The translations under genes and the position numbers were made by a program. From Eledone cirrhosa (lineage: Eukaryota), in contig OZ024743.1 of the NCBI GenBank assembly GCA_964016885.1, positions 171,120,001-171,184,000 of the forward strand: a stretch of DNA of 64,000 bases, read 5' to 3'. Below, piece after piece: positions 1-64,000 of the stretch. The number at the start of each line of letters is the position of its first letter. The first letter of the stretch is position 1. The notes beneath the pieces were generated by a model. The model worked only from the letters and a program-made list of their open reading frames with translations. It was not told where the DNA came from and did not search any database.

Positions 1-85
1 GCATATCTAGGTCGTCCCTTATATAGCTTTTGATGTGCTTGAGGAAGGGTTTTAGAAGGGTATCAATGAAGTTGCTAATACTGGT

Positions 86-89
<4 letters not shown>

Positions 90-128
<39 letters not shown>

Positions 129-299
129 CACAAACACATACACACGCGTACATCAACATACAAAGAGACTTATACACACACACACACACACACACACGCA
201 CTTCTCCGTATAAGACAAAAGCTGAAAAATATCTTTTGACAGGCTAAAATACTCCCCATTGCTTTCAGACACATTCTTACTGACCATCGAATTACTCTG

Positions 300-359
<60 letters not shown>

Positions 360-453
360 ATCTTAATAGCCATTTGACACACGTCGCTGCTGGCCATTGT
401 CGCAGCATCGAACACCTTACTACTACTACTACACACACACACACACACATATA

Positions 454-526
<73 letters not shown>
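90..526. repeat. (CA)n microsatellite cluster
   Basis: Several pure and interrupted CA runs; they explain the poly-HT/VC ORFs. Confidence 0.95.
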
Positions 527-529
<3 letters not shown>

Positions 530-556
530 TTTGTTGTGAAAGAGTCATTTCTCAAT

Positions 557-783
557 CTTGGCGCAAAACCAATTTTTTATCCACATGACCTCTACCGACC
601 AATCAAAATTGTTTTGACCAAGAATTTTTGCTGGAGCCACTTTTTTAACAGAAAAACAGTCTTGGCGCAAAATCAACTTTTTACATTCACATGACCTCTA
701 CCGACCAATCAAAATTGTTTTGACCACAAGCATTTTTGCAACACAAAAATAACGCTGGAGCCACTTTTTTAACATAAAAACAG
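557..783. repeat. Imperfect ~105-bp tandem duplication
   Basis: TCTTGGCGCAAAA...CACATGACCTCTACCGACCAATCAAAATTGTTTTGACCA...GCTGGAGCCACTTTTTTAACA occurs twice. Confidence 0.8.
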
Positions 784-999
784 GTAGAATTCCCAAAACT
801 AATCAGATCAGAGCAAACAGCACGGACACTCTATCTCAAAATTATTTTTGAAAAGCATTTAGAAATGCGCAACCGGTAAAAACTTAAAAACTTAAAACCA
901 CAACTGAATACTAACCCATACAATCACTAATACTCTTTTATTCCTAATTAAAACATTTTTCAACTGTGAACAATTTGTCAGCATTTTCTATTCCGTTTA

Positions 1000-1149
<150 letters not shown>

Positions 1150-1150
1150 G

Positions 1151-1201
<51 letters not shown>

Positions 1202-1204
1202 ATA

Positions 1205-2881
1205 ATAATAATAGTAATAATAATAAAATTGAAGACTAAAATCCAAAGAGGGCTCGATAAGGAAAATATATATCAAATATATAAAAACCGTAGAGCAAAT
1301 ATTTATTAAAATAACAGATTAAAGTTTAAGCAAAGAATCGCTGCTTTCACCCTTAACGGGATCTTCTGAAACTAACAAAGTCAATCTGTAAACGCAGAAC
1401 TGGATATTTCAAAAAATGTTGCAACCGGAGGAAGACAGTAAGACGATACTTTGGTTCGTGGAAACGTTCGCTGGCAAAGAACGGGAAAAAAGGAATATAA
1501 TACGTCATTAATAGGAGCGGTGAAAAACAATTACGCGCAAAGACAGAACCACGTTTATGGTATAAAAGAGGTCGTAGACTAATGTTCTCTTAGGTGGTGC
1601 ATAGAGACGTTCTCTGGCAATGAACGAAAAAACGAAGATAATACGTCATATGTGGAGCGTGGAGAACAATAGCACGCAAAGACAAAACCACGTAAATGGT
1701 ATAGCAGAAGTCGTAGACTAAAATTCTAACTAGGAGACCAAATGAATCTCCGCTACAGAGTTAAGAACAAAGTAAATAAATACAATACAGAAGTAATAGA
1801 AATAAATAAATACATACACGCAAACAAATACGTACATACACGAGCATACGCAAAAACTTACCATAGGTATACAAAACCCCGCACATATAAATATGTGTGT
1901 GTGTGTATGCGTGTATACAAATAAATAAATAATTATATAAACAGATATAAATAAATAAATACGTATATAACAAGCGCACACACATACCTTCATATAAACA
2001 CACGAATGTTCGGAGACGTAAGTCAACCAAAACATGAAGTACACATATACACACACCCGCCATACGTACGAACCTGCATACTCACACAGACGCAAAACTC
2101 CCGTATAGCCAAACGATATGTACCAGAATATATAAAAAATATACGCCATACCAATCAAATATGCGTACAAGAAGGTATACGTACCTTCACAAAACATACG
2201 GGTAATATATACTTACGGGGTTTTGTATACCTATGGTAAGTTTTTGCGTATGCTCGTGTATGTACGTATTTGTTTGCGTGTATGTATTTATTTATTTCTA
2301 TTACTTTTGTATTGTATTTATTTACTTTGTTCTTAACTCTGAAGCGGTGATTCATTTGGTCTCCTTGTTATAATTTTAGTCTACGACTTCTGCTATACCA
2401 TTTACGTGGTTTTGTCTTTGCGTGCTATTGTTCTCTACGCTCCACATATGACGTATTATCTTCGTTTTTTCGTTCATTGCCAGAGAACGTCTCTATGCAC
2501 CACCTAAGAGAACATTAGTCTACGACCTCTTTTATACCATAAACGTGGTTCTGTCTTTGCGCGTAATTGTTTTTCACCGCTCCTATTAATGACGTATTAT
2601 ATTCGTTTTTTCCCGTTCTTTGCCAGCGAACGTCACCACGAACCAAAGTATCGTCTTCCTGTCTTCCCCCGGTTGCAACGTTTTTTGAAATATCCAGTTC
2701 TGCGTTTACAGATTGACTTTGTTAGTTTCAGAAGATCCCGTTAAGGGTGAAAGCAGCGATTCTTTGCTTAAACTTTAATCTGTTATTTTAATAAATATTT
2801 GCTCTACGGTTTTTATATATTTGATATATATTTATCCTTATCGAGCCCTCTTTGGATTTTAGTCTTCACATTTATTATTAT

Positions 2882-2886
<5 letters not shown>
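1205..2886. mobile_element. Non-coding fold-back element (probable PLE 3'/pLTR) in (TA)n; arms ~1205-1881 and ~2217-2886
   Basis: The ~670-bp arms are reverse complements with scattered mismatches. Both ends abut (TA)n. Each arm carries a hammerhead-like fold. A third fragment lies at ~2955-3115. Confidence 0.75.
2724..2774 (+). ncRNA. Hammerhead-like fold, core variant CAGAAGA (copies at 1323-1373 and 2975-3025 on minus)
   Basis: AGTTT-CAGAAGA-TCCC gttaa GGGT-GAA-AGCAG...TTGCT-T-AAACT: stems I, II and III all pair; U4A core change and CUU triplet. Confidence 0.55.
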
Positions 2887-2959
<73 letters not shown>

Positions 2960-3113
2960 TAAAAAACAGATTAAAGTTTAAGCAAAGAATCGCTGCTTTC
3001 ACCCTTAACGGGATCTTCTGAAACTAACAAAGTCAATCTGTAAACGCAGTACTGGATATTTCAAAAAACGTTGCAACCGGAGGAAGACAGGAAGACGATA
3101 CTTTGGTTCATGG

Positions 3114-3297
<184 letters not shown>

Positions 3298-3423
3298 CAT
3301 TAGTTAAGCAAAACAAGATCCCAAATTTCACAAGGAAGACATTATTAAAAGATTGTCAACATAGTTTTAGTTTGATGTAAGGAATGTAGAGAATAATAAT
3401 AATAATAATATTAATAATAATAA

Positions 3424-3600
3424 TTGTTTCTACGTTAGGCACAAGGCCAGCAATTACCCAGTGCATAACTGGTACCTTGTTTTATCGACCCCGTAAGGAT
3501 GAAAGGCAAAGTTAACCTTGGCGAGATTTGAACTCAGAATGGCAAGGGCCGTAACTCTATACGTCAAAGCATGGCGTCCGACCCTCTACCAATACTACCA
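3424..3600 (-). mobile_element. tRNA-derived SINE (octopus-type)
   Basis: Same family as 25262, 34217, 41979 and 48853: B-box-like GAGTTCAAATC, body CTTTGCCTTTCATCC...GTACCAGT, tail GAAACAATTATT. Confidence 0.8.
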
Positions 3601-4038
3601 ATAATGTTGTCCGTTTACAATTGTTTCGCCACTCCATATAATGTTTCTGAATCAAATGATTATAGATCATTATTGATCTGGTTCAGTTGAAAATAATTAA
3701 CTTACGTAGAATTAGAGCAGCTCCTCGGAACTTCAAAAGGAATATAAATTAAAATAAGGAAATAATGTTACCTGAATGTAATGTTCCATATGTTGGTATT
3801 TCACTATGGTGTCCTGGGTATATCTATTGTCTGCCATAGTCGAGCAGTATTCTTTTGTCGAGGCTGCATTGTGTGAGATCTGCCTATGTGTAACAAGCTG
3901 GCCGCCAATGGACATATTTACCTTACTAATTAGAGGTTGGTTTCAGGGGAAGTAACTCCTCGAGAAATTAGAAAGTGTGGGTAGTTTATAGTTAAGAAGT
4001 GCTAATTTTTTAATTTTTTAATTGAGAGACAATTAACC

Positions 4039-4245
4039 AACATTGAACACTCACTAACATGGGATATCTTGGCTAGGGCCCAATCGTTCAATGGACGCAG
4101 AAACTCTTGTGACCTCTGTCTTACCGAAGTATATTACATAACTCTATCACGACCTCTACCGATTAACGATAGAACGGAGGTAACTATTAGCTGTCAACAT
4201 CGAAGGGCTAATTCCTTCACCAAGAGAATATTTGACTCAACATAG
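4039..4245 (+). pseudogene. C-terminal fragment of a Naiad-type GIY-YIG endonuclease
   Basis: Manual translation NIEHSLTWDILARAQSFNGRRNSCDLCLTEVYYITLSRPLPINDRTEVTISCQHRRANSFTKRIFDST* matches the W-x-I...CxLCLxE...N-x-R-x-E...CxHR pattern of Naiad-type PLE C-termini. Confidence 0.7.
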
Positions 4246-4598
4246 TCATCTAGCCCCATTTTTACTCATATCTAATAAGTTAAATAGTTATAGGTTACTT
4301 AGATAATTATAAGGTACCTCCCTTACATTGTCTCTCAATTAAAAAATTAAAAAATTAGCACTTCTTAACTATAAACTACCCACAATTTCTAATTTCTCGA
4401 GGAGAAAACATTCTCTAATTAGTAAGATAAATATGTCCATTGGAGGCTATCTTGTTACCCATAGGCAGATCTCACACAATGCAGCCTAGACAGACGAATC
4501 CTACTCGACTATGTCAGAAAATATATATACCCAGGACACATTGTGAAATATATGGAACATTACATTCATTCCTTATTTTAATTTATATTCCTTTTGAA

Positions 4599-4717
4599 GT
4601 TCCGATGAGCTGCTCTAATTGTACCTAAGTTAATTATTTTCAACTGGACCAGATCAGTAATGATCTATAATCATTTGCTTCAGAAATATTATATGGAGTA
4701 GCGAAACAATTGTAAAC
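4599..4717 (+). ncRNA. Hammerhead-like fold, core variant CCGANGA, long stem II (mirror copy 3613-3731 on minus)
   Basis: GTT-CCGATGA-GCTGCTCT...GGAGTAGC-GAAAC-AATTGT-A-AAC; palindromic stem III ACAATTGT; stem I only 3 bp. Confidence 0.55.
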
Positions 4718-5078
4718 GGACATCATTATTATTATTAAAGTACCAGTAATACACTGGGTAATTGCTGGCATTGTGCCTAAAGTAGAAACAATTATTATTA
4801 TTAATATTATTCTCTACATTCCTTACATCAAACTAAAACTATGTTGATAATCTTTTAATAATGTCTTCCTTGGGAAATTTGTGGTCTTGTTTTGCTTAAC
4901 TAATGAATATTTCCAGCTCTGTGCACCTAACCTCTGCATGAACCCAGCCACCTAGCTGCCTTCCACTGCATATTGTACATTGAGCACATGCCTTTACGCT
5001 TTGGCTTCTAACTAATTCACCAATCTCTCTTCTCGTCTCCTATCTCCATCTCTCTCTTTAAGATTGGTTACTATTGAA

Positions 5079-5153
<75 letters not shown>

Positions 5154-5529
5154 TTGTTTCTCCCCTTCTCACTTCCTCCCGTTTGGCTAACAGTGGGTCT
5201 CTTCTTGCTTACATCCCATTCAGGCTTGACGTGTCTGTACCTTTTGCTCATGAAATCCACCCAGATTATGCTGACCAGGACAACCATGTTGCTTGTTTAT
5301 TTCCTTTCTTTGGTTTGCTTTTATCCTTCTATGTTGTTCACTTGTCCCCCTCGCTTTACGCGATTTACTGGTCCCAATAACTATTTTTAGTTATTGCTCG
5401 CACCAACATGAGGTATCTGATTTTTAATGCGATGAAATACTAATGATGGTTGGAAAATCACTAACGAAGGACTATTTTTATCATATGTAACCTATGTGCA
5501 ACCACGCAGTATTCTTCTTTCTTCTCATG

Positions 5530-5582
<53 letters not shown>

Positions 5583-5613
5583 ATGTATATATATATACAC
5601 ACACACACACACG

Positions 5614-5665
<52 letters not shown>

Positions 5666-5913
5666 GTTTTGCGAGTTTTTTATATGAAATCGTGTGTCGA
5701 AACAAATATTGTTATACTTGGGGAGGGTCATATTTGTGTAATATTGCCAGAATTAATAACAGAACACACTCACTGTTTGGTTGGTTTTCGCTTTTCGCTT
5801 CTGTGTCTTTTATATCGGTAATATAATTTATTCGGTCCTCAATGTTGCCATTGACTGACCGACGGTAAAAAATAATACAGATACAATATAGACACAAACA
5901 CATATATATAGTT

Positions 5914-5957
5914 TATCAAAGTTCTTTCGTTGCACATCTGCAACATCGTCAGTGGTG
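5914..5957 (-). ncRNA. Minimal hammerhead-like motif in the PLE pLTR (intact core also at 20490-20533 on plus; mutated cores near 9900, 12450 and 17030)
   Basis: CTGACGA-t-GTTGCA gatg TGCAAC-GAAAG-AA-CT-T; stem II is perfect but stems I and III are weak. Confidence 0.55.
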
Positions 5958-6202
5958 CTATTGTTACATTGTATGTCTACGCCATCTTCATTTAGTCTGT
6001 TTATATATTTATTTATTTATTTGTTTGTTTGTTTATTTTATTTTGTCTTCTTTGCGCATGCGTCTGCGTGTGTGTATAGTGTTTCATTTGATGTGTGTTC
6101 GTGATTGGGTGACTGTGTATCGGTTAATGTATTCTATCTTTACTAGTGTGTGTTTATATGTGTTTTTTGTTATTGTGCTTGTGTATGTATTTATTTATTT
6201 AT

Positions 6203-9200
6203 TTATACTTCTCTTAGGTCGGTGTTGTTTGTTTGGGTGTTGTTGTTATTCCATTCATTCTTTCTGTTTAGTCTTGGCCTTCTAAGTTCTATTTCACTGG
6301 CCTCTCTGATTTGCCTATCTGCTGGGTCATTTCTATATTTAGATATTATTATAATTTCTATGTTGTCTATGTTACCGTCGTGTTGTTGTCTGGCATGTTC
6401 GTATAGTACTGAACCGTTTTTCGTCCTTTTAGTTCCCCCCAGTGTTGGTCTATCCTTTCACCTAGGCTACGAGCTGTCTCGCCTATGTATGTTGTAGTCA
6501 TGTTTCTGCAAGTACCCTCTGTACATCTTATGCTATAGACTACGTTTATAGTTTTACAGTTTATCTGGGGGTTTACCTAACATATGATACATTTCCTATT
6601 AATACAGTGGGTTTTCTTAAAAGGGTAGGTTTTGCTGATCAGAGACTTTATGGTGGTTCTTGGCTTTTCTACCACCTTAATCTTTAAGTGGGTCTTTCTC
6701 AGGGCCTTTCTACACTGGTTAGCTAATTTCCCTCCCAGGGTAGCGTCCACAAACATGACACTCTGGTATCTCTGGTTGTCGTACCATGAGGTGGCTTTCC
6801 CTATCTTGTGTCTAGCCCTATCTAAGCTATTCCATGATTTTCTCCTGTATAATGGGCAAATTCCTTTCATGTCTAGTTCTATGAGGGTCTTATACTTCTC
6901 CATCGCTCCTTCGTATACTCTGACTCTGTCTCTTTGGTTGTAGCCAGAGAACTGCATGCGGTTGATGAAGTGTTGGATGTGTCTTTCCATTTCTGTTGGG
7001 TCACACATGCGGGACACATTCTTCATCACTCGTACCAAATCTGCGATCAGAATATTAAACTTAGCACTACTGAACATTGCTGAGTTTTGAGTATCAGGTA
7101 TTTGGAGGCCATGGGTTTAGCATAGTGTGAGTGGAGAATTTGGGCTCTCTCGTCTATAGTGTTAATCCAGAGTTCCGTGTCTAATACAGGTAGTCTATTG
7201 TTAGGGTGTTTGGAAGGGTAGTCGATAATTACAGTTATACTCTGGTGTATGGAATTAGCTATCTGCTGCATGCTTTTCATTGTGCTACGTTCTAAATCAA
7301 ACTTGGGTCCGTATAGCTTTGGTCCACCCAATCCACCTTCCCATGGGAGTCTTTTTTGCCATTGAGGTTATGGTGGGGGGTCTACCTCTTATAGGTCTAC
7401 TAGGGCAGAAACATGTAAGGTCATGGCTGTCTAGGTAGTCAGTGTCGTAGGTAAGTCTAAGTAGGAGGCCCAGTTCGTCTGTGTCGACGTCGCAGAACTC
7501 CACCTCACTCTCAATGATCATCTCCACAGATTTTTCCACAGCAAAATCAATGTTAATGGATGGGTACAGTGATACCGCATCCATGCTGCCTATTATGCAG
7601 TTGGATAGGTTCCTGTTTTTGTTGCACTCACTGATTCTGCTGAGGAGGTCCTCTGTACTGTCACATACATCTGGGGACATCTTGATTATGGAGCGTATAA
7701 CCATTGAGAGGAAGTAGGAGATCCTGTAGTTGCTAGCTATATTAGCTCCGCATACGGGTCTTGTTGGTGGTCCTGTTGTCGGGTCGTCGACTGTCTTGTG
7801 GTCTTTGCGGAGCCCATACAAGGGTGGTATGCCATTGTTAGACGCCTGGAAGTTGTTGGCAGTGCGTCTGCTTGGCTTTAGGATGTCAGTCCACATCATC
7901 ATGTGAGCGTTGAGGATTTTCTCTCTCCCATCATGTGTTTGCTGTGCAATTTCGCTCGTGTTGGTGATGTGGGTTTGTATAGCCTTGATGTAGTTCGGCA
8001 TGCTATCTATTGACATCCTACCAGACTTATCCGTGGGTAGACATACTACCTCACCATCCCTTGTGCGCTGCTTGAGGCTAACCAAGCCTTCTACAGGTTT
8101 CCTCCCATGTTGTTGGGCCTCTGGTCTGCTCTGTCTCTTAGTATACCGGTCTACTATTTGTCTAATCTTATTTCTAGCTCTGGTGAACTGTGCCTCTGTC
8201 TCGTGATCTATTTGTTGTGGTATGCAAACTCTTTTATTAAAGGGTAACCTCGTAGGATAGATATTACCCATCTTATATGTTTTGTCAGCTGGGTTGAAAA
8301 ATAGTTTCTCTAAGGGGTTGTCATTATATCTATCGTCATAGTTGTGTGTGTTGCTATTATTGTTATTATGGTGGTTGTTGTTGTTCCTATCATTAGCATT
8401 ATTATTATTGTTATGATTGCTAGATGTATTGTTGCTGTGATTGTTAGATGTATTGTTGTTATGATTGCTAGGTGTATTGTTGCTGTGATTGTTAGATGTA
8501 TTGTTGTTATGATTGCTAGATGTATTGTTGGTGTGATTGTTAGATGTATTGTTGTTATGATTGCTAGATGTATTGTTGTTGTGATTGTTGTTTATTTCAC
8601 CGTTATTGTTGTTGTTACTGTTATTTCTACCATTGTGGTTGTTACTTTTATTATGTTTCTTGTTTTTGTTGTGTCTATCATTAATGTTGCTACATGTATT
8701 ATTTCCATTATTACCACTGTGGTTATTGTTGTTGTTCGTATTGTTACCGTTATTACTACTGTGGTCGCTGCTGCTGTGTCTGTGGTTAATGTCTCTATTA
8801 TTATTATTATTATTGTGGTTGTTGTTGTTCTGTCTATCGCTAGTATTATTACCATTATTACTATTTCTCACTCTCCTGCTATTGTTATTGTTATGGCTGT
8901 TATTTCTATACTCAGAGTTATTGTTTATATTACTACTACCGTTATTATTGTTGTTGTTGTTTACTTTTGCATTGCAACGTATTTTTGTGAAACACTTTTC
9001 CAGCTCCGTTTTGCACTCAATAGGGTTAATCTTTTTGTAGATGGCAAATGTTGGTGGTAGCTGCAGGATTTGTTGTTCTTGTTCACCGATTAAAGTGTTC
9101 CCATAAATATTTACTGTGTGGTCATTGGTAAATTCTTCCGGTAGTTTTACATCAGTCATACGGATATTGTTGATGTTATCTGCGTATTTTTGAGAATATT

Positions 9201-9701
9201 CTATTTTCTTTTCTTGTAGTTTTTTCTTATTCATTCATTCTAATTTCTTATTGAAATGCCTATTGCATTCGTTTCGGGCGTATTTCGTTTCACGTCGGAT
9301 GACGCTCATGAAGTCATCCCTTTCGTTTGGTGTGGTGAGATTTTAGACTTCCTTACCGTTAATGCGTTTCTGTCTGTAAAGTTCGTTGACTTTTGCGTAT
9401 GTTGTTCTTTTCATATTAACTGTTATTGTGTGTTTTAGTCGTTCAGCTTGTGTTTTGTTCAATAATAAATGATTTACTTGTTTTGATATGTTTGTTGTGT
9501 ATATTTTGGAGGAAACACAGTGTTTTAAGAAGCGGATTTGTTCTGTTGTTATTGTAGTTTTTATATAACAGAAACAGTGTCTTTCAATAACCTTTCAGCT
9601 TGGCACAAGCTAGTGCCATAACGGCGATGAATTAGTTTTGCAAGGTTTTTTATATGAAATCGTGTGTCGAAACAAATATTGTTATACTTGGGGAGAGTCA
9701 T
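6203..9701 (-). pseudogene. PLE polyprotein (N-terminal domain, Asn-rich tract, RT, Cys-rich linker, GIY-YIG), disrupted
   Basis: The ATG at 9701 in the pLTR gives MTLPKYNN...LIHRRYG; then IRFLKHC, TDKSG, LYGLRKDHK, MDAVSLYPSI, LPVLD, CxxxxCxxC, YIGETARS and LNRKNEW. There are stops and frameshifts, and a ~290-bp deletion at ~7305 removes GAAIG and YVDD. Confidence 0.88.
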
Positions 9702-9999
9702 ATTTGTGTAATATTGCCAGAATTAATAACAGAACACACTCACTGTTTGGTTGGTTTTCGCTTTTCGCTTCTGTGTCTTTTATATCGGTAATCTAATTTA
9801 TTCGGTCCTCAATGTTGCCATTGACTGACCAACGGTCAAAAATAATACAGATACAATATAGACACAAACACATATATATAGTTTATCAAAGTTCTTTCGT
9901 TGCACATCTGCAACAACATCAGTGGTGCTATTGTTTCCTCCCATTACATTGTATGTCTACGCCATCTTTATTTAGTCTGTTTATATATTTATTTATTTG

Positions 10000-12660
10000 T
10001 GAGGAAACCTGTAGAAGGCTTGGTTAGCCTCAATCAGCGCACAAGGGATGGTGAGGTAGTATGTCTACCCACGGATAAGTCTGGTAGGATGTCAATAGAT
10101 AGCATGCCGAACTACATCAAGGCTATGCAACCCCACATCACCAACACGAGCGAAATTGCACAGCAAACACATGATGGGAGAGAGAAAATCCCCAACGCTC
10201 ACATGATGATGTGCACTGACATCCTAAAGCCAAGCAGACGCACTTCCAACAACTTCCAGGCGTCTAACAATGGCATATCACCCTTGTATGGGCTCCGCAA
10301 AGACCACAAGACAGTCGACGACCCGACAACAGGACGACCAACAAGACCCTTATGCGGAGCTAATATAGCTAGCAACTACAGGATCTCCTACTTCCTCTCA
10401 ATGGTTATACGCCCCATAATCAAGATGTCCCCAGATGTATGTGACAGTAGAGAGGACCTCCTCAGCAGAATCAGTGAGTGCAACAAAAACAGAAACCTAT
10501 CCAACTGCATAATAGGCAGCATGGATGTGGTGTCACTGTACCCATCCATTAACATTGATTTTGCTGTGGAAAAATGTGTGGAGATGATCATTGAGAGTGA
10601 GGTGGAGTTCTGCGACGTCGACACAGACGAATTGGGCCTCCTACTTAGACTTACCTACGACACTGACTACCTAGGCAGCCATGACCTTAGACGTTTCTGC
10701 CCCAGTAGACCCATAAGAGGTAGACGCCCCACCATAACCTCAATGGCAAAAAAGACTCCCATGGGAAGGTGGATTGGGTGGACCAAAGCTATATGGACCC
10801 CCCAAAACAATGATCAGGTAAGAAAAATGGTCGCACATGCAATAGGGGCTAGTATCAAAACTACGCTAAAGGGCCACATATTCAAGTTCAACGAGATGAT
10901 CTATACCCAAAATGAGGGAGCAGCCATTGGCGTCAGCATAGCTGGTGATGTTGCCAACCTTTTTATGGTATGGTGGGAAAGGAGAGTTAAAGATCTCCTT
11001 AATGAGAGCTCCATAGACCTCATCATGTACTCTCGTTACGTAGACGATATCAATATAGTTATAAGAACATCCCCACGAGAGAGCACTAACAAGTTTGATT
11101 TAGAACGTAGCACAATGGAAAGCATCCAGCAGATAGCTAATTCCATACACCAGAGTATAACTGTAACTATCGACTACCCTTCCAAACACCCTAACAATCG
11201 ACTACCTGTATTAGACACGGAACTCTGGATTAACACTATAGACGAGAGAGCCCAAATTCTCCACTCACACTATGCTAAACCCATGGCCTCCAAATACCTG
11301 ATACTAAAAAACTCAGCAATGTCCAGTAGCGCTAAGTTTAATATTCTGATCGCAGATTTGGTACGAGTGATGAAGAATGTGTCCCGCATGTGCGACCCAA
11401 AAGAAATGGAAAGACACATCCAACACTTCATCAACGGCATGCAGTTCTCTGGCTACAACCATAGAGACAGAGTCAGAGTATACGAAGGAGCTATGGAGAA
11501 GTATAAGACCATCATAGAACTGGACATGAAAGGAATTTGCCCATTATACAGGAGCAAATCATGGAATAGCTTAGATAGGGCTTGACATAAGATAGGGAAA
11601 GCCACCTCATGGTACGACAACCAGAGATACCAGAGTGTCATGTTTGTGGACGCTACCCCTGGAGGGAAATTAGCTAACCAGTGTATAAAGGCCCTGAGAA
11701 AAACCCACTTAAAGATTAAGGTGGTAGAAAAGCCAGGAACCACCATAAAATCCCTGATCAGCAAAACCTACCCTTTTAAGAAAACCCACTGTACTAATAG
11801 GAAATGTATCATATGTAAGGTAAACCCCCGGATAAACTGTAAAACTATAAACGTAGTCTATAGCATAAGATGTACAGAGGGTACTTGCAGAAACATGACT
11901 ACAACATACATAGGCGAGACAGCTCGTAGCACAGGTGAAAGGATAGACCAATACTGGGGGGAACTAAAAGGACGAAAAAACGGTTCAGTACTATACGAAC
12001 TTTCCAGACAACAACACGACGGTAACATAGACAACATAGAAATTAGAATAATATCTAAACATAGAAATGACCCAGCAGATAGACAAATCAGAGAGGCCAG
12101 TGAAATAGAACTTAGAAGGCCAAGACTAAACAGAAAAAAATGAATGGAATAACAACACCCAAACAAACAACACTGACCTAAGAGAAGTATAAATAAATAA
12201 ATACATACACAAGCACAATAACAACAAACACATATAAACACACACTAGTAAAGGTAGAATACATTAACCGATACACAGTCACCCAATCATGAACACACAT
12301 CAAACAAAACACTATACACACACGCAAACGCATGCGCAAAGAAGACATAATAAAATAAACAAACAAACAAATAAATAAATAAATATATAAACAGACTAAA
12401 TAAAGATGGCGTAGACTTACAATGTAACGGGAGGAAACAATAGCACCACTGACGTTGTTGCAGATGTGCAACGAAAGAACTTTGATAAACTATTTATATG
12501 TGTTTGTGTCTATATTGTATCTGTATTATTTTTGACATTGAGGACCGAATAAATTAGATTACCGATATAAAAGACACAGAAGCGAAAAGCGAAAACCAAC
12601 CAAACAGTGAGTGTGTTCTGTTATTAATTCTGGCAATATTACATAAATATGACCCTCCCC
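10000..12660 (+). mobile_element. PLE copy 2, 5'-truncated, inverted relative to copy 1
   Basis: RT with MDVVSLYPSI, GAAIG, YSRYVDD; in-frame TGA at 11583-11585; GIY-YIG (VVYSIRC...YIGETARS) in ORF 11640-12143; the 3' UTR runs into (TA)n. Confidence 0.92.
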
Positions 12661-13660
<1,000 letters not shown>

Positions 13661-13720
13661 AAGTTGAAAAAAAATGAAAACGAAATTTCATTTCTCACTC
13701 TTAGTATGGCACTTACTTAA

Positions 13721-13775
13721 ATGTAAGTATGTATGTATACGTACATACATATATGTATACAGACGTACAGTAGCA

Positions 13776-13834
<59 letters not shown>

Positions 13835-14333
13835 TCAGGTACACATACATATATGCACGCATCAGTTTAGCGGACGCTTATTATAACGCCGCTTTTTTCG
13901 TTTGTCAACAAACTGAACAGTCTGAATTTATGCCATACGGTGTTAAGGCAACCACGTCACCTTTTTGTTCAACACTGACACAGGAACGATGTACTAGTTT
14001 CAACCTTGTTAGCTATCATCAGCACCGTTTACCCATCTGCCAGATAGTTGAACGTTCGAAAGTATATACTTTCCTTATGAAAGTATATGCATAAGGAAAG
14101 TATTTACTTTCGAACGTTCAACTATCTGGCAGATAGGTAAACGGTGCTGATGATAGCTAACAAGCTTGAAACTAGTACATCGTTCCTGTGTCAGTGTTGA
14201 ACAAAAAGGTGACGTGGTTGCCTTAACACCGTATGGCATAAATTCAGGCTGTTCAGTTTGTTGACAAACGAACAAAGCGGCGTTATAATAAGCGTCCGCT
14301 AAACTGATGCGTGCATATATGTATGTGTACCTG

Positions 14334-14364
<31 letters not shown>

Positions 14365-14420
14365 GCATACTACTGTACGTCTGTATACATATATGTATGT
14401 ATGTATACATACATACTTAC

Positions 14421-14422
<2 letters not shown>
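13721..14422. mobile_element. Fold-back non-coding hammerhead element (arms ~13721-14079 and 14090-14422, 10-nt loop)
   Basis: Near-perfect reverse-complement arms, flanked by TA-rich microsatellite. Confidence 0.8.
14140..14184 (+). ncRNA. Type I minimal hammerhead ribozyme (mirror copy 13985-14029 on minus)
   Basis: AACGGTG-CTGATGA-t-AGCT aaca AGCT-t-GAAAC-TAGT-A-CATCGTT; GUA site; palindromic stem III ACTAGT. Confidence 0.8.
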
Positions 14423-14459
<37 letters not shown>

Positions 14460-14606
14460 TGTATATATATATATATATATATATGTATATACATGTATAT
14501 TTATATATATATATGTATATACATGTATATATATATATATATGTATATACATGTATATATATATATATATGTATATACATGTATATATATATATATATAT
14601 ATGTAC

Positions 14607-14975
14607 GTCAATACACATTTTTTTCCATTTCTCCGAGGGTTCTTATCCCCACTATCAGGCTAAATAATTTCTTTAATTTCTTTAGTCAAAATACGGCGAT
14701 AGCTTACATTTCAAATAATTTCAAACACACTCGCTGTAACGAAAATATTCTTACTTGACATTAAGTTTATAGCTTCTAATTTGAATGGAAAAAGACGGGT
14801 GATGTGTAAATGGTAGCACAGTGGTCCGGATAACCAAAGATGTGGGTTCGACTCCCATGTAAGTCAATACTCATCTTTTTCCATTTCTCCGAGGGTTCTT
14901 AACCCCACTATCAGGCTAAATGATTTCTTTAATTTCTTTAGTCAAAATACGACGATAGCTTACATTTCAAATAAT
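14607..14975 (+). repeat. ~256-bp tandem unit (1.4 copies) containing a tRNA-like Pol III module at ~14797-14859
   Basis: Direct repeat starts at 14607 and 14863; A-box-like TGTGTAAATGG, stem TGGT/ACCA, B-box GGTTCGACTCC with T-stem GTGGG/CCCAT; flanked by (TA)n. Confidence 0.65.
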
Positions 14976-15193
14976 ATATATATATGTATGTACACATATA
15001 TAGGTGTATAATATTGTCAATACTCTGATATGCTCAGTTCCTGGTTGGGTTGTTATTTCACTGAGGAACTGTATATATATATACATATATATGTATATAT
15101 ATATATGTGCATATATATATATGCATATATATATATGTATATATATATACGCCTATATATGTATATATACATGTAAATCTCTATATATATATG

Positions 15194-15224
<31 letters not shown>

Positions 15225-15295
15225 GTATATATATATATATGTATATATATATATGTATATATATATATATGTATATATATATGTATATATATATC

Positions 15296-15353
<58 letters not shown>

Positions 15354-15563
15354 ATATATATATGTATATATATATATATATGTATATATAACAAAGGAAT
15401 TGTGGTAAGGAACCAGATGGACCATAACGCACCAGAGTACTCAATACTTAGGGTAGTAGAGTGGTAAATAGGAAAAAGGATGACCCCGACGGCAGAGCCC
15501 AAGCCGTTTCGACGGCTATTTCTGGACTATATATATATAAGTATATATATATAAGTATATATA

Positions 15564-16460
15564 GTCCCTAGACGCTTTTTGCGTTTAGGGATATATACTT
15601 TATTATTATTATCCTCCTCTTGGTCGAGATAAAATTTGGTCGTTCTGACTGCTGCTATTTATAGTGGTAGTAGACTGACCTCCCTGTTTCTGCTTCTATC
15701 TTTACACCCGGCACTGGACAGAATTGCTTCCACATCAGTCATTCTCATCTCAGGAACAATTTTGAATAGCGCCAGTTCGTAATTTGAACACGGGAATTTT
15801 ATATTCTCCGAGTGAAAAGACCCTTCTGACGAGAGTTTATCTTTTCAATGGAAGGCCGCAAGGACTGTCCATTTATTTTGGAGACTCGAAACCGATTCGG
15901 TAAAGGTACCCATATTGAGTACAGTGAATCTTTTAAAATTTATTTTGAAACTTTTTCTTATTTGCTAAACCTTGATTATATATGTTCAGGCTCGTTAATT
16001 TATTAACCTGCCATTGAACCACATTAGCATATGGTTGGACAATGCATGTGTCCCTAGACGCTTTTTGCGTGTAGGGATATATACTTTATTACTATTATTC
16101 TCCTCTTGGTCGAGATAAAATTTGGTCGTTCTGACTGCTGATATTTATAGTGGTAGTAGACTGACTTCCCTGCCTCTGCTTCTATCTTTACACACGGCAC
16201 TGGACAGAATTGCTTCCACATCATTGATTCTCATCTCCGGAACAATTTTCAATAGCGCCAGTTCGTAATTTGAACTCGGGAATTTTATATTCTCCGAGTG
16301 AAAAGACCCATCTGACGAGAGTTTATCTTTTCAATGGAAGGCCGCAAGGACTGTCCATTTATTTTTGAGACTCGAAACCGATTCGGTAAAGGTAACCATA
16401 GTGAGTACAGTGAATATTTTAAAATTTATTTTGAAACTTTTTCTTATTTGCTAAACCTTG

Positions 16461-16465
<5 letters not shown>
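15564..16465 (+). repeat. 486-bp tandem unit (~1.85 copies) with one hammerhead per unit (retrozyme/PLE pLTR) in (TA)n
   Basis: Units start at 15564 and 16050; CTGACGA at 15826 and 16312. Confidence 0.85.
15822..15906 (+). ncRNA. Type I hammerhead ribozyme (second copy ~16308-16392)
   Basis: CCTT-CTGACGA-GAGTTT...AGACTC-GAAAC-CGATTCGGT-A-AAGG; GUA site. Confidence 0.8.
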
Positions 16466-16529
<64 letters not shown>

Positions 16530-16531
<2 letters not shown>

Positions 16532-16727
16532 CGAAGGAAATGTGGTAAGGAACCAGGTGGACCATAACGCACCAAAGTACTCAATACTTGAGGTAGTAGA
16601 GTGGGTAATAGGAACCAGTAAGACCCCGACAGCTGAGCTCAAGCCGTTTCGACGGCTAATTCTGGACAGAGTCCAGAATTAGCCGTCGAAACGGCTTGAG
16701 CTCAGCTGTCGGGGTCTTACTGGTTCC

Positions 16728-16730
<3 letters not shown>
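16530..16730. repeat. pLTR-like fragment ending in a perfect 60-bp-arm palindrome (16608-16730, loop AGA); related fragment at ~15388-15528
   Basis: Read directly; contains the 3' half of a hammerhead (GAAACGGC...GCYGT-C). Confidence 0.75.
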
Positions 16731-16759
<29 letters not shown>

Positions 16760-16761
<2 letters not shown>

Positions 16762-19553
16762 AGTTTTGCGAGGTTTTTGATATGAAATCGTGTGTCGAAA
16801 CAAATATTGTTATACTTGGGGAGGGTCATATTTGTGTAATATTGCCAGAATTAATAACAGAACACACTCACTGTTTTGTTGGTTTTCGCTTTTCGCTTCT
16901 GTGTCTTTTATATCGGTTAATTTAATTTATTCGGTCCTCAATGTTGCCATTGACTGACCAACGGTCAAAAATACAGATACAATATAGACACAAACACATA
17001 TATATAGTCTATCAAAGTTCTTTCGTTGCACATCTGCAACATTGTCAGTGGTGCTATTGTTTCCTCCCGTTGCATCGTATGTCTACGCCATCTTTATTTA
17101 GTCTGTTTATATATTTATTTATTTGTTTATTTTTTTGTCTTCTTTGCGCATGCGTTTGCGTGTGTGTATAGTGTTTTGTTTGATGTGTGTTCGTGTTTGG
17201 GTGACTATGTATTTGTTAATGTATTCTATCATTACTAGTGTGTGTTTATTGTTATTGTGCTTGTGTATGTATTTATTTATTTATCTATTTATTTATACTT
17301 CTCTTAGGTCAGTGTTGTTTGTTTACGTGTTGTTGTTATTCCATTCATTTTTTCGGTTTAGCCTTGGCCTTCTAAGTTCTATTTCACTGGCCTCTCTGAT
17401 TTGCCTATCTGCTGGGTCATTTCTATGTTTAGATATTATTCTAATTTCTATGTTGTCTATGTTACCGTTGTGTTGTTGTCTGGCATGTTCGTATAGTACT
17501 GAACCGTGTTTCGTCCTTTTAGTTCCCCCCAGTGTTGGTCTATCCTTTCACCTATGCTACGAGCTGTCTCGCATTTGTATGTTGTTGTCATGTTTCTGCA
17601 AGTACCCTCTGTACATCTTATGCTATAGACTACGTTTATAGTTTTACAGTTTATCCGGGGGTTTACCTTACATATGATACATTTCCTATTAGTACAGTGG
17701 GTTTTCTTAAACGGGTAGGTTTTGCTGATCAGGGATTTTATGGTGGTTCTTGGCTTTTCTACCACCTTAATCTTTAAGTGGGTCTTTCTCATGGCCTTTC
17801 TACACTGGTTAGCTAATTTCCCTCCAGGGGTAGCGTCCACAAACATGACACTCTGGTATCCCTGGTTGTCGTACCATGAGGTGGCTCTCCCTATCTTATA
17901 TCTAGCCCTATCTAAGCTATTCCATGAATTGCTCCTGTATAATGGGCAAATTCCTTTCATGTCCAGTTCTATGAGTGTCTTATACTTCTCCGTGGCTCCT
18001 TAGTATACTCTGATTCTGTCTCTTTGGATGTAGCCAGAGAACTGCATGCGGTTGATGAAGTGTTGGATGTGTCTTTCCATTCCTGTTGGGTAGCACATGC
18101 GGGACACATTCTTCATCACTCGTACCAAGTCTGCGATCAGAATATTAAACTTAGCACTACTGGACATTGCTGAGTTTTTGAGTATCAGGTATTTGGAGGC
18201 CATGGGTTTAGTATAGTGTGAGTGGAGAATTTGGGCTCTCTCGTCTATAGTGTTAATCCAGAGTTCCGTGTCTAATACAAGTAGTCTATTGTTAGGGTGT
18301 TTGGAAGGGTAGTCGATAGTTACAGTTATACTCTGGTGTATGGAATTAGCTATCTGCTGGATGCTTTCCATTGTGCTACGTTCTAAATCAAACTTGTTAG
18401 TGCTCTCTTGTGGGGATGTTCTTATTACTATATTGATATCGTCTACATAACGAGAGTACATGATGAGGTCTATGGAGCTCTCATTAAGGAGATCTTTAAG
18501 TCTCCTTTTCCACCATACCATAAAAAGGTTGGCAACGTCACCAGCTATGCTGACGCCAATGGCTGCTCCCTCATTTTGGGTGTAGATCTTCTCGTTGAAC
18601 TTGAATATGTGGCCCTTTAGGATAGTTTTGATACTAGCCCCTATTGCATGTGCGACCATTTTTCTTACCTGAACATTGTTTTGGGGGGTCCGTATAGCTT
18701 TGGTCCACCCAATCCACCTTCCCATGGGAGTCTTTTTAGCCATTGAGGTTATGGTGGGGATTCTACCACTTATGGGTCTACTGGGGCAGAAACGTCTAAG
18801 GTCATGGCTGTCTAGGTAGTCAGTGTCGTAAGTAAGTCTAAGTAGGAGGCCCAGTTCGTCTGTGTCGACGTCGCAGAACTCCACCTCACTCTCAATGATC
18901 ATCTCCACAGATTTTTCCACAGCAAAATCAATGTTAATGGATGGGTACAGTGATACCGCATCCATGCTGCCTATTATGCAGTTGGATAGGTTCCTGTTTT
19001 TGTTGCATTCACTGATTCTGCTGAGGAGGTCCTCTGTACTGTCACATACATCTGGGGACATCTTGATTATGGGGCGTATAACCATTGAGAGGAAGTAGGA
19101 GATCCTGTATTTGCTAGCTATATTAGCTCCGCATACGGGTCTTGTTGGTGGTCCTGTTGTCGGGTCGTCGACTGTCTTGTGCTCTTTGCGGGACCCATAC
19201 AAGGGTTGTATGCCATTGTTAGACGCCTGGAAGCTGTTGGCAGTGCGTCTGCTTGGCTTTAGGATGTCGGTCCATATCATCATGTGAGCGTGGAGGATTT
19301 TCTCTCGCCCATCATGTATTTGCTGTGCAATTTCGCTCGTGTTGGTGATGTGGTTTTGCATAGCCTTGATGTAGTTCGGCATGCTGTCTATTGACATCCT
19401 ACCAGACTTATCCGTGGGTAGACATACTGCCTCACCATCCCTTGTGCGCTGCTTAAGGCTAACCAAGCCTTCTACAGGTTTCCTCCCAAGTTGTTGGACC
19501 TCTGGTCTGCTCTGTCTCTTAGTATACCGGTCTACTATTTGTCTAATCTTATT
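16760..19553 (-). mobile_element. PLE copy 3 (RT ORF 18000-19466, GIY-YIG remnant, pLTR), 5'-truncated
   Basis: Same family as copy 1, with YVDD intact; premature stop at ~18000. Confidence 0.92.
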
Positions 19554-20772
19554 TCAGAGTATACGAAGTAGCCACAGAGAAGTATAAGACCCTCATAGAA
19601 CTGGACATGAAAGGAATTTGCCCATTATACAGGAGAAAATCATGGAATAGCTTAGATAGGGCTTGACATAAGATAGGGAAAGCCACCTCATGGTACGACA
19701 ACCAGAGATACCAGAGTGTCATGTTTGTGGACGCTAACCCTGGAGGGAAATTAGCTACCCAGTGTAGAAAGGCCCTGAGAAAGACCCACTTAAAGATTAA
19801 GGTGGTAGAAAAGCCAGGAACCACCATAAAATCCCTGATCAGCAAAACCTACCCTTTTAAGAAAACCCACTGTACTACTAGGAAATGTATCATATGTAAA
19901 GTAAACCCCCGGATAAACTGTAAAACTAGAAACGTAGTCTATAGCATAAGATGTACAGAGGGTACTTGCAGAAACATGACAACAACATACAAATGCGAGA
20001 CAGCTCGTAGCATAGGTGAAAGGATAGACCAACACTGGGGGGGAACTAAAAGGACGAAAAAACGGTTCAGTACCATACGAACATTCCAGACAACACGACG
20101 GTAACATAGACAACATAGAAATTAGAATATCAAAACATAGAAATGATCCAGCAGATAGGCAAATCAGAGAGGCCAGTGAAATAGAACTTAGAAGGCCAAG
20201 GCTAAACAGAAAAAAATGAATGGAATAACAACACCCAAACAAACAACACTGACCAAAGAGAAGTATAAATAAATAAATACATACACAAGGACAATAACAA
20301 CAAACACATATAAACACACACTAGTAAAGATAGAATACATTAACCAATACACAGTAATCCAATCACGAACACACATCAAACAAAACACTATACACACACG
20401 CAAAGAAGACAAAAAAAATAAAAATAAATATATAAACAGACTAAATAAAGATGGCGTAGAAATTACAATGCAACGGTAGGAAACAATAGCACCACTGACG
20501 ATGTTGCAGATGTGCAACGAAAGAACTTTGATAGTCTATATATATGTGCTTGTGTCTATATTGTATCTGTATTTTTGACCGTTGGTCAGTCAATGGCAAC
20601 ATTGAGGACCGAATAAATTAAATTAACCGATATAAAAGACACAGAAGCGAAAACCAACCAAACAGTGAGTGTTTCTGTTATTAATTCTGGCAATATTACA
20701 CAAATATGACCCTCTCCAAGTATAACAATATGTTTCGACACACGATTTCATATAAAAACCTCGCAAAACTAA
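19554..20772 (+). mobile_element. PLE copy 4 (linker, GIY-YIG, pLTR), inverted relative to copy 3
   Basis: Homologous to ~11470-12660 and extends to GCAAAACTAA + (TA)n. Confidence 0.9.
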
Positions 20773-20788
20773 TATATATATATATATA

Positions 20789-21710
20789 TCATCATCATCG
20801 TTTAACGTCCATCTTCCACTCTAGCATGGGTTTGGACGGGAATTTTCCCACTTGAGGCAAGATTGGTTGTCTTGCTCGTATAGGACTTCTGGCGGATTTT
20901 CTACGGCTGGATGCCCTTCCTAACACCAACCACGTTTACAGTGTGGACAGGGAGGTCTTTATCGTGTTACCTACACGGCCACATTACAGCGTGGACTGTG
21001 TTTTTTTGTCGTGACACCTACACGACCTCATCTGTTTCGGACTGGATGTTGTGGTACCAACATAACTTTACATTGGAAGGGTGGGGGTAGTGGGACGGGG
21101 TGTATTTTTGTTAGAGGTGCCTACTGACTGTAGGTTTCACTTTGTACTTAGGCAAGGCGGGTCTTCTGTATAACTGTGTAGCGCCAAATATCTCGGTCCA
21201 GTGACATTGTCTTGGAGAGGTGTAACTGTGTGAGGTCGGAATTTATCAAGTCGTCCCAGGTTTTTCTGGGTCTGCCTACTCCGTGGCTACAGTCTATTTT
21301 TATCGCCCTGCACTTTTTTATACAGCTGTGGTCTTTCATGCACATCACGTGACCGTACCAACGTAGTCTTCTCTCGAGTAAATAACATCTGATCCCTCTT
21401 ATTCCTAATTTATCACTTAGTTCATTTATGCTTTGCCGTTCACGTATATTACTATTACACATCAAGCGGAGCATGGAAGCTTCGTTTCTCTCCTGTCTGC
21501 GTATATCCTCTGCACACAATGCCCAGGTCTCACTGCCATGTAACATTGCTGTTCGTATGCAGGCATCATACAGCCTCCCTTTCATTTTTAGAGAGAACCC
21601 TTTAGTGGCCAATAACGGTATAAGCTCTCTGAACTTTTTCCATCCCGTTCTGACTCTAGCTACTGTACTTTCAGAGCACCCTCCCCCACTACTGATTTTG
21701 TCACCCAGGT
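20789..21710 (-). mobile_element. 5'-truncated RTE-clade LINE 3' end with (GAT)n tail
   Basis: AMLHGSETW, RRLRWYGHV and GRPRKTW motifs; 3' UTR matches 29776-30155. Confidence 0.9.
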
Positions 21711-21727
21711 ATATATATGTATGTATG

Positions 21728-21776
<49 letters not shown>

Positions 21777-22038
21777 ATATATATGTATATATATATATAT
21801 ATATGTATGTATATATATATGATTAAGTTAAAGTATACATCTACATATGTATACGGAAGTATTAGTATGCATATAAATACACACATGTATACATATGTAC
21901 ATGTACTGAGTTTTTCACTAGACACTTTACAGTGAGTGTCAGCTAGTCTGTACGTAACCACACAGACGGACCGGGTTTTAGAGTCATACGAGTTTTCAAG
22001 GAAACACATTTCCTCTATTCGCCAGAGGGCCAGACAGG

Positions 22039-22083
22039 AATATTGGACTAGTTTCGATGTTATTACATCTCATCAGCAATATT
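22039..22083 (-). ncRNA. Type I minimal hammerhead ribozyme
   Basis: Reverse complement of the 22575-22619 motif. Confidence 0.88.
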
Positions 22084-22574
22084 TACCCATCTTCCGGCTT
22101 CTCTGGAGAATTGTAAAAGCACATATCGTTATATGCTTTTTCTATGAAAATTAGTAGTGGGTAGACTAATTTGCATAGAACGTGAGTCATTGTACGCACC
22201 GGTTCAGCGGAAACGATAAAAACAAATAACGAAACGAAATTAAATTTCGTTTCGCTTCTAACTCACTTTTGTATGACTGACGCTTAAACAATTAAGTTAA
22301 AGTGTACATCTACATATGTATACGGAAGTATTAGTATGCATATAAATACACACATGTATACATATGTACATGTACTGAGTTTTTCACTAGACACTTTACA
22401 GTGAGTGTCAGCTAGTCTGTACGTAACCACACAGACGGACCGGGTTTTAGCTGAACCGGTGCGTACAATGACTCACGTTCTATGCAAATTAGTCTACCCA
22501 CTACTAATTTTCATAGAAAAAGCATATAACGATATGTGCTTTTACAATTCTCCAGAGAAGCCGGAAGATGGGTA

Positions 22575-22619
22575 AATATTGCTGATGAGATGTAATAACA
22601 TCGAAACTAGTCCAATATT
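22575..22619 (+). ncRNA. Type I minimal hammerhead ribozyme
   Basis: AATATTG-CTGATGA-GATGT aata ACATC-GAAAC-TAGT-C-CAATATT; fully canonical core, GUC site after 22612. Confidence 0.9.
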
Positions 22620-23043
22620 CCTGTCTGGCCCTCTGGAGAATAGAGGAAATGTGTTTCCTTGAAAACTCGTATGACTCTAAAACCCGGTCCGTCTGTGTGG
22701 TTACGTACAGACTAGCTGACACTCACTGTAAAGTGTCTAGTGAAAAACTCAGTACATGTACATATGTATACATGTGTGTATTTATATGCATACTAATACT
22801 TCCGTATACATATGTAGATGTACACTTTAACTTAATTGTTTAAGCGTCAGTCATACAAAAGTGAGTTAGAAGCGAAACGAAATTTAATTTCGTTTCGTTA
22901 TTTGTTTTTATCGTTTCCGCTGAACCGGTGCGTACAATGACTCACGTTCTATGCAAATTAGTCTACCCACTACTAATTTTCATAGAAAAAGCATATAACG
23001 ATATGTGCTTTTACAATTCTCCAGAGAAGCCGGAAGATGGGTA

Positions 23044-23088
23044 AATATTGCTGATGAGATGTAATAACATCGAAACTAGTCCAATATT
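23044..23088 (+). ncRNA. Type I minimal hammerhead ribozyme
   Basis: Identical motif 469 nt downstream; site after 23081. Confidence 0.9.
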
Positions 23089-23357
23089 CCTGTCTGGCCC
23101 TCTGGCGAATAGAGGAAATGTGTTTCCTTGAAAACTCGTATGACTCTAAAACCCGGTCCGTCTGTGTGGTTACGTACAGACTAGCTGACACTCACTGTAA
23201 AGTGTCTAGTGAAAAACTCAGTACATGTACATATGTATACATGTGTGTATTTATATGCATGCTAATACTTCCGTATACATATGTAGATGTACACTTTAAC
23301 TTAATTGTTTAAGCGTCAGTCATACAAAAGTGAGTTAGAAGCGAAACGAAATTTAAT

Positions 23358-23505
23358 TAACAAATCAACATCATTGGATACCATCAGAGTTTTCCTTCTA
23401 GAATTCTGCCTTGACAAAGGCTAAGGAGAGATGACCCCTTAGCCTTTGTCAAGGCAGAATTCTAGAAGGAAAACTCTGATGGTATCCAATGATGTTGATT
23501 TGTTA
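23358..23505. repeat. Perfect ~69-bp-arm hairpin with 10-nt loop
   Basis: TAACAAATC...GGCTAAGG agagatgacc CCTTAGCC...GATTTGTTA. Confidence 0.9.
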
Positions 23506-23666
23506 TTCTTTTTGGTAAATATCATCTTGGTTAAGAGAGTGGGACTGGCTTTGTGCAGTGCCTTTGTTCACTATAAAAGCTTCACGGCACAGGCATTGCT
23601 TTATATCTGGAGATCTCTCTGCACTTGTCATCACAGGGTACAATGGGCCCAGCACTATGTGTCAGT

Positions 23667-23810
23667 AATTGTCACAAGTGTAGTGTTTGTACCAGAGTTT
23701 TCAAGTCGCTGGCTGGACTAAAAAGTCACACTCGTTCAGCGCATCAGTAGGGGTTCTTCTACTTGGATATAAAGTAGTGGCCGTACTCGAAAACGAGTTG
23801 GCAGCCACCA
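23667..23810 (+). mobile_element. LINE 3'-end remnant with terminal C2H2 finger
   Basis: HKCSVCTRVFKSLAGLKSHTRSAHQ*, followed by a short UTR with stem-loop CTCG aaaa CGAG and a (TA)n tail, as in RTE-group 3' ends. Confidence 0.55.
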
Positions 23811-25261
23811 TATATATATATATACATATACACACACACATACAAATATATGTATGTAGTTGGTGAGTTAATTGAGTTGTGGTGTTGATTCGTTTGTTGC
23901 GTGTGTGTTCACTTGTAGCTTGCTGTGTCGTGTGGTAACTGTTGTGTGATGCAGAGACCAGAGGTTGCAGCTAAGTGTTCATTAAGATGATGATATGATA
24001 GTTCCTTGATTACGCAGAAAATGAATATATATAAATGAACCATGATAACACCAAACCGCTATATCATTAATTCATAAAAGAAGAGTTGAAAACTTCATGA
24101 AGTTCACTGTCTTGGTTAAGAGAGAAACCAAGAGATAGAGATTGAGTGGGGTCTGTAGAACACAATAGTCTACATGTTTACTCTATCAAGGACTGCTTCT
24201 GCTTGATCTAAGACAGGCTATTTATCTATGTTACTTCCTCTGTCCCCAAGCCTTGAGAACAAAGGGCTGACCTTTATAAGTCGCTCACTCTCAGACTTCT
24301 TTACACCCAAAAGGAGATAACCCAGAAAATGACTGTTAAATGTCACATAGGGGTCAAAGTATGGACAGATTTCGCTACATATCTACAGTGAATTGTAACA
24401 GCACAAATCAAGCAATGAAAGGTTCTCATGCTTTTTTGTTCACTCATTCTGTCTGGTTGCAGCCCTATCTACCCCTACTTATTTTTAGACAGACTACATG
24501 AGCAAATGGGTGTTATTTGAGGGCTATTTGGTTATCTCTAGTTGATTGAGTGACCAAATAGAAGTTACCTGATATTTTACTCAACCCCTTTGTCCAGTGA
24601 TTGTTATTAGAGATGAGTGATGTTAACTTTGCCTTTTATCCTTCCAGGTTTGATAAAAAAAAGTACCAGTCAAATATTGGGATCAATTTAATAGACTTTC
24701 CCCTCTCCATAAATTGTTGGCCTTGTGCTTGAATTAGAAATCATCATTAGAGGCCTGTGATAGTGCATCATCATGTCAAAATTTCATTTTCTCTAATCTA
24801 TTTATTGGGAGTGTCATTTACATGTATTTTAGGTTTAGGTAAATGCTTACTGATAATCTTTTTATAACATATTTCAAGATTTTCAAAGTTCATTGTATGT
24901 TGCTGCTAACACATGTATCAGCTTTGCTGCCATCACTGTTGTAGGTCAATAATTAAAGTCTGAAATTTCCAGCTCCAGCTTTGAATCTATAATGAGAGTT
25001 ATGCAGACAATTTTCATCTAGAAAATGAGGGAAATGAATAAAAAAATGTATGGGTCAAGAATGATCTTTTAGACAGTTTTTATCAGTATTAAAAGAGTTC
25101 AGTATCAATAGCATGTATTTTCTGTGATTTTTCTTTTCTTACTCTCTCTCATTCTATATTCCAATGAAGGACTAACATCTGAAACGTTAAGACTCTTTCC
25201 CTACTATATCAAGTTTTAAACTAATATATACCATCATTGTCCTGTATTATTATCATATTAG

Positions 25262-25432
25262 GGGGTGGATTGGCAGTATCGGTAGAGAGTCGGACACCAT
25301 GCTTTGAAGCATAGAGTTACGTCCCTTTATGATCTGAGTTCAAATCCCGCCGAGGTTAACTTTGCCTTTCATCCAGTACCAGTAATGTACTGGGTAATTG
25401 CTGGCCTTGTGCCTAAAATAGAAACAATTATT
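25262..25432 (+). mobile_element. tRNA-derived SINE (internally deleted)
   Basis: Homologous to the other SINE copies. Confidence 0.8.
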
Positions 25433-25889
25433 ATCATATTATGGGAGGATGCCTATGAGAGTGCTGGGCTGTTTCCACAGCTTCACTATCACCTGTAGTA
25501 ACATCACAAATGTTTTAGATTGCTTCAAAATATTTTAAAGGACAACACTAATATTCACTGTTGTAGTGTGTAATTAAGGGTGTGTATATGTCTTCTCTTT
25601 TTTTCCCATTCTTTCCGACTCATTTTCATTGCCTACTCACTTTGTCTAATATTATTAACTAATATTTAAACAAAAAACTATCTGTCTAAAAGTTTTAAAG
25701 GGGACATTTTCCAAAATCAGTTAAAGTTTATTTTTCATAATTAGATTGGAAATATTCTGAATAATTTATCAATGGAAAATGGAGCAGCAATGGGTGTGGG
25801 GGAAAGAAAAACAGTTAATTTGCCAATACTGCTTTTAATCAAAATAATATATTTACAAAAGTGAACAGGTTGCCAACAAATTAGCAATA

Positions 25890-28800
25890 CAGGGTGTTCC
25901 AAAAGTATATGTCACATTATGACATTTTATATCTTAGTAACTATTGAGGATATCAAAACAAGTTTTATTTAAACCCTCTCACCAACTACCTCGTAAAATG
26001 CCCCATTTGTTTTTCTAAAATAACAATCTCGTTTGTTTAATTTTGGCCGAAAATTCTAGGATTTATAAAATGGCCTCCTTGTCCCTCTTAATCTTTAACC
26101 CCCCCCCCCCCATATCGTATACGCGCCTGCTGGTTCACCCTTTCAATCACTCCCTTCTCTCACCAAATATAAATAAACCTGTTATGAGGTACGAATCTCA
26201 GAATTTGTCAATGCTTATTAATGGTCAGACCTGCTCACTCTTCTGCGAAATGTAATGTAAAATGCCATTTTTTCTTGTCTCTCCAGCCTATCGGTCCATT
26301 CATTCATATATCCGTATCATCGCCCAGAATCCAATCTTTTGCTCTTCCTCAATGCTATTCTCTAATTCTGTCTGGTTGTTCTAAATAATCTTCTTGTATT
26401 TTAAAATCCCATTATTCGCTTATTACTGTTATATGCTTGTCCAATTATGCCCAAAATTTGAAGATTTTATTTAAACCTTCTTGCTAACTACCCCATACCC
26501 ATCCCACCCGCCCCCACTCTCCACCATTATTATTTGGACCAATCATAAGTCAGCGGCCTATGCTATCACTTCTCCTGGTTGCTTTTCGATATGATGGATG
26601 TACTAAAGAATTCTGGAGAGTCTGAAAAATCTGGACACTCAGTGACAATGCCAAAGATAAAGACAAATTCACCTCATGCTGCCAGACGAAAAGGCAAGGA
26701 CTCCTCCTCTTTGTTTCAGCCGCGGATGGCCAACATAACCCCAACCCCCCTCCCCAACCACCAAACGCAATCCAAAACTTCAGAGTTGGTACCATGAATG
26801 TAGGCACCTTAAAAGGTCGCTCTAACGTGGTTGTAGAAATGCTTGAACGTAAGGAGGTTGATGTTTGCTGTATCCAAGAGACCAGGTGGGTCTGCTAGAT
26901 TCATTGTGGGTAAAAAACGATGCTATAAGCTTTTCTGGGTGGGAAATGACAATGGGCTGGGTGGGGTAGGAATCATGTTAGCAGAAAAATGGGTAGATAA
27001 GATAATAGACGTAAATAGAGTGAACGACAGAATAATTAAAATAAGACTTGTCCTAAATAGAACTACTGTGACAGTAATATCTGTGTATGCACCCCAATCC
27101 GGACTGCCTGGTGCTATAAAAGACAGATTCTATGAGACATTGATGCTCACTACCTCCCAAATAACCAACAGTGACTACATAATTATTACTGGCGACCTAA
27201 ATGGTCACGTTGGACAACATTGTGACGGCTATGACGGAATCCATGGAGGCTATGGGTTGGGTACTAGAAATGAGGAAGGCTTCAGAATCCTGGAATTCTG
27301 TGACGTAAATAACCTAACTATCTGTAACACTAACTTCAAAAAACGAGACAATCACTTGATCACCTATAGATCAGGGGAACACACCAGTCAGATAGATTAT
27401 ATCCTTACCAGAAGACGTGATAGAGTGTCTGTTGTAAACACTAAATCCCTCTCCCATGAAGAATGCACCTCCCAACATAGACTCATAGTCAGGACAAGAC
27501 GTACTCGACAACAGAGGAGGACTATCCCCAGGAGAAAAATATGGAAGCTAAAGGACCCCACAGCCAGTAATAAATTTAAAAGCATATTACTTGATGCTTT
27601 CGACAGTAAGGAAGAGCAATTAGAGTTTTACAATATAGAGGAACAGTGGAAATTCCTGAAAGCTAACGTGCTGAAGGCGGCAGATGAAGTCTGTAGCTGG
27701 AGCAGGCCTATAGGCAGGAGGAGAGTAACATGGTGGTGGAACAGTAAGGTGGAGGAGTCAATTAAGGCCAAAAAGCAGGATTGGAAAGTATGGCGGGATG
27801 GGGGAAGTAGAGAAGACTATCAAGTGGCCAGGAGGGAAGCTAGGAGACAAGTGTACTTCGCAAGAAGGGAAGCAGAGGAAAGAAAGTTCAAGCATGTTCT
27901 ACAACGCGAGGACCAAAAACATGAGGTGTTCAGGATTGCTAGGCAATGTGTCAAAGAAAACCAAGATATTGTCGGGGAGGAGTTTGTACTTAATGACGCT
28001 GATTAGAAGGTAGCTTGGAAGTGTCATTACGAAAGGCTACTAAATGAGGAGAATAAATGGGAGAAAGACAGTCTCCCCCACATCGATCCAATAGAGGGAC
28101 CAGCAGGGCTAGTTGAAGGTAGTATAATAAGTAAGGCAATCAAAGATATGAAGACGGGTAAGGCGGCTGGGCCTTCGGAAATAGTTGCTGAAATGCTGAA
28201 AGCATCTGGAACGGTGGGACACACTCACTATGGTCACCCGGATAGTAAACCAAGTCATACAGAATGGGGCCGTTCCGAAGGACTGGCATAGCAGCATCAT
28301 CATTAACTGCTACAAGGGTAAAGGAGATGCCCTAGATCGGGGTAACTATAGAGGCATTAAATTAATCGACCAGGTCATGAAGGTCACAGAAAAAGTAATA
28401 GCGCAACTAATCAGAGAACAAATTGATCTAGATGAAATGCAGTTCGGGTTTGTGTCAGGTAAAAGTACCACAGACGCTCTTTTCATTGTACGACAACTAC
28501 AGGAGAAGTATCTAGCTAAAAGTAAACCCCTATACTTAGCTTTTGTTGACTTGGAGAAAGCCTTTGACAGAGTCCCCCGTTCCATTATCTGGTGGTCTCT
28601 TAGAAAACTAGGTGTTGATGAATGGCTTGTGAGAGCTATACAAGCCATGTATAAAGAAACAGTCAGCAAGGTTAGAATTAACAACGAATATAGTGAAGAG
28701 TTTAGCGAAAAAGTTGGTGTTCATCAGGGCTCCGTTCTTAGCCCCCTACTATTTATTATTGCCCTTCAGGCTATAACAGACGAGTTCAAGACCGGCTGCC

Positions 28801-31354
28801 CATGGGAACTCCTATATGCAGATGATCTAACGCTCATAGCTGACTCAATGGCTGAACTAGAGAAGAAATTCCAAACATGGAAGCATGGCCTAGAATCAAA
28901 AGGCCTTAAAGTTAACTTGTCTAAGACTAAAGTTCTAGTTTGTAGGAAGGAAAAAAGGGCACCGGTCCCATCTGGGAAATGGCCATGCTTAGTGTGTGGG
29001 AAAGGAGTAGGCAGAAACTCCATTTTATGTTCTAAATGCAAAGTATGGGTGCATAAAAGATGTAGTGGTATCACAGGTAAGTTAACTAAAAATATAGATT
29101 TTATATGTGGCCGGTGCTCTGGTGCAATAAGTAGCAGCAAGTGCTCACAGAATACTAGCTCATTCCATTGCACAGATGGTTCTATAGAAATAGTGGAGAC
29201 CTTCCGTTACCTGGGTGACAAAAACAGCAGTGGGGGAGGGTGCTCTGAAAATGCAGTAGCTAGAGTCAGAACGGGATGGAAAAAGTTCAGAGAGCTTATA
29301 CCACTATTGGCCGCTAAAGGGTTCTCTCTAAAAATGAAAGGCAGGCTGTATGATGCCTGCCTGCATACGAACAGCAATATTACATGGCAGTGAGACCTGG
29401 GCATTGTGTGCAGAGAATATACGCAGACTGGAGAGGAACGAAGCTTGCATGCTCCACTGGATATGTAATAGTAATATATGTGAACGGCAAAGCATAAACG
29501 AACTAAGGGAGAAATTAGGAATAAGAGGGATCAGATGTTGTTTACTCAAGAGAAGACTGCGTTGGTACGGTCACGTGATGCGCATGAAAGACGACAGCTG
29601 TATAAAAAAGTGCAGGGCGATAAAAATAGACGGTAGCCACGGAGTAAGCAGACCCAGAAAAACCTGGGACGACTTGATAAATTCAGACCTCACACACTTA
29701 CACCACTCCAAGACAATGTCACTGGACCGAGATCTTTGGCGCTACACAGTAATACAGAAGACCCGCCTTGCCTAAGTACAAAGTGAAACCTACAGTCAGT
29801 AGGCACCTCTAACAAAAATACACCCCTGTCCCACTACCCCCACCCGATCCACACCATCCCCTTCAATGTGAAGTTATGTTGGTACCACAACATCCAGTCC
29901 GAAACAAATGAGGTCGTGTAGGTGTCATGACAAAAAAACACACAGTCCACGCTGTAATGTGGCCGTGTAGGTAACACGGTAAAAACCTCCCAGTCGACAC
30001 TGTAAACTTAGTTGGTGTTAGCAAGGGCATCCAGCCATAGAAAACCCGCCAGACAGTCCTATACGAGCAGGACAACCAATCTTGCCTCAAGTGGGAAAAC
30101 TCCCGTCCAAACCCATGCAAGCGTGGGAGATGGACGTTAAACGATGATGATGATGAATTTACATTTCCTGAAAGTTAATATTTTAAAGTGTCTGTACAAA
30201 AAATTTGAACACAAATGTGCAAGAAATTAATTTATTATTAGATGTGTTCAATGTGATTGCCACAGGTTACACGACACACATCCAAATGACAATCCATTTC
30301 TTCACAAACACGACCTAGCATTGCGTTGTCAATGGTTGCAAAGGCTTCAGTTATTTGAGTCTTCTGGTCATCCACGACTCTGAGAAGGGGAGTACGCACA
30401 CCAGGTCTTTTACATACTACCAGAGGAAGAAATCACATGGCATGAGGTCTGGGGACCTAGGGGACCATCACAAGAGCACGCGATCAGTTTGTCCGGAATG
30501 TCCGATCCATCAGTCAGAGTGGTGTTCAGATACTTTCTAACTCTAAGCCTCCAGTGAGGTGGTGCCTCAGCCTGTTGGAAAATGAAGTCTTTTCTTCATG
30601 CAATTCATCCATCAACCAGTTTTGCAGCATGGCAAGATAGACTTTACCATTGACTGTTTCTCCATAGAAGAATGGTTCATACACACATTTCTTTGACATG
30701 GCACAGAACACGTTTACTTTAGGGGAATCTCACACATGTTCAAGAGTTACATGAGGTTATGCGTGTGATATGCTTGTCAACTTTGTCACTTAAGTAGAAG
30801 GTCGCCTCATCACTGAAAACAAGCCAATCATCAAATTCGTCATCTTCTAACTTCTCCAGCATATCTGTGCAAAATTCATAGTGAGCTGGTTTATCAGTGT
30901 CCAACTGTTGAACCAATTGCAGCCTGTAATGTGTCATATGCAGTAGTCTCCTTAAAATGTGCCAAACAGTTGTTGATGGGAGCTGAATTTCTCAACTGGC
31001 TCTTTTGACTGATTTCTGGGGGTTCCACTGGAAGGCATTTTGAACTTGTTCAACCGTATCATCTGAAGATGAGGGGCATCCTGTTTTCTTTGCCGGGCAC
31101 AAACACCCCTCCTCCTTAAATTTTGCCAATTCAAAATGGAACGTCTGTCTGGTGGCTGCTTTGTAAACTGTGTATGAAATTTGCGTTGAACACGTGTCCA
31201 TGACTCAGTTTTAGTGAATTCTAGGAAGCAAAACGACTTTTCTTGTTTTGTGAACAGCATTACTGGATCTGAAAAGAGACAAAAGAAAAATGGTACCATT
31301 TGTAGTTCATGATATATGAGTTCTTTGAATGTGACATACTTTTGGAACACCCTG
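25890..31354 (-). mobile_element. Tc1/mariner DNA transposon (transposase remnant ~30250-31260) interrupted by an RTE LINE
   Basis: TIRs CAGGGTGTTCCAAAAGTAT..GTCACATT at both ends with TA TSDs (25888-89 and 31355-56); VFSDEATF motif and SPDL-type motif in decayed frames. Confidence 0.88.
25971..30155 (+). mobile_element. Near full-length RTE-clade LINE (APE, RT, PHD finger), frameshifted
   Basis: VGTMNVGTL, GDLNGHVG, SQIDYIL; NYRGIKL, FVDLEKAFDRV, GVHQGSVLSPLLF, LLYADD; (GAT)n tail; a short ATTT repeat at both junctions. Confidence 0.92.
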
Positions 31355-31499
31355 TACTATATTAGAAGGGATATAAAAAAGAACACAGCTATCTAGAAAA
31401 AAAAAAACTAATTATATTTCTAAAAAGTACAGAAAAAATTGTTTTGTTTTAATGGTTTTTAAAAACTATATCAGACAAATGGCAGCCATTGTTGGCAAT

Positions 31500-32480
31500 A
31501 CATTGATGTTGTCATTCCTGGAAGTTCTCTATGACTATCCGGATCATCTCAAGTGGAATTTTGTCAATTTTCTCTCTGATCCTTTCCTTCAGATCATCAA
31601 GAGTTTGAGGATGATGTTGGAAAACCTTTTCCTTTAGGTATCCCCAAAGGAAAAAGTCACAAGTGCTTAAATTTGATGAACTTTCTCCATGTCTTCCCTT
31701 AAAGAGATCAAATGCCCAGGAAACATTTCCCTCAACTCTCCGAGTGAATATCATGCTGTGTGAGCTGTGGCTCTGTTCTGTATCCAAATCATCCAGTTTG
31801 GAGTGCAGAAAGGTCTCCAACATTTCAACGTACCGGTTGGAGGTTACAGTTACTGTTGCACCACCTTAAAAAAAAGTAAGGGCCGATCACACCAATATCA
31901 GCAACTGCACACCAAACAGTTACACAAGGTGAGTAAAGCGGTTGTTTGTGGAGTTCATGAGGATTATGTACAGCCAAGTAGCAAAAATTCTACTTGTTCC
32001 ATTGATATAGAAGTGAGCCTTATCGGTACTCAGAAGAACAGTTGCCGCAGGAACTTGTTTAAGAATTTGCCCACTTATGGCTCTGCAGTTGGCATGATCT
32101 GTCTCAGTTAATTTTCGACGAACCAACATTATTTTGTAAGGATGCAGTTTCAAATCGGCATGCAGAATCTTCCTCAAACTCCGACTTGACATCCCTAGTG
32201 CTATGTAATGCCTATGAATGGAAAGCTTTGGCAATTGCTGAATGGATGCTCTTACTGTTGCCACATTTTCTGGAGTTCTAATGGCCCTAGGTCTGCTAGG
32301 GGATTTTCTTTTCAGTGTGGATCAAGTTGCCTGAAGGTTAAAAATCAAAAGCAAAATAGTTTTCCAATTTGGTACACATGTATTTGAACTGAGTGTGAAG
32401 CATCTACGTAATGTTCACTGCATCGCTATTACAGAACTGTTGTTTTCATAATACGCTTGAACAACAAAGCCACATATGGT
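31500..32480 (-). pseudogene. Second Tc1/mariner-type transposase remnant
   Basis: LKLHPYKI and CDFFLWGYLKEKVF...LKERI motifs. Confidence 0.8.
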
Positions 32481-32506
32481 TCTTATATGAAATTACATTG
32501 GAAGAT

Positions 32507-32594
32507 GCTTACAGCACCTAGGTTTCCTAAGCAGTCATCCAACTAAGAACTAACCAGGCTTGATGCTGCATAACTTTGGTGATCACACAAAAAC
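32507..32594 (-). pseudogene. 5S rRNA-derived fragment (5'-truncated, diverged)
   Basis: The reverse complement GATCACCAAAGTTATGCAGCATCAAGCCTGGTTAGTTCTTAGTTGGATGACTGCTTAGGAAACCTAGGTGCTGTAAGC is colinear with the 3' three quarters of metazoan 5S rRNA. Confidence 0.8.
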
Positions 32595-34216
32595 ATCATA
32601 AAGACAAGCAGCTGCCAATACAGCTTTGTTTTAATTACCAACTGTAGTCAAATCACTAGTTATACTGTCAATGACATTCAAAACAATACAAATTCAATAA
32701 AACTGCAGCCCTTCTTCCTTTAGAAAAGTCAATTATCTTCAAAATGCCTGAAACATGGTGCTATATCACTCACCACTGTATTTAATTTTATCACACAAAA
32801 ATCACCTTACATTTTATCCCCTAATTAAATAAACTTTATTTCAATGAAAATTTTGAAGGATTTGCTAAAATTAATATTTATTTCATAAATAAGATGTGGT
32901 TCTTATATAAAATTATGTTGGAAGATTTTGATTTATATAGGAACCCTTTAAATTGGTTTTGTTTCATAGAACCAGAGATGGTTTTAACTGGATTGATATC
33001 AAAAGAGTCAAAGCTTTTGGGTTGTAGACTGTTCAATAGCTGACATACAAAGACCTATCCTACAATTATTAGCATGAAGCCAAAATAGCAACCAAATCAC
33101 CATTAAATTACATCTTACTATCTTAAAATAGTAAGTACATATTAAACATATACCTTAATAAAAAGATAAGATAGTTATGGCTAGAATACTTTTGATTATA
33201 ACGCTCCATGATCAGGCTCACCTGTGTAACTATAGTTTAAGCAATAACAACATTTGGCCTGGAGATTAGTGCAAGACTGGTGAACGCAGATGAATTGAAT
33301 CTTCAATCCAATTTATGCTAATAAGGCCCAAAATATGACTGCCATAACATTTCCCCTCCATGAAGACAAATGGCCTAGCGGTTAGGTTGTCAGACACACA
33401 ATCATATGGTCGTGAGTCCAATTTCTTGACTGAGTTTGTGTTGTATATTTGAACAAGATGTTTCAATTCCTATTGCTTTTCATGATAAGATTGGGGTGCC
33501 TATCATCAAAATATCTGAGAAACCTCTATGAGATTCAACCTCAGTGAAAGCCCGTTAACTCTACAAAAGAGTAAGCTGTAAAACTCATTTTTTTCATATT
33601 CCCTTCTTTTGTGTTTTGTCAAAAGATTTCAATGTTTGTTGGTAACAAATACTTGGCTCTTACAGATATGAAAAATAGACAAAATTTATTTCCTTCCACA
33701 CCTCATACACATATAAAGAAAAGATCTTAATTATATGAATATTTAAAGATACTAGCAGAAAAACCACCTTTTGGGTGGTTTTCTGCTAGCATGTGTAGTG
33801 TGTATATTGATATTATACGCAAGTATATAGACATGTAGATATGATACATCAAATAAAATCGTAATTGACAATATAAACAGAAATTGAACGAAGACGTTGT
33901 TACACTGTTTTATGTAATCAGTAACATAATCCATGATACATTAAAAAAAGACGATATTATATATAAACTGCATTAGGAGAAAATTAGTGACAGAAAATTA
34001 GTATGTTTATTTAAGTGATCACCACCGGAAGTGTTGACATCATAAACTCTCTCGTTCTATATATATGGTAGTTGAAGTGGTGGTGGTAACGATATACGGG
34101 AAGTGTAACTTTGAAAAGAAGTCAATTTTAAATTATTTATTTTTACAAAATTATTTTTGTTTACGAACTTTTGGAAATAAATTATGTAATATTCATTCAT
34201 TATTTATTCAAAGTAA

Positions 34217-34403
34217 GTGGATTGGCAGTATCGGTAGAGGGTCGGACGCCATGCTTTCCAGCATAGTTACGTCCCTTTACGATCTGAGTTCAAATCCCGC
34301 CGAGGTTGACTTTGCCTTTCATCCTTACGGGGTCGATAAAATAAAGTACCAGTAATGCACTGGGTAATTTGCTGGTCTTGTGCCTAAAGTAGAAACAATT
34401 ATT
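34217..34403 (+). mobile_element. tRNA-derived SINE
   Basis: Family consensus; flanked by the direct repeat TATTTATTCAAAGTAA (TSD). Confidence 0.88.
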
Positions 34404-34825
34404 TATTCAAAGTAATCCAACTTATTTTACAAACGGGATAAAAAAAAAAAATCGTACACAGTCCTGCAGACCTTTCTTTATTATAGTTTAGATATATATA
34501 TTTACACATTTAAGATGTAAATTCATTTTGGCGAAAATCTTAAATACCATGCAACTCCAAAAGAGCAAATTTAAAACACCATCATCTACAGAAACAAACT
34601 AAACAAAACATTAAAAATTCAGTTTGCTCTTTAATCAATTGTAGGCAAGAATAACAATCAAGACACAAAGAAGTCTTTGATAGAAAATATAAGAATAAGA
34701 TAAAAATGTTTCTAAGAGGTTTTTGATCAGATATTTGAGTGATACAAAGGTATAACATTTTAATATTTGTACAAAAGCATATTTTATTGTTTCTGAATCC
34801 AAGAAAAAAAATAACAATACAAATA

Positions 34826-37800
34826 CATCATCATCATCATTATCGTTTAACGTCCATCTTCCACGCTAGTATGGGTTAGATGGGAGTTGTCCCAATTTGA
34901 GGCAAGGTTGGTCGGGTGACCGTGTCATGCTCATATAGGACTGACTGGCAGGTGTACTACGGCTGGATGCGCTTCCTAACACCAACCACATTTACAGTGT
35001 GGACTAGGAACTTTTTACCATGTTACCTACACGGCCACATTACAGCGTGGACTGTGGTTTTTTGTCGTGACACCTACACAATTTCAATCTCATTTATCTC
35101 ATTTATTTGGACTGGATGTTATGGTACCAACTTTACAGAGAAAGGGTGGTGTTGGTGGGAGTAGGGGTAGCGGATTGGGGTGTATATTTGGTTAAGAGGT
35201 GCCTACTGACTGTAGGTTTCGCTTTGTACATAGGCAAGGCGGGTCTTCTGTATTACTGCGTGGCTCCAAAGACCTTGGTCTAGTGACATTGTCTTAGAGA
35301 GGTGCAAGTGTGTAAGGTTGGAATTTATCAAATTGTCCCAGGTATTTCTGGGTCTACCTACTCCGTAACTTCCATCAATTTTGATCGCCCTGCACTTTTT
35401 TGTGTCAGCTGTCGTCTTTCATGCGCATCACGTGACCATACCAATATAGTCTTCTCTCAAGTAAACAGCATCTGATCCCTCTTATTCCTAATTTCTCAAT
35501 TAGTTCATTTATGTTTTGCCGTTCACATATATTACTATTACATATCCAACAGAGCATGCATGCTTCGTTCCTTTCCAGTCTGCGCAGGTCCTCTGCACAC
35601 AATGCCCATGTCTCACTGCCATGTAGCATTGCTGTTTGTATACAGGCATCATACAATCTGCCTTTCATTTTTAGAGAGAAACCTTTAGCGGCCAATAGTG
35701 GTATAAGCTCTCTGAACTTTTTCCATCCCGTTCTGACTCTGGCTACTGTACTTTCAGAGCACCCTCCACCACTGCTGATTTTGTCACCCAGGTAACAGAA
35801 AGTGTTCACTATTTCTATAGAACCATCTGGGCGATAGAAGGAGCTAGTATCCTGTGGGCACTTGTTACTTATTGAACCTGAGCATTGGCCACATATAAAA
35901 TCTACGTTCTTAGATAGCTTACCTGTGATCCCACTACATCTTTTATGCACCCATACTTTGTATTTGGGGCATAAAATGGAATTTCTGCCTACTCCTTTCC
36001 TACACACTGAGCATGGCCATTTCCCAGAGGGGACCTGTGCCCTATTTTCCTTCCTACATACTAGAACTTTAGTTTTGGACAAGTTAACTTTAAGGCCTTT
36101 TGATTCTAGGTCATGCTTCCATGTTTGGAATTTCTTCTCTAGTTCAGCCATAGAATCAGCTATGACAGTTAGATCATCTGCGTATAGGAGTTCCCATGGG
36201 CATCCGGTTTTAAACACCTCTGTTATAGCCTGAAGGATAATAATAAATAGGAGGGGGCTAAGGACAGAGCCTTGATGAACAACTTTTACACTAAATTCTT
36301 CACTATATTCATTGTTAATTCTAACCTTACTCACCGTTTCTTTATACATGGCTTGTATAGCTCTCACAAGCCATTTATCTACACCTAGTTTTCTAAGAGC
36401 CCACCAGATAATGGAGCGGGGGACTCTGTCAAAGGCTTTCTCCAGGTCTACAAAAGCTAAGTAGAGGGGTTTACTTTTAGCTAGGTACTTCTCCTATAGT
36501 TGTCGTGCAAGAAAAAGAACGTATGTGGTATTTTTACCTGACACTAACCCAAACTGCATTTCATCTAGATCTATTTGCTCTCTGATTAGTTGTGCTCTAA
36601 CACTTTCTGTGACCTTCATGACCTGGTCAACTAACTTAATGCCTCTATAGTTTCCCCTATCTAGAGCATCCCCTTTACCCTTGTAGCAGTTAATGATGAT
36701 GCTGCTACGCCAGTCTTTTGGTATGACCTTATTCTGTATTACTTGGTTTACTATCCGAGTGACCATAGTATGTCCCACCATTCCAGATGCTTTCAACATC
36801 TCAGCAACTATCTCCGAAGGCCCAGATACCTTGCCTGTCTTCATATCTTTGATTGCCTTACTTATTATACTACCTTTGACTTACACCGCTGGTCCTTCTA
36901 TTGGATCGATTTGGGGCAGACTATCTTTTTTCCATTTATTCTCCTCATTTAGTAGTCTCTTGTAGTGACACTTCCAGGCTATCTTCTTATCAGTTTCAGT
37001 GACGGCAAGTACACCATTATCATTATGGACACACTTCTCCCTGACAATATCACGGTTTTCCTTGACATATTGTCTAGCTATCCTGAACACCTCACGTTTT
37101 TGGTCCTCACGTAGAACATGCTTGAACTTTCTATCCACTGCTTCCCTTTTTGCAAAGTACACTTGATAGTGTTCTCTACTTCCCCCATCCTTTCATACTT
37201 TCCAAGCCTGCTTTTTGGCCTTGATTGACTCCTCCACCTTACTGTTCCACCACCAAGTTACTCTCCTCCTGCCAATAGGTCTGCTCCAGCCACAGATTTT
37301 ATCAGTCGCTTTCACCAGGTTAACTTTCATGAATTCCCACTGTTCCTCTATATTGTACGTCTCTAATTGCTCTTCCTTATTGTCAAAAGCATCAAGTAAT
37401 AAGCTTTTAAATTTGTCACTGGCTGTGGGGTCCTTCAACTTCCATATTCTTCTCCTCAAGGTAGTCCTCCTCTGTTGTCGAGTATGTTTATTCCTGACTA
37501 TGAGGTCACTAACTACCAGGCTATGTTGGGAGGTGCATTTAGTGTTTACAACAGACACTTTGTCATGTCTTCTAGTAAGGATATAATCTATCTGGCTGGC
37601 ATTCTCCCGTAATCTATAGGTGATCAAGTGATTTTCTCGTTTGTTGAAGTTTGTGTTACAGATAGTTAGGTTATTAGCATCACAGAATTCCAGGATTCTG
37701 AAGCCTTCCTCATTTTTAGTACCAAAGCCATAGCCTCCATGGATCCCATCATAGCCATCACTATGTTGTCCAACGTGACCATCTAGGTCGCCATCAATAA

Positions 37801-38341
37801 TTAAGTAGTCGCTGTCTAGCGTGGAAGATAGATGTTAAATGATGATGATGATGATGTCGGTTATTTGGGAGGTAGTGTGCATTAGCGACTCATAGAACCT
37901 GTCCTTTATAACGTCAGGTAGACCAGAATGGGGTGCATAATCTGATATTACTGTCACAGTAGTTCTATTTAGAACTAGTCTAATTTTAATTATTCTGTCA
38001 TTCACTCTATTTATGTCAATTACCTTATCTACCCATTTTTCAGCTAACATAATTCCTACTCCACCCAGTCCGTTGTCATTTCCCACCCAGAAAAGTTTAT
38101 ATCGCTTTTTACCCACAATGAATCTAGCAGACCCACCTCTCCACCTAGTCTCTTGAACACAACAAACATCAACTTCCTTAAGTTCAAGCATCTCTACAAC
38201 CTCGTTTGAGCGACCTTTCAATGTGCCTATGTTCATGGTACCAACTCTGAAGTTGGGTGGGTGGAATGGATGGGATAGAGGGGCAAGGGGGACGGAATTA
38301 TGTTGGTCATCCATGTCTGAAATAAAGAGGTGGGGGGACAA
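34826..38341 (-). mobile_element. RTE-clade LINE, decayed, same family as 25971-30155
   Basis: APE, RT and PHD fragments in ORFs 37835-38341 through 35405-36367; (GAT)n tail at ~34826-34845. Confidence 0.92.
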
Positions 38342-38349
38342 CCTTAGCT

Positions 38350-40170
38350 CTAACCCTCAGTAGAATCTACAATGAGGTGAGAATATCCTGGATCTCTGCT
38401 TTACAAATACTGCAGTGCTCATCCACAATGTAAAGGTGACATCAATGATTTTCTTGGATCATAACTTAGTATAACTAACGATATATGGTCCAAGAGAGTC
38501 AGTAGAGATGCAACCATTAAGAAGCACTGGGAATTTATCCAGCCTAAACATTCACAAGGCTAACTGGAAAAAGATCCAGGGAAAGATCCTGAAGAAAAAC
38601 TGGAGCGACAACATCACTACACAAGATACCAACACACAATTTCAACACTTCATGACAATAAAAACCATATGCCATAAGTTTGTCCTGGAAAAAAAGGCCA
38701 ACAGACACAAAAATCCTTATGAGATGAAGAACAAAGATTTCAAACCTGCTAAATGCACAAAAGAAGAACAAGGAATCTTATCTGAAACAGGCACTACTTC
38801 AAATTGAAACTGCACTCAAACTTTCCCATGAGAATGAGAGGGCAAAGAGAAGCCAAGGCTATAGAAAATATTAAAATAAACCTTAAGGCCTTTTTTAAAT
38901 TTGCAAAAGAAACCGCCACGATACACTGTAAGATTGGCCACTTTTCCATAAAAATAGTTCATTAACCGAGGATCCTTAAGGGATAAGTGAAACACTGAAT
39001 GAACAGTACAAAAGTATTTTCACACACCCAATGAAGCACATGCAAATAACAAAGCCAGAGGAATTCTTTGATGCCATAACACTCCACAAAGAAATGGCGA
39101 CCATCAACCACATAGACATAATGGAGTAAGATGTGATATTCCTCTAAGAAGAAATGAGAACAAATTCAGCTGCTGGACCTGATGGATTCCCAGCAATCCT
39201 AAAAACATCAAGCATGCCTTAGCAAGACCACTGAAGATCCTCTTCAGAAGTTCTCTGACTAGTAGTAAACTATCCAGAGAGCTAAAAGAAGGCACAATAT
39301 GCCCTATCCATAAAGGAGGAAACAGAATAGAGGCTAGTCTCCCTGACGTCACATATCAGTAAGGCCATGGAATGAATCATCAGAAAGAAATTGATTACGC
39401 TTCCTTTCACCCAGGAAGAAGCTGCCTTACACAGCTTTTACAACACTATGACTGGGTACTGAAACAACTGCTGGACAGCTCACATGTGGGCGTGATATAT
39501 CTTGACTTTGCGAAGGACTTCAACAAAGTCGACATGGAATGATTTGTTAGAAACTACACAGACTCGGCATAACTAGAAAAGTAGGTGAGTGGCTGCATGA
39601 CTTCTTAAAAGACAAAAGCCAATGGGGCCCTCTTAAAGGAAACATTAATAACAAGTGGGGTTCCTCAGAGCATAGTCTTAGGACCACTACTGTTTTTGGT
39701 GGCTCTCTCAGACATGCCTTCTGTAGTTCATAGAACATCCCTCACTAACTATGCTGATGACACTAAGGTAGCACAAGCAATCAAAAACCCGGCTGATGCT
39801 GCCCTTTTACAAGATCTGGATGCCATATACAAATGGGCCGAGGACAACAACATGCAATTTAATACTGGAAAATTTCAAGCCCTGCAATATCAACCTGCTA
39901 ACACAAGGACAGTACAACACAGTTACACTGGACCAGGAGGAATCAAAATCCCTGTGTCGAAATCGATACGAGACTTGGATATAGACATGAACGACGATGC
40001 ATCATTTTCTTCACACATCATGAGAGTGGTGACAATGTGCAGATGATTGGATCATCTGGCTGGATCTTGAGGACTTTCAGGACAAGAGCCCGAGAGACCA
40101 TGTTGGTTCTATGGAGGACATTTGTCCTAAACCGACTGAACTATTGCTCCCAGCTGTGGTCACCCCATAG
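38350..40170 (+). mobile_element. Degenerate CR1-group LINE
   Basis: Fragments LDLCFTN, AAGPDGFPA, PIHKGG, GRSCLTQLL, VIYLDFAK, LGPLLF and YADDTK across frames. Confidence 0.8.
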
Positions 40171-41480
40171 TCTCAAACAAAAATGTAGACAGTGACCTTG
40201 CTGCAAAATTGTCTTTAGTCTATCATATCAATCCCAGAACTTATTTTTTCAAGTATGGTACTTATTTTATTGATCTCTCTTTTGTCAAACTATTAAGTTA
40301 TGGAACATAAACACAAACTGACACACACACACACACACACACGCATGCATGATGGGCTTCTGCAGTTTTCATCTATCCAATTCCACATACAGTGGCCAAG
40401 TCATGGCTATATTACAACAGATTTAATTGCCCTGCTGCGAGACTGAAGTCAGAACCACATGGTTGTAAAGCAAACTCCTTAACCATACAGCTATGCCTGC
40501 ACCTATGTTTAATTTCTTTGCTGCATGCATAACACACACACCCATTATATCCAAGTTTGGATCATATCTGAAGAAGCGTCGATTAAGAGTCGGGATTCGA
40601 TCACATGATCAAACACAAGCTGATCCATATGGAAACAAATTGTAATATGTAATAAAGTTTACAAAACGCTGCAATTCTTATTGTCTCTAATATATATATA
40701 TATATACATGTCATTAGGAAGGGCATTCAGTTTTAGAAACCATGCAAAAAATGGAATGTATTGAATGTGACAGAGACCCCCACCTCCACACTTATCTTAA
40801 GTACAGTAGCTTCTATTATGTATTGACTTGATCAGTTAATACCCATTTAACCCCCTGCCACCATTGAAAATGGACGAAAAATGATAACTATGATGATGAT
40901 GCTTTTTCTTTTCAAACCAAATTCTCATCTGTATATCTGATAACAGACTTAGTTGAAAAAATCCAGAAACATTTCACTAAACACCTTCCTAAAAACTCCA
41001 GCAGTCTCCCATTAGAAGCAAAGTGCATCATAAATGACTGTGCCCATGTACAAAGTGTTAAATAACAAAGTTAGCCTTACCTTTTAGAACTTTTCTTTTT
41101 CAAATAACAATACTTCAGTGAGTGACAAGAGGCTAGTGTTGGCGATTGAACGGAGACAGTATAACGTTTTAAATGACCCTTCTGTTTGGATGAGCAATGT
41201 GACCTCTCTAGTTCTGGTGTCACGATAAAACGCACATACTACACTCTATAAAATGGTTAGTGTTAGGAAGGGCATCCAGCAATAGAAACCATGCCAAATA
41301 GGGAACGTATGACCAAGCCGCAAAAACGATGGTGATTTCCAACTATCGCTTTTAATTTCATTGTTTATTTTCACATTTTGGCAAATGAATCTAGTACAAT
41401 GCCTGAACATGTATCTCTGTAAAATGTCATTTAAAAATACGCATTAAGAAAGTTATGAAGAACTTCTTCCCACATCCTGG

Positions 41481-41751
41481 ATGTCGCAGTTAGTGCGAGA
41501 TTCCACAGTTTCCGCAGTCGAGCGGAGTAAGACCTTCAAATCTGTCGGCCAGCTACATTTTTCAGCCTATGGCTTTCGAGACGTTTGGGCAAGTCGGGCC
41601 GCTGACTGCGAGGTTCCTCTCTTCACTGGTGGCTCGCCTAATACAGGTAACTGGCGAATCTCGCGAGGGCGCTTGGTTGTTCCAGCGGATTAGCCTCGCC
41701 ATCACCCGAGGCAAAGCTGCGAGTGTACTGGCTTGCCTCAAAAATCATTAG
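41481..41751 (+). mobile_element. CRE-clade non-LTR 3' fragment (RLE C-terminus)
   Basis: MAFETFG...GESREGAWLFQRISLAITRGKAASVLA resembles the CRE terminal motif. Confidence 0.7.
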
Positions 41752-41978
41752 AGAGGTTGCCCGGTACTCCTCGCGACATGGCCGTCTTTTGCTCACCCTT
41801 CCTTTACATTTTCTTTAATATTGCAACATTAAAGGAATATATCCTTCTGAAAGAATCGCGAGCAATATATAATGTTATTTAAGCATTTGTAATGTTTTTT
41901 ATGTATATATTTAAAACATATTTGTTATGTTATTCTACTGTAAATTTATTTATATGCTTTGTATACATCATGTGTTCG

Positions 41979-42170
41979 CGGTGAATTGGCAGTATCAGTA
42001 GAGGTTTGGACGCAATGCTTTCTAGCATAGTTACATCCCTTTACGGTCAGAGTTCAAATCCCGTCGAGGTTAACTTTGCCTTTTATCCTTACGGGGGTCG
42101 ATTAAATAAAGTACCAGTAATGTACTCGGTATTTGCTGGCCTTGTGCCAAAAGTAGAAACAATTATTACT
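41979..42170 (+). mobile_element. tRNA-derived SINE
   Basis: Family consensus. Confidence 0.82.
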
Positions 42171-43142
42171 AAATTTGATTCCTTACATTACTAATATATA
42201 ATAAAATAAAAGTCGAATCGTGTCCGTACTAAACTTTAGTTATGTTGACAATACAATGAAATATACAACCAGAATAGTTATTTTCTTAAGCACGGTGTTT
42301 GTGTAGTATAGAATGAGTAAGATTTAACAAATTGAACAGTGAAACAGAGGACGTATGATAAAAGGACTATCCATTTTCTTTTTGTATATGTAATGTGGAT
42401 TATATTAATTCACCATAGAGGGATGGGTTATATTGGAGAGGTATCAAGATTGTCTGATATATTACTACATTTAGTTAGAAAGATATCATATATGTGTATG
42501 TTTATATATCACAAACTTACCTAGATATCTTGCTGACTTCCACACATCGTCAACTTTAGATGGAAAAACAACTCAGTGACTAAAACATTAAATTCTATTT
42601 CAAGTTGTTCGCCTTTTTATATAATAGTTACCACACAAGCGTGAAACCGGTGTAACAAACTTTACCTTTCTTACGTATCTAATAACCCGTGCACCGGTGT
42701 CGTCAACAATCTTGGTACAGATATTTATCTCAAGTCGTATTTACGTTTTACTGCAAAGATCAAATATTGGTGCAAGTTCGTTATGTTCGCACATCACATA
42801 TCTAATATTACCTTCTTTTTTTTTTTTTTTATGAATATAAGTGATTCGTTACATCACACCCTCCCGGAATCAGTGTGACGAAATATTTGAGAAGTGATTT
42901 AATACAAAAAAAAAATTCTATTCGAAAGTTGGAACGAGTTTGAGTCTGGGAAATGTGCTTAGCTGTTTCAATGAGATTTCAAAGCCATCTCAGCTGCTCT
43001 GAGGCAGAGATAATCAGATTTAAGATTATACAGATTAAAAGGGAAGCTACTCTTGGAGAAAAACTTGTTGCTGAGCGGTGTGAGAAATCCTGCATGTTTG
43101 TTTTAACAGAATGCAAGCAAATAAACATAGTTTATATGTAAA

Positions 43143-46100
43143 CTAGCAGAGGCACTCGGCGTTACTCGGGAATGAAAGTGTTCCTTATATATTAGAAGAA
43201 AGCAAAACATGTATAGAAATTTGTTATTCTAAATTTCATTTATTCTTCAATTAAGGTACATGATGAAATCAATTCTTAAATTCATAATACAGAAAAAAAA
43301 AAAAAATTTAAATACAAAATGTATCACTTTTATGAGGGGAAAGAAATTTTATCACATATGTTGAAGGAAATTACGTAGGAGCTTCTGGGTAAGCAGCATT
43401 CTTTGTTTTCTGGTTTGTAAACTACCCACCCTGGAGCAACCAACATAAAGTTGACCATAAGAAAAGCAAGGTTGACTTAAGTACAAACCAATAGATTCCA
43501 AAGTCTGACCTTGAACTTTATTGATAGACATTGCAAAGCAAAGTTGCACTGGGAATTGTGTTCGTTTGAACTAAAAAAGGCACGCCTTTAGAGTTGGTCC
43601 CAGGGTTACTTACTCCAGTAAGTACCACCGGATCCCAACTACTAATTTTAATAGAAAGAAGATATTGAAGACCTTTCATACAATTTATTTTTTTGTGAGA
43701 ATTATCTCTCTCTACATTCGAAGTAATAACTGGAGCATGAAGAGTTTCTCAAAACGAGTATCAAAATAACTTGCATTTATTGTAGTCCGTGTATTACAAA
43801 TGTGGTAACAAAACGTACCTGGTGGCATGATATGGTGTAATCCTGAATTATAAGATATGGTTGGAAAAAGCTTAACATATCTGCGCTCGATGTGGTCAGT
43901 TTGAGAGCTTGCCGCCAAAAAGAGGAAGATCGCTTTTTTGCTCTATCTTTTATAATCCCTGGAACGGAAGTTTAAGGAATATTCTAGAAATTCAACGGGA
44001 AGTAACTCTAGCTACTTCCCTTGTCTAGAGAGCGCTACACGTCTGTTGGTTTGATTGGAATTCTTGTAATAAAAACATGTTCCCCAGAGGCACACCCAGT
44101 GACAATGGTAGCTTCAATCACATTAAGTGATAATGCCTTCAAAATCAACCTTGTCCCATTGCATAATTTAGGAAAGGTTTATGTGGAGGAGATGCAGGTG
44201 GCTCAAGAGAATTAAGGAACTCTGTTGGGTAGTGGACAGTTTGATTTCCATCAAGGACTGAATCAATTGATTTGCACTCCTTAATTACTGTTAGAATCTC
44301 ATTCATTAGCTCATAGTTATTCCTTGATGCTACAGCAAGTGCAATTCCTTTTTGTTACCTTACCTTGGAAAGAAGCAATGTTGTTCCAAATACTTTACCT
44401 GTGCCACCTGGAACATCAAGAGAGAAAATTCCTCTGACCGACGAAATGATTTCATCATGTATAGCGTTCTTCTGGAAGAAATTTAGTCTCATATTCATTC
44501 ACAAATGCAGCCAACTCCGTGATGTCATAACTTGTCTCTCTTGAAGTTAAAGCACTAACTTGACGGTTTGCTTTTGGCAGTCCGGAACCAGACTTTTGCA
44601 AATTTTTGCCTCAAATGGCCAAAACTTGATCCTTAATTTCAATCAGTGCTTGATTGAAAATTTCTTTAGAGAACTGAATATTGCAACCTGGGTTTGCCTG
44701 CTGAACTGCATACTTTAAGTCCCCAGCCATGTCCTCTCAATGTTTCATATAAAGCTGTAGGGACTGCCAATTTGACACATGTTCAGCATAATTGTAAAAA
44801 GGTTACAAAGTTTCCTTTGAGAATCTAACACTGATCCTTCAGTCAATGCAAGGTCCCAATGATGATCATTTTCTAACAAACCTCATTGATAGGATGCTTC
44901 TAGTAAGTTTCACATACATGACCATTTACTCTCCTCAAATTTTGGAATAATTTTGGACTATGTACTTCATGCAAAGGAGCTGTAAGTAGTAGCATTCTGC
45001 TTGGCTTGAGTGGACACTATAAACTCAGGTATATAGTTGCCATTTATTGTTCCTCGATGTGTAATACTTGGGTAATTCTGGGTAAAGGAGTTATCTTCAT
45101 CTTCATCTTCTTGACATAACTTAAAATAAGCAGTAAGGTGAAAGTGTTTGTTTCAAAGCTGTTTGTTTTGTAAAGATAACCCTTTGGCTATTCTCTAGAT
45201 GGACACTCAGTTGAATAATGGCTGGGTACCTCTCATCAATAGGAAAATTGAAGATGTGCCAAAAAGCCTCATTGCAACATATTTATTTGCCTATCTCATA
45301 CTGCGTAATTTCATCATTTTTGTTTATCTGCTGACTGCCATTCTGTATAAGAGTGTATATTGCAGCATCTAAACCTTTGTTTATATATTTGCAAACATAT
45401 TTAATGAACTTAACAGAGTTTCAGAATTCAATATTGATATGGGCTTTGAAAGTTTTTGCAAGAATCCACCAATTATAAATGATGAATTCTCGCCATTGAT
45501 AATCGGTGGGTTGTACCCTTTGTTTACATATTTATAAGAACCCACCGATTATCAATGATGAATTCTCGCCCATTTCTCATTTTTTGTTTCAGAAGTGAAT
45601 TCACCATGCCCAGATTTTCTTCTCTGGTAAAGAGGATAGCCATCTTCTCCAGTTTTGGTACAGGGAGACATGGGTAGTTCTTGGTACACTTATGGGTGGT
45701 TCTTGGTAAATGCATGAGGGGCGTTGATTAATTGAACCATAAGGCCTATGAATCACTTGTGGCTTGACAATTTCATGCAGCAAAGGAACTTGTTGTGGAT
45801 CAGGCAGCTTGGCTGAGATAAGTGAGTTAATATTATTTGGCCGATGTTTTTCATGTAACCAAATTAAAACGAGGGCATGCGACATCCTCATTTTTACCAT
45901 TTAATTGTATACATGTCATATTTGACTGGTCCAAAGACTTCACCTTTTTAGGAGATCAATCAGTTTTATGATTTTAAATCTGAACACTCTAGCCTTTGTT
46001 ATCAGCAGCCAATGCCCCTTCATTGCTGATTGTATCTCTTAGGTGAATGTAATCTGACGCACAGAGCTTTTTCTGATGTGTTCTAATGTAAAGAAGCCTT

Positions 46101-47819
46101 CTTCTTTCAAGTTTTGCATACATATCAACTGTGAAATGCTGGAAGAGCTCAAATGAACGATGAAGAAAATTGAAGTCTTGCTCTCATAACATGAAAAGGT
46201 AAGCAGCTTACTTTGTCAGTGCAGGAGCTCTCATTTTAGGATTTGATGCCAAATTGATATCCATCTTGGCAAAATACATAGATTAATGGATACTGGAGTG
46301 CATCATATGATCGATGAGCTGCATTTATGTGCTGCAGTTTATTTCCTCTTCCTTATTTGTCACAAAATATAATTGCAAAAACTGTGGATTTTTGCCATAT
46401 CTTGCAGATCAAAGATTAACTCTTCTTTCAGATTTGGAAAGTTCAATGGTTGTTGTAAAGCCTGCTCCCTGTAATTTGCCACAAAATATAACTGAAAAAA
46501 ATTGTGGATTTTTGCCTTCAGTTGGCAACAAAGATTCAATAGGGTGGTATATATGACCTCGAAATTTAAAGGTTAGCTTGAAGTTCCCTTCTATTATAAT
46601 ATTGATCCAAAAGTAAGTAATTTGGAAAGCGGAATTGTAACTTCTAATGTTTTTCAAGAAGTGCATACTCTTTGATGTATTTCCCAAAAGAAACACCTTC
46701 AAAGTATCTGGGGGTGTACCAAATGTCAATAGAACAACCATTTCCCACCCCATCCCAACACATAGTGGGGATTTCTCTTTCCCATTTCTTTCCTTTGCAA
46801 AAGCTGCACTCTTTTGCCATTGCTCCAATACCAATCAATTTCTCTGTAGAATAATCATGTTTTGGATCATAGTTGAAAGCTGATCTTTTTCAAGTTCCCT
46901 TTAAAGGTGCAACTCTTTTGTCAAACGCATTCAGCCTATCTTGATCAAGCTGCTTATGTCTCTTCTCTGTAGTGAAGTCTTGCAGCAATTGTTTGCTCCT
47001 GGTTTTTTCTGTCGAACCTCTCACTGACCTATTGTCTCATTGGCTTCTCTGGCAGCTTATTCAAACGTTTTTCTCTTTCTCCTTTTAACTCTTCCCTTTT
47101 GCATTTTGTTGATATAATTGTTCTAACCATTTTTCCCTTTCCTCTTGAGACTCATTGGCCCTGCATGCAGTAGCTCTCTGCCTGTCAGTTTCACGTCTTT
47201 GCAGGGGACAGGGGGCTCTAGTGACCTTGCTGTAGCTACCTGTACTTACCTCTGCCACACTGTAGAATACGGTTCTTTGTTTTAATTAGCTTTTGGAAGA
47301 TCATCACTAAAATCATTTGTATTAGGTTCTATTTCCTCTGTTTTCTCCTCTCCAGGTTATCCCTCTCTTCTTGTGTTGCTTGTAACGTTTGAAGAGCTTG
47401 TGGACACTCAGAACATTGTTCTTTTTGGCACCATTTTTGAAAGCTAAAATGAGAATTAAATGAGAAATGAATGAAAGTTACGTGAATATCTTTACCAGCG
47501 GAATCTAAATCCTCGGCGAAGCTTACCTCATTTAAGATTTCATTGCAGCTGGAATGCTAGAATCATTGGAGCTCAGTGTGTTATTGTGCTTATTAGGTAT
47601 CACCTCACTTTGATAACATCAAATAGCTCTGTGTCTTTTTGTGGTAAAGTGCGTTTGTGTTGTAGTTAGTATCACCTAACTTTCTAAGACTGGTAAAATG
47701 ACTTTATAAAAGCTAATGCAGTGTGGTTAAACTTCAACTGATAAATTGGTCTTAACAATATTGTGTTTTTATTTCTTAAGAGTATTCTAGACTCTTGTGG
47801 AACGCCAAAGAAGTATCCC

Positions 47820-47913
<94 letters not shown>

Positions 47914-48568
47914 GGACATAGAAGCAAACAGAACCATCTCTATACGTGAAAAATTTAGAAGTACTAGCATTTTCTTCCTTTCGCTGACGCGTATGTGTAT
48001 ATGTGTGTGCATATGTGTGCATGTGTGTATGTGCATATGCATATATCTATATGTATGAGTATATAAATATAAACGCCCAAACACAGACACGCTTACGAAA
48101 ATACACTCTCACAGACTTACATTCACACAAACTTACATTCACACAAACACACACATACATTTACACAAACGCACACATGCATTCACACAAACTCACATTC
48201 ACACAAACACACACACATACATTTACACAAACGCACACATACATTCACACAAAACACACACATACATTTACACAAACACACATACATTCACACAAACGCA
48301 CACATTTACACACACGCACACATACATTTAATCAAATACACACATACATTGAAACAAACGCACACATACATTCACACACATTTACACAAACACACACATA
48401 CACGTACACTCAAATACAGTGTAGTTTTTTCACCACCCCTTCCTTCCTTTTATACACACATACATTCATGCAGGCAGCAGACGTAAAAAGAGAGGAGTAG
48501 TATGAGGTAGTTAGACTACTCCTCTTTCTTTACGTGTTGTCACGGAATCACATAAATTTATATATTGA
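43143..48568 (-). mobile_element. Decayed Helitron (Rep/Pif1 helicase) with both termini
   Basis: 3' CTAG at 43143-46 preceded by a GC-rich motif and followed by T; 5' A|TCAATATATAAA at 48568. Motifs: FAMSINKVQGQTL...GQLYVGCSRV, KLCNGTRL, PGGTGK, Rep-like HALVLIWL, FLKNIRSYNSAFQ. Confidence 0.85.
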
Positions 48569-48852
48569 TAAATTCGCGTTCGTTTGTTTTGGAAATACAA
48601 AGCGTAATTTTTCATGAGGGAGAGAAGAGAGTACGCGCCCTCTTTCTCTGCTAATGCTTACTTTCCTTCCTCCTCTCTTCCCTCATTTTTATGATCACTG
48701 CTACAATAGTGTAGCGTTAAATCTTTTATTTACAATCTATATATCTTTAGCAGCGTAGTATATAAAAAGTTATTGATACACGAGTAACATCATAATGATG
48801 TCAACAGCAGAAATTAGAGATGAAATGTATGTTTATTTTTGTTGTAGCACAA

Positions 48853-49042
48853 ATAATTGTTTCTACTTTAGGTACAAGGCCAGCAATTATCCAGTGCATT
48901 ACTGGTACTTTATTTTATCAACCCCGTAAGGATGAAAGGCAAAGTCAACCTCGGCGGGATTTGAACTCAGATCGTAAAGGGACGTAACTATGCTGGAAAG
49001 CATGGCGTCCGACCCTCTACCGATACTGCCAATCCACCGCCC
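48853..49042 (-). mobile_element. Full-length SINE inside the 3' LTR (partial copy ~50874-50972 in the 5' LTR)
   Basis: TSD TTGTAGCACAAATAAT on both sides. Confidence 0.88.
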
Positions 49043-50746
49043 TTGTAGCACAAATAATGTTTGTTAACTTGTATGGTTGAAGTTACACATAAAATGAAGT
49101 TACAAAAGGGAATGTGCCATTGTGCCGGAAAGCCGGCAGGCCAAAGTGCAAAATCTCACCGTCACATGTTGTACGTGTTGCTGGTTCGAAGTTCCGGGTG
49201 CGAGAGAGAGATTCTTCAAATCTTCGCGGGGAATTTCTCCCTCAGGACGCGTAGGGATACATCCTTTTCTACTGGCGTTGATTGGCTGAGCTGAGCCAAA
49301 TCACGCACAGAGAATGTATGTGGGCCCACGGAATGTAGGTCACTACAATACTCCCCCTCTAGACGGAAGACGATACAGATTATTGAATCAACAAGAAAAA
49401 AATGCTGAAAGAGCACATCAGTGAAAAAATAATTGAGCAGAAGGATGCATGCAAGAAAAAAAATGAGGCGCTAAGGGCCGTGTTGAGCCGCTGTGTCAAA
49501 TGACTAGCTGTTTTGTAGTTTATACGTGACCACCAAAGGTCTAACAGAAAACGGATAAAGTCTGACATGAGCGAAGTTGCTGTTCTGGCATTAAATGTTA
49601 ATGGTAAGTGTTGTACCAGTAGCTGTGGATGAAGCTATTATGGTAGTTCACCAGTGCTGGCAAGAAGATGATGGGTAGGCGAGAAAATGTCGGCCTCCCA
49701 GATGTATTGCCGAAAGTGCTAGGGAGCCAGGAAAAAATGGCTGGTTGCTTTGAAAAGAAAAAAGCAAGTTGAATCTGTAGGTGGATAGTAGCTGCAGTGT
49801 AAATTCCATAATTCGGGCGAATCCACAGAAGTAGTGGAAATGCTGACAAGTCCAGTTCTATTTGTTGTTTTCCCAGTGAGTCGGGTAAGGTAACAAGATG
49901 GAAGTTGTTATGGACGATGAGTGTGCAACGAGATGCGAAACTGTTTGAGTTCAGCTGCAATTAGCATTCCCGTGTTGCGGTGCCTGTTTGAATCCAGGTG
50001 AATTAAGCTCTATGAATCGCTAGCATGTGACGGCACCTCAACCAGGTGAAAAGGGATCTCGCAGAATATTACGTTTGAAGAACATATACTAAGAACAACA
50101 TGTTGGTGGGTGACAAAGAAATGTGTGCATATGCAGACATGTAAAACAGCAAATAATGTGTGGGTGCAGTCATATATACAATGATAAAGAAAATGATGCA
50201 GTCATATATACAATGATAGAAAAAAATGAATTTCCATATAATAGAGTTTAAAAAAAATAAATGTCCACAAATAAATGCCTGAAAAAAAAAAAGGAAGAAA
50301 GAAAGAATTGTTTCTTTTCTTTTAATAAAAAGTTCGCTTTTCTTTTCTTTGGGATCGCTCTTACTAGGGGGCTAGTAGAGTTGTTGTTGTTGTTAAAGCA
50401 AAGTCACAATGAATCTTCTGTAGAATCGAAGTCGAGCGTTGAAGAAACTAGAGTCACCAATATGGCAGCCACATCTGACGCCATAGTGATGAGAAGACTG
50501 ATGTCTTAATTTCTCGAGTCCTTGTGGTAACGAGACAGAAGGTATGGTGGTTGCGTCGGTAAAGTTACAAGCTGCCACATCGCCATTCCCTGGTGTTGGT
50601 TAGCCATGTGTTGCTGCTGGTGGCTGTAACTTGGTGGAAGCCGTTTTGAAATTTCCTTGTGGCGTAAATTTTTTTAATTTTTTTTTATACATACACTGCC
50701 AATTTTAATCTCATTTCAAAAGGAATATTTTGAACTGAAAATATTC

Positions 50747-50764
50747 ATCACGTCGGGGTCACCA
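50747..50764 (-). promoter_or_regulatory. Primer-binding site complementary to the tRNA-Trp 3' end
   Basis: TGGTGACCCCGACGTGAT lies 2 nt inside the 5' LTR boundary. Confidence 0.85.
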
Positions 50765-51750
50765 CTTTTAGCAGCGTAGTATATAAAAAGTTATTGAGAC
50801 ACGAGTAACATAATAATGATGTCAACAGCAGAAATTAGAGATGAAATGTATGTTTATTTTTGTTGTAGCACAAATAATTGTTTCTACTTTAGGCACAAGG
50901 CCAGCAATTACCCAGTGCATTACTGGTACTTTATTTTATCGACCCCGTAAGGATGAAAGGCAAAGTCAACCTTTGTTTGTTAACTTTTATGGTTGAAGTT
51001 ACACATAAAATGAGGTTACAAAAGGGAATGTGCCATTGTGCCGGAAAGCCGGCAGGCCAAAGTGCAAAATCTCACCGTCACATGTTGTACGTGTTGCTGG
51101 TTCGAAGTTCCGGGTGCGAGAGAGAGATTCTTCAAATCTTCGCGGGGAATTTCTCCCTCAGGGCGCGTAGGGATAAATCCTCTTCTACTGGCGTTGATTG
51201 GCTGAGCTAGCCAAATCACGCACAGAGAATGTATGTGAGCCCGCGGAATGTAGGTCACTACACATCTATATAAAACTGTAGTTGTGTGTGTGTGTGTCCC
51301 CTCATTTTTGCAAAGTCTATACAAATCCACATTTCTACTCCGATTAACTTCAAACTTGCATTTATATATTCCTTGTGGTCTAAAGATATTAACTGCAGCT
51401 TTTACTTTTCAATTTTCTTTTGTTAAAGGAGTGTTAGGCGCCGGTTATCGATCACCGTTGAGTTCTTATAATATCGGTCTGTATATTTGCCTGTCTGCAT
51501 TACGACATTCGGACGATCACATCATTGCTGACGTATTATCTTCGCTACATTCACACACACACACACACGCACACGCACACACACACACACACATATACTT
51601 ATATATACATATATATATACCCATATATACATATACACACATATATACACATATAAACACATATACACATATATATATATATACACATATACATATATAT
51701 AAATATACACATAAAAATATATGTACATATATATACACACACGCACACAT

Positions 51751-51817
<67 letters not shown>

Positions 51818-51850
51818 CATACACACGCACACACATATATATATATGCAT

Positions 51851-51892
<42 letters not shown>

Positions 51893-51895
<3 letters not shown>

Positions 51896-54012
51896 AAAAT
51901 AGATGAAATCGAAAATGCAACTGGAGTCTTATTTAAAAAAAAATATATATATTCATTTGGTTCCTTTACCGGTTTCGCAGTTCTGCTTTTCAAAAGTAAA
52001 GTTGAGATGGAGGGTCTGTGGTTTTTCTCACATCTGGTTGGTCTTTGAATGTTACTTGTTTTATATGGAAAAAAGTGGCTCGAAACGCCAGGTTTTTAGA
52101 GAAGTAATTTGATTGGTTAGTCAATAAGTATAATAAATTTCGCGCCAGTTCGCGTTACAAAGTTCTTCAAACAGGGGGGGGGGGCTCAGGTTGTTTTTTC
52201 ATATATGAGTGTTTGAATTACTTTTTCCTTAAAAAAAGGGGGCTCACGAAAACTTTAAAAAAAAAATGTAATTTGATTGGTTATAAATGAAATTATGGCT
52301 GTCACGTGAACAAGTTCATTAACATTTTGCGCCCGTATTTGGGAATTTATTTTGTAGCCTTTTACAGAATTTTATGACAATAAAAAAAGTGGCCCCCGAA
52401 GGCTTTTTTAAAAAAATGCAATTTGATTGGTTATAAATGAAATTATGACTGTCACGTGAACAAGTTCCGCGCCCGTATTTGGGAATTTCTTTTGTAGCCA
52501 TTTAGAGAATTTCATGACAAGCAAAAGATAATGGTCAAGAGAATGGGATGGGAGAATTGTACTGGTTCAGTGAATATGGCTAGTTCGCTGGGGTGTCAGT
52601 GTTCAGATTTTCTATTGAAATAAAGAAAGTAGACATATGTATGTTTATTTGTGTGTTTGTGTGTGTGTGTGTAAAATGCTAACCATCCAAACAGACACAT
52701 ACACACACACATAACCACTTCTACTTTAGAAAATATAAACCCGAACTAAATAAACCTTAACATACGTTTGCGCTGACAACACAACAGAACAAATACGAAT
52801 GAGTAAGGAAAATATGTTCATTCAAAAATATTCCAACTAACGGAATCATTTTCCTACTCACACACACACACAAAATATATATTCTCTTCATCTTAACATG
52901 CTAACCATACTCCCACACACACACATAACACGCTCCACACACACACAACTCCCTCCCCCATTTCTACTAATAGAATCACTTTCCTACACACACACACACA
53001 AAATATATATATTCTCTCCATCTTCAGATACTCCCACATATCACACACATAACACCCTCCACACACACACAACTCCCTCCCCCATTTCTACTAATAGAAT
53101 CACTTTCCTACACACACACACACAAAATATATATATTCTCTCCATCTTCAGATACTCCCACATATCACACATAACACCCATATACACATACACACAACTC
53201 CCTTCCCCATTTCTACCAATAGAATCATCTTCCTATACACACAGACACACACACACACAAAAACACACAAATACACATACATATGTCTACTTTCTTTATT
53301 TCAATAGAAAATCTGAACTCTGACACCCCAGCGAACTAACCATATTCACTGAACCAGAACAATTCTCCCATCCCATTTCTCTTGACTTTTGCTTGTCATA
53401 AAATTCTCTAAATGGCTACAAAAGAAATTCCCAAATACGGGCGCGGAACTTGTTCACGTGACAGTCATAATTTCATTTATAACCAATCAAATTGCACTAA
53501 AAAAAAAAAAGCTTTCGGGAGACACTTTTTTTATTGTCATAAAATTCTGTAAAAGGCTACAAAATAAATTCCCAAATACGGGCCCGAAATTTTATTGAAC
53601 TTGTTCACGTGACAGCATAATTTCATTTATAGCCAATCAAATTACATTTTTTTAAAAAAGCCTTCGTATTTGTTCTGTAAAAAGTAATTCAAACACTCAT
53701 ATATGAAAAAACAACATGAGCCCCCCCCCCCCTTGTTTGAAGAATTTTGTAACGCGAACTGGCGCGAAATTTATTATACTTATTGACCAACCAATCAAAT
53801 TACTTCCCTAAAAACCTGGCGTTTCGAGCCACTTTTTTCCATATAAAACAAGTAACATTCAAAGACCAACCAGATGTGAGAAAAACCACAGACCCTCCAT
53901 CTCAACTCTACTTTTGAAAAGCAGAAGAACTGCGAAACCGATAAAGGAACCAAATAAATATATATATATTTTTAAAAATAAGACTCCAGTTGTACTTTCG
54001 ATTTCATCTTTT
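51893..54012. mobile_element. Foldback-like non-coding element with ~770-bp inverted arms and internal subrepeats
   Basis: ~51893-52670 is the reverse complement of ~53250-54012; repeated ATTTGATTGGTTATAAATGAAATTATGACTGTCACGTGAACAAGTT modules; tandem ~130-bp units in the spacer. Confidence 0.7.
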
Positions 54013-54080
54013 TTTCTTTATACTTTCACTCGTGTAGGACACCTCGATTATTTTTCATTTTGTAAAAAAACCTCACTTTC

Positions 54081-54137
<57 letters not shown>

Positions 54138-54138
<1 letters not shown>

Positions 54139-57100
54139 GAAGAAATATTGTAAGAAAAAAGTTACTAACTGATATAGAAATTGATCAGATCAAGCTAGTA
54201 GCACAAAGTCAGCGAAGGGAAAATGAAGCATGTGTCAGTGAAAACGAGGTAAACTGTAACACTTCGAATCCCAGAGTTGGGGCGGAATCACTGGCAACAG
54301 AACAAATTAAAGAAAGGAGCGAAAAAGTGGAGGGAGTGCATGCTCAGGATGAAACTCCAAATGAAAATAATGAGATCGTAAATGATAAAGAAATGAATGA
54401 GAATGAACTTGCCAACTTGAAGGATGAAATTATGATCGAATGGATGAAAATGAAAGAATCTGACATGGGGGAACGAGACACCCTCCCTAAGATCCAGAAC
54501 TCCAAACAGAACCAAAAGATAATACACAAGACTAACACAATTCTCAAAAACATTATCATCACAAACAAACTAAGCATTACTGACTTAAATCATCTCTATT
54601 ATGCATCGGCTAAAGTCACCACTCACTTATGTGGAGTGAAGATGAAAAAACAAAGGAATTCCCACAAGAAATCTACTTGGCAAGATAACATCAATCGCCA
54701 AATAAACCTTCTCCGATCTGACATAGAAATTTTAACAAACTATAAAGTAGGTGAACATGTTAAACAAACTAAACTTAGAAAATTGAAAAAAAAGTACAGT
54801 ATAAGATCAACATGTGACATAGACATGCTGATAGAAACAATCAAGCAAAAAGTGTCGGCCAAAGCTGCTCGTATAAGGCGCTTTGAAAAACGATCTAGAT
54901 TCTATAAGGACAATAATATGTTCAAAAACAACCAAAGAAACTTCTACAGAAAAATTGGTAAGTCAACAATAACTGCTAAATCAATACCACCCAAGGAGGA
55001 AGTGCAAGAATTCTGGGAAAAGATCTGGGCCGAAGAAAAAGTTCATAACATACATGCCCCATGGATAGACAGACAAATGAAAGAAACAGCTCACCTTGAA
55101 GAACAAACATGGGAAAATATAACAGTTGAACAGCTGCAAATGGAAATCCCCTGCAAATGGAAATCCCCAGGAAAAGACAAAATACAAAACTTTTGGATAA
55201 ATGCCTTCACAGAGTCTCATGAGCTGTTAGCCCAACTTTACAATGAAATAGTTAAGGAGCCAGAAAAGATACCATCATGGCTAGTTAACGGCATTACATT
55301 CCTGCTACCGAAGAATGATGAGACAAACAATCCCAAAAATTACAGACCGATAACCTGCTTGACCACAATGTATAAAATTTTAACATCAGTCCTAACTGAA
55401 TACACATATGACCACCTGATAACAAATGACCTATTTCCCATTGAGCAGAAAGGGTGTAAACGAGGCTCATATGGCTGTAAGGATCAGCTTCTGGTTAACA
55501 AAATGATACTGGAAGATTGTCATAATAGACACAAAAATCTATCGATTGCTTGGATAGATTATAAAAAAGCATTTGATAGTTTGCCACACAGTTGGATTGA
55601 AAAATGTTTAGAGATTTTCAAAATATCCCCCGTTATCAGGAGGTTTTTGTCATTCAGTATGAGGACATGGAGAACGACACTCCTTTTGAATAGTGAAACA
55701 AAATCACTGGAAGCTGGAGAAGTTAACATTAATTGTGGAATTTTTCAGGGTGACTCTTTATCACCGCTTTTATTCTGCATCGCACTTATACCATTAAGTA
55801 AAATGCTCAATGAAACAAAACATGGATATAGAGTCTATGACAAAACCATTAATCACCTGTTCTACATGGATGACCTGAAACTATTTGCAAAAAATGATGA
55901 ACAATTGCAAGGGCTATTATCCACTGTGAAGCAGTTCAGTGATGACATTAAAATGGAGTTTGGACTGGATAAATGCGCCAAAGCAACGTTCACCAGAGGA
56001 AAGCTGCTGAAGAGTTCAGACATTAATCTTGATCGGGGGAACGTGATAAGAGAGCTTGATCAAGAACAAACTTACAAATATCTAGGTGTTTGTGAAGGAG
56101 ACGGAATCAAGCACTCGACAATGAGGGAAAGGATAAGGAAGGAATGTTACCGCAGAGTCAGAGCAATCTTAAGAACGGAATTGAATGCAAGGAATAGGAT
56201 CGATGCCATAAACACGCTTGCCATACCAGTAGTAACCTACAGTTACAATGTCATCAACTGGTCAAGCACAGAGATCCGTAGGCTCGATACAAAAATCCGA
56301 AAATTCTTAACCATGCACAGAATGCATCACCCTAAGGCAGACATAGATAGAATATATCTCCCTAGGAAAGAAGGAGGACGTGGGTTAATCCAGTTAGACA
56401 TTGCGTTGAAAACTGCAACAATTGGATTATCCACATATCTAAGGGAATCACATGATTGGATGATCAAACTCGTTTTGAAACACGAAAGCACCAAAAGATC
56501 ATATTCCATTACAAAAGATGCACAAAGATACAGTAATGGACTACAAATTTCAGAAGTCCCATTTACTGCTGAAATGGAAAACACAGAAAAAGCAAAGCAG
56601 GTAAAAGTAACTGCAAAGAAAGAACTGCTACAGAAACTGGCTAAGAAATGGCAAGAAAAGCCTCTGTATGGAAAATACCCAGAGCGAGCTAACAATCCTG
56701 ATGTTGACAAAACTTTAACCCATCAGTGGTTGGCATCCTCTGGACTGAAATCGGGGACTGAAGGACTGATTATATCCGCACAAGATCAGTGTCTGCCAAC
56801 AAAACATTACCAAGCCAACATAATAAAAAATGGGTGCAGCCCATTATGCCGTGTATGCAAAAAACAACCAGAGACCATTGACCATATAATTTCAATGTGC
56901 AGTCCTATAGCTCCAACCGAATACCTAAACAGGCATGACAGAGCTGCACAATACATACATTGGATAATGTGCAAGCATTTTGACCTGCCCCATCAAAAGA
57001 ATTGGTGGGAGCATCAACCACCTCCCATACTTGAAAAAGATCACATCTCAATCTTGTGGAACTTTAGCATCCAAACAGACCGAAAAATAGATGCAAATAG

Positions 57101-57413
57101 ACCTGATATAATATTGAAGGACTTTCAAAGGAGGGTATGCCTGCTAATTGATATGTCTGTTCCAATAGACAAGAATGTATCTATAAAAACATTTGAAAAA
57201 TTGAGCAAGTATAAGGACCTGGAGATAGAAATTGGAAAAATGTGGAAATTGAGAACTAAAACAATACCAGTGGTTGTAGGCGCTCTGGGAATGATACCTA
57301 AGGGGTCTAACGACTACTTATCGCAAATCCCAGGAAACCCGCGTATAGGAGAAATACAAAAGATAGTACTAATGGGAACTGCCCATATACTAAGGAAGAT
57401 CCTGTCAATATAA
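54138..57413 (+). CDS. R4/Dong-clade non-LTR retrotransposon ORF (RT, CCHC knuckle, restriction-like endonuclease), 5'-truncated but uninterrupted
   Basis: Open from 54138 (RRNIVRKKLLTDIEIDQIK); NYRPITCL, WIDYKKAFDS, GIFQGDSLSPLLF, YMDD, CRVC...HIISMC, RHD, RPDII...D...K; (TAA)n on both sides (54081-54137 and ~57553-57570). Confidence 0.93.
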
Positions 57414-57565
57414 GTACATCACAAGTCTAAACACTAAGGATGCATGTGTGAATATGTGTGTTCTTTCTTGAACATGGCGGACCTTGTTGTCTCTTGAGGT
57501 CACTGGTTGTGACTTGGTGATAACTCGTATAAACATAAAGCAAGATAAATGCAAATAATAATAAT

Positions 57566-58179
<614 letters not shown>

Positions 58180-58255
58180 TATTATAATGCTCGGTATTTA
58201 TACTTTGAGCTTACTGATTACAGGGTTTCAGTAATAGTTATTAACTCTAACTTTC

Positions 58256-58329
<74 letters not shown>

Positions 58330-59103
58330 GTGTATATATATATATATATATATATTTTTACACAAATACAGTGTAAGTCGCTTTAACCCATCTTTTATTA
58401 TTCAAAAAACTTCTTGCCAAGAAACATTAACCCTTTTGTGCGCCATTCATCTAACTGTATGTATAGACCGATAAATACCATGTAAACGGAGCGTTGACAA
58501 GAACGATTGCGAATGAATCTTCGAGGTAAGCAGTTTCCTCCCGAGCTGTTAGTTCACGCGGGATTCTCTGCTACACCTTTTCGTAATAATACCGAACAAC
58601 GTACTGCTGGTGACTCCTTCCTCCAAAAGCCGTACAAAGCGGACATGTGCATCGGGTAGATGGATCGGGTGCAAATCTACACCAGGCCTACGCGAGAAAT
58701 TCGCAAGGAACTGCATCGAGAGGGCTAGAGAGAAAGAGTAACTTAGTGGAAAGAGTGCGAATGAACTTTTGAATTAAGTAGCCTACGCCTTACTGCTATG
58801 ACACTGGAACCTCCTGCCAACTTAACCTGTGACTTTCTCTTTCACATTTACTCCAAAAGGCCAAAGAAGAGGAGTATGAAAAGAAGGGGCTCAACAATAT
58901 TTCTATGAACAATGCACGTAGACAGCTAAACTGTACTTTCAACTTCTTAATTTTCTCCAAATAAAACAAATTTCCTGTCGGTATATTTTCGTGAGTTTTT
59001 AACAGGTACTCACAAATAAACGTTTCTCGTTGGAGGTGCTATTTCCAATGTTCTTACACGTGCAACGCCGGGATACACTGCTATTAGTTTATAACTTTGC
59101 CTT

Positions 59104-59690
59104 TTAATCCGTATGGTGAGGAAATGGGGTCCCACGTGCTGGCCTCCCCACAGCCCCAGCGGACAGTTTGGAGAAGGCCTTTCCCCAGAGGAAGGTAAGG
59201 GAGATGCGCTGGAAGAGCCATTCCAACTCGCGAGATTCACACTTGCGGCTGGCCACCTCAGCGCCTATGGTGGTGAATAGAGAGGTAGCCCTAGGGCCAA
59301 GGACACCAGAAGTCTCCACTGCCAAGGGTACGACCGCGAACCTATCGGAGAGCGACCGGTACTTGGAGAGTTTGGCTTCCTCAGCCTGACGTGCAGCAGT
59401 ACCAGGGTTAGTCGCAGACTGCACCAGGTTGCGGCTGGGGTAAGTGTCGCTGCAAGTGGCATCACAGACGAGGGGTTTGCCACCGGAGAACGGGAAGATG
59501 GTCATACCGTCTGGCCTTTTGCCATCCCTCGGTCCAGCACCACCGGCTCGAGCTGGGAGAGGAAGCCTGCAGCGTCCAAGCCATGCTTAATGACCTTGTT
59601 GAGGACAGCATGGCGTGGAACGCAGCCGGCACTGTGGCGACAGGAAAGTGGGTGGAGACCGAAAGAGTCCACGGTCGATCCACAGTACAT
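59104..59690 (-). mobile_element. CRE-clade non-LTR remnant (CCHC/RH and RLE), frameshifted
   Basis: HPLSC...RHAVLN...LEP; DATCSDT...K..KY...PLAVETSG...LFQRISL. Confidence 0.8.
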
Positions 59691-60914
59691 TTATGTGGTT
59701 CGCAGATCCGGAGTCCAAGCCTCGACACACGGTTACACACTAACGCAAATGCACGTATCTTCACTGACGTACACATACATGTATATGGAAACAAATATAC
59801 GGTACTTCTCTCCCGCTACCCCTTCTCTCTTTGTGCGGGCTCTCTCTTTCAATTTCTTCTACACCACTACAAACTTGATCTCTCCGTGTTTCTTTCTCTC
59901 CCTTCTCTCTGTCTCTTTCTGTATTTCTCTCTCTCACCACTCTGTAACACTGCCTCTCTTTTGTTTTTGTGTCTGTTTCTTTCACTCTCTCCCTCTCTCT
60001 TTCCACCGTTCTCACTTATACGTCCTTTCCTACTGTTTATATTTCTACCCTCTCTCACAGACATACAAACACAACAACATTGTATTCTGCAATAGAATTT
60101 GACATTTCACCTCTCCCTAACCAATGGTTCTTACCGGAATGTCAGATCACATTTTTCCTCCTACTGTACATTTTGCTGAAGCAGGCGTAGTTTTCTCGAA
60201 TCCTGCTGTTTTACGATACAGCAATGTACAGAATCATTATACAATCTTTAGGCAATTCTAAATTTCATATTTTAATTTATATACCATTGTAGGCTTTAGC
60301 TTTCCGTTATTTTTGTTATTGTTCTCAATAAGTCCCAGGTTAACCTTTATCTGACAGGCCTATAGTGAAATACATTTAATCTGTGACCATCCCTTGTTAT
60401 TTCTATGTTCAGGGAAACCAGGATAACATTAACCAATGTGTTCTTTTGAGGAAGATTTGGTTTCTATTTTCACCATCATGAACGATTAGATAGAAGCTTC
60501 ATCGTTGGCTCTTTATATTTTACTTAGTATTGTTGTGACTACTGGTTATATATTTAGTGACAATATTCTTTTTAGTCAAGGGAGCCACATTGGCTCCTTT
60601 TCACAAAATTAAACTCTTACAGGACCGCAAAATACAGTTTGTCTAACAATTCAAAGATCTTCGTTGAGAAAGATGAGACTTCCCAAGGTATAAGTAAGAT
60701 TTGACTGCTCTTTCTAACACTGGATGACCACAAAGAATTCCAGTCAAATTTATATATCGACAAATTAAATGACTGAAACTAATGTATAAATGGCTGAGTA
60801 TTTCACGAACTTATGAACACAACGCAATTATTGACATTCGAATCGTTATTTGGACAAGTAAAAAATTGCACCGAAATTTTTTTTAAAATGCACTTATCGA
60901 ACACGAATTGATTC

Positions 60915-61150
60915 TCGGTGGTTCGCTGTGTCCTTGAGCAAGATTCTATTTCACGTTGCTCCAGTCCATTCAATTGGGTAAAAATGAGTTGTACCTGTAA
61001 TTCAAAGTGCTAGCCTTGCCACATATTATGTTATGTTGAATCTCTCTGGGAATTATGTAAAGGGTAGTCATGACTGTGGAATGTGCTGACACTTGTCCGT
61101 TAATTTCACGTTGATCAAACAGCCGAAACACTCCTCGTCAGAATCGACGG
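60915..61150 (+). mobile_element. Diverged SINE of a second family
   Basis: GTGTCCTTGAGCAAG...TTTCACGTTGCTCCAGTCCA core-like body. Confidence 0.5.
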
Positions 61151-61695
61151 TGATCCTACATCTGGCATGGTTTTCATATACATCACTTCCGAAAGATGTT
61201 ATGTACATTCCCCATTGAGTTGATCAGAGCTTATATCTCTCTATACAAAATAGCTAGTTTCTTTGTCCGTTTGTCTCCAGTGCACTTCCAGTGGAACAAT
61301 CAAAACTTGGCATCTGAGTTAGAAATAGGTTTTCCCACTGAAATTAATACCATGCAACATTGCGCAGCTCTAGCATCACTTCTCCATAGTCAGCCATTAA
61401 ACGTACAGTCATTAAACGGTTCACAGGGTAGCGAACTGAGGTTCATGATGTAGGAGGATACATATTGGTGTGTTTAAGTGTGTAAGCTGAAGGGAAAAGG
61501 AAAAGGAATAAGATATACAGTATGTTTAATAAATAAACAGTTTGAAATCCCAGCTATGAATAAAGGCTGACGGTCAGCGCCGTCGTGCGGATTCCAGGGG
61601 AAGCAATGCAAATGAGGTTAATCAGCCCACCTACAGCTGGGCTTTAAAAATGTTTATTTATTTAACATGCCATATATCTTTATATATATGAAATT

Positions 61696-61858
<163 letters not shown>

Positions 61859-62296
61859 CTATTTGAAGCTAAATTTTAAATATATATATATAGAGAGAGA
61901 GTAAGTAAATATTTAAATTATATTTTTTAATTTATTTTAAAAAATTATTTGATTTTTGCTTGTTCTGCTATCTCAATATTATAGTTCTGGTATGTCAAAT
62001 TAATACCATTGAACAACCCTGTATCATAGACAACCTATATATTTCCAGGGGTACTTAGTACCCGTGGGCATATTAACTTCTTTTAATATTCTCCGTTATG
62101 TCGAGAACAAATCTGTTGTTCTATTTAGCTGCTATTTTTAGTAGTGTAGTAGACAACACGTCTATGTTTACTTCCGCTTTTGCTACGGACTAGTTCATGT
62201 ACAGGTCAAATTTTGGCCTCACTCGATCTTGTGCTAGCTAGCAGATGGCAATATATTTTGCCGTTCCTGGGACTTTAGCCCTAGGAAAGGAAAATG

Positions 62297-62377
62297 GTTC
62301 TCTGATGAACTTTACTTTTCCATTAGAAATCCCATGGATTTCTAATGTTTTGTAAAGGGAAACCGATCGGTAAGAGC
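62297..62377 (+). ncRNA. Type I hammerhead ribozyme with extended stem II
   Basis: GTTCT-CTGATGA-a-CTTTAC...CATTAGAAATCC cat GGATTTCTAATG...GTAAAG-g-GAA-ACCGATCGGT-A-AGAGC; palindromic stem III; GUA site after 62372. Confidence 0.82.
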
Positions 62378-62782
62378 AACTTAGAGTAAGTAAATATTTA
62401 AATTATATTTTTGAATTTATTTAAAAAAATTGTTTGATTTTTGCTTGTTCTGCTTATCTCAATATTATAGTTCTGGTATGTCAAATTAATACCATTGAAC
62501 AACCCTGTATCATAGACAACCTATATATTTCCAGGGGTACTTAGTACCCGTGGGCATATTAACTTCTTTTAATATTCTCCGTTATGTAGAGAACAAATCT
62601 GTTGTTCTATTTAGCTGCTATTTTTAGTAGTGTAGTAGACAACACGTCTATGTTTACTTCCGCTTTTGCTACGGACTAGTTCATGTACAGGTCAAATTTT
62701 GGCCTCACTCGATCTTGTGCTAGCTAGCAGATGGCAATATATTTTGCCGTTCCTGGGACTTTAGCCCTAGGAAAGGAAAATG

Positions 62783-62863
62783 GTTCTCTGATGAACTTTA
62801 CTTTTCCATTAGAAATCCCATGGCTTTCTAATGTTTTGTAAAGGGAAACCGATCGGTAAGAGC
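62783..62863 (+). ncRNA. Type I hammerhead ribozyme, second tandem copy
   Basis: Same motif 486 nt downstream; site after 62858. Confidence 0.82.
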
Positions 62864-62974
62864 AACTTAGAGTAAGTAAATATTTAAATTATATTTTTTA
62901 ATTTATTTTAAAAAATTGTTTGATTTTTGCTTGTTCTGCTTATCTCAATATATATATATATATATATATATATT

Positions 62975-63076
62975 TACGGGGTAACAAATAATAGTTAAAT
63001 GCAGTCCACTTAGGTAAAGTCCAGTTATGGTATTCCAGGTAGTGGACTGCATTTAACTATTATTTGTTACCCCGTA
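62975..63076. repeat. 36-bp perfect inverted repeat with 30-nt spacer at the 5' end of the Naiad ORF
   Basis: 62975-63010 is the reverse complement of 63041-63076. Confidence 0.9.
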
Positions 63077-63125
63077 TATTTAGCTCCCACCTGGTCGAGC
63101 AACACCATTAACGCACGGCAACAAC

Positions 63126-64000
63126 ATGGAGAAGCACCGTATAGGTATGTCACTGAAAAACATACCTATACCTACAAAAAAAGGACTATACACTGGGCAT
63201 GATACGACGGACTAATGATTTCATCCGCAGGGTCCGATGGAAAGCTTACCATTTCGATAAGGGACCGAATACCAACGGAAAGGAATTTTCTAAGGAGAAT
63301 TACGGGTTTAAATCCTGCAAAAACCCGCCAAACAACCCCGCACTCGATGCCTTCGAGCTGGACCTTATGAACATGATAAGTGAAACTAAATTTAAAAAAG
63401 GAACAAATCACAACAAATTGCAAAATGACTTAAATATATTACTAAAAAAACTAAAAGACACTAACGGTATCATAGTAAAAGCAGACAAAACATCAAACGT
63501 ATACTCTATGGACATTAACACATACAATAGCTTTATCCAGCGTGAACTACATAAACAATATAAAAAAACAAATGAATCTACACTCACCAGCATTAACATG
63601 GAGGGCCTCAAGATAGTTAATAAACTCGGAATTCCAGATAGGACCGAACCACTAACCCCGTGCAACCCAACATTTAACCTGAAGCATCACAAAAATAACT
63701 TTGAAACTAATCCCACCATTAGATTAATATGCCCATCCAAGTCAGACATAGGTAAAATTAGCAAGAACATTCTAGATAGGGTAATCGCACAAATAAAGGG
63801 TAAACTAGAAATCAATTTATGGGGCAACACTAACGAGGCATTTAAATGGTTCAATAAAATACAAAATAGGGAGACGTGTAACTTCATACAATTTGATATA
63901 GACGACTACTATGCATCCATATCCCCAGCTACCCTAGATAAGGCGCTTATATTTGCCCAAAATAACTCTGATCTTACCCATGATGAAATTGAAATAATAA
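63126..64000 (+). CDS. Naiad-type Penelope-like RT, N-terminal part (runs off the window; one extra A in the A7 run at ~63176-63182)
   Basis: Manual translation: MSLKNIPIP / RRVRWKAYHF / ENYGFKS / ADKTSNVY / KHHKNNF..P.IRLICPSKSDIG / QFDIDDYYASI; open from 63181 to the window end; absent from the ORF track. Confidence 0.85.

Follow-up and report, generated by a model that had tools for sequence, protein, structure and literature searches.

Non-LTR retrozymes of metazoans are recognised by type I hammerhead ribozymes in at least two consecutive tandem units, by a non-coding unit of a few hundred nucleotides with a GC content below 50%, and by a highly self-paired circle in which the hammerhead stems are formed. 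Further marks are the lack of an LTR, PBS or PPT, dispersal in many copies, self-cleavage, and linear as well as circular monomer RNA in vivo. Their units measure 150-450 bp in PMC7229834 and 51-972 bp in bioRxiv 10.64898/2026.07.22.740005; the unit described here has 469 nt. The animal retrozyme model that we follow is laid out in these two sources, where mobilisation of the elements by PLEs has so far been argued from co-occurrence and from similarity to pseudo-LTRs (pLTRs). Two kinds of hammerhead motif have to be kept apart: the canonical metazoan motifs have a helix I of about 6 bp, a helix II of 4 bp and a helix III of 1-2 bp with a palindromic loop, whereas the minimal motifs of PLEs have a helix II of 7-8 bp, a helix I of 4-5 bp and one additional unpaired base ahead of stem II (PMC4209133). 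The hammerheads of axolotl HHR_Amex1 and of the newt satellite type, as described in PMC7229834, share with our array a 1-bp helix III with a palindromic tetraloop and perform better as a dimer. Their units are 330-350 nt long, as opposed to 469 nt here, and the likeness is one of design.

The insertion anatomy of the locus has its closest counterpart in the EN+ PLEs. Their insertions are described as partially tandem, with a neighbouring inverted copy that is truncated at its 5' end, a tail of 30-40 bp on one side and a bias towards microsatellites (PMC8557442). With the purified anole PLE (PAc), both strands of AT-rich targets are cut and extended, and synthesis begins at two sites within the RNA that lie on either side of the tail, one of them in a stem-loop (PMC11167929).

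Organization of the array

The window is the whole stretch of Eledone cirrhosa DNA that we analysed, 64 kb in length. Positions 21822-23358 had been described in a first-pass annotation as a young tandem array of 469-nt retrozyme units with minimal hammerheads on both strands. The feature is genuine and the observation stands: the region consists of 3.3 copies of one non-coding 469-nt unit, in two arms placed head-to-head (Table 1; unit position 1 lies just past the predicted cleavage site). In the plus arm the period is 469 nt (1.9 copies, 99% matches), while the minus arm, read in reverse complement, agrees with 22677-23305 at 627 of 629 positions (99.7%). The period is thus as first described, but the feature is not a single tandem array, since an arm of 1.9 units is joined to an inverted arm of 1.3 units. 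The arms meet by their 5' ends with an overlap of 1 nt at 22450. Each is longer than one unit, their 5' stops fall at unrelated points, and between them they cross three cleavage sites without leaving a scar.

Table 1. Features of the hammerhead array and its flanks, in positions of the 64-kb window
Feature	Position	Strand	Remarks
(TA)n microsatellite	21710..21821	.	adjoins short end (unit 224); likely target
Inverted 5'-truncated arm, 629 nt	21822..22450	-	unit 65-469 then 1-224; short 3' end at 21822
Type I hammerhead 3, in inverted arm	22022..22106	-	core 22076-22046; predicted cut after 22046
Partial-tandem arm, 909 nt	22450..23358	+	unit 307-469, 1-469, 1-277; long 3' end at 23358
Type I hammerhead 1, extended stem I	22552..22636	+	core 22582-22612; predicted cut after 22612
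Cleavage-to-cleavage monomer, 469 nt	22613..23081	+	predicted circRNA; circular fold
13-bp AU-rich stem-loop, complete internal copy	22871..22899	+	spans long end point; candidate reverse-transcription start signal
Type I hammerhead 2	23021..23105	+	core 23051-23081; predicted cut after 23081
53-nt tail on one side, unit 225-277	23306..23358	+	at right end, missing at left; ends within the stem-loop's loop
Right-flank DNA duplicated as a perfect 69-bp inverted repeat, 10-nt loop	23358..23505	.	adjoins long end

The unit copies vary at only three sites (unit 25, 180 and 211; about 0.2%), each variant being confined to one copy. The GC content is 36.7%, and stretches between stop codons reach 84 codons at most. 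This bears out the description of the units as near-identical and non-coding, and the repeat unit is likely young. No RT/GIY-YIG ORF of an autonomous PLE is present in 21822-23358, and membership among the autonomous PLEs was rejected because this ORF is missing. ARAGORN reported no tRNA gene. The unit has one locus within the window.

As a comparison of words, 44 words sampled from the unit were matched against the 24 sequencing runs listed. Words of the unit occur in 18 of these runs. No RNA data set is listed among them, which speaks neither for nor against expression. At least half of the words are present in five runs (3 studies, 3 organism labels), one of which may be the source itself, and the share is at least 0.23 in 11 of the 24 (7 studies), with the source animal possibly among them; seven runs with a share below 0.2 were left unused. 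These matches bear on the idea that the structure arose at the DNA level, by local tandem duplication and fold-back inversion, or is a mis-assembled palindromic repeat. Arms that are 99.7% identical beside a 100% hairpin would fit such an origin, and structures of this kind are reported to trouble assemblers (PMC8557442). We nevertheless regard it as very improbable, given the five runs just mentioned, the three sites at which the unit copies differ, and the recurrence of the same two relative end positions in a sister element that is 63% identical to the unit and whose own arms are 98% identical.

Hammerhead motifs

A motif scan of the window returned four motifs, three of which lie in 21822-23358 and are identical to one another. 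Each combines the CUGAUGA core, GAAA, a 7-bp stem I, a 5-bp stem II, the palindrome ACUAGU and a GUC triplet, so that the core, stem I, palindrome and GUC sites at 22612 and 23081 listed in the first pass were all recovered. When drawn in the canonical way, stem II has 4 bp with a 6-nt loop and helix III has 1 bp; stem I continues, after a 2-nt bulge, with seven more pairs and two further helices. With stem I of at least 7 bp and stem II of at least 5 bp, 100 block-wise dinucleotide shuffles of the window gave no match, and a loose scan gave a mean of 0.07 matches per shuffle versus four in the real sequence. Rfam at gathering score has no match for the array; the family Hammerhead_HH9 matches all three copies at 31.8 bits (E 9.3e-5), where 52 bits would be needed to reach the gathering score. 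Sub-gathering Rfam matches to miRNAs were dismissed as generic hairpins.

By the helix lengths given in PMC4209133 the motif classifies as a canonical type I hammerhead with a weak palindromic helix III. Assignment to the minimal hammerheads of PLEs was rejected, and with it the label "minimal" used in the first pass: helix II has 4-5 bp, helix I has 7 bp plus the extension, and the extra base is missing. The presence of hammerheads on both strands also needs to be qualified. All three motifs are real matches and identical, but the one on the minus strand belongs to the inverted arm rather than to the unit's own antisense strand. A viroid-like RNA with ribozymes in both polarities was therefore rejected, as the sole minus-strand match is an inverted copy of the sense motif. 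Self-cleavage by the hammerheads of the array is predicted.

The same kind of scan in metagenome contigs gave 16 loci, none of which is similar to the 469-nt unit in BLASTN at E 1e-4. On visual inspection, roughly half of them are fortuitous matches within bacterial ORFs and the others represent different hammerhead families. A tighter motif had no match in viral contigs and none in prokaryote genomes. One of the other families is represented by a head-to-head hammerhead pair at 3108-3206 of locus L009 and is also found in L001-L003 and L008; locus L011 contains two identical hammerheads 592 nt apart (253-882).

Folding predictions and classification

Folded as a circle, the monomer reaches -154.3 kcal/mol with 70% of its bases paired (z -10.5), and none of 100 shuffles was as stable. 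The predicted pair probabilities are 0.61-0.97 for stem I and 0.9-1.0 for stem II, and the tail hairpin is predicted to form too. High stability is likewise predicted for the antisense circle (z -8.0), so part of this signal comes from plain inverted repeats. Eight stretches, with 30 shuffles each, served for comparison: two were other hammerhead units, and six lacked a tandem hammerhead unit. The latter six span z -0.3 to -2.6, the 3' UTR of a PLE from the window (z -1.2) being among them.

With a unit of 469 nt, a GC content below 50%, type I hammerheads in consecutive tandem units and a predicted circle that is highly self-paired with its hammerhead stems formed, the array is to be filed, on the criteria of sequence applied here, under the metazoan non-LTR retrozymes. 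Sequence and folding thus support the retrozyme identity proposed in the first pass. An inverted arm, a one-sided tail and a cephalopod host set it apart from the retrozymes as presented in PMC7229834 and bioRxiv 10.64898/2026.07.22.740005.

The preference for dimers that had been invoked for this hammerhead is borne out by the modelling. In the plus-arm RNA, the double hammerhead lies 5.8 kcal/mol and two single hammerheads lie 14.8 kcal/mol above the MFE, which makes the double form better by about 9 kcal/mol. The MFE structure itself mis-pairs the hammerhead core, and even the double hammerhead is uphill by the 5.8 kcal/mol. A plus-strand read-through RNA is predicted to fold back on itself over 629 bp, in which case hammerhead 2 would lose all of its stems and hammerhead 1 would be kept in the loop, and in the minus-strand read-through RNA stem I would be lost. 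As read-through RNA would bury a ribozyme, only transcripts that begin at or past the junction could release the monomer. Release of a 469-nt circRNA from this locus, as first suggested, is therefore disfavoured for read-through transcripts in these models, and the copy at hand is probably a product rather than an established source of circles.

Ends of the array and the insertion scar

The units of the array had first been described as circularly permuted; random permutation of the ends was rejected, and the main anatomical clue, which had been missed, is that the ends match the scar of a PLE insertion. A partial tandem lies next to an inverted, 5'-truncated copy. A tail on one side only separates two fixed 3' ends at a stem-loop, although at 53 nt it is longer than the published 30-40 nt, and the left target is (TA)n. 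The right junction (unit 277) is AT-rich and sits beside the 69-bp hairpin rather than in (TA)n. This inverted duplication of flanking DNA was possibly made during insertion. We found no target-site duplication at the array junctions. According to the accounts in PMC8557442 and PMC11167929, the array has in common with the EN+ PLEs, including anole PAc, the partial tandem, the inverted truncated copy, the one-sided tail ending in a stem-loop, the AT-rich or microsatellite target and a hammerhead upstream of the tail. It is unlike them in that it has no RT/GIY-YIG ORF, in the length of the tail and in its canonical rather than minimal hammerhead, and its stem-loop is AU-rich where that of the PLEs is AC-rich. 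A sigma-70 scan is not relevant for animal DNA, and the "terminator" that it reported is the stem-loop of the tail. To the left, a truncated LINE copy (21148-21709) borders the (TA)n stretch.

The same anatomy is found in neighbouring elements. At about 13662-14422 lies a sister element that shares 63% identity with the 469-nt unit over 278 columns. It forms a head-to-head palindrome in (TA)n, whose arms are identical at 236 of 241 positions and are each shorter than one unit. Its hammerheads, at 14147(+) and 14022(-), have a GUA triplet, and it resembles HHR_Amex2 in the U-U at the base of stem II (PMC7229834). The left arm is longer by about 59 nt (counted by eye) at the homologous place, where a hairpin is found. 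In the comparison of unit and sister, 93% of the cells pair, and in five of 19 pairs both partners differ. As only two families are compared, on four distinct rows, the covariation shuffle values are not probabilities. The letters of the core, the GGUA bulge and the UAAYAA loop II are unchanged, two pairs are broken in the sister element and a third is broken in one of its arms. A third element (about 57703-58259), which is unrelated, is also arranged head-to-head in (TA)n. It carries hammerhead-like motifs with a long stem II (57914-, 57958+), its arms are identical at 212 of 215 positions, and a tail of about 80 nt (counted by eye) is present on its right side.

The RT-encoding family and the origin of the unit

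The window also contains an RT-encoding PLE-like family (ORF 9882-12143 and others). Four ends of this family were inspected, with a fifth, partial copy left out; three are long and one is short, and each is followed by (TA)n. Long and short 3' ends are about 54 nt apart (counted by eye), so that the same pair of short and long ends is seen at 53 nt in the array, about 59 nt in the sister, about 80 nt in the third element and about 54 nt in the RT family. The RT of this family has a weak match to Pfam RVT_1, and its protein has no match to Pfam GIY-YIG. The best named relative of the protein comes from Octopus vulgaris (70% identity), which suggests an octopod host, and a search for a solved structure resembling the RT gave none. 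Its endonuclease region resembles the GIY-YIG piece of metagenome locus L013 (E 8e-7), and its RT piece resembles the RT of L013 too. The 3' UTR of the family contains a hammerhead-like core with a 6-bp stem II (12449+, 20495+, 9922-, 5952-), in which stems I and III are not clear. Broken copies of PLE-like RT/endonuclease genes, in both orientations, are clustered at 5660-12660 and 16760-20771.

Locus L013 (228-2163) carries a hammerhead with the same helix III segment, GAAACUAGU, about 425 nt behind an ORF for RT and GIY-YIG, which shows that motifs predicted to be hammerheads of this kind sit in PLE ends as well. An alternative explanation for the array is thus that the unit represents a pseudo-LTR belonging to an autonomous PLE and the locus a heavily 5'-truncated insertion, the tandem pLTRs stemming from the repeated ends of the parent. 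The equal tail lengths of the array and the RT-encoding family would agree with this, as would the report that, among 57 retrozyme families in Xenopus, 24 correspond to known elements, PLE ends in nearly every case (bioRxiv 10.64898/2026.07.22.740005). However, both arms run on beyond the long end point into identical sequence, and the stem-loop extends across that point. The repeat would therefore already have been present in the template, with no room for an ORF, and this favours a non-autonomous unit over a pLTR. In addition, the hammerhead is canonical and not of the minimal PLE type, the 3' UTR of the window's PLE is unstructured at the z given above, and the 469-nt unit has no nucleotide similarity to any PLE in the window, the RT family included. 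We consider derivation from a pLTR unlikely.

Proposed mechanism

Our main reading is that the array is a young non-LTR retrozyme that was inserted by PLE machinery acting in trans, to which we would give roughly three chances in four. As to how this came about, we tentatively propose, at somewhat less than even odds, that a Penelope protein read an ORF-less hammerhead circle from two fixed internal starts, and that the cDNAs rolled for more than one round and fused head-to-head. In this scheme a source array would be transcribed, neighbouring hammerheads would join through their ACUAGU palindromes to form a double hammerhead, and 469-nt monomers would be excised and closed by a host ligase of the RtcB type, as in the model of PMC7229834. 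The circle would be kept intact, since a lone hammerhead is predicted to be weak. The PLE protein would then nick both strands of an AT-rich target and prime two cDNAs at starts inside the RNA, at unit 224 and unit 277. The two cDNAs, each longer than one unit, would join head-to-head and leave the 53-nt tail on one side.

Reverse transcription around a circular template, which the first-pass annotation had put forward, fits the arms but is not distinguished from copying of an uncleaved linear multimer. In the latter case, the element and the PLE insertion would be the same, and the template would be RNA from a tandem source array whose hammerhead is slow or depends on a protein. Unprocessed RNA is the main substrate of the anole PLE, the hammerhead of which needed protein; cleavage was not required, and no reads ended at the cleavage site (PMC11167929). 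Among Xenopus retrozyme dimers, eight of nine failed to cleave in vitro (bioRxiv 10.64898/2026.07.22.740005), and neither arm of our array begins at a cleavage site. The three variants are all singletons and so are equally compatible with one monomer and with a homogeneous multimer. Against these points stands that the canonical hammerheads of coral, mussel and axolotl repeats are described as cleaving and giving circles (PMC7229834), and that a multimer is the very form predicted to self-cleave, in this instance with three cleavage sites crossed. The linear multimer is a possible template, albeit one we hold to be doubtful. When only the form of the template is asked about, we lean slightly towards the circle.

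Novelty and implications

The class of element is already known; what this locus adds is the two-start footprint of a PLE on a unit without an ORF, and its repetition in neighbouring elements. An ORF-less retrozyme with the PLE-specific two-start tail is a more direct footprint than the arguments from co-occurrence, and it names two candidate start sites. The length of the tail is, moreover, that of an RT-encoding PLE family a few kilobases away. If a Penelope protein did read the circle, then the scar would be evidence at the level of nucleotides that PLEs mobilise retrozyme circRNAs in trans, and the family together with a diverged sister that keeps the ribozyme and the tail stem-loop would define a cis signal. 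The family would also supply a substrate for work on the circle-template model in vitro, and octopods would be hosts to several such families at high density.

Octopods would join the hosts of retrozymes. In the giant squid genome, 235 hammerhead matches were counted (PMC6962438). Our search of openly available papers found no description of an octopod retrozyme or of a one-sided tail scar on a retrozyme, though the supplements of key papers may bear on this and may list cephalopods.

Other repeats in the window

Five hammerhead elements without an ORF are found in this 64 kb. Two of the repeats are tandems of 486-nt units that end in (TA)n. The first, at 15564-16470, has 1.9 copies at 96% identity with long-stem-II hammerheads at 15826 and 16312 (circle z -3.5), and the second, at 61898-62956, has 2.2 copies at 98% with hammerheads at 62302 and 62788 (circle z -7.6). 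The 5' end of the latter lies only about 10 nt past a predicted cleavage site, the position expected if a linear RNA had been cleaved and then copied to its end; this is a single case. A perfect short inverted duplication (60/60) adjoins an element end at about 16610-16730, like the one at 23358-23505 (69/69). Inverted arms of 629 nt, 97% identical, lie between AT microsatellites at 1264-2833, where the scans gave no hammerhead. A tRNA-like match at 14804-14858 scores 28.1 bits, as compared with an Rfam gathering score of 29, is not called as a gene by ARAGORN and is possibly the head of a SINE. An open RT frame of 1,091 codons extends over 54138-57413 (RVT_1 E 1e-29), and LINE copies with endonuclease, RT and PHD regions are present at 26837-29775 and 35405-38356.

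Follow-up and report, generated by a model that had tools for sequence, protein, structure and literature searches.

Within a stretch of 64,000 nucleotides of the Eledone cirrhosa genome (contig OZ024743.1, hereafter the window), a tandem array of non-coding units with hammerhead motifs lies directly upstream of an open reading frame (ORF) for a Penelope-like element (PLE) reverse transcriptase (RT), and a TA tract separates the two. The question raised by this locus is whether the array is a part of the element, was brought in together with it, or arrived independently. An earlier, sequence-only reading had taken the ORF for that of a Naiad-type PLE and a partner of the repeats, with the caveat that the TA tract may point to a separate insertion. 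Here we characterize the array and the ORF, compare the element with its relatives, and weigh the possible relations between the two (Table 1).

Table 1. Features of the array, the adjoining element and the sister array (window coordinates).
Feature	Position	Strand	Remarks
Sister array of the retrozyme kind, period 486 nt, ~60% identity with the unit, 3' end in (TA)34	15563..16462	+	
Retrozyme-type array, non-LTR kind, 2.2 copies of a non-coding 486-nt unit	61898..62948	+	Repeat call, motif search, comparison
Type I hammerhead 1	62297..62377	+	Predicted cut after 62372; long stem II, palindromic stem III
GTTC..GAAC hairpin, candidate variant of the Hydra hairpin	62470..62500	+	7 nt past the internal equivalent of the array 3' end; weak score
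Type I hammerhead 2	62783..62863	+	Predicted cut after 62858
(TA)12 tract	62949..62972	.	Putative shared insertion target
Probable 3' tail of the Hydra element (36 nt) as an inverted copy that runs into the TA tract	62975..63010	-	Read from the layout of relatives; L011 alike
Hydra element, probable direct stub of its pLTR, with a hairpin-1-like segment and the tail to the second 3'-end site	63011..63076	+	
Hydra hairpin 2 (GCTCC..GTCGAGC)	63083..63100	+	At -43 relative to the ATG
5' ~40% of a Hydra-clade PLE ORF (RWK, DKT, RT motif A FIQFDI)	63126..64000	+	A7 frameshift; window edge cuts the ORF

The 486-nt unit and its hammerheads

The tandem repeat call covers positions 61898-62956 with a period of 486 nt, 2.2 copies and 98% matches, and the two full units are identical at 480 of 486 positions, in agreement with the repeat structure described before. 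The array begins about 10 nt past a hammerhead cut position; about 90 nt past the last cut it gives way to (TA)n. TA is found on both of its sides. The unit contains no plus-strand ORF of 50 aa or more, and the monomer taken from cut to cut is non-coding, has a GC content of 34% and folds as a self-paired circle (z -6.6, 60 shuffles). Comparison of the unit with 11 other regions or orientations gave no clear similarity, as 4 and 7 of 200 shuffles scored as high in the best two cases.

Both hammerheads of the array have an intact CUGAUGA/GAAA core, a 5-bp stem I and the stem III ACCGATCGGT, and their stem II region is branched, 55 nt long and closed at its base by an A.G mismatch. Such a motif was produced by none of 5000 dinucleotide shuffles of the unit; the two hammerheads are absent from the Rfam matches at E<=0.01. 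The single motif has an inactive minimum free energy (MFE) structure, with its core paired to stem III, whereas the two motifs cofold into a double hammerhead at -55.7 kcal/mol, compared with -45.5 kcal/mol for two monomer MFEs. The dimer competence claimed for these hammerheads therefore holds in silico, and the cofold result fits, as a prediction, the dimer model of the hammerhead presented in the accessible text of PMC4209133. At least two consecutive tandem units each carry a complete type I hammerhead, and under the working definition given in the accessible text of PMC7229834 and bioRxiv 10.64898/2026.07.22.740005 the unit is most likely a non-LTR retrozyme, as judged from these sequence features. 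Within the 64-kb window the family is represented by this locus and by one sister that is about 60% identical.

Assignment of the open reading frame to the Hydra clade

The ATG at 63126 reads MEKHRIGMSLKNIPIPTKK, and a long frame at 63157-63999 is stop-free for 281 codons and open at the window edge. The ATG frame is shifted by one base relative to the long frame across the A7 run at 63176-63182, as expected for the single homopolymer frameshift proposed earlier, and the spacing in homologues after SLKNIPxP fits six A residues. The ORF track presumably overlooked the ORF because its frame runs off the window.

A homologue search among 1.84 billion representatives yielded 128 proteins matching at E<=1e-30. 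The best homologue is 44% identical, and relatives are only about 30-45% identical in protein. Most matches listed begin at about residue 17-24 of their own sequence; the ORF aligns to its relatives from the first Met, which leaves no room for an N-terminal endonuclease. Among 150 matches listed, 25 are 650-920 aa long, and these have RW-x near the start in 20, DK[TS] in 24 and a C-terminal CxCx4-7C in 23 of the 25 cases. C-terminal cysteine motifs are found in 137 of 142 long proteins of a wider set, which was partly gathered with a profile of the first matches, and full-length relatives carry a C-terminal GIY-YIG domain. Pfam returned nothing in the window ORF; on 11 relatives it placed GIY-YIG above the cut-off in two and weakly in one, and RVT_1 weakly in one. 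A PDB sequence search gave no meaningful match, and a search for longer homologous proteins found none among 2169 candidates. The exact 22-nt hammerhead pattern had no match in metagenome contigs, and 139 pattern matches in viral contigs included no relative.

In the accessible text of PMC8557442, the Hydra clade is characterized by RWK, a DKG->DKT change, a C-terminal CxCx5C linker, GIY-YIG without CCHH, a canonical hammerhead in the pLTR and a (TA)n target, and Naiads by an N-terminal GIY-YIG domain, CxC and DKA, with no canonical hammerhead. The window ORF contains RWK (VRWKA) and DKT (KADKTS), and its translation has no CxC before ADKTS. The DNA upstream of the ORF, in which an N-terminal GIY-YIG domain was sought, is non-coding, and neither this DNA nor the unit is matched by the Hydra protein profile, endonuclease included. 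The Naiad identity was rejected on these grounds, namely the RWK and DKT motifs, the absence of an N-terminal endonuclease with alignment from the first Met, and the Naiads being without canonical hammerheads. By its motifs and domain order, rather than by phylogeny, the ORF is that of a Hydra-clade PLE. What stands of the partner named in the sequence-only reading is thus a Penelope-like RT, PLEs being the proposed partners of such repeats; the Naiad clade does not.

A phylogenetic tree that took in no Naiad or named Hydra reference groups the ORF with proteins P0001, P0003, P0006 and P0010 (support 0.84), with an outgroup too distant for a reliable root. One of these four nearest proteins is from Argonauta hians, and the C-terminal CxCx5C linker and GIY-YIG domain are present in P0003 and P0010. 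Profile comparison of the ORF family with the other PLE RT of the window was not significant, which makes the latter a poor outgroup. The RT motif A aspartate is present, and 37 of 43 conserved columns are kept (33-43 in intact relatives, median 42). Together with the 281 stop-free codons and the identical arms of the 36-bp inverted repeat described below, this number of kept columns fits a fairly recent copy, yet one that is frameshifted and has about 40% of its ORF in the window.

Layout of Hydra-type relatives

Among 86 related loci, both ORF ends could be mapped in 52, of which 41 have a hammerhead. Their common plan consists of the hammerhead cut, a spacer of 39-57 nt (21 loci), hairpin 1 of the form GCTC..GAGCAC, a similar hairpin 2 that mostly follows at a spacing of 37-47 nt, and the ATG. 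All 20 relatives that have a hammerhead upstream show a distance of 138-185 nt from cut to ATG. Of the 43 loci with at least 120 nt upstream, 39 contain one or more GCTC..GAGCAC-type hairpins and 25 contain two. The 3' copies of the relatives pass into (TA)n shortly before one or the other of the two hairpins, and in the 7 of 21 loci where 3' ends were mappable on the upstream copy they lie 7-14 nt before GCTC, two of these seven ends (L022 and L029) possibly being short internal AT runs.

A covariance model (R1) recovered six held-out hairpin matches at E<=1.5e-3, in five of nine further loci; its training set had been chosen by a motif regular expression, and its covariation amounts to one pair in one sequence. 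Locus L008 has a GTTC..GAAC form at the hairpin-2 position, which is absent from the R1 held-out matches. None of the 11 loci with at least 900 nt upstream has a non-coding multi-hammerhead array there. Hydra-type PLEs were also seen in nine contigs of prokaryotic genome assemblies (L078-L086), several of them symbiont- or host-associated records, and these contigs are probably host DNA carried into bins.

The TA tract and the inverted repeat

Both the short TA tract and the 36-bp inverted repeat of the sequence-only reading were recovered, the former as (TA)12 and the latter with perfect arms at 62975-63010 and 63041-63076 (z -13.6). The right arm forms the spacer before hairpin 2, and the left arm enters (TA)n 8 nt short of the hairpin. 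The same layout, (TA)n - inverted tail - direct pLTR - ATG, is found in L011, and an inverted 5'-truncated copy beside the upstream pLTR is common according to the accessible text of PMC8557442. Based on these observations and the architecture of the relatives, the inverted repeat is most likely the 3' tail of the Hydra element itself, present in inverted and direct orientation. The inverted tail ends in (TA)12, as for a (TA)n insertion.

Hairpin 2 of the window lies at -43, relatives having it mostly at 36-52 nt, and its matrix score ranks second among 3118 window candidates; the covariance model recognizes it weakly (E 0.33). The hairpin-1 segment of the element is an atypical GTCC..GGAC with a hairpin-1 matrix score of -1.9, unrecognised by the motif models. 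The 5' stub of the element stops short of the expected hammerhead position.

Relation of the array to the element

We consider it probable that the locus contains two separate insertions in one TA microsatellite, a non-LTR retrozyme array and, to its right, a Hydra-clade PLE of which the 5' part is present, so that the caveat attached to the earlier proposal turns out to be its better reading. The unit shows no similarity to the inverted repeat and 5' UTR of the element (score 23 against a shuffled mean of 22.6, with 86 of 200 shuffles as high). It is unlikely that the unit represents the 3' UTR or pLTR of this element, given that the inverted repeat, in which we recognize the element's 3' tail, has no sequence in common with it. 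A sister array of equal period without a Hydra ORF, together with the missing similarity between unit and tail, argues for a separately inserted retrozyme. When the 18 TA tracts of the window were inspected by eye, at least 11 were seen to border on PLE-type ends or fold-backs, and in a window so dense in PLE-type insertions at TA tracts the adjacency needs no special link. Counting against separation, the tail is recognized from architecture, and the downstream end of the ORF lies beyond the window. With relatives at 30-45% protein identity, the lineage of the element may have another layout, and the succession in both 486-nt arrays of (TA)n and an inverted Hydra-type 3' end could reflect coupled insertion.

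Under separate insertion, the likely events would be as follows: i) transcription of the array and cleavage at both hammerheads, which are predicted to act best as a dimer, would release a 486-nt monomer; ii) the strongly self-paired monomer could circularise; iii) as the array encodes no protein, its copying into (TA)n would be carried out in trans by the RT-endonuclease of a PLE; and iv) target-primed reverse transcription would have brought in the Hydra element, with the usual inverted and direct copies of its 3' tail left at its 5' end as the 36-bp inverted repeat. Nothing ties the mobiliser of the array to the adjoining Hydra copy, in which the assembly shows a frameshift. A rival partner of the retrozyme is another PLE, represented in the window by four copies that are 90-97% identical and end at (TA)n.

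Two other accounts would link array and element directly. In the first, which is the sequence-only reading in its strong form, the unit could be a partial tandem of the element's own pLTR or 3' UTR, and the TA tract and the inversion would mark the junction. The array is on the strand of the element, 180 nt from the ATG; all Hydra elements carry hammerheads and target (TA)n, and stem III is perfectly palindromic in 8 of the 44 hammerheads of relatives. Long 3' UTRs do exist, with stop-to-cut distances of 502 nt in L005 and 549 nt in L022 and a length of about 490-660 nt in the Hydra-type fragment at 4006-4905, and unit length was accordingly dropped as an argument against a pLTR. We nevertheless regard this origin as quite improbable, given that the unit resembles neither the tail nor the 5' UTR and that its geometry falls outside the ranges of relatives: cut to ATG is 267 nt versus 138-185, cut to the first hairpin 97 nt versus 39-57, and the stem II span 55 versus 10-31. 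Moreover, the circular junction and the period are kept in the ~60% identical sister, as fits a self-contained monomer and not a one-off truncation. Alternatively, both parts may have arrived in one event, by a template switch of the RT of this element family onto retrozyme RNA, which would make the family the actual partner. Such an event would account for the adjacency in one TA tract, for the change from consensus shared by GTTC..GAAC in the unit and GTCC..GGAC in the element, and for the inverted Hydra-type end that also follows the sister array. It is unlikely, if less so than the pLTR origin, because TA lies on both sides of the array and two 3' ends enter the tract from opposite sides, implying two primings, because the sister array is followed by an end of another family, and because most TA tracts of the window carry such stacks.

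Mobility of the array as RNA can itself be questioned, as a satellite could have grown from a dead ribozyme fragment through unequal crossing-over or slippage. The A.G mismatch that closes stem II and the inactive monomer MFE would suit such an origin, as would the eight of nine predicted Xenopus retrozymes that were uncleaved in vitro according to the accessible text of 10.64898/2026.07.22.740005. We give it little credence in view of the sharp 3' ends into (TA)n at a matching position in two families and of the conserved core, period and self-pairing (z -6.6 for the unit and -3.9 for the sister); moreover, a mismatch at the stem II base is frequent in Hydra hammerheads (U.U in 21 of 44). Two insertions, with the retrozyme moved as RNA, remain our preferred reading.

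The sister array and a hairpin variant at retrozyme 3' ends

The sister array aligns with the unit with a score of 130, as compared to 30 after shuffling (none of 200 shuffles as high), has its hammerhead at the same position and is followed by no Hydra ORF. It has a canonical G-C at the stem II base, and its second hammerhead is altered in stem I. A short element flanks it on both sides (15391-15527 and 16531-16727), the second copy of which ends in a fold-back; on the minus strand this element has an ACTC..GAGT variant of the Hydra hairpin, the best model match in the window (E 0.0016).

In both 486-nt families, the 3' end is followed after 7 nt by GTTC..TTGAAC, a candidate variant of the Hydra hairpin in which pairing is kept; the unit contains a second copy of it at 61984-62014. 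A further, hairpin-2-like motif follows in both families about 75-80 nt on, at about twice the hairpin spacing of Hydra. The hairpin-1 matrix scores the unit hairpin at 11.6 (training median 27.8; 28 window positions reach at least 10) and has no match to the sister hairpin, the loop of which exceeds the length limit set. R1 did not find the GTTC..GAAC hairpin of the unit and assigned E 1.3 to another unit hairpin at 62076-62114. The chance estimate of 0.0006 per 8-nt slot is post hoc, the GTTC..GAAC pattern having been loosened after inspection of the unit, and the two families, being related, count as one event. The 469-nt hammerhead array of the window has no such motif after its end.

A variant hairpin 7 nt past the 3' end of both families hints weakly that a Hydra-type enzyme mobilises them in trans, and on the sequence features at hand the balance tips somewhat towards such an enzyme as the one that would have moved the array. 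A more specific model, which we put forward as a tentative possibility, is that Hydra PLEs mark their RT start sites with twin hairpins 7-14 nt downstream of the 3' ends, and that the 486-nt family keeps the compensated GTTC..GAAC form at precisely this distance to hijack the Hydra RT-endonuclease in trans. If true, this would define a cis signal for an animal retrozyme and name the clade of its partner.

Other mobile elements in the window

The region at 3298-4905 contains a Hydra-type endonuclease C-terminus (4006-4242) with a long 3' region, in which a decayed hammerhead with a stem II of about 100 nt is found; its inverted copy precedes it. The four copies of the other PLE (5663-12667 and 16760-20772) are partly broken and form two inverted pairs; they encode an RT and a C-terminal endonuclease-like region, and each 3' end is at a TA tract. 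The 469-nt hammerhead array is located at 21822-23358 (Rfam HH9, E 4.6e-4); an inverted arm precedes it, and a palindrome of 148 nt follows immediately. A 506-nt palindrome between TA tracts (13832-14337) has one hammerhead per arm and a GTTC..TTGAAC hairpin after each cut site. Long fold-backs bounded by TA tracts, in which no ORF or hammerhead was found, are present at 1214-2884 and 57693-58179. Further retroelement ORFs (26703-30156, 34831-38333, 54138-57410 and 59104-59586) comprise a pair of oppositely oriented LINE-like copies, an RT frame of 1091 codons and a C-terminal fragment. The locus is most likely an ordinary stack of known kinds of mobile elements, represented by new families and brought together by a shared target.

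Comparison with known systems

The Naiad label of the element is to be corrected to Hydra. PLEs as mobilisers or ancestors of retrozymes have been proposed in PMC7229834 and 10.64898/2026.07.22.740005, whose accessible text proposes, rather than shows, a PLE that mobilises animal retrozymes and its RNA signal. The twin hairpin in most Hydra-type loci and its variant past the retrozyme 3' end constitute a specific candidate signal that could be tested in vitro. No description of the twin hairpin was found in the literature searched or in the main and supplementary text of PMC8557442; figures, subscription papers and bioRxiv supplements may bear on this point. Within these sources, the putative twin-hairpin signal is not mentioned, and PLEs as retrozyme partners or ancestors are already in print.

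As described in the accessible text of PMC8557442, members of the Hydra clade such as Hydra-1_Obim share with the window element the RT-first ORF, RWK, DKT, the (TA)n target and a 5'-truncated copy that lies inverted at the 5' end, and with relatives of its ORF the C-terminal CxCx5C linker and GIY-YIG domain. By eye, the ORF is colinear with Hydra-1_Obim from the first Met. It differs in being a separate family, with a best match of 44%, and in its frameshift; a D-to-H change in KDHK is common to the ORF and P0001. Naiads, in the same source, resemble the element in the PLE RT, the (TA)n preference and a frameshift-prone A-rich stretch, but none of their protein traits was found in the window ORF.

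The array shares with the non-LTR retrozymes of PMC7229834 and 10.64898/2026.07.22.740005, as far as their accessible text describes them, non-coding tandem units with one type I hammerhead each, a GC content below 45%, a self-paired monomer and co-occurrence with PLEs. The 486-nt unit is longer than the 170-400 nt RNAs of the former and within the 51-972 bp range of the latter; as a retrozyme predicted from sequence, it is distinguished by its 55-nt branched stem II with the A.G base. The closest parallel to the twin hairpins is provided by the Poseidon element PAc, for which the accessible text of PMC11167929 reports two measured RT start sites flanking a 'tail'. Like the Hydra relatives, PAc has two alternative, RNA-internal 3' ends about 40-60 nt apart near stem-loops. 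It belongs to another clade, and its sites are within the ORF, whereas the putative Hydra sites, predicted from DNA comparison, precede two near-identical hairpins in the 5' UTR.
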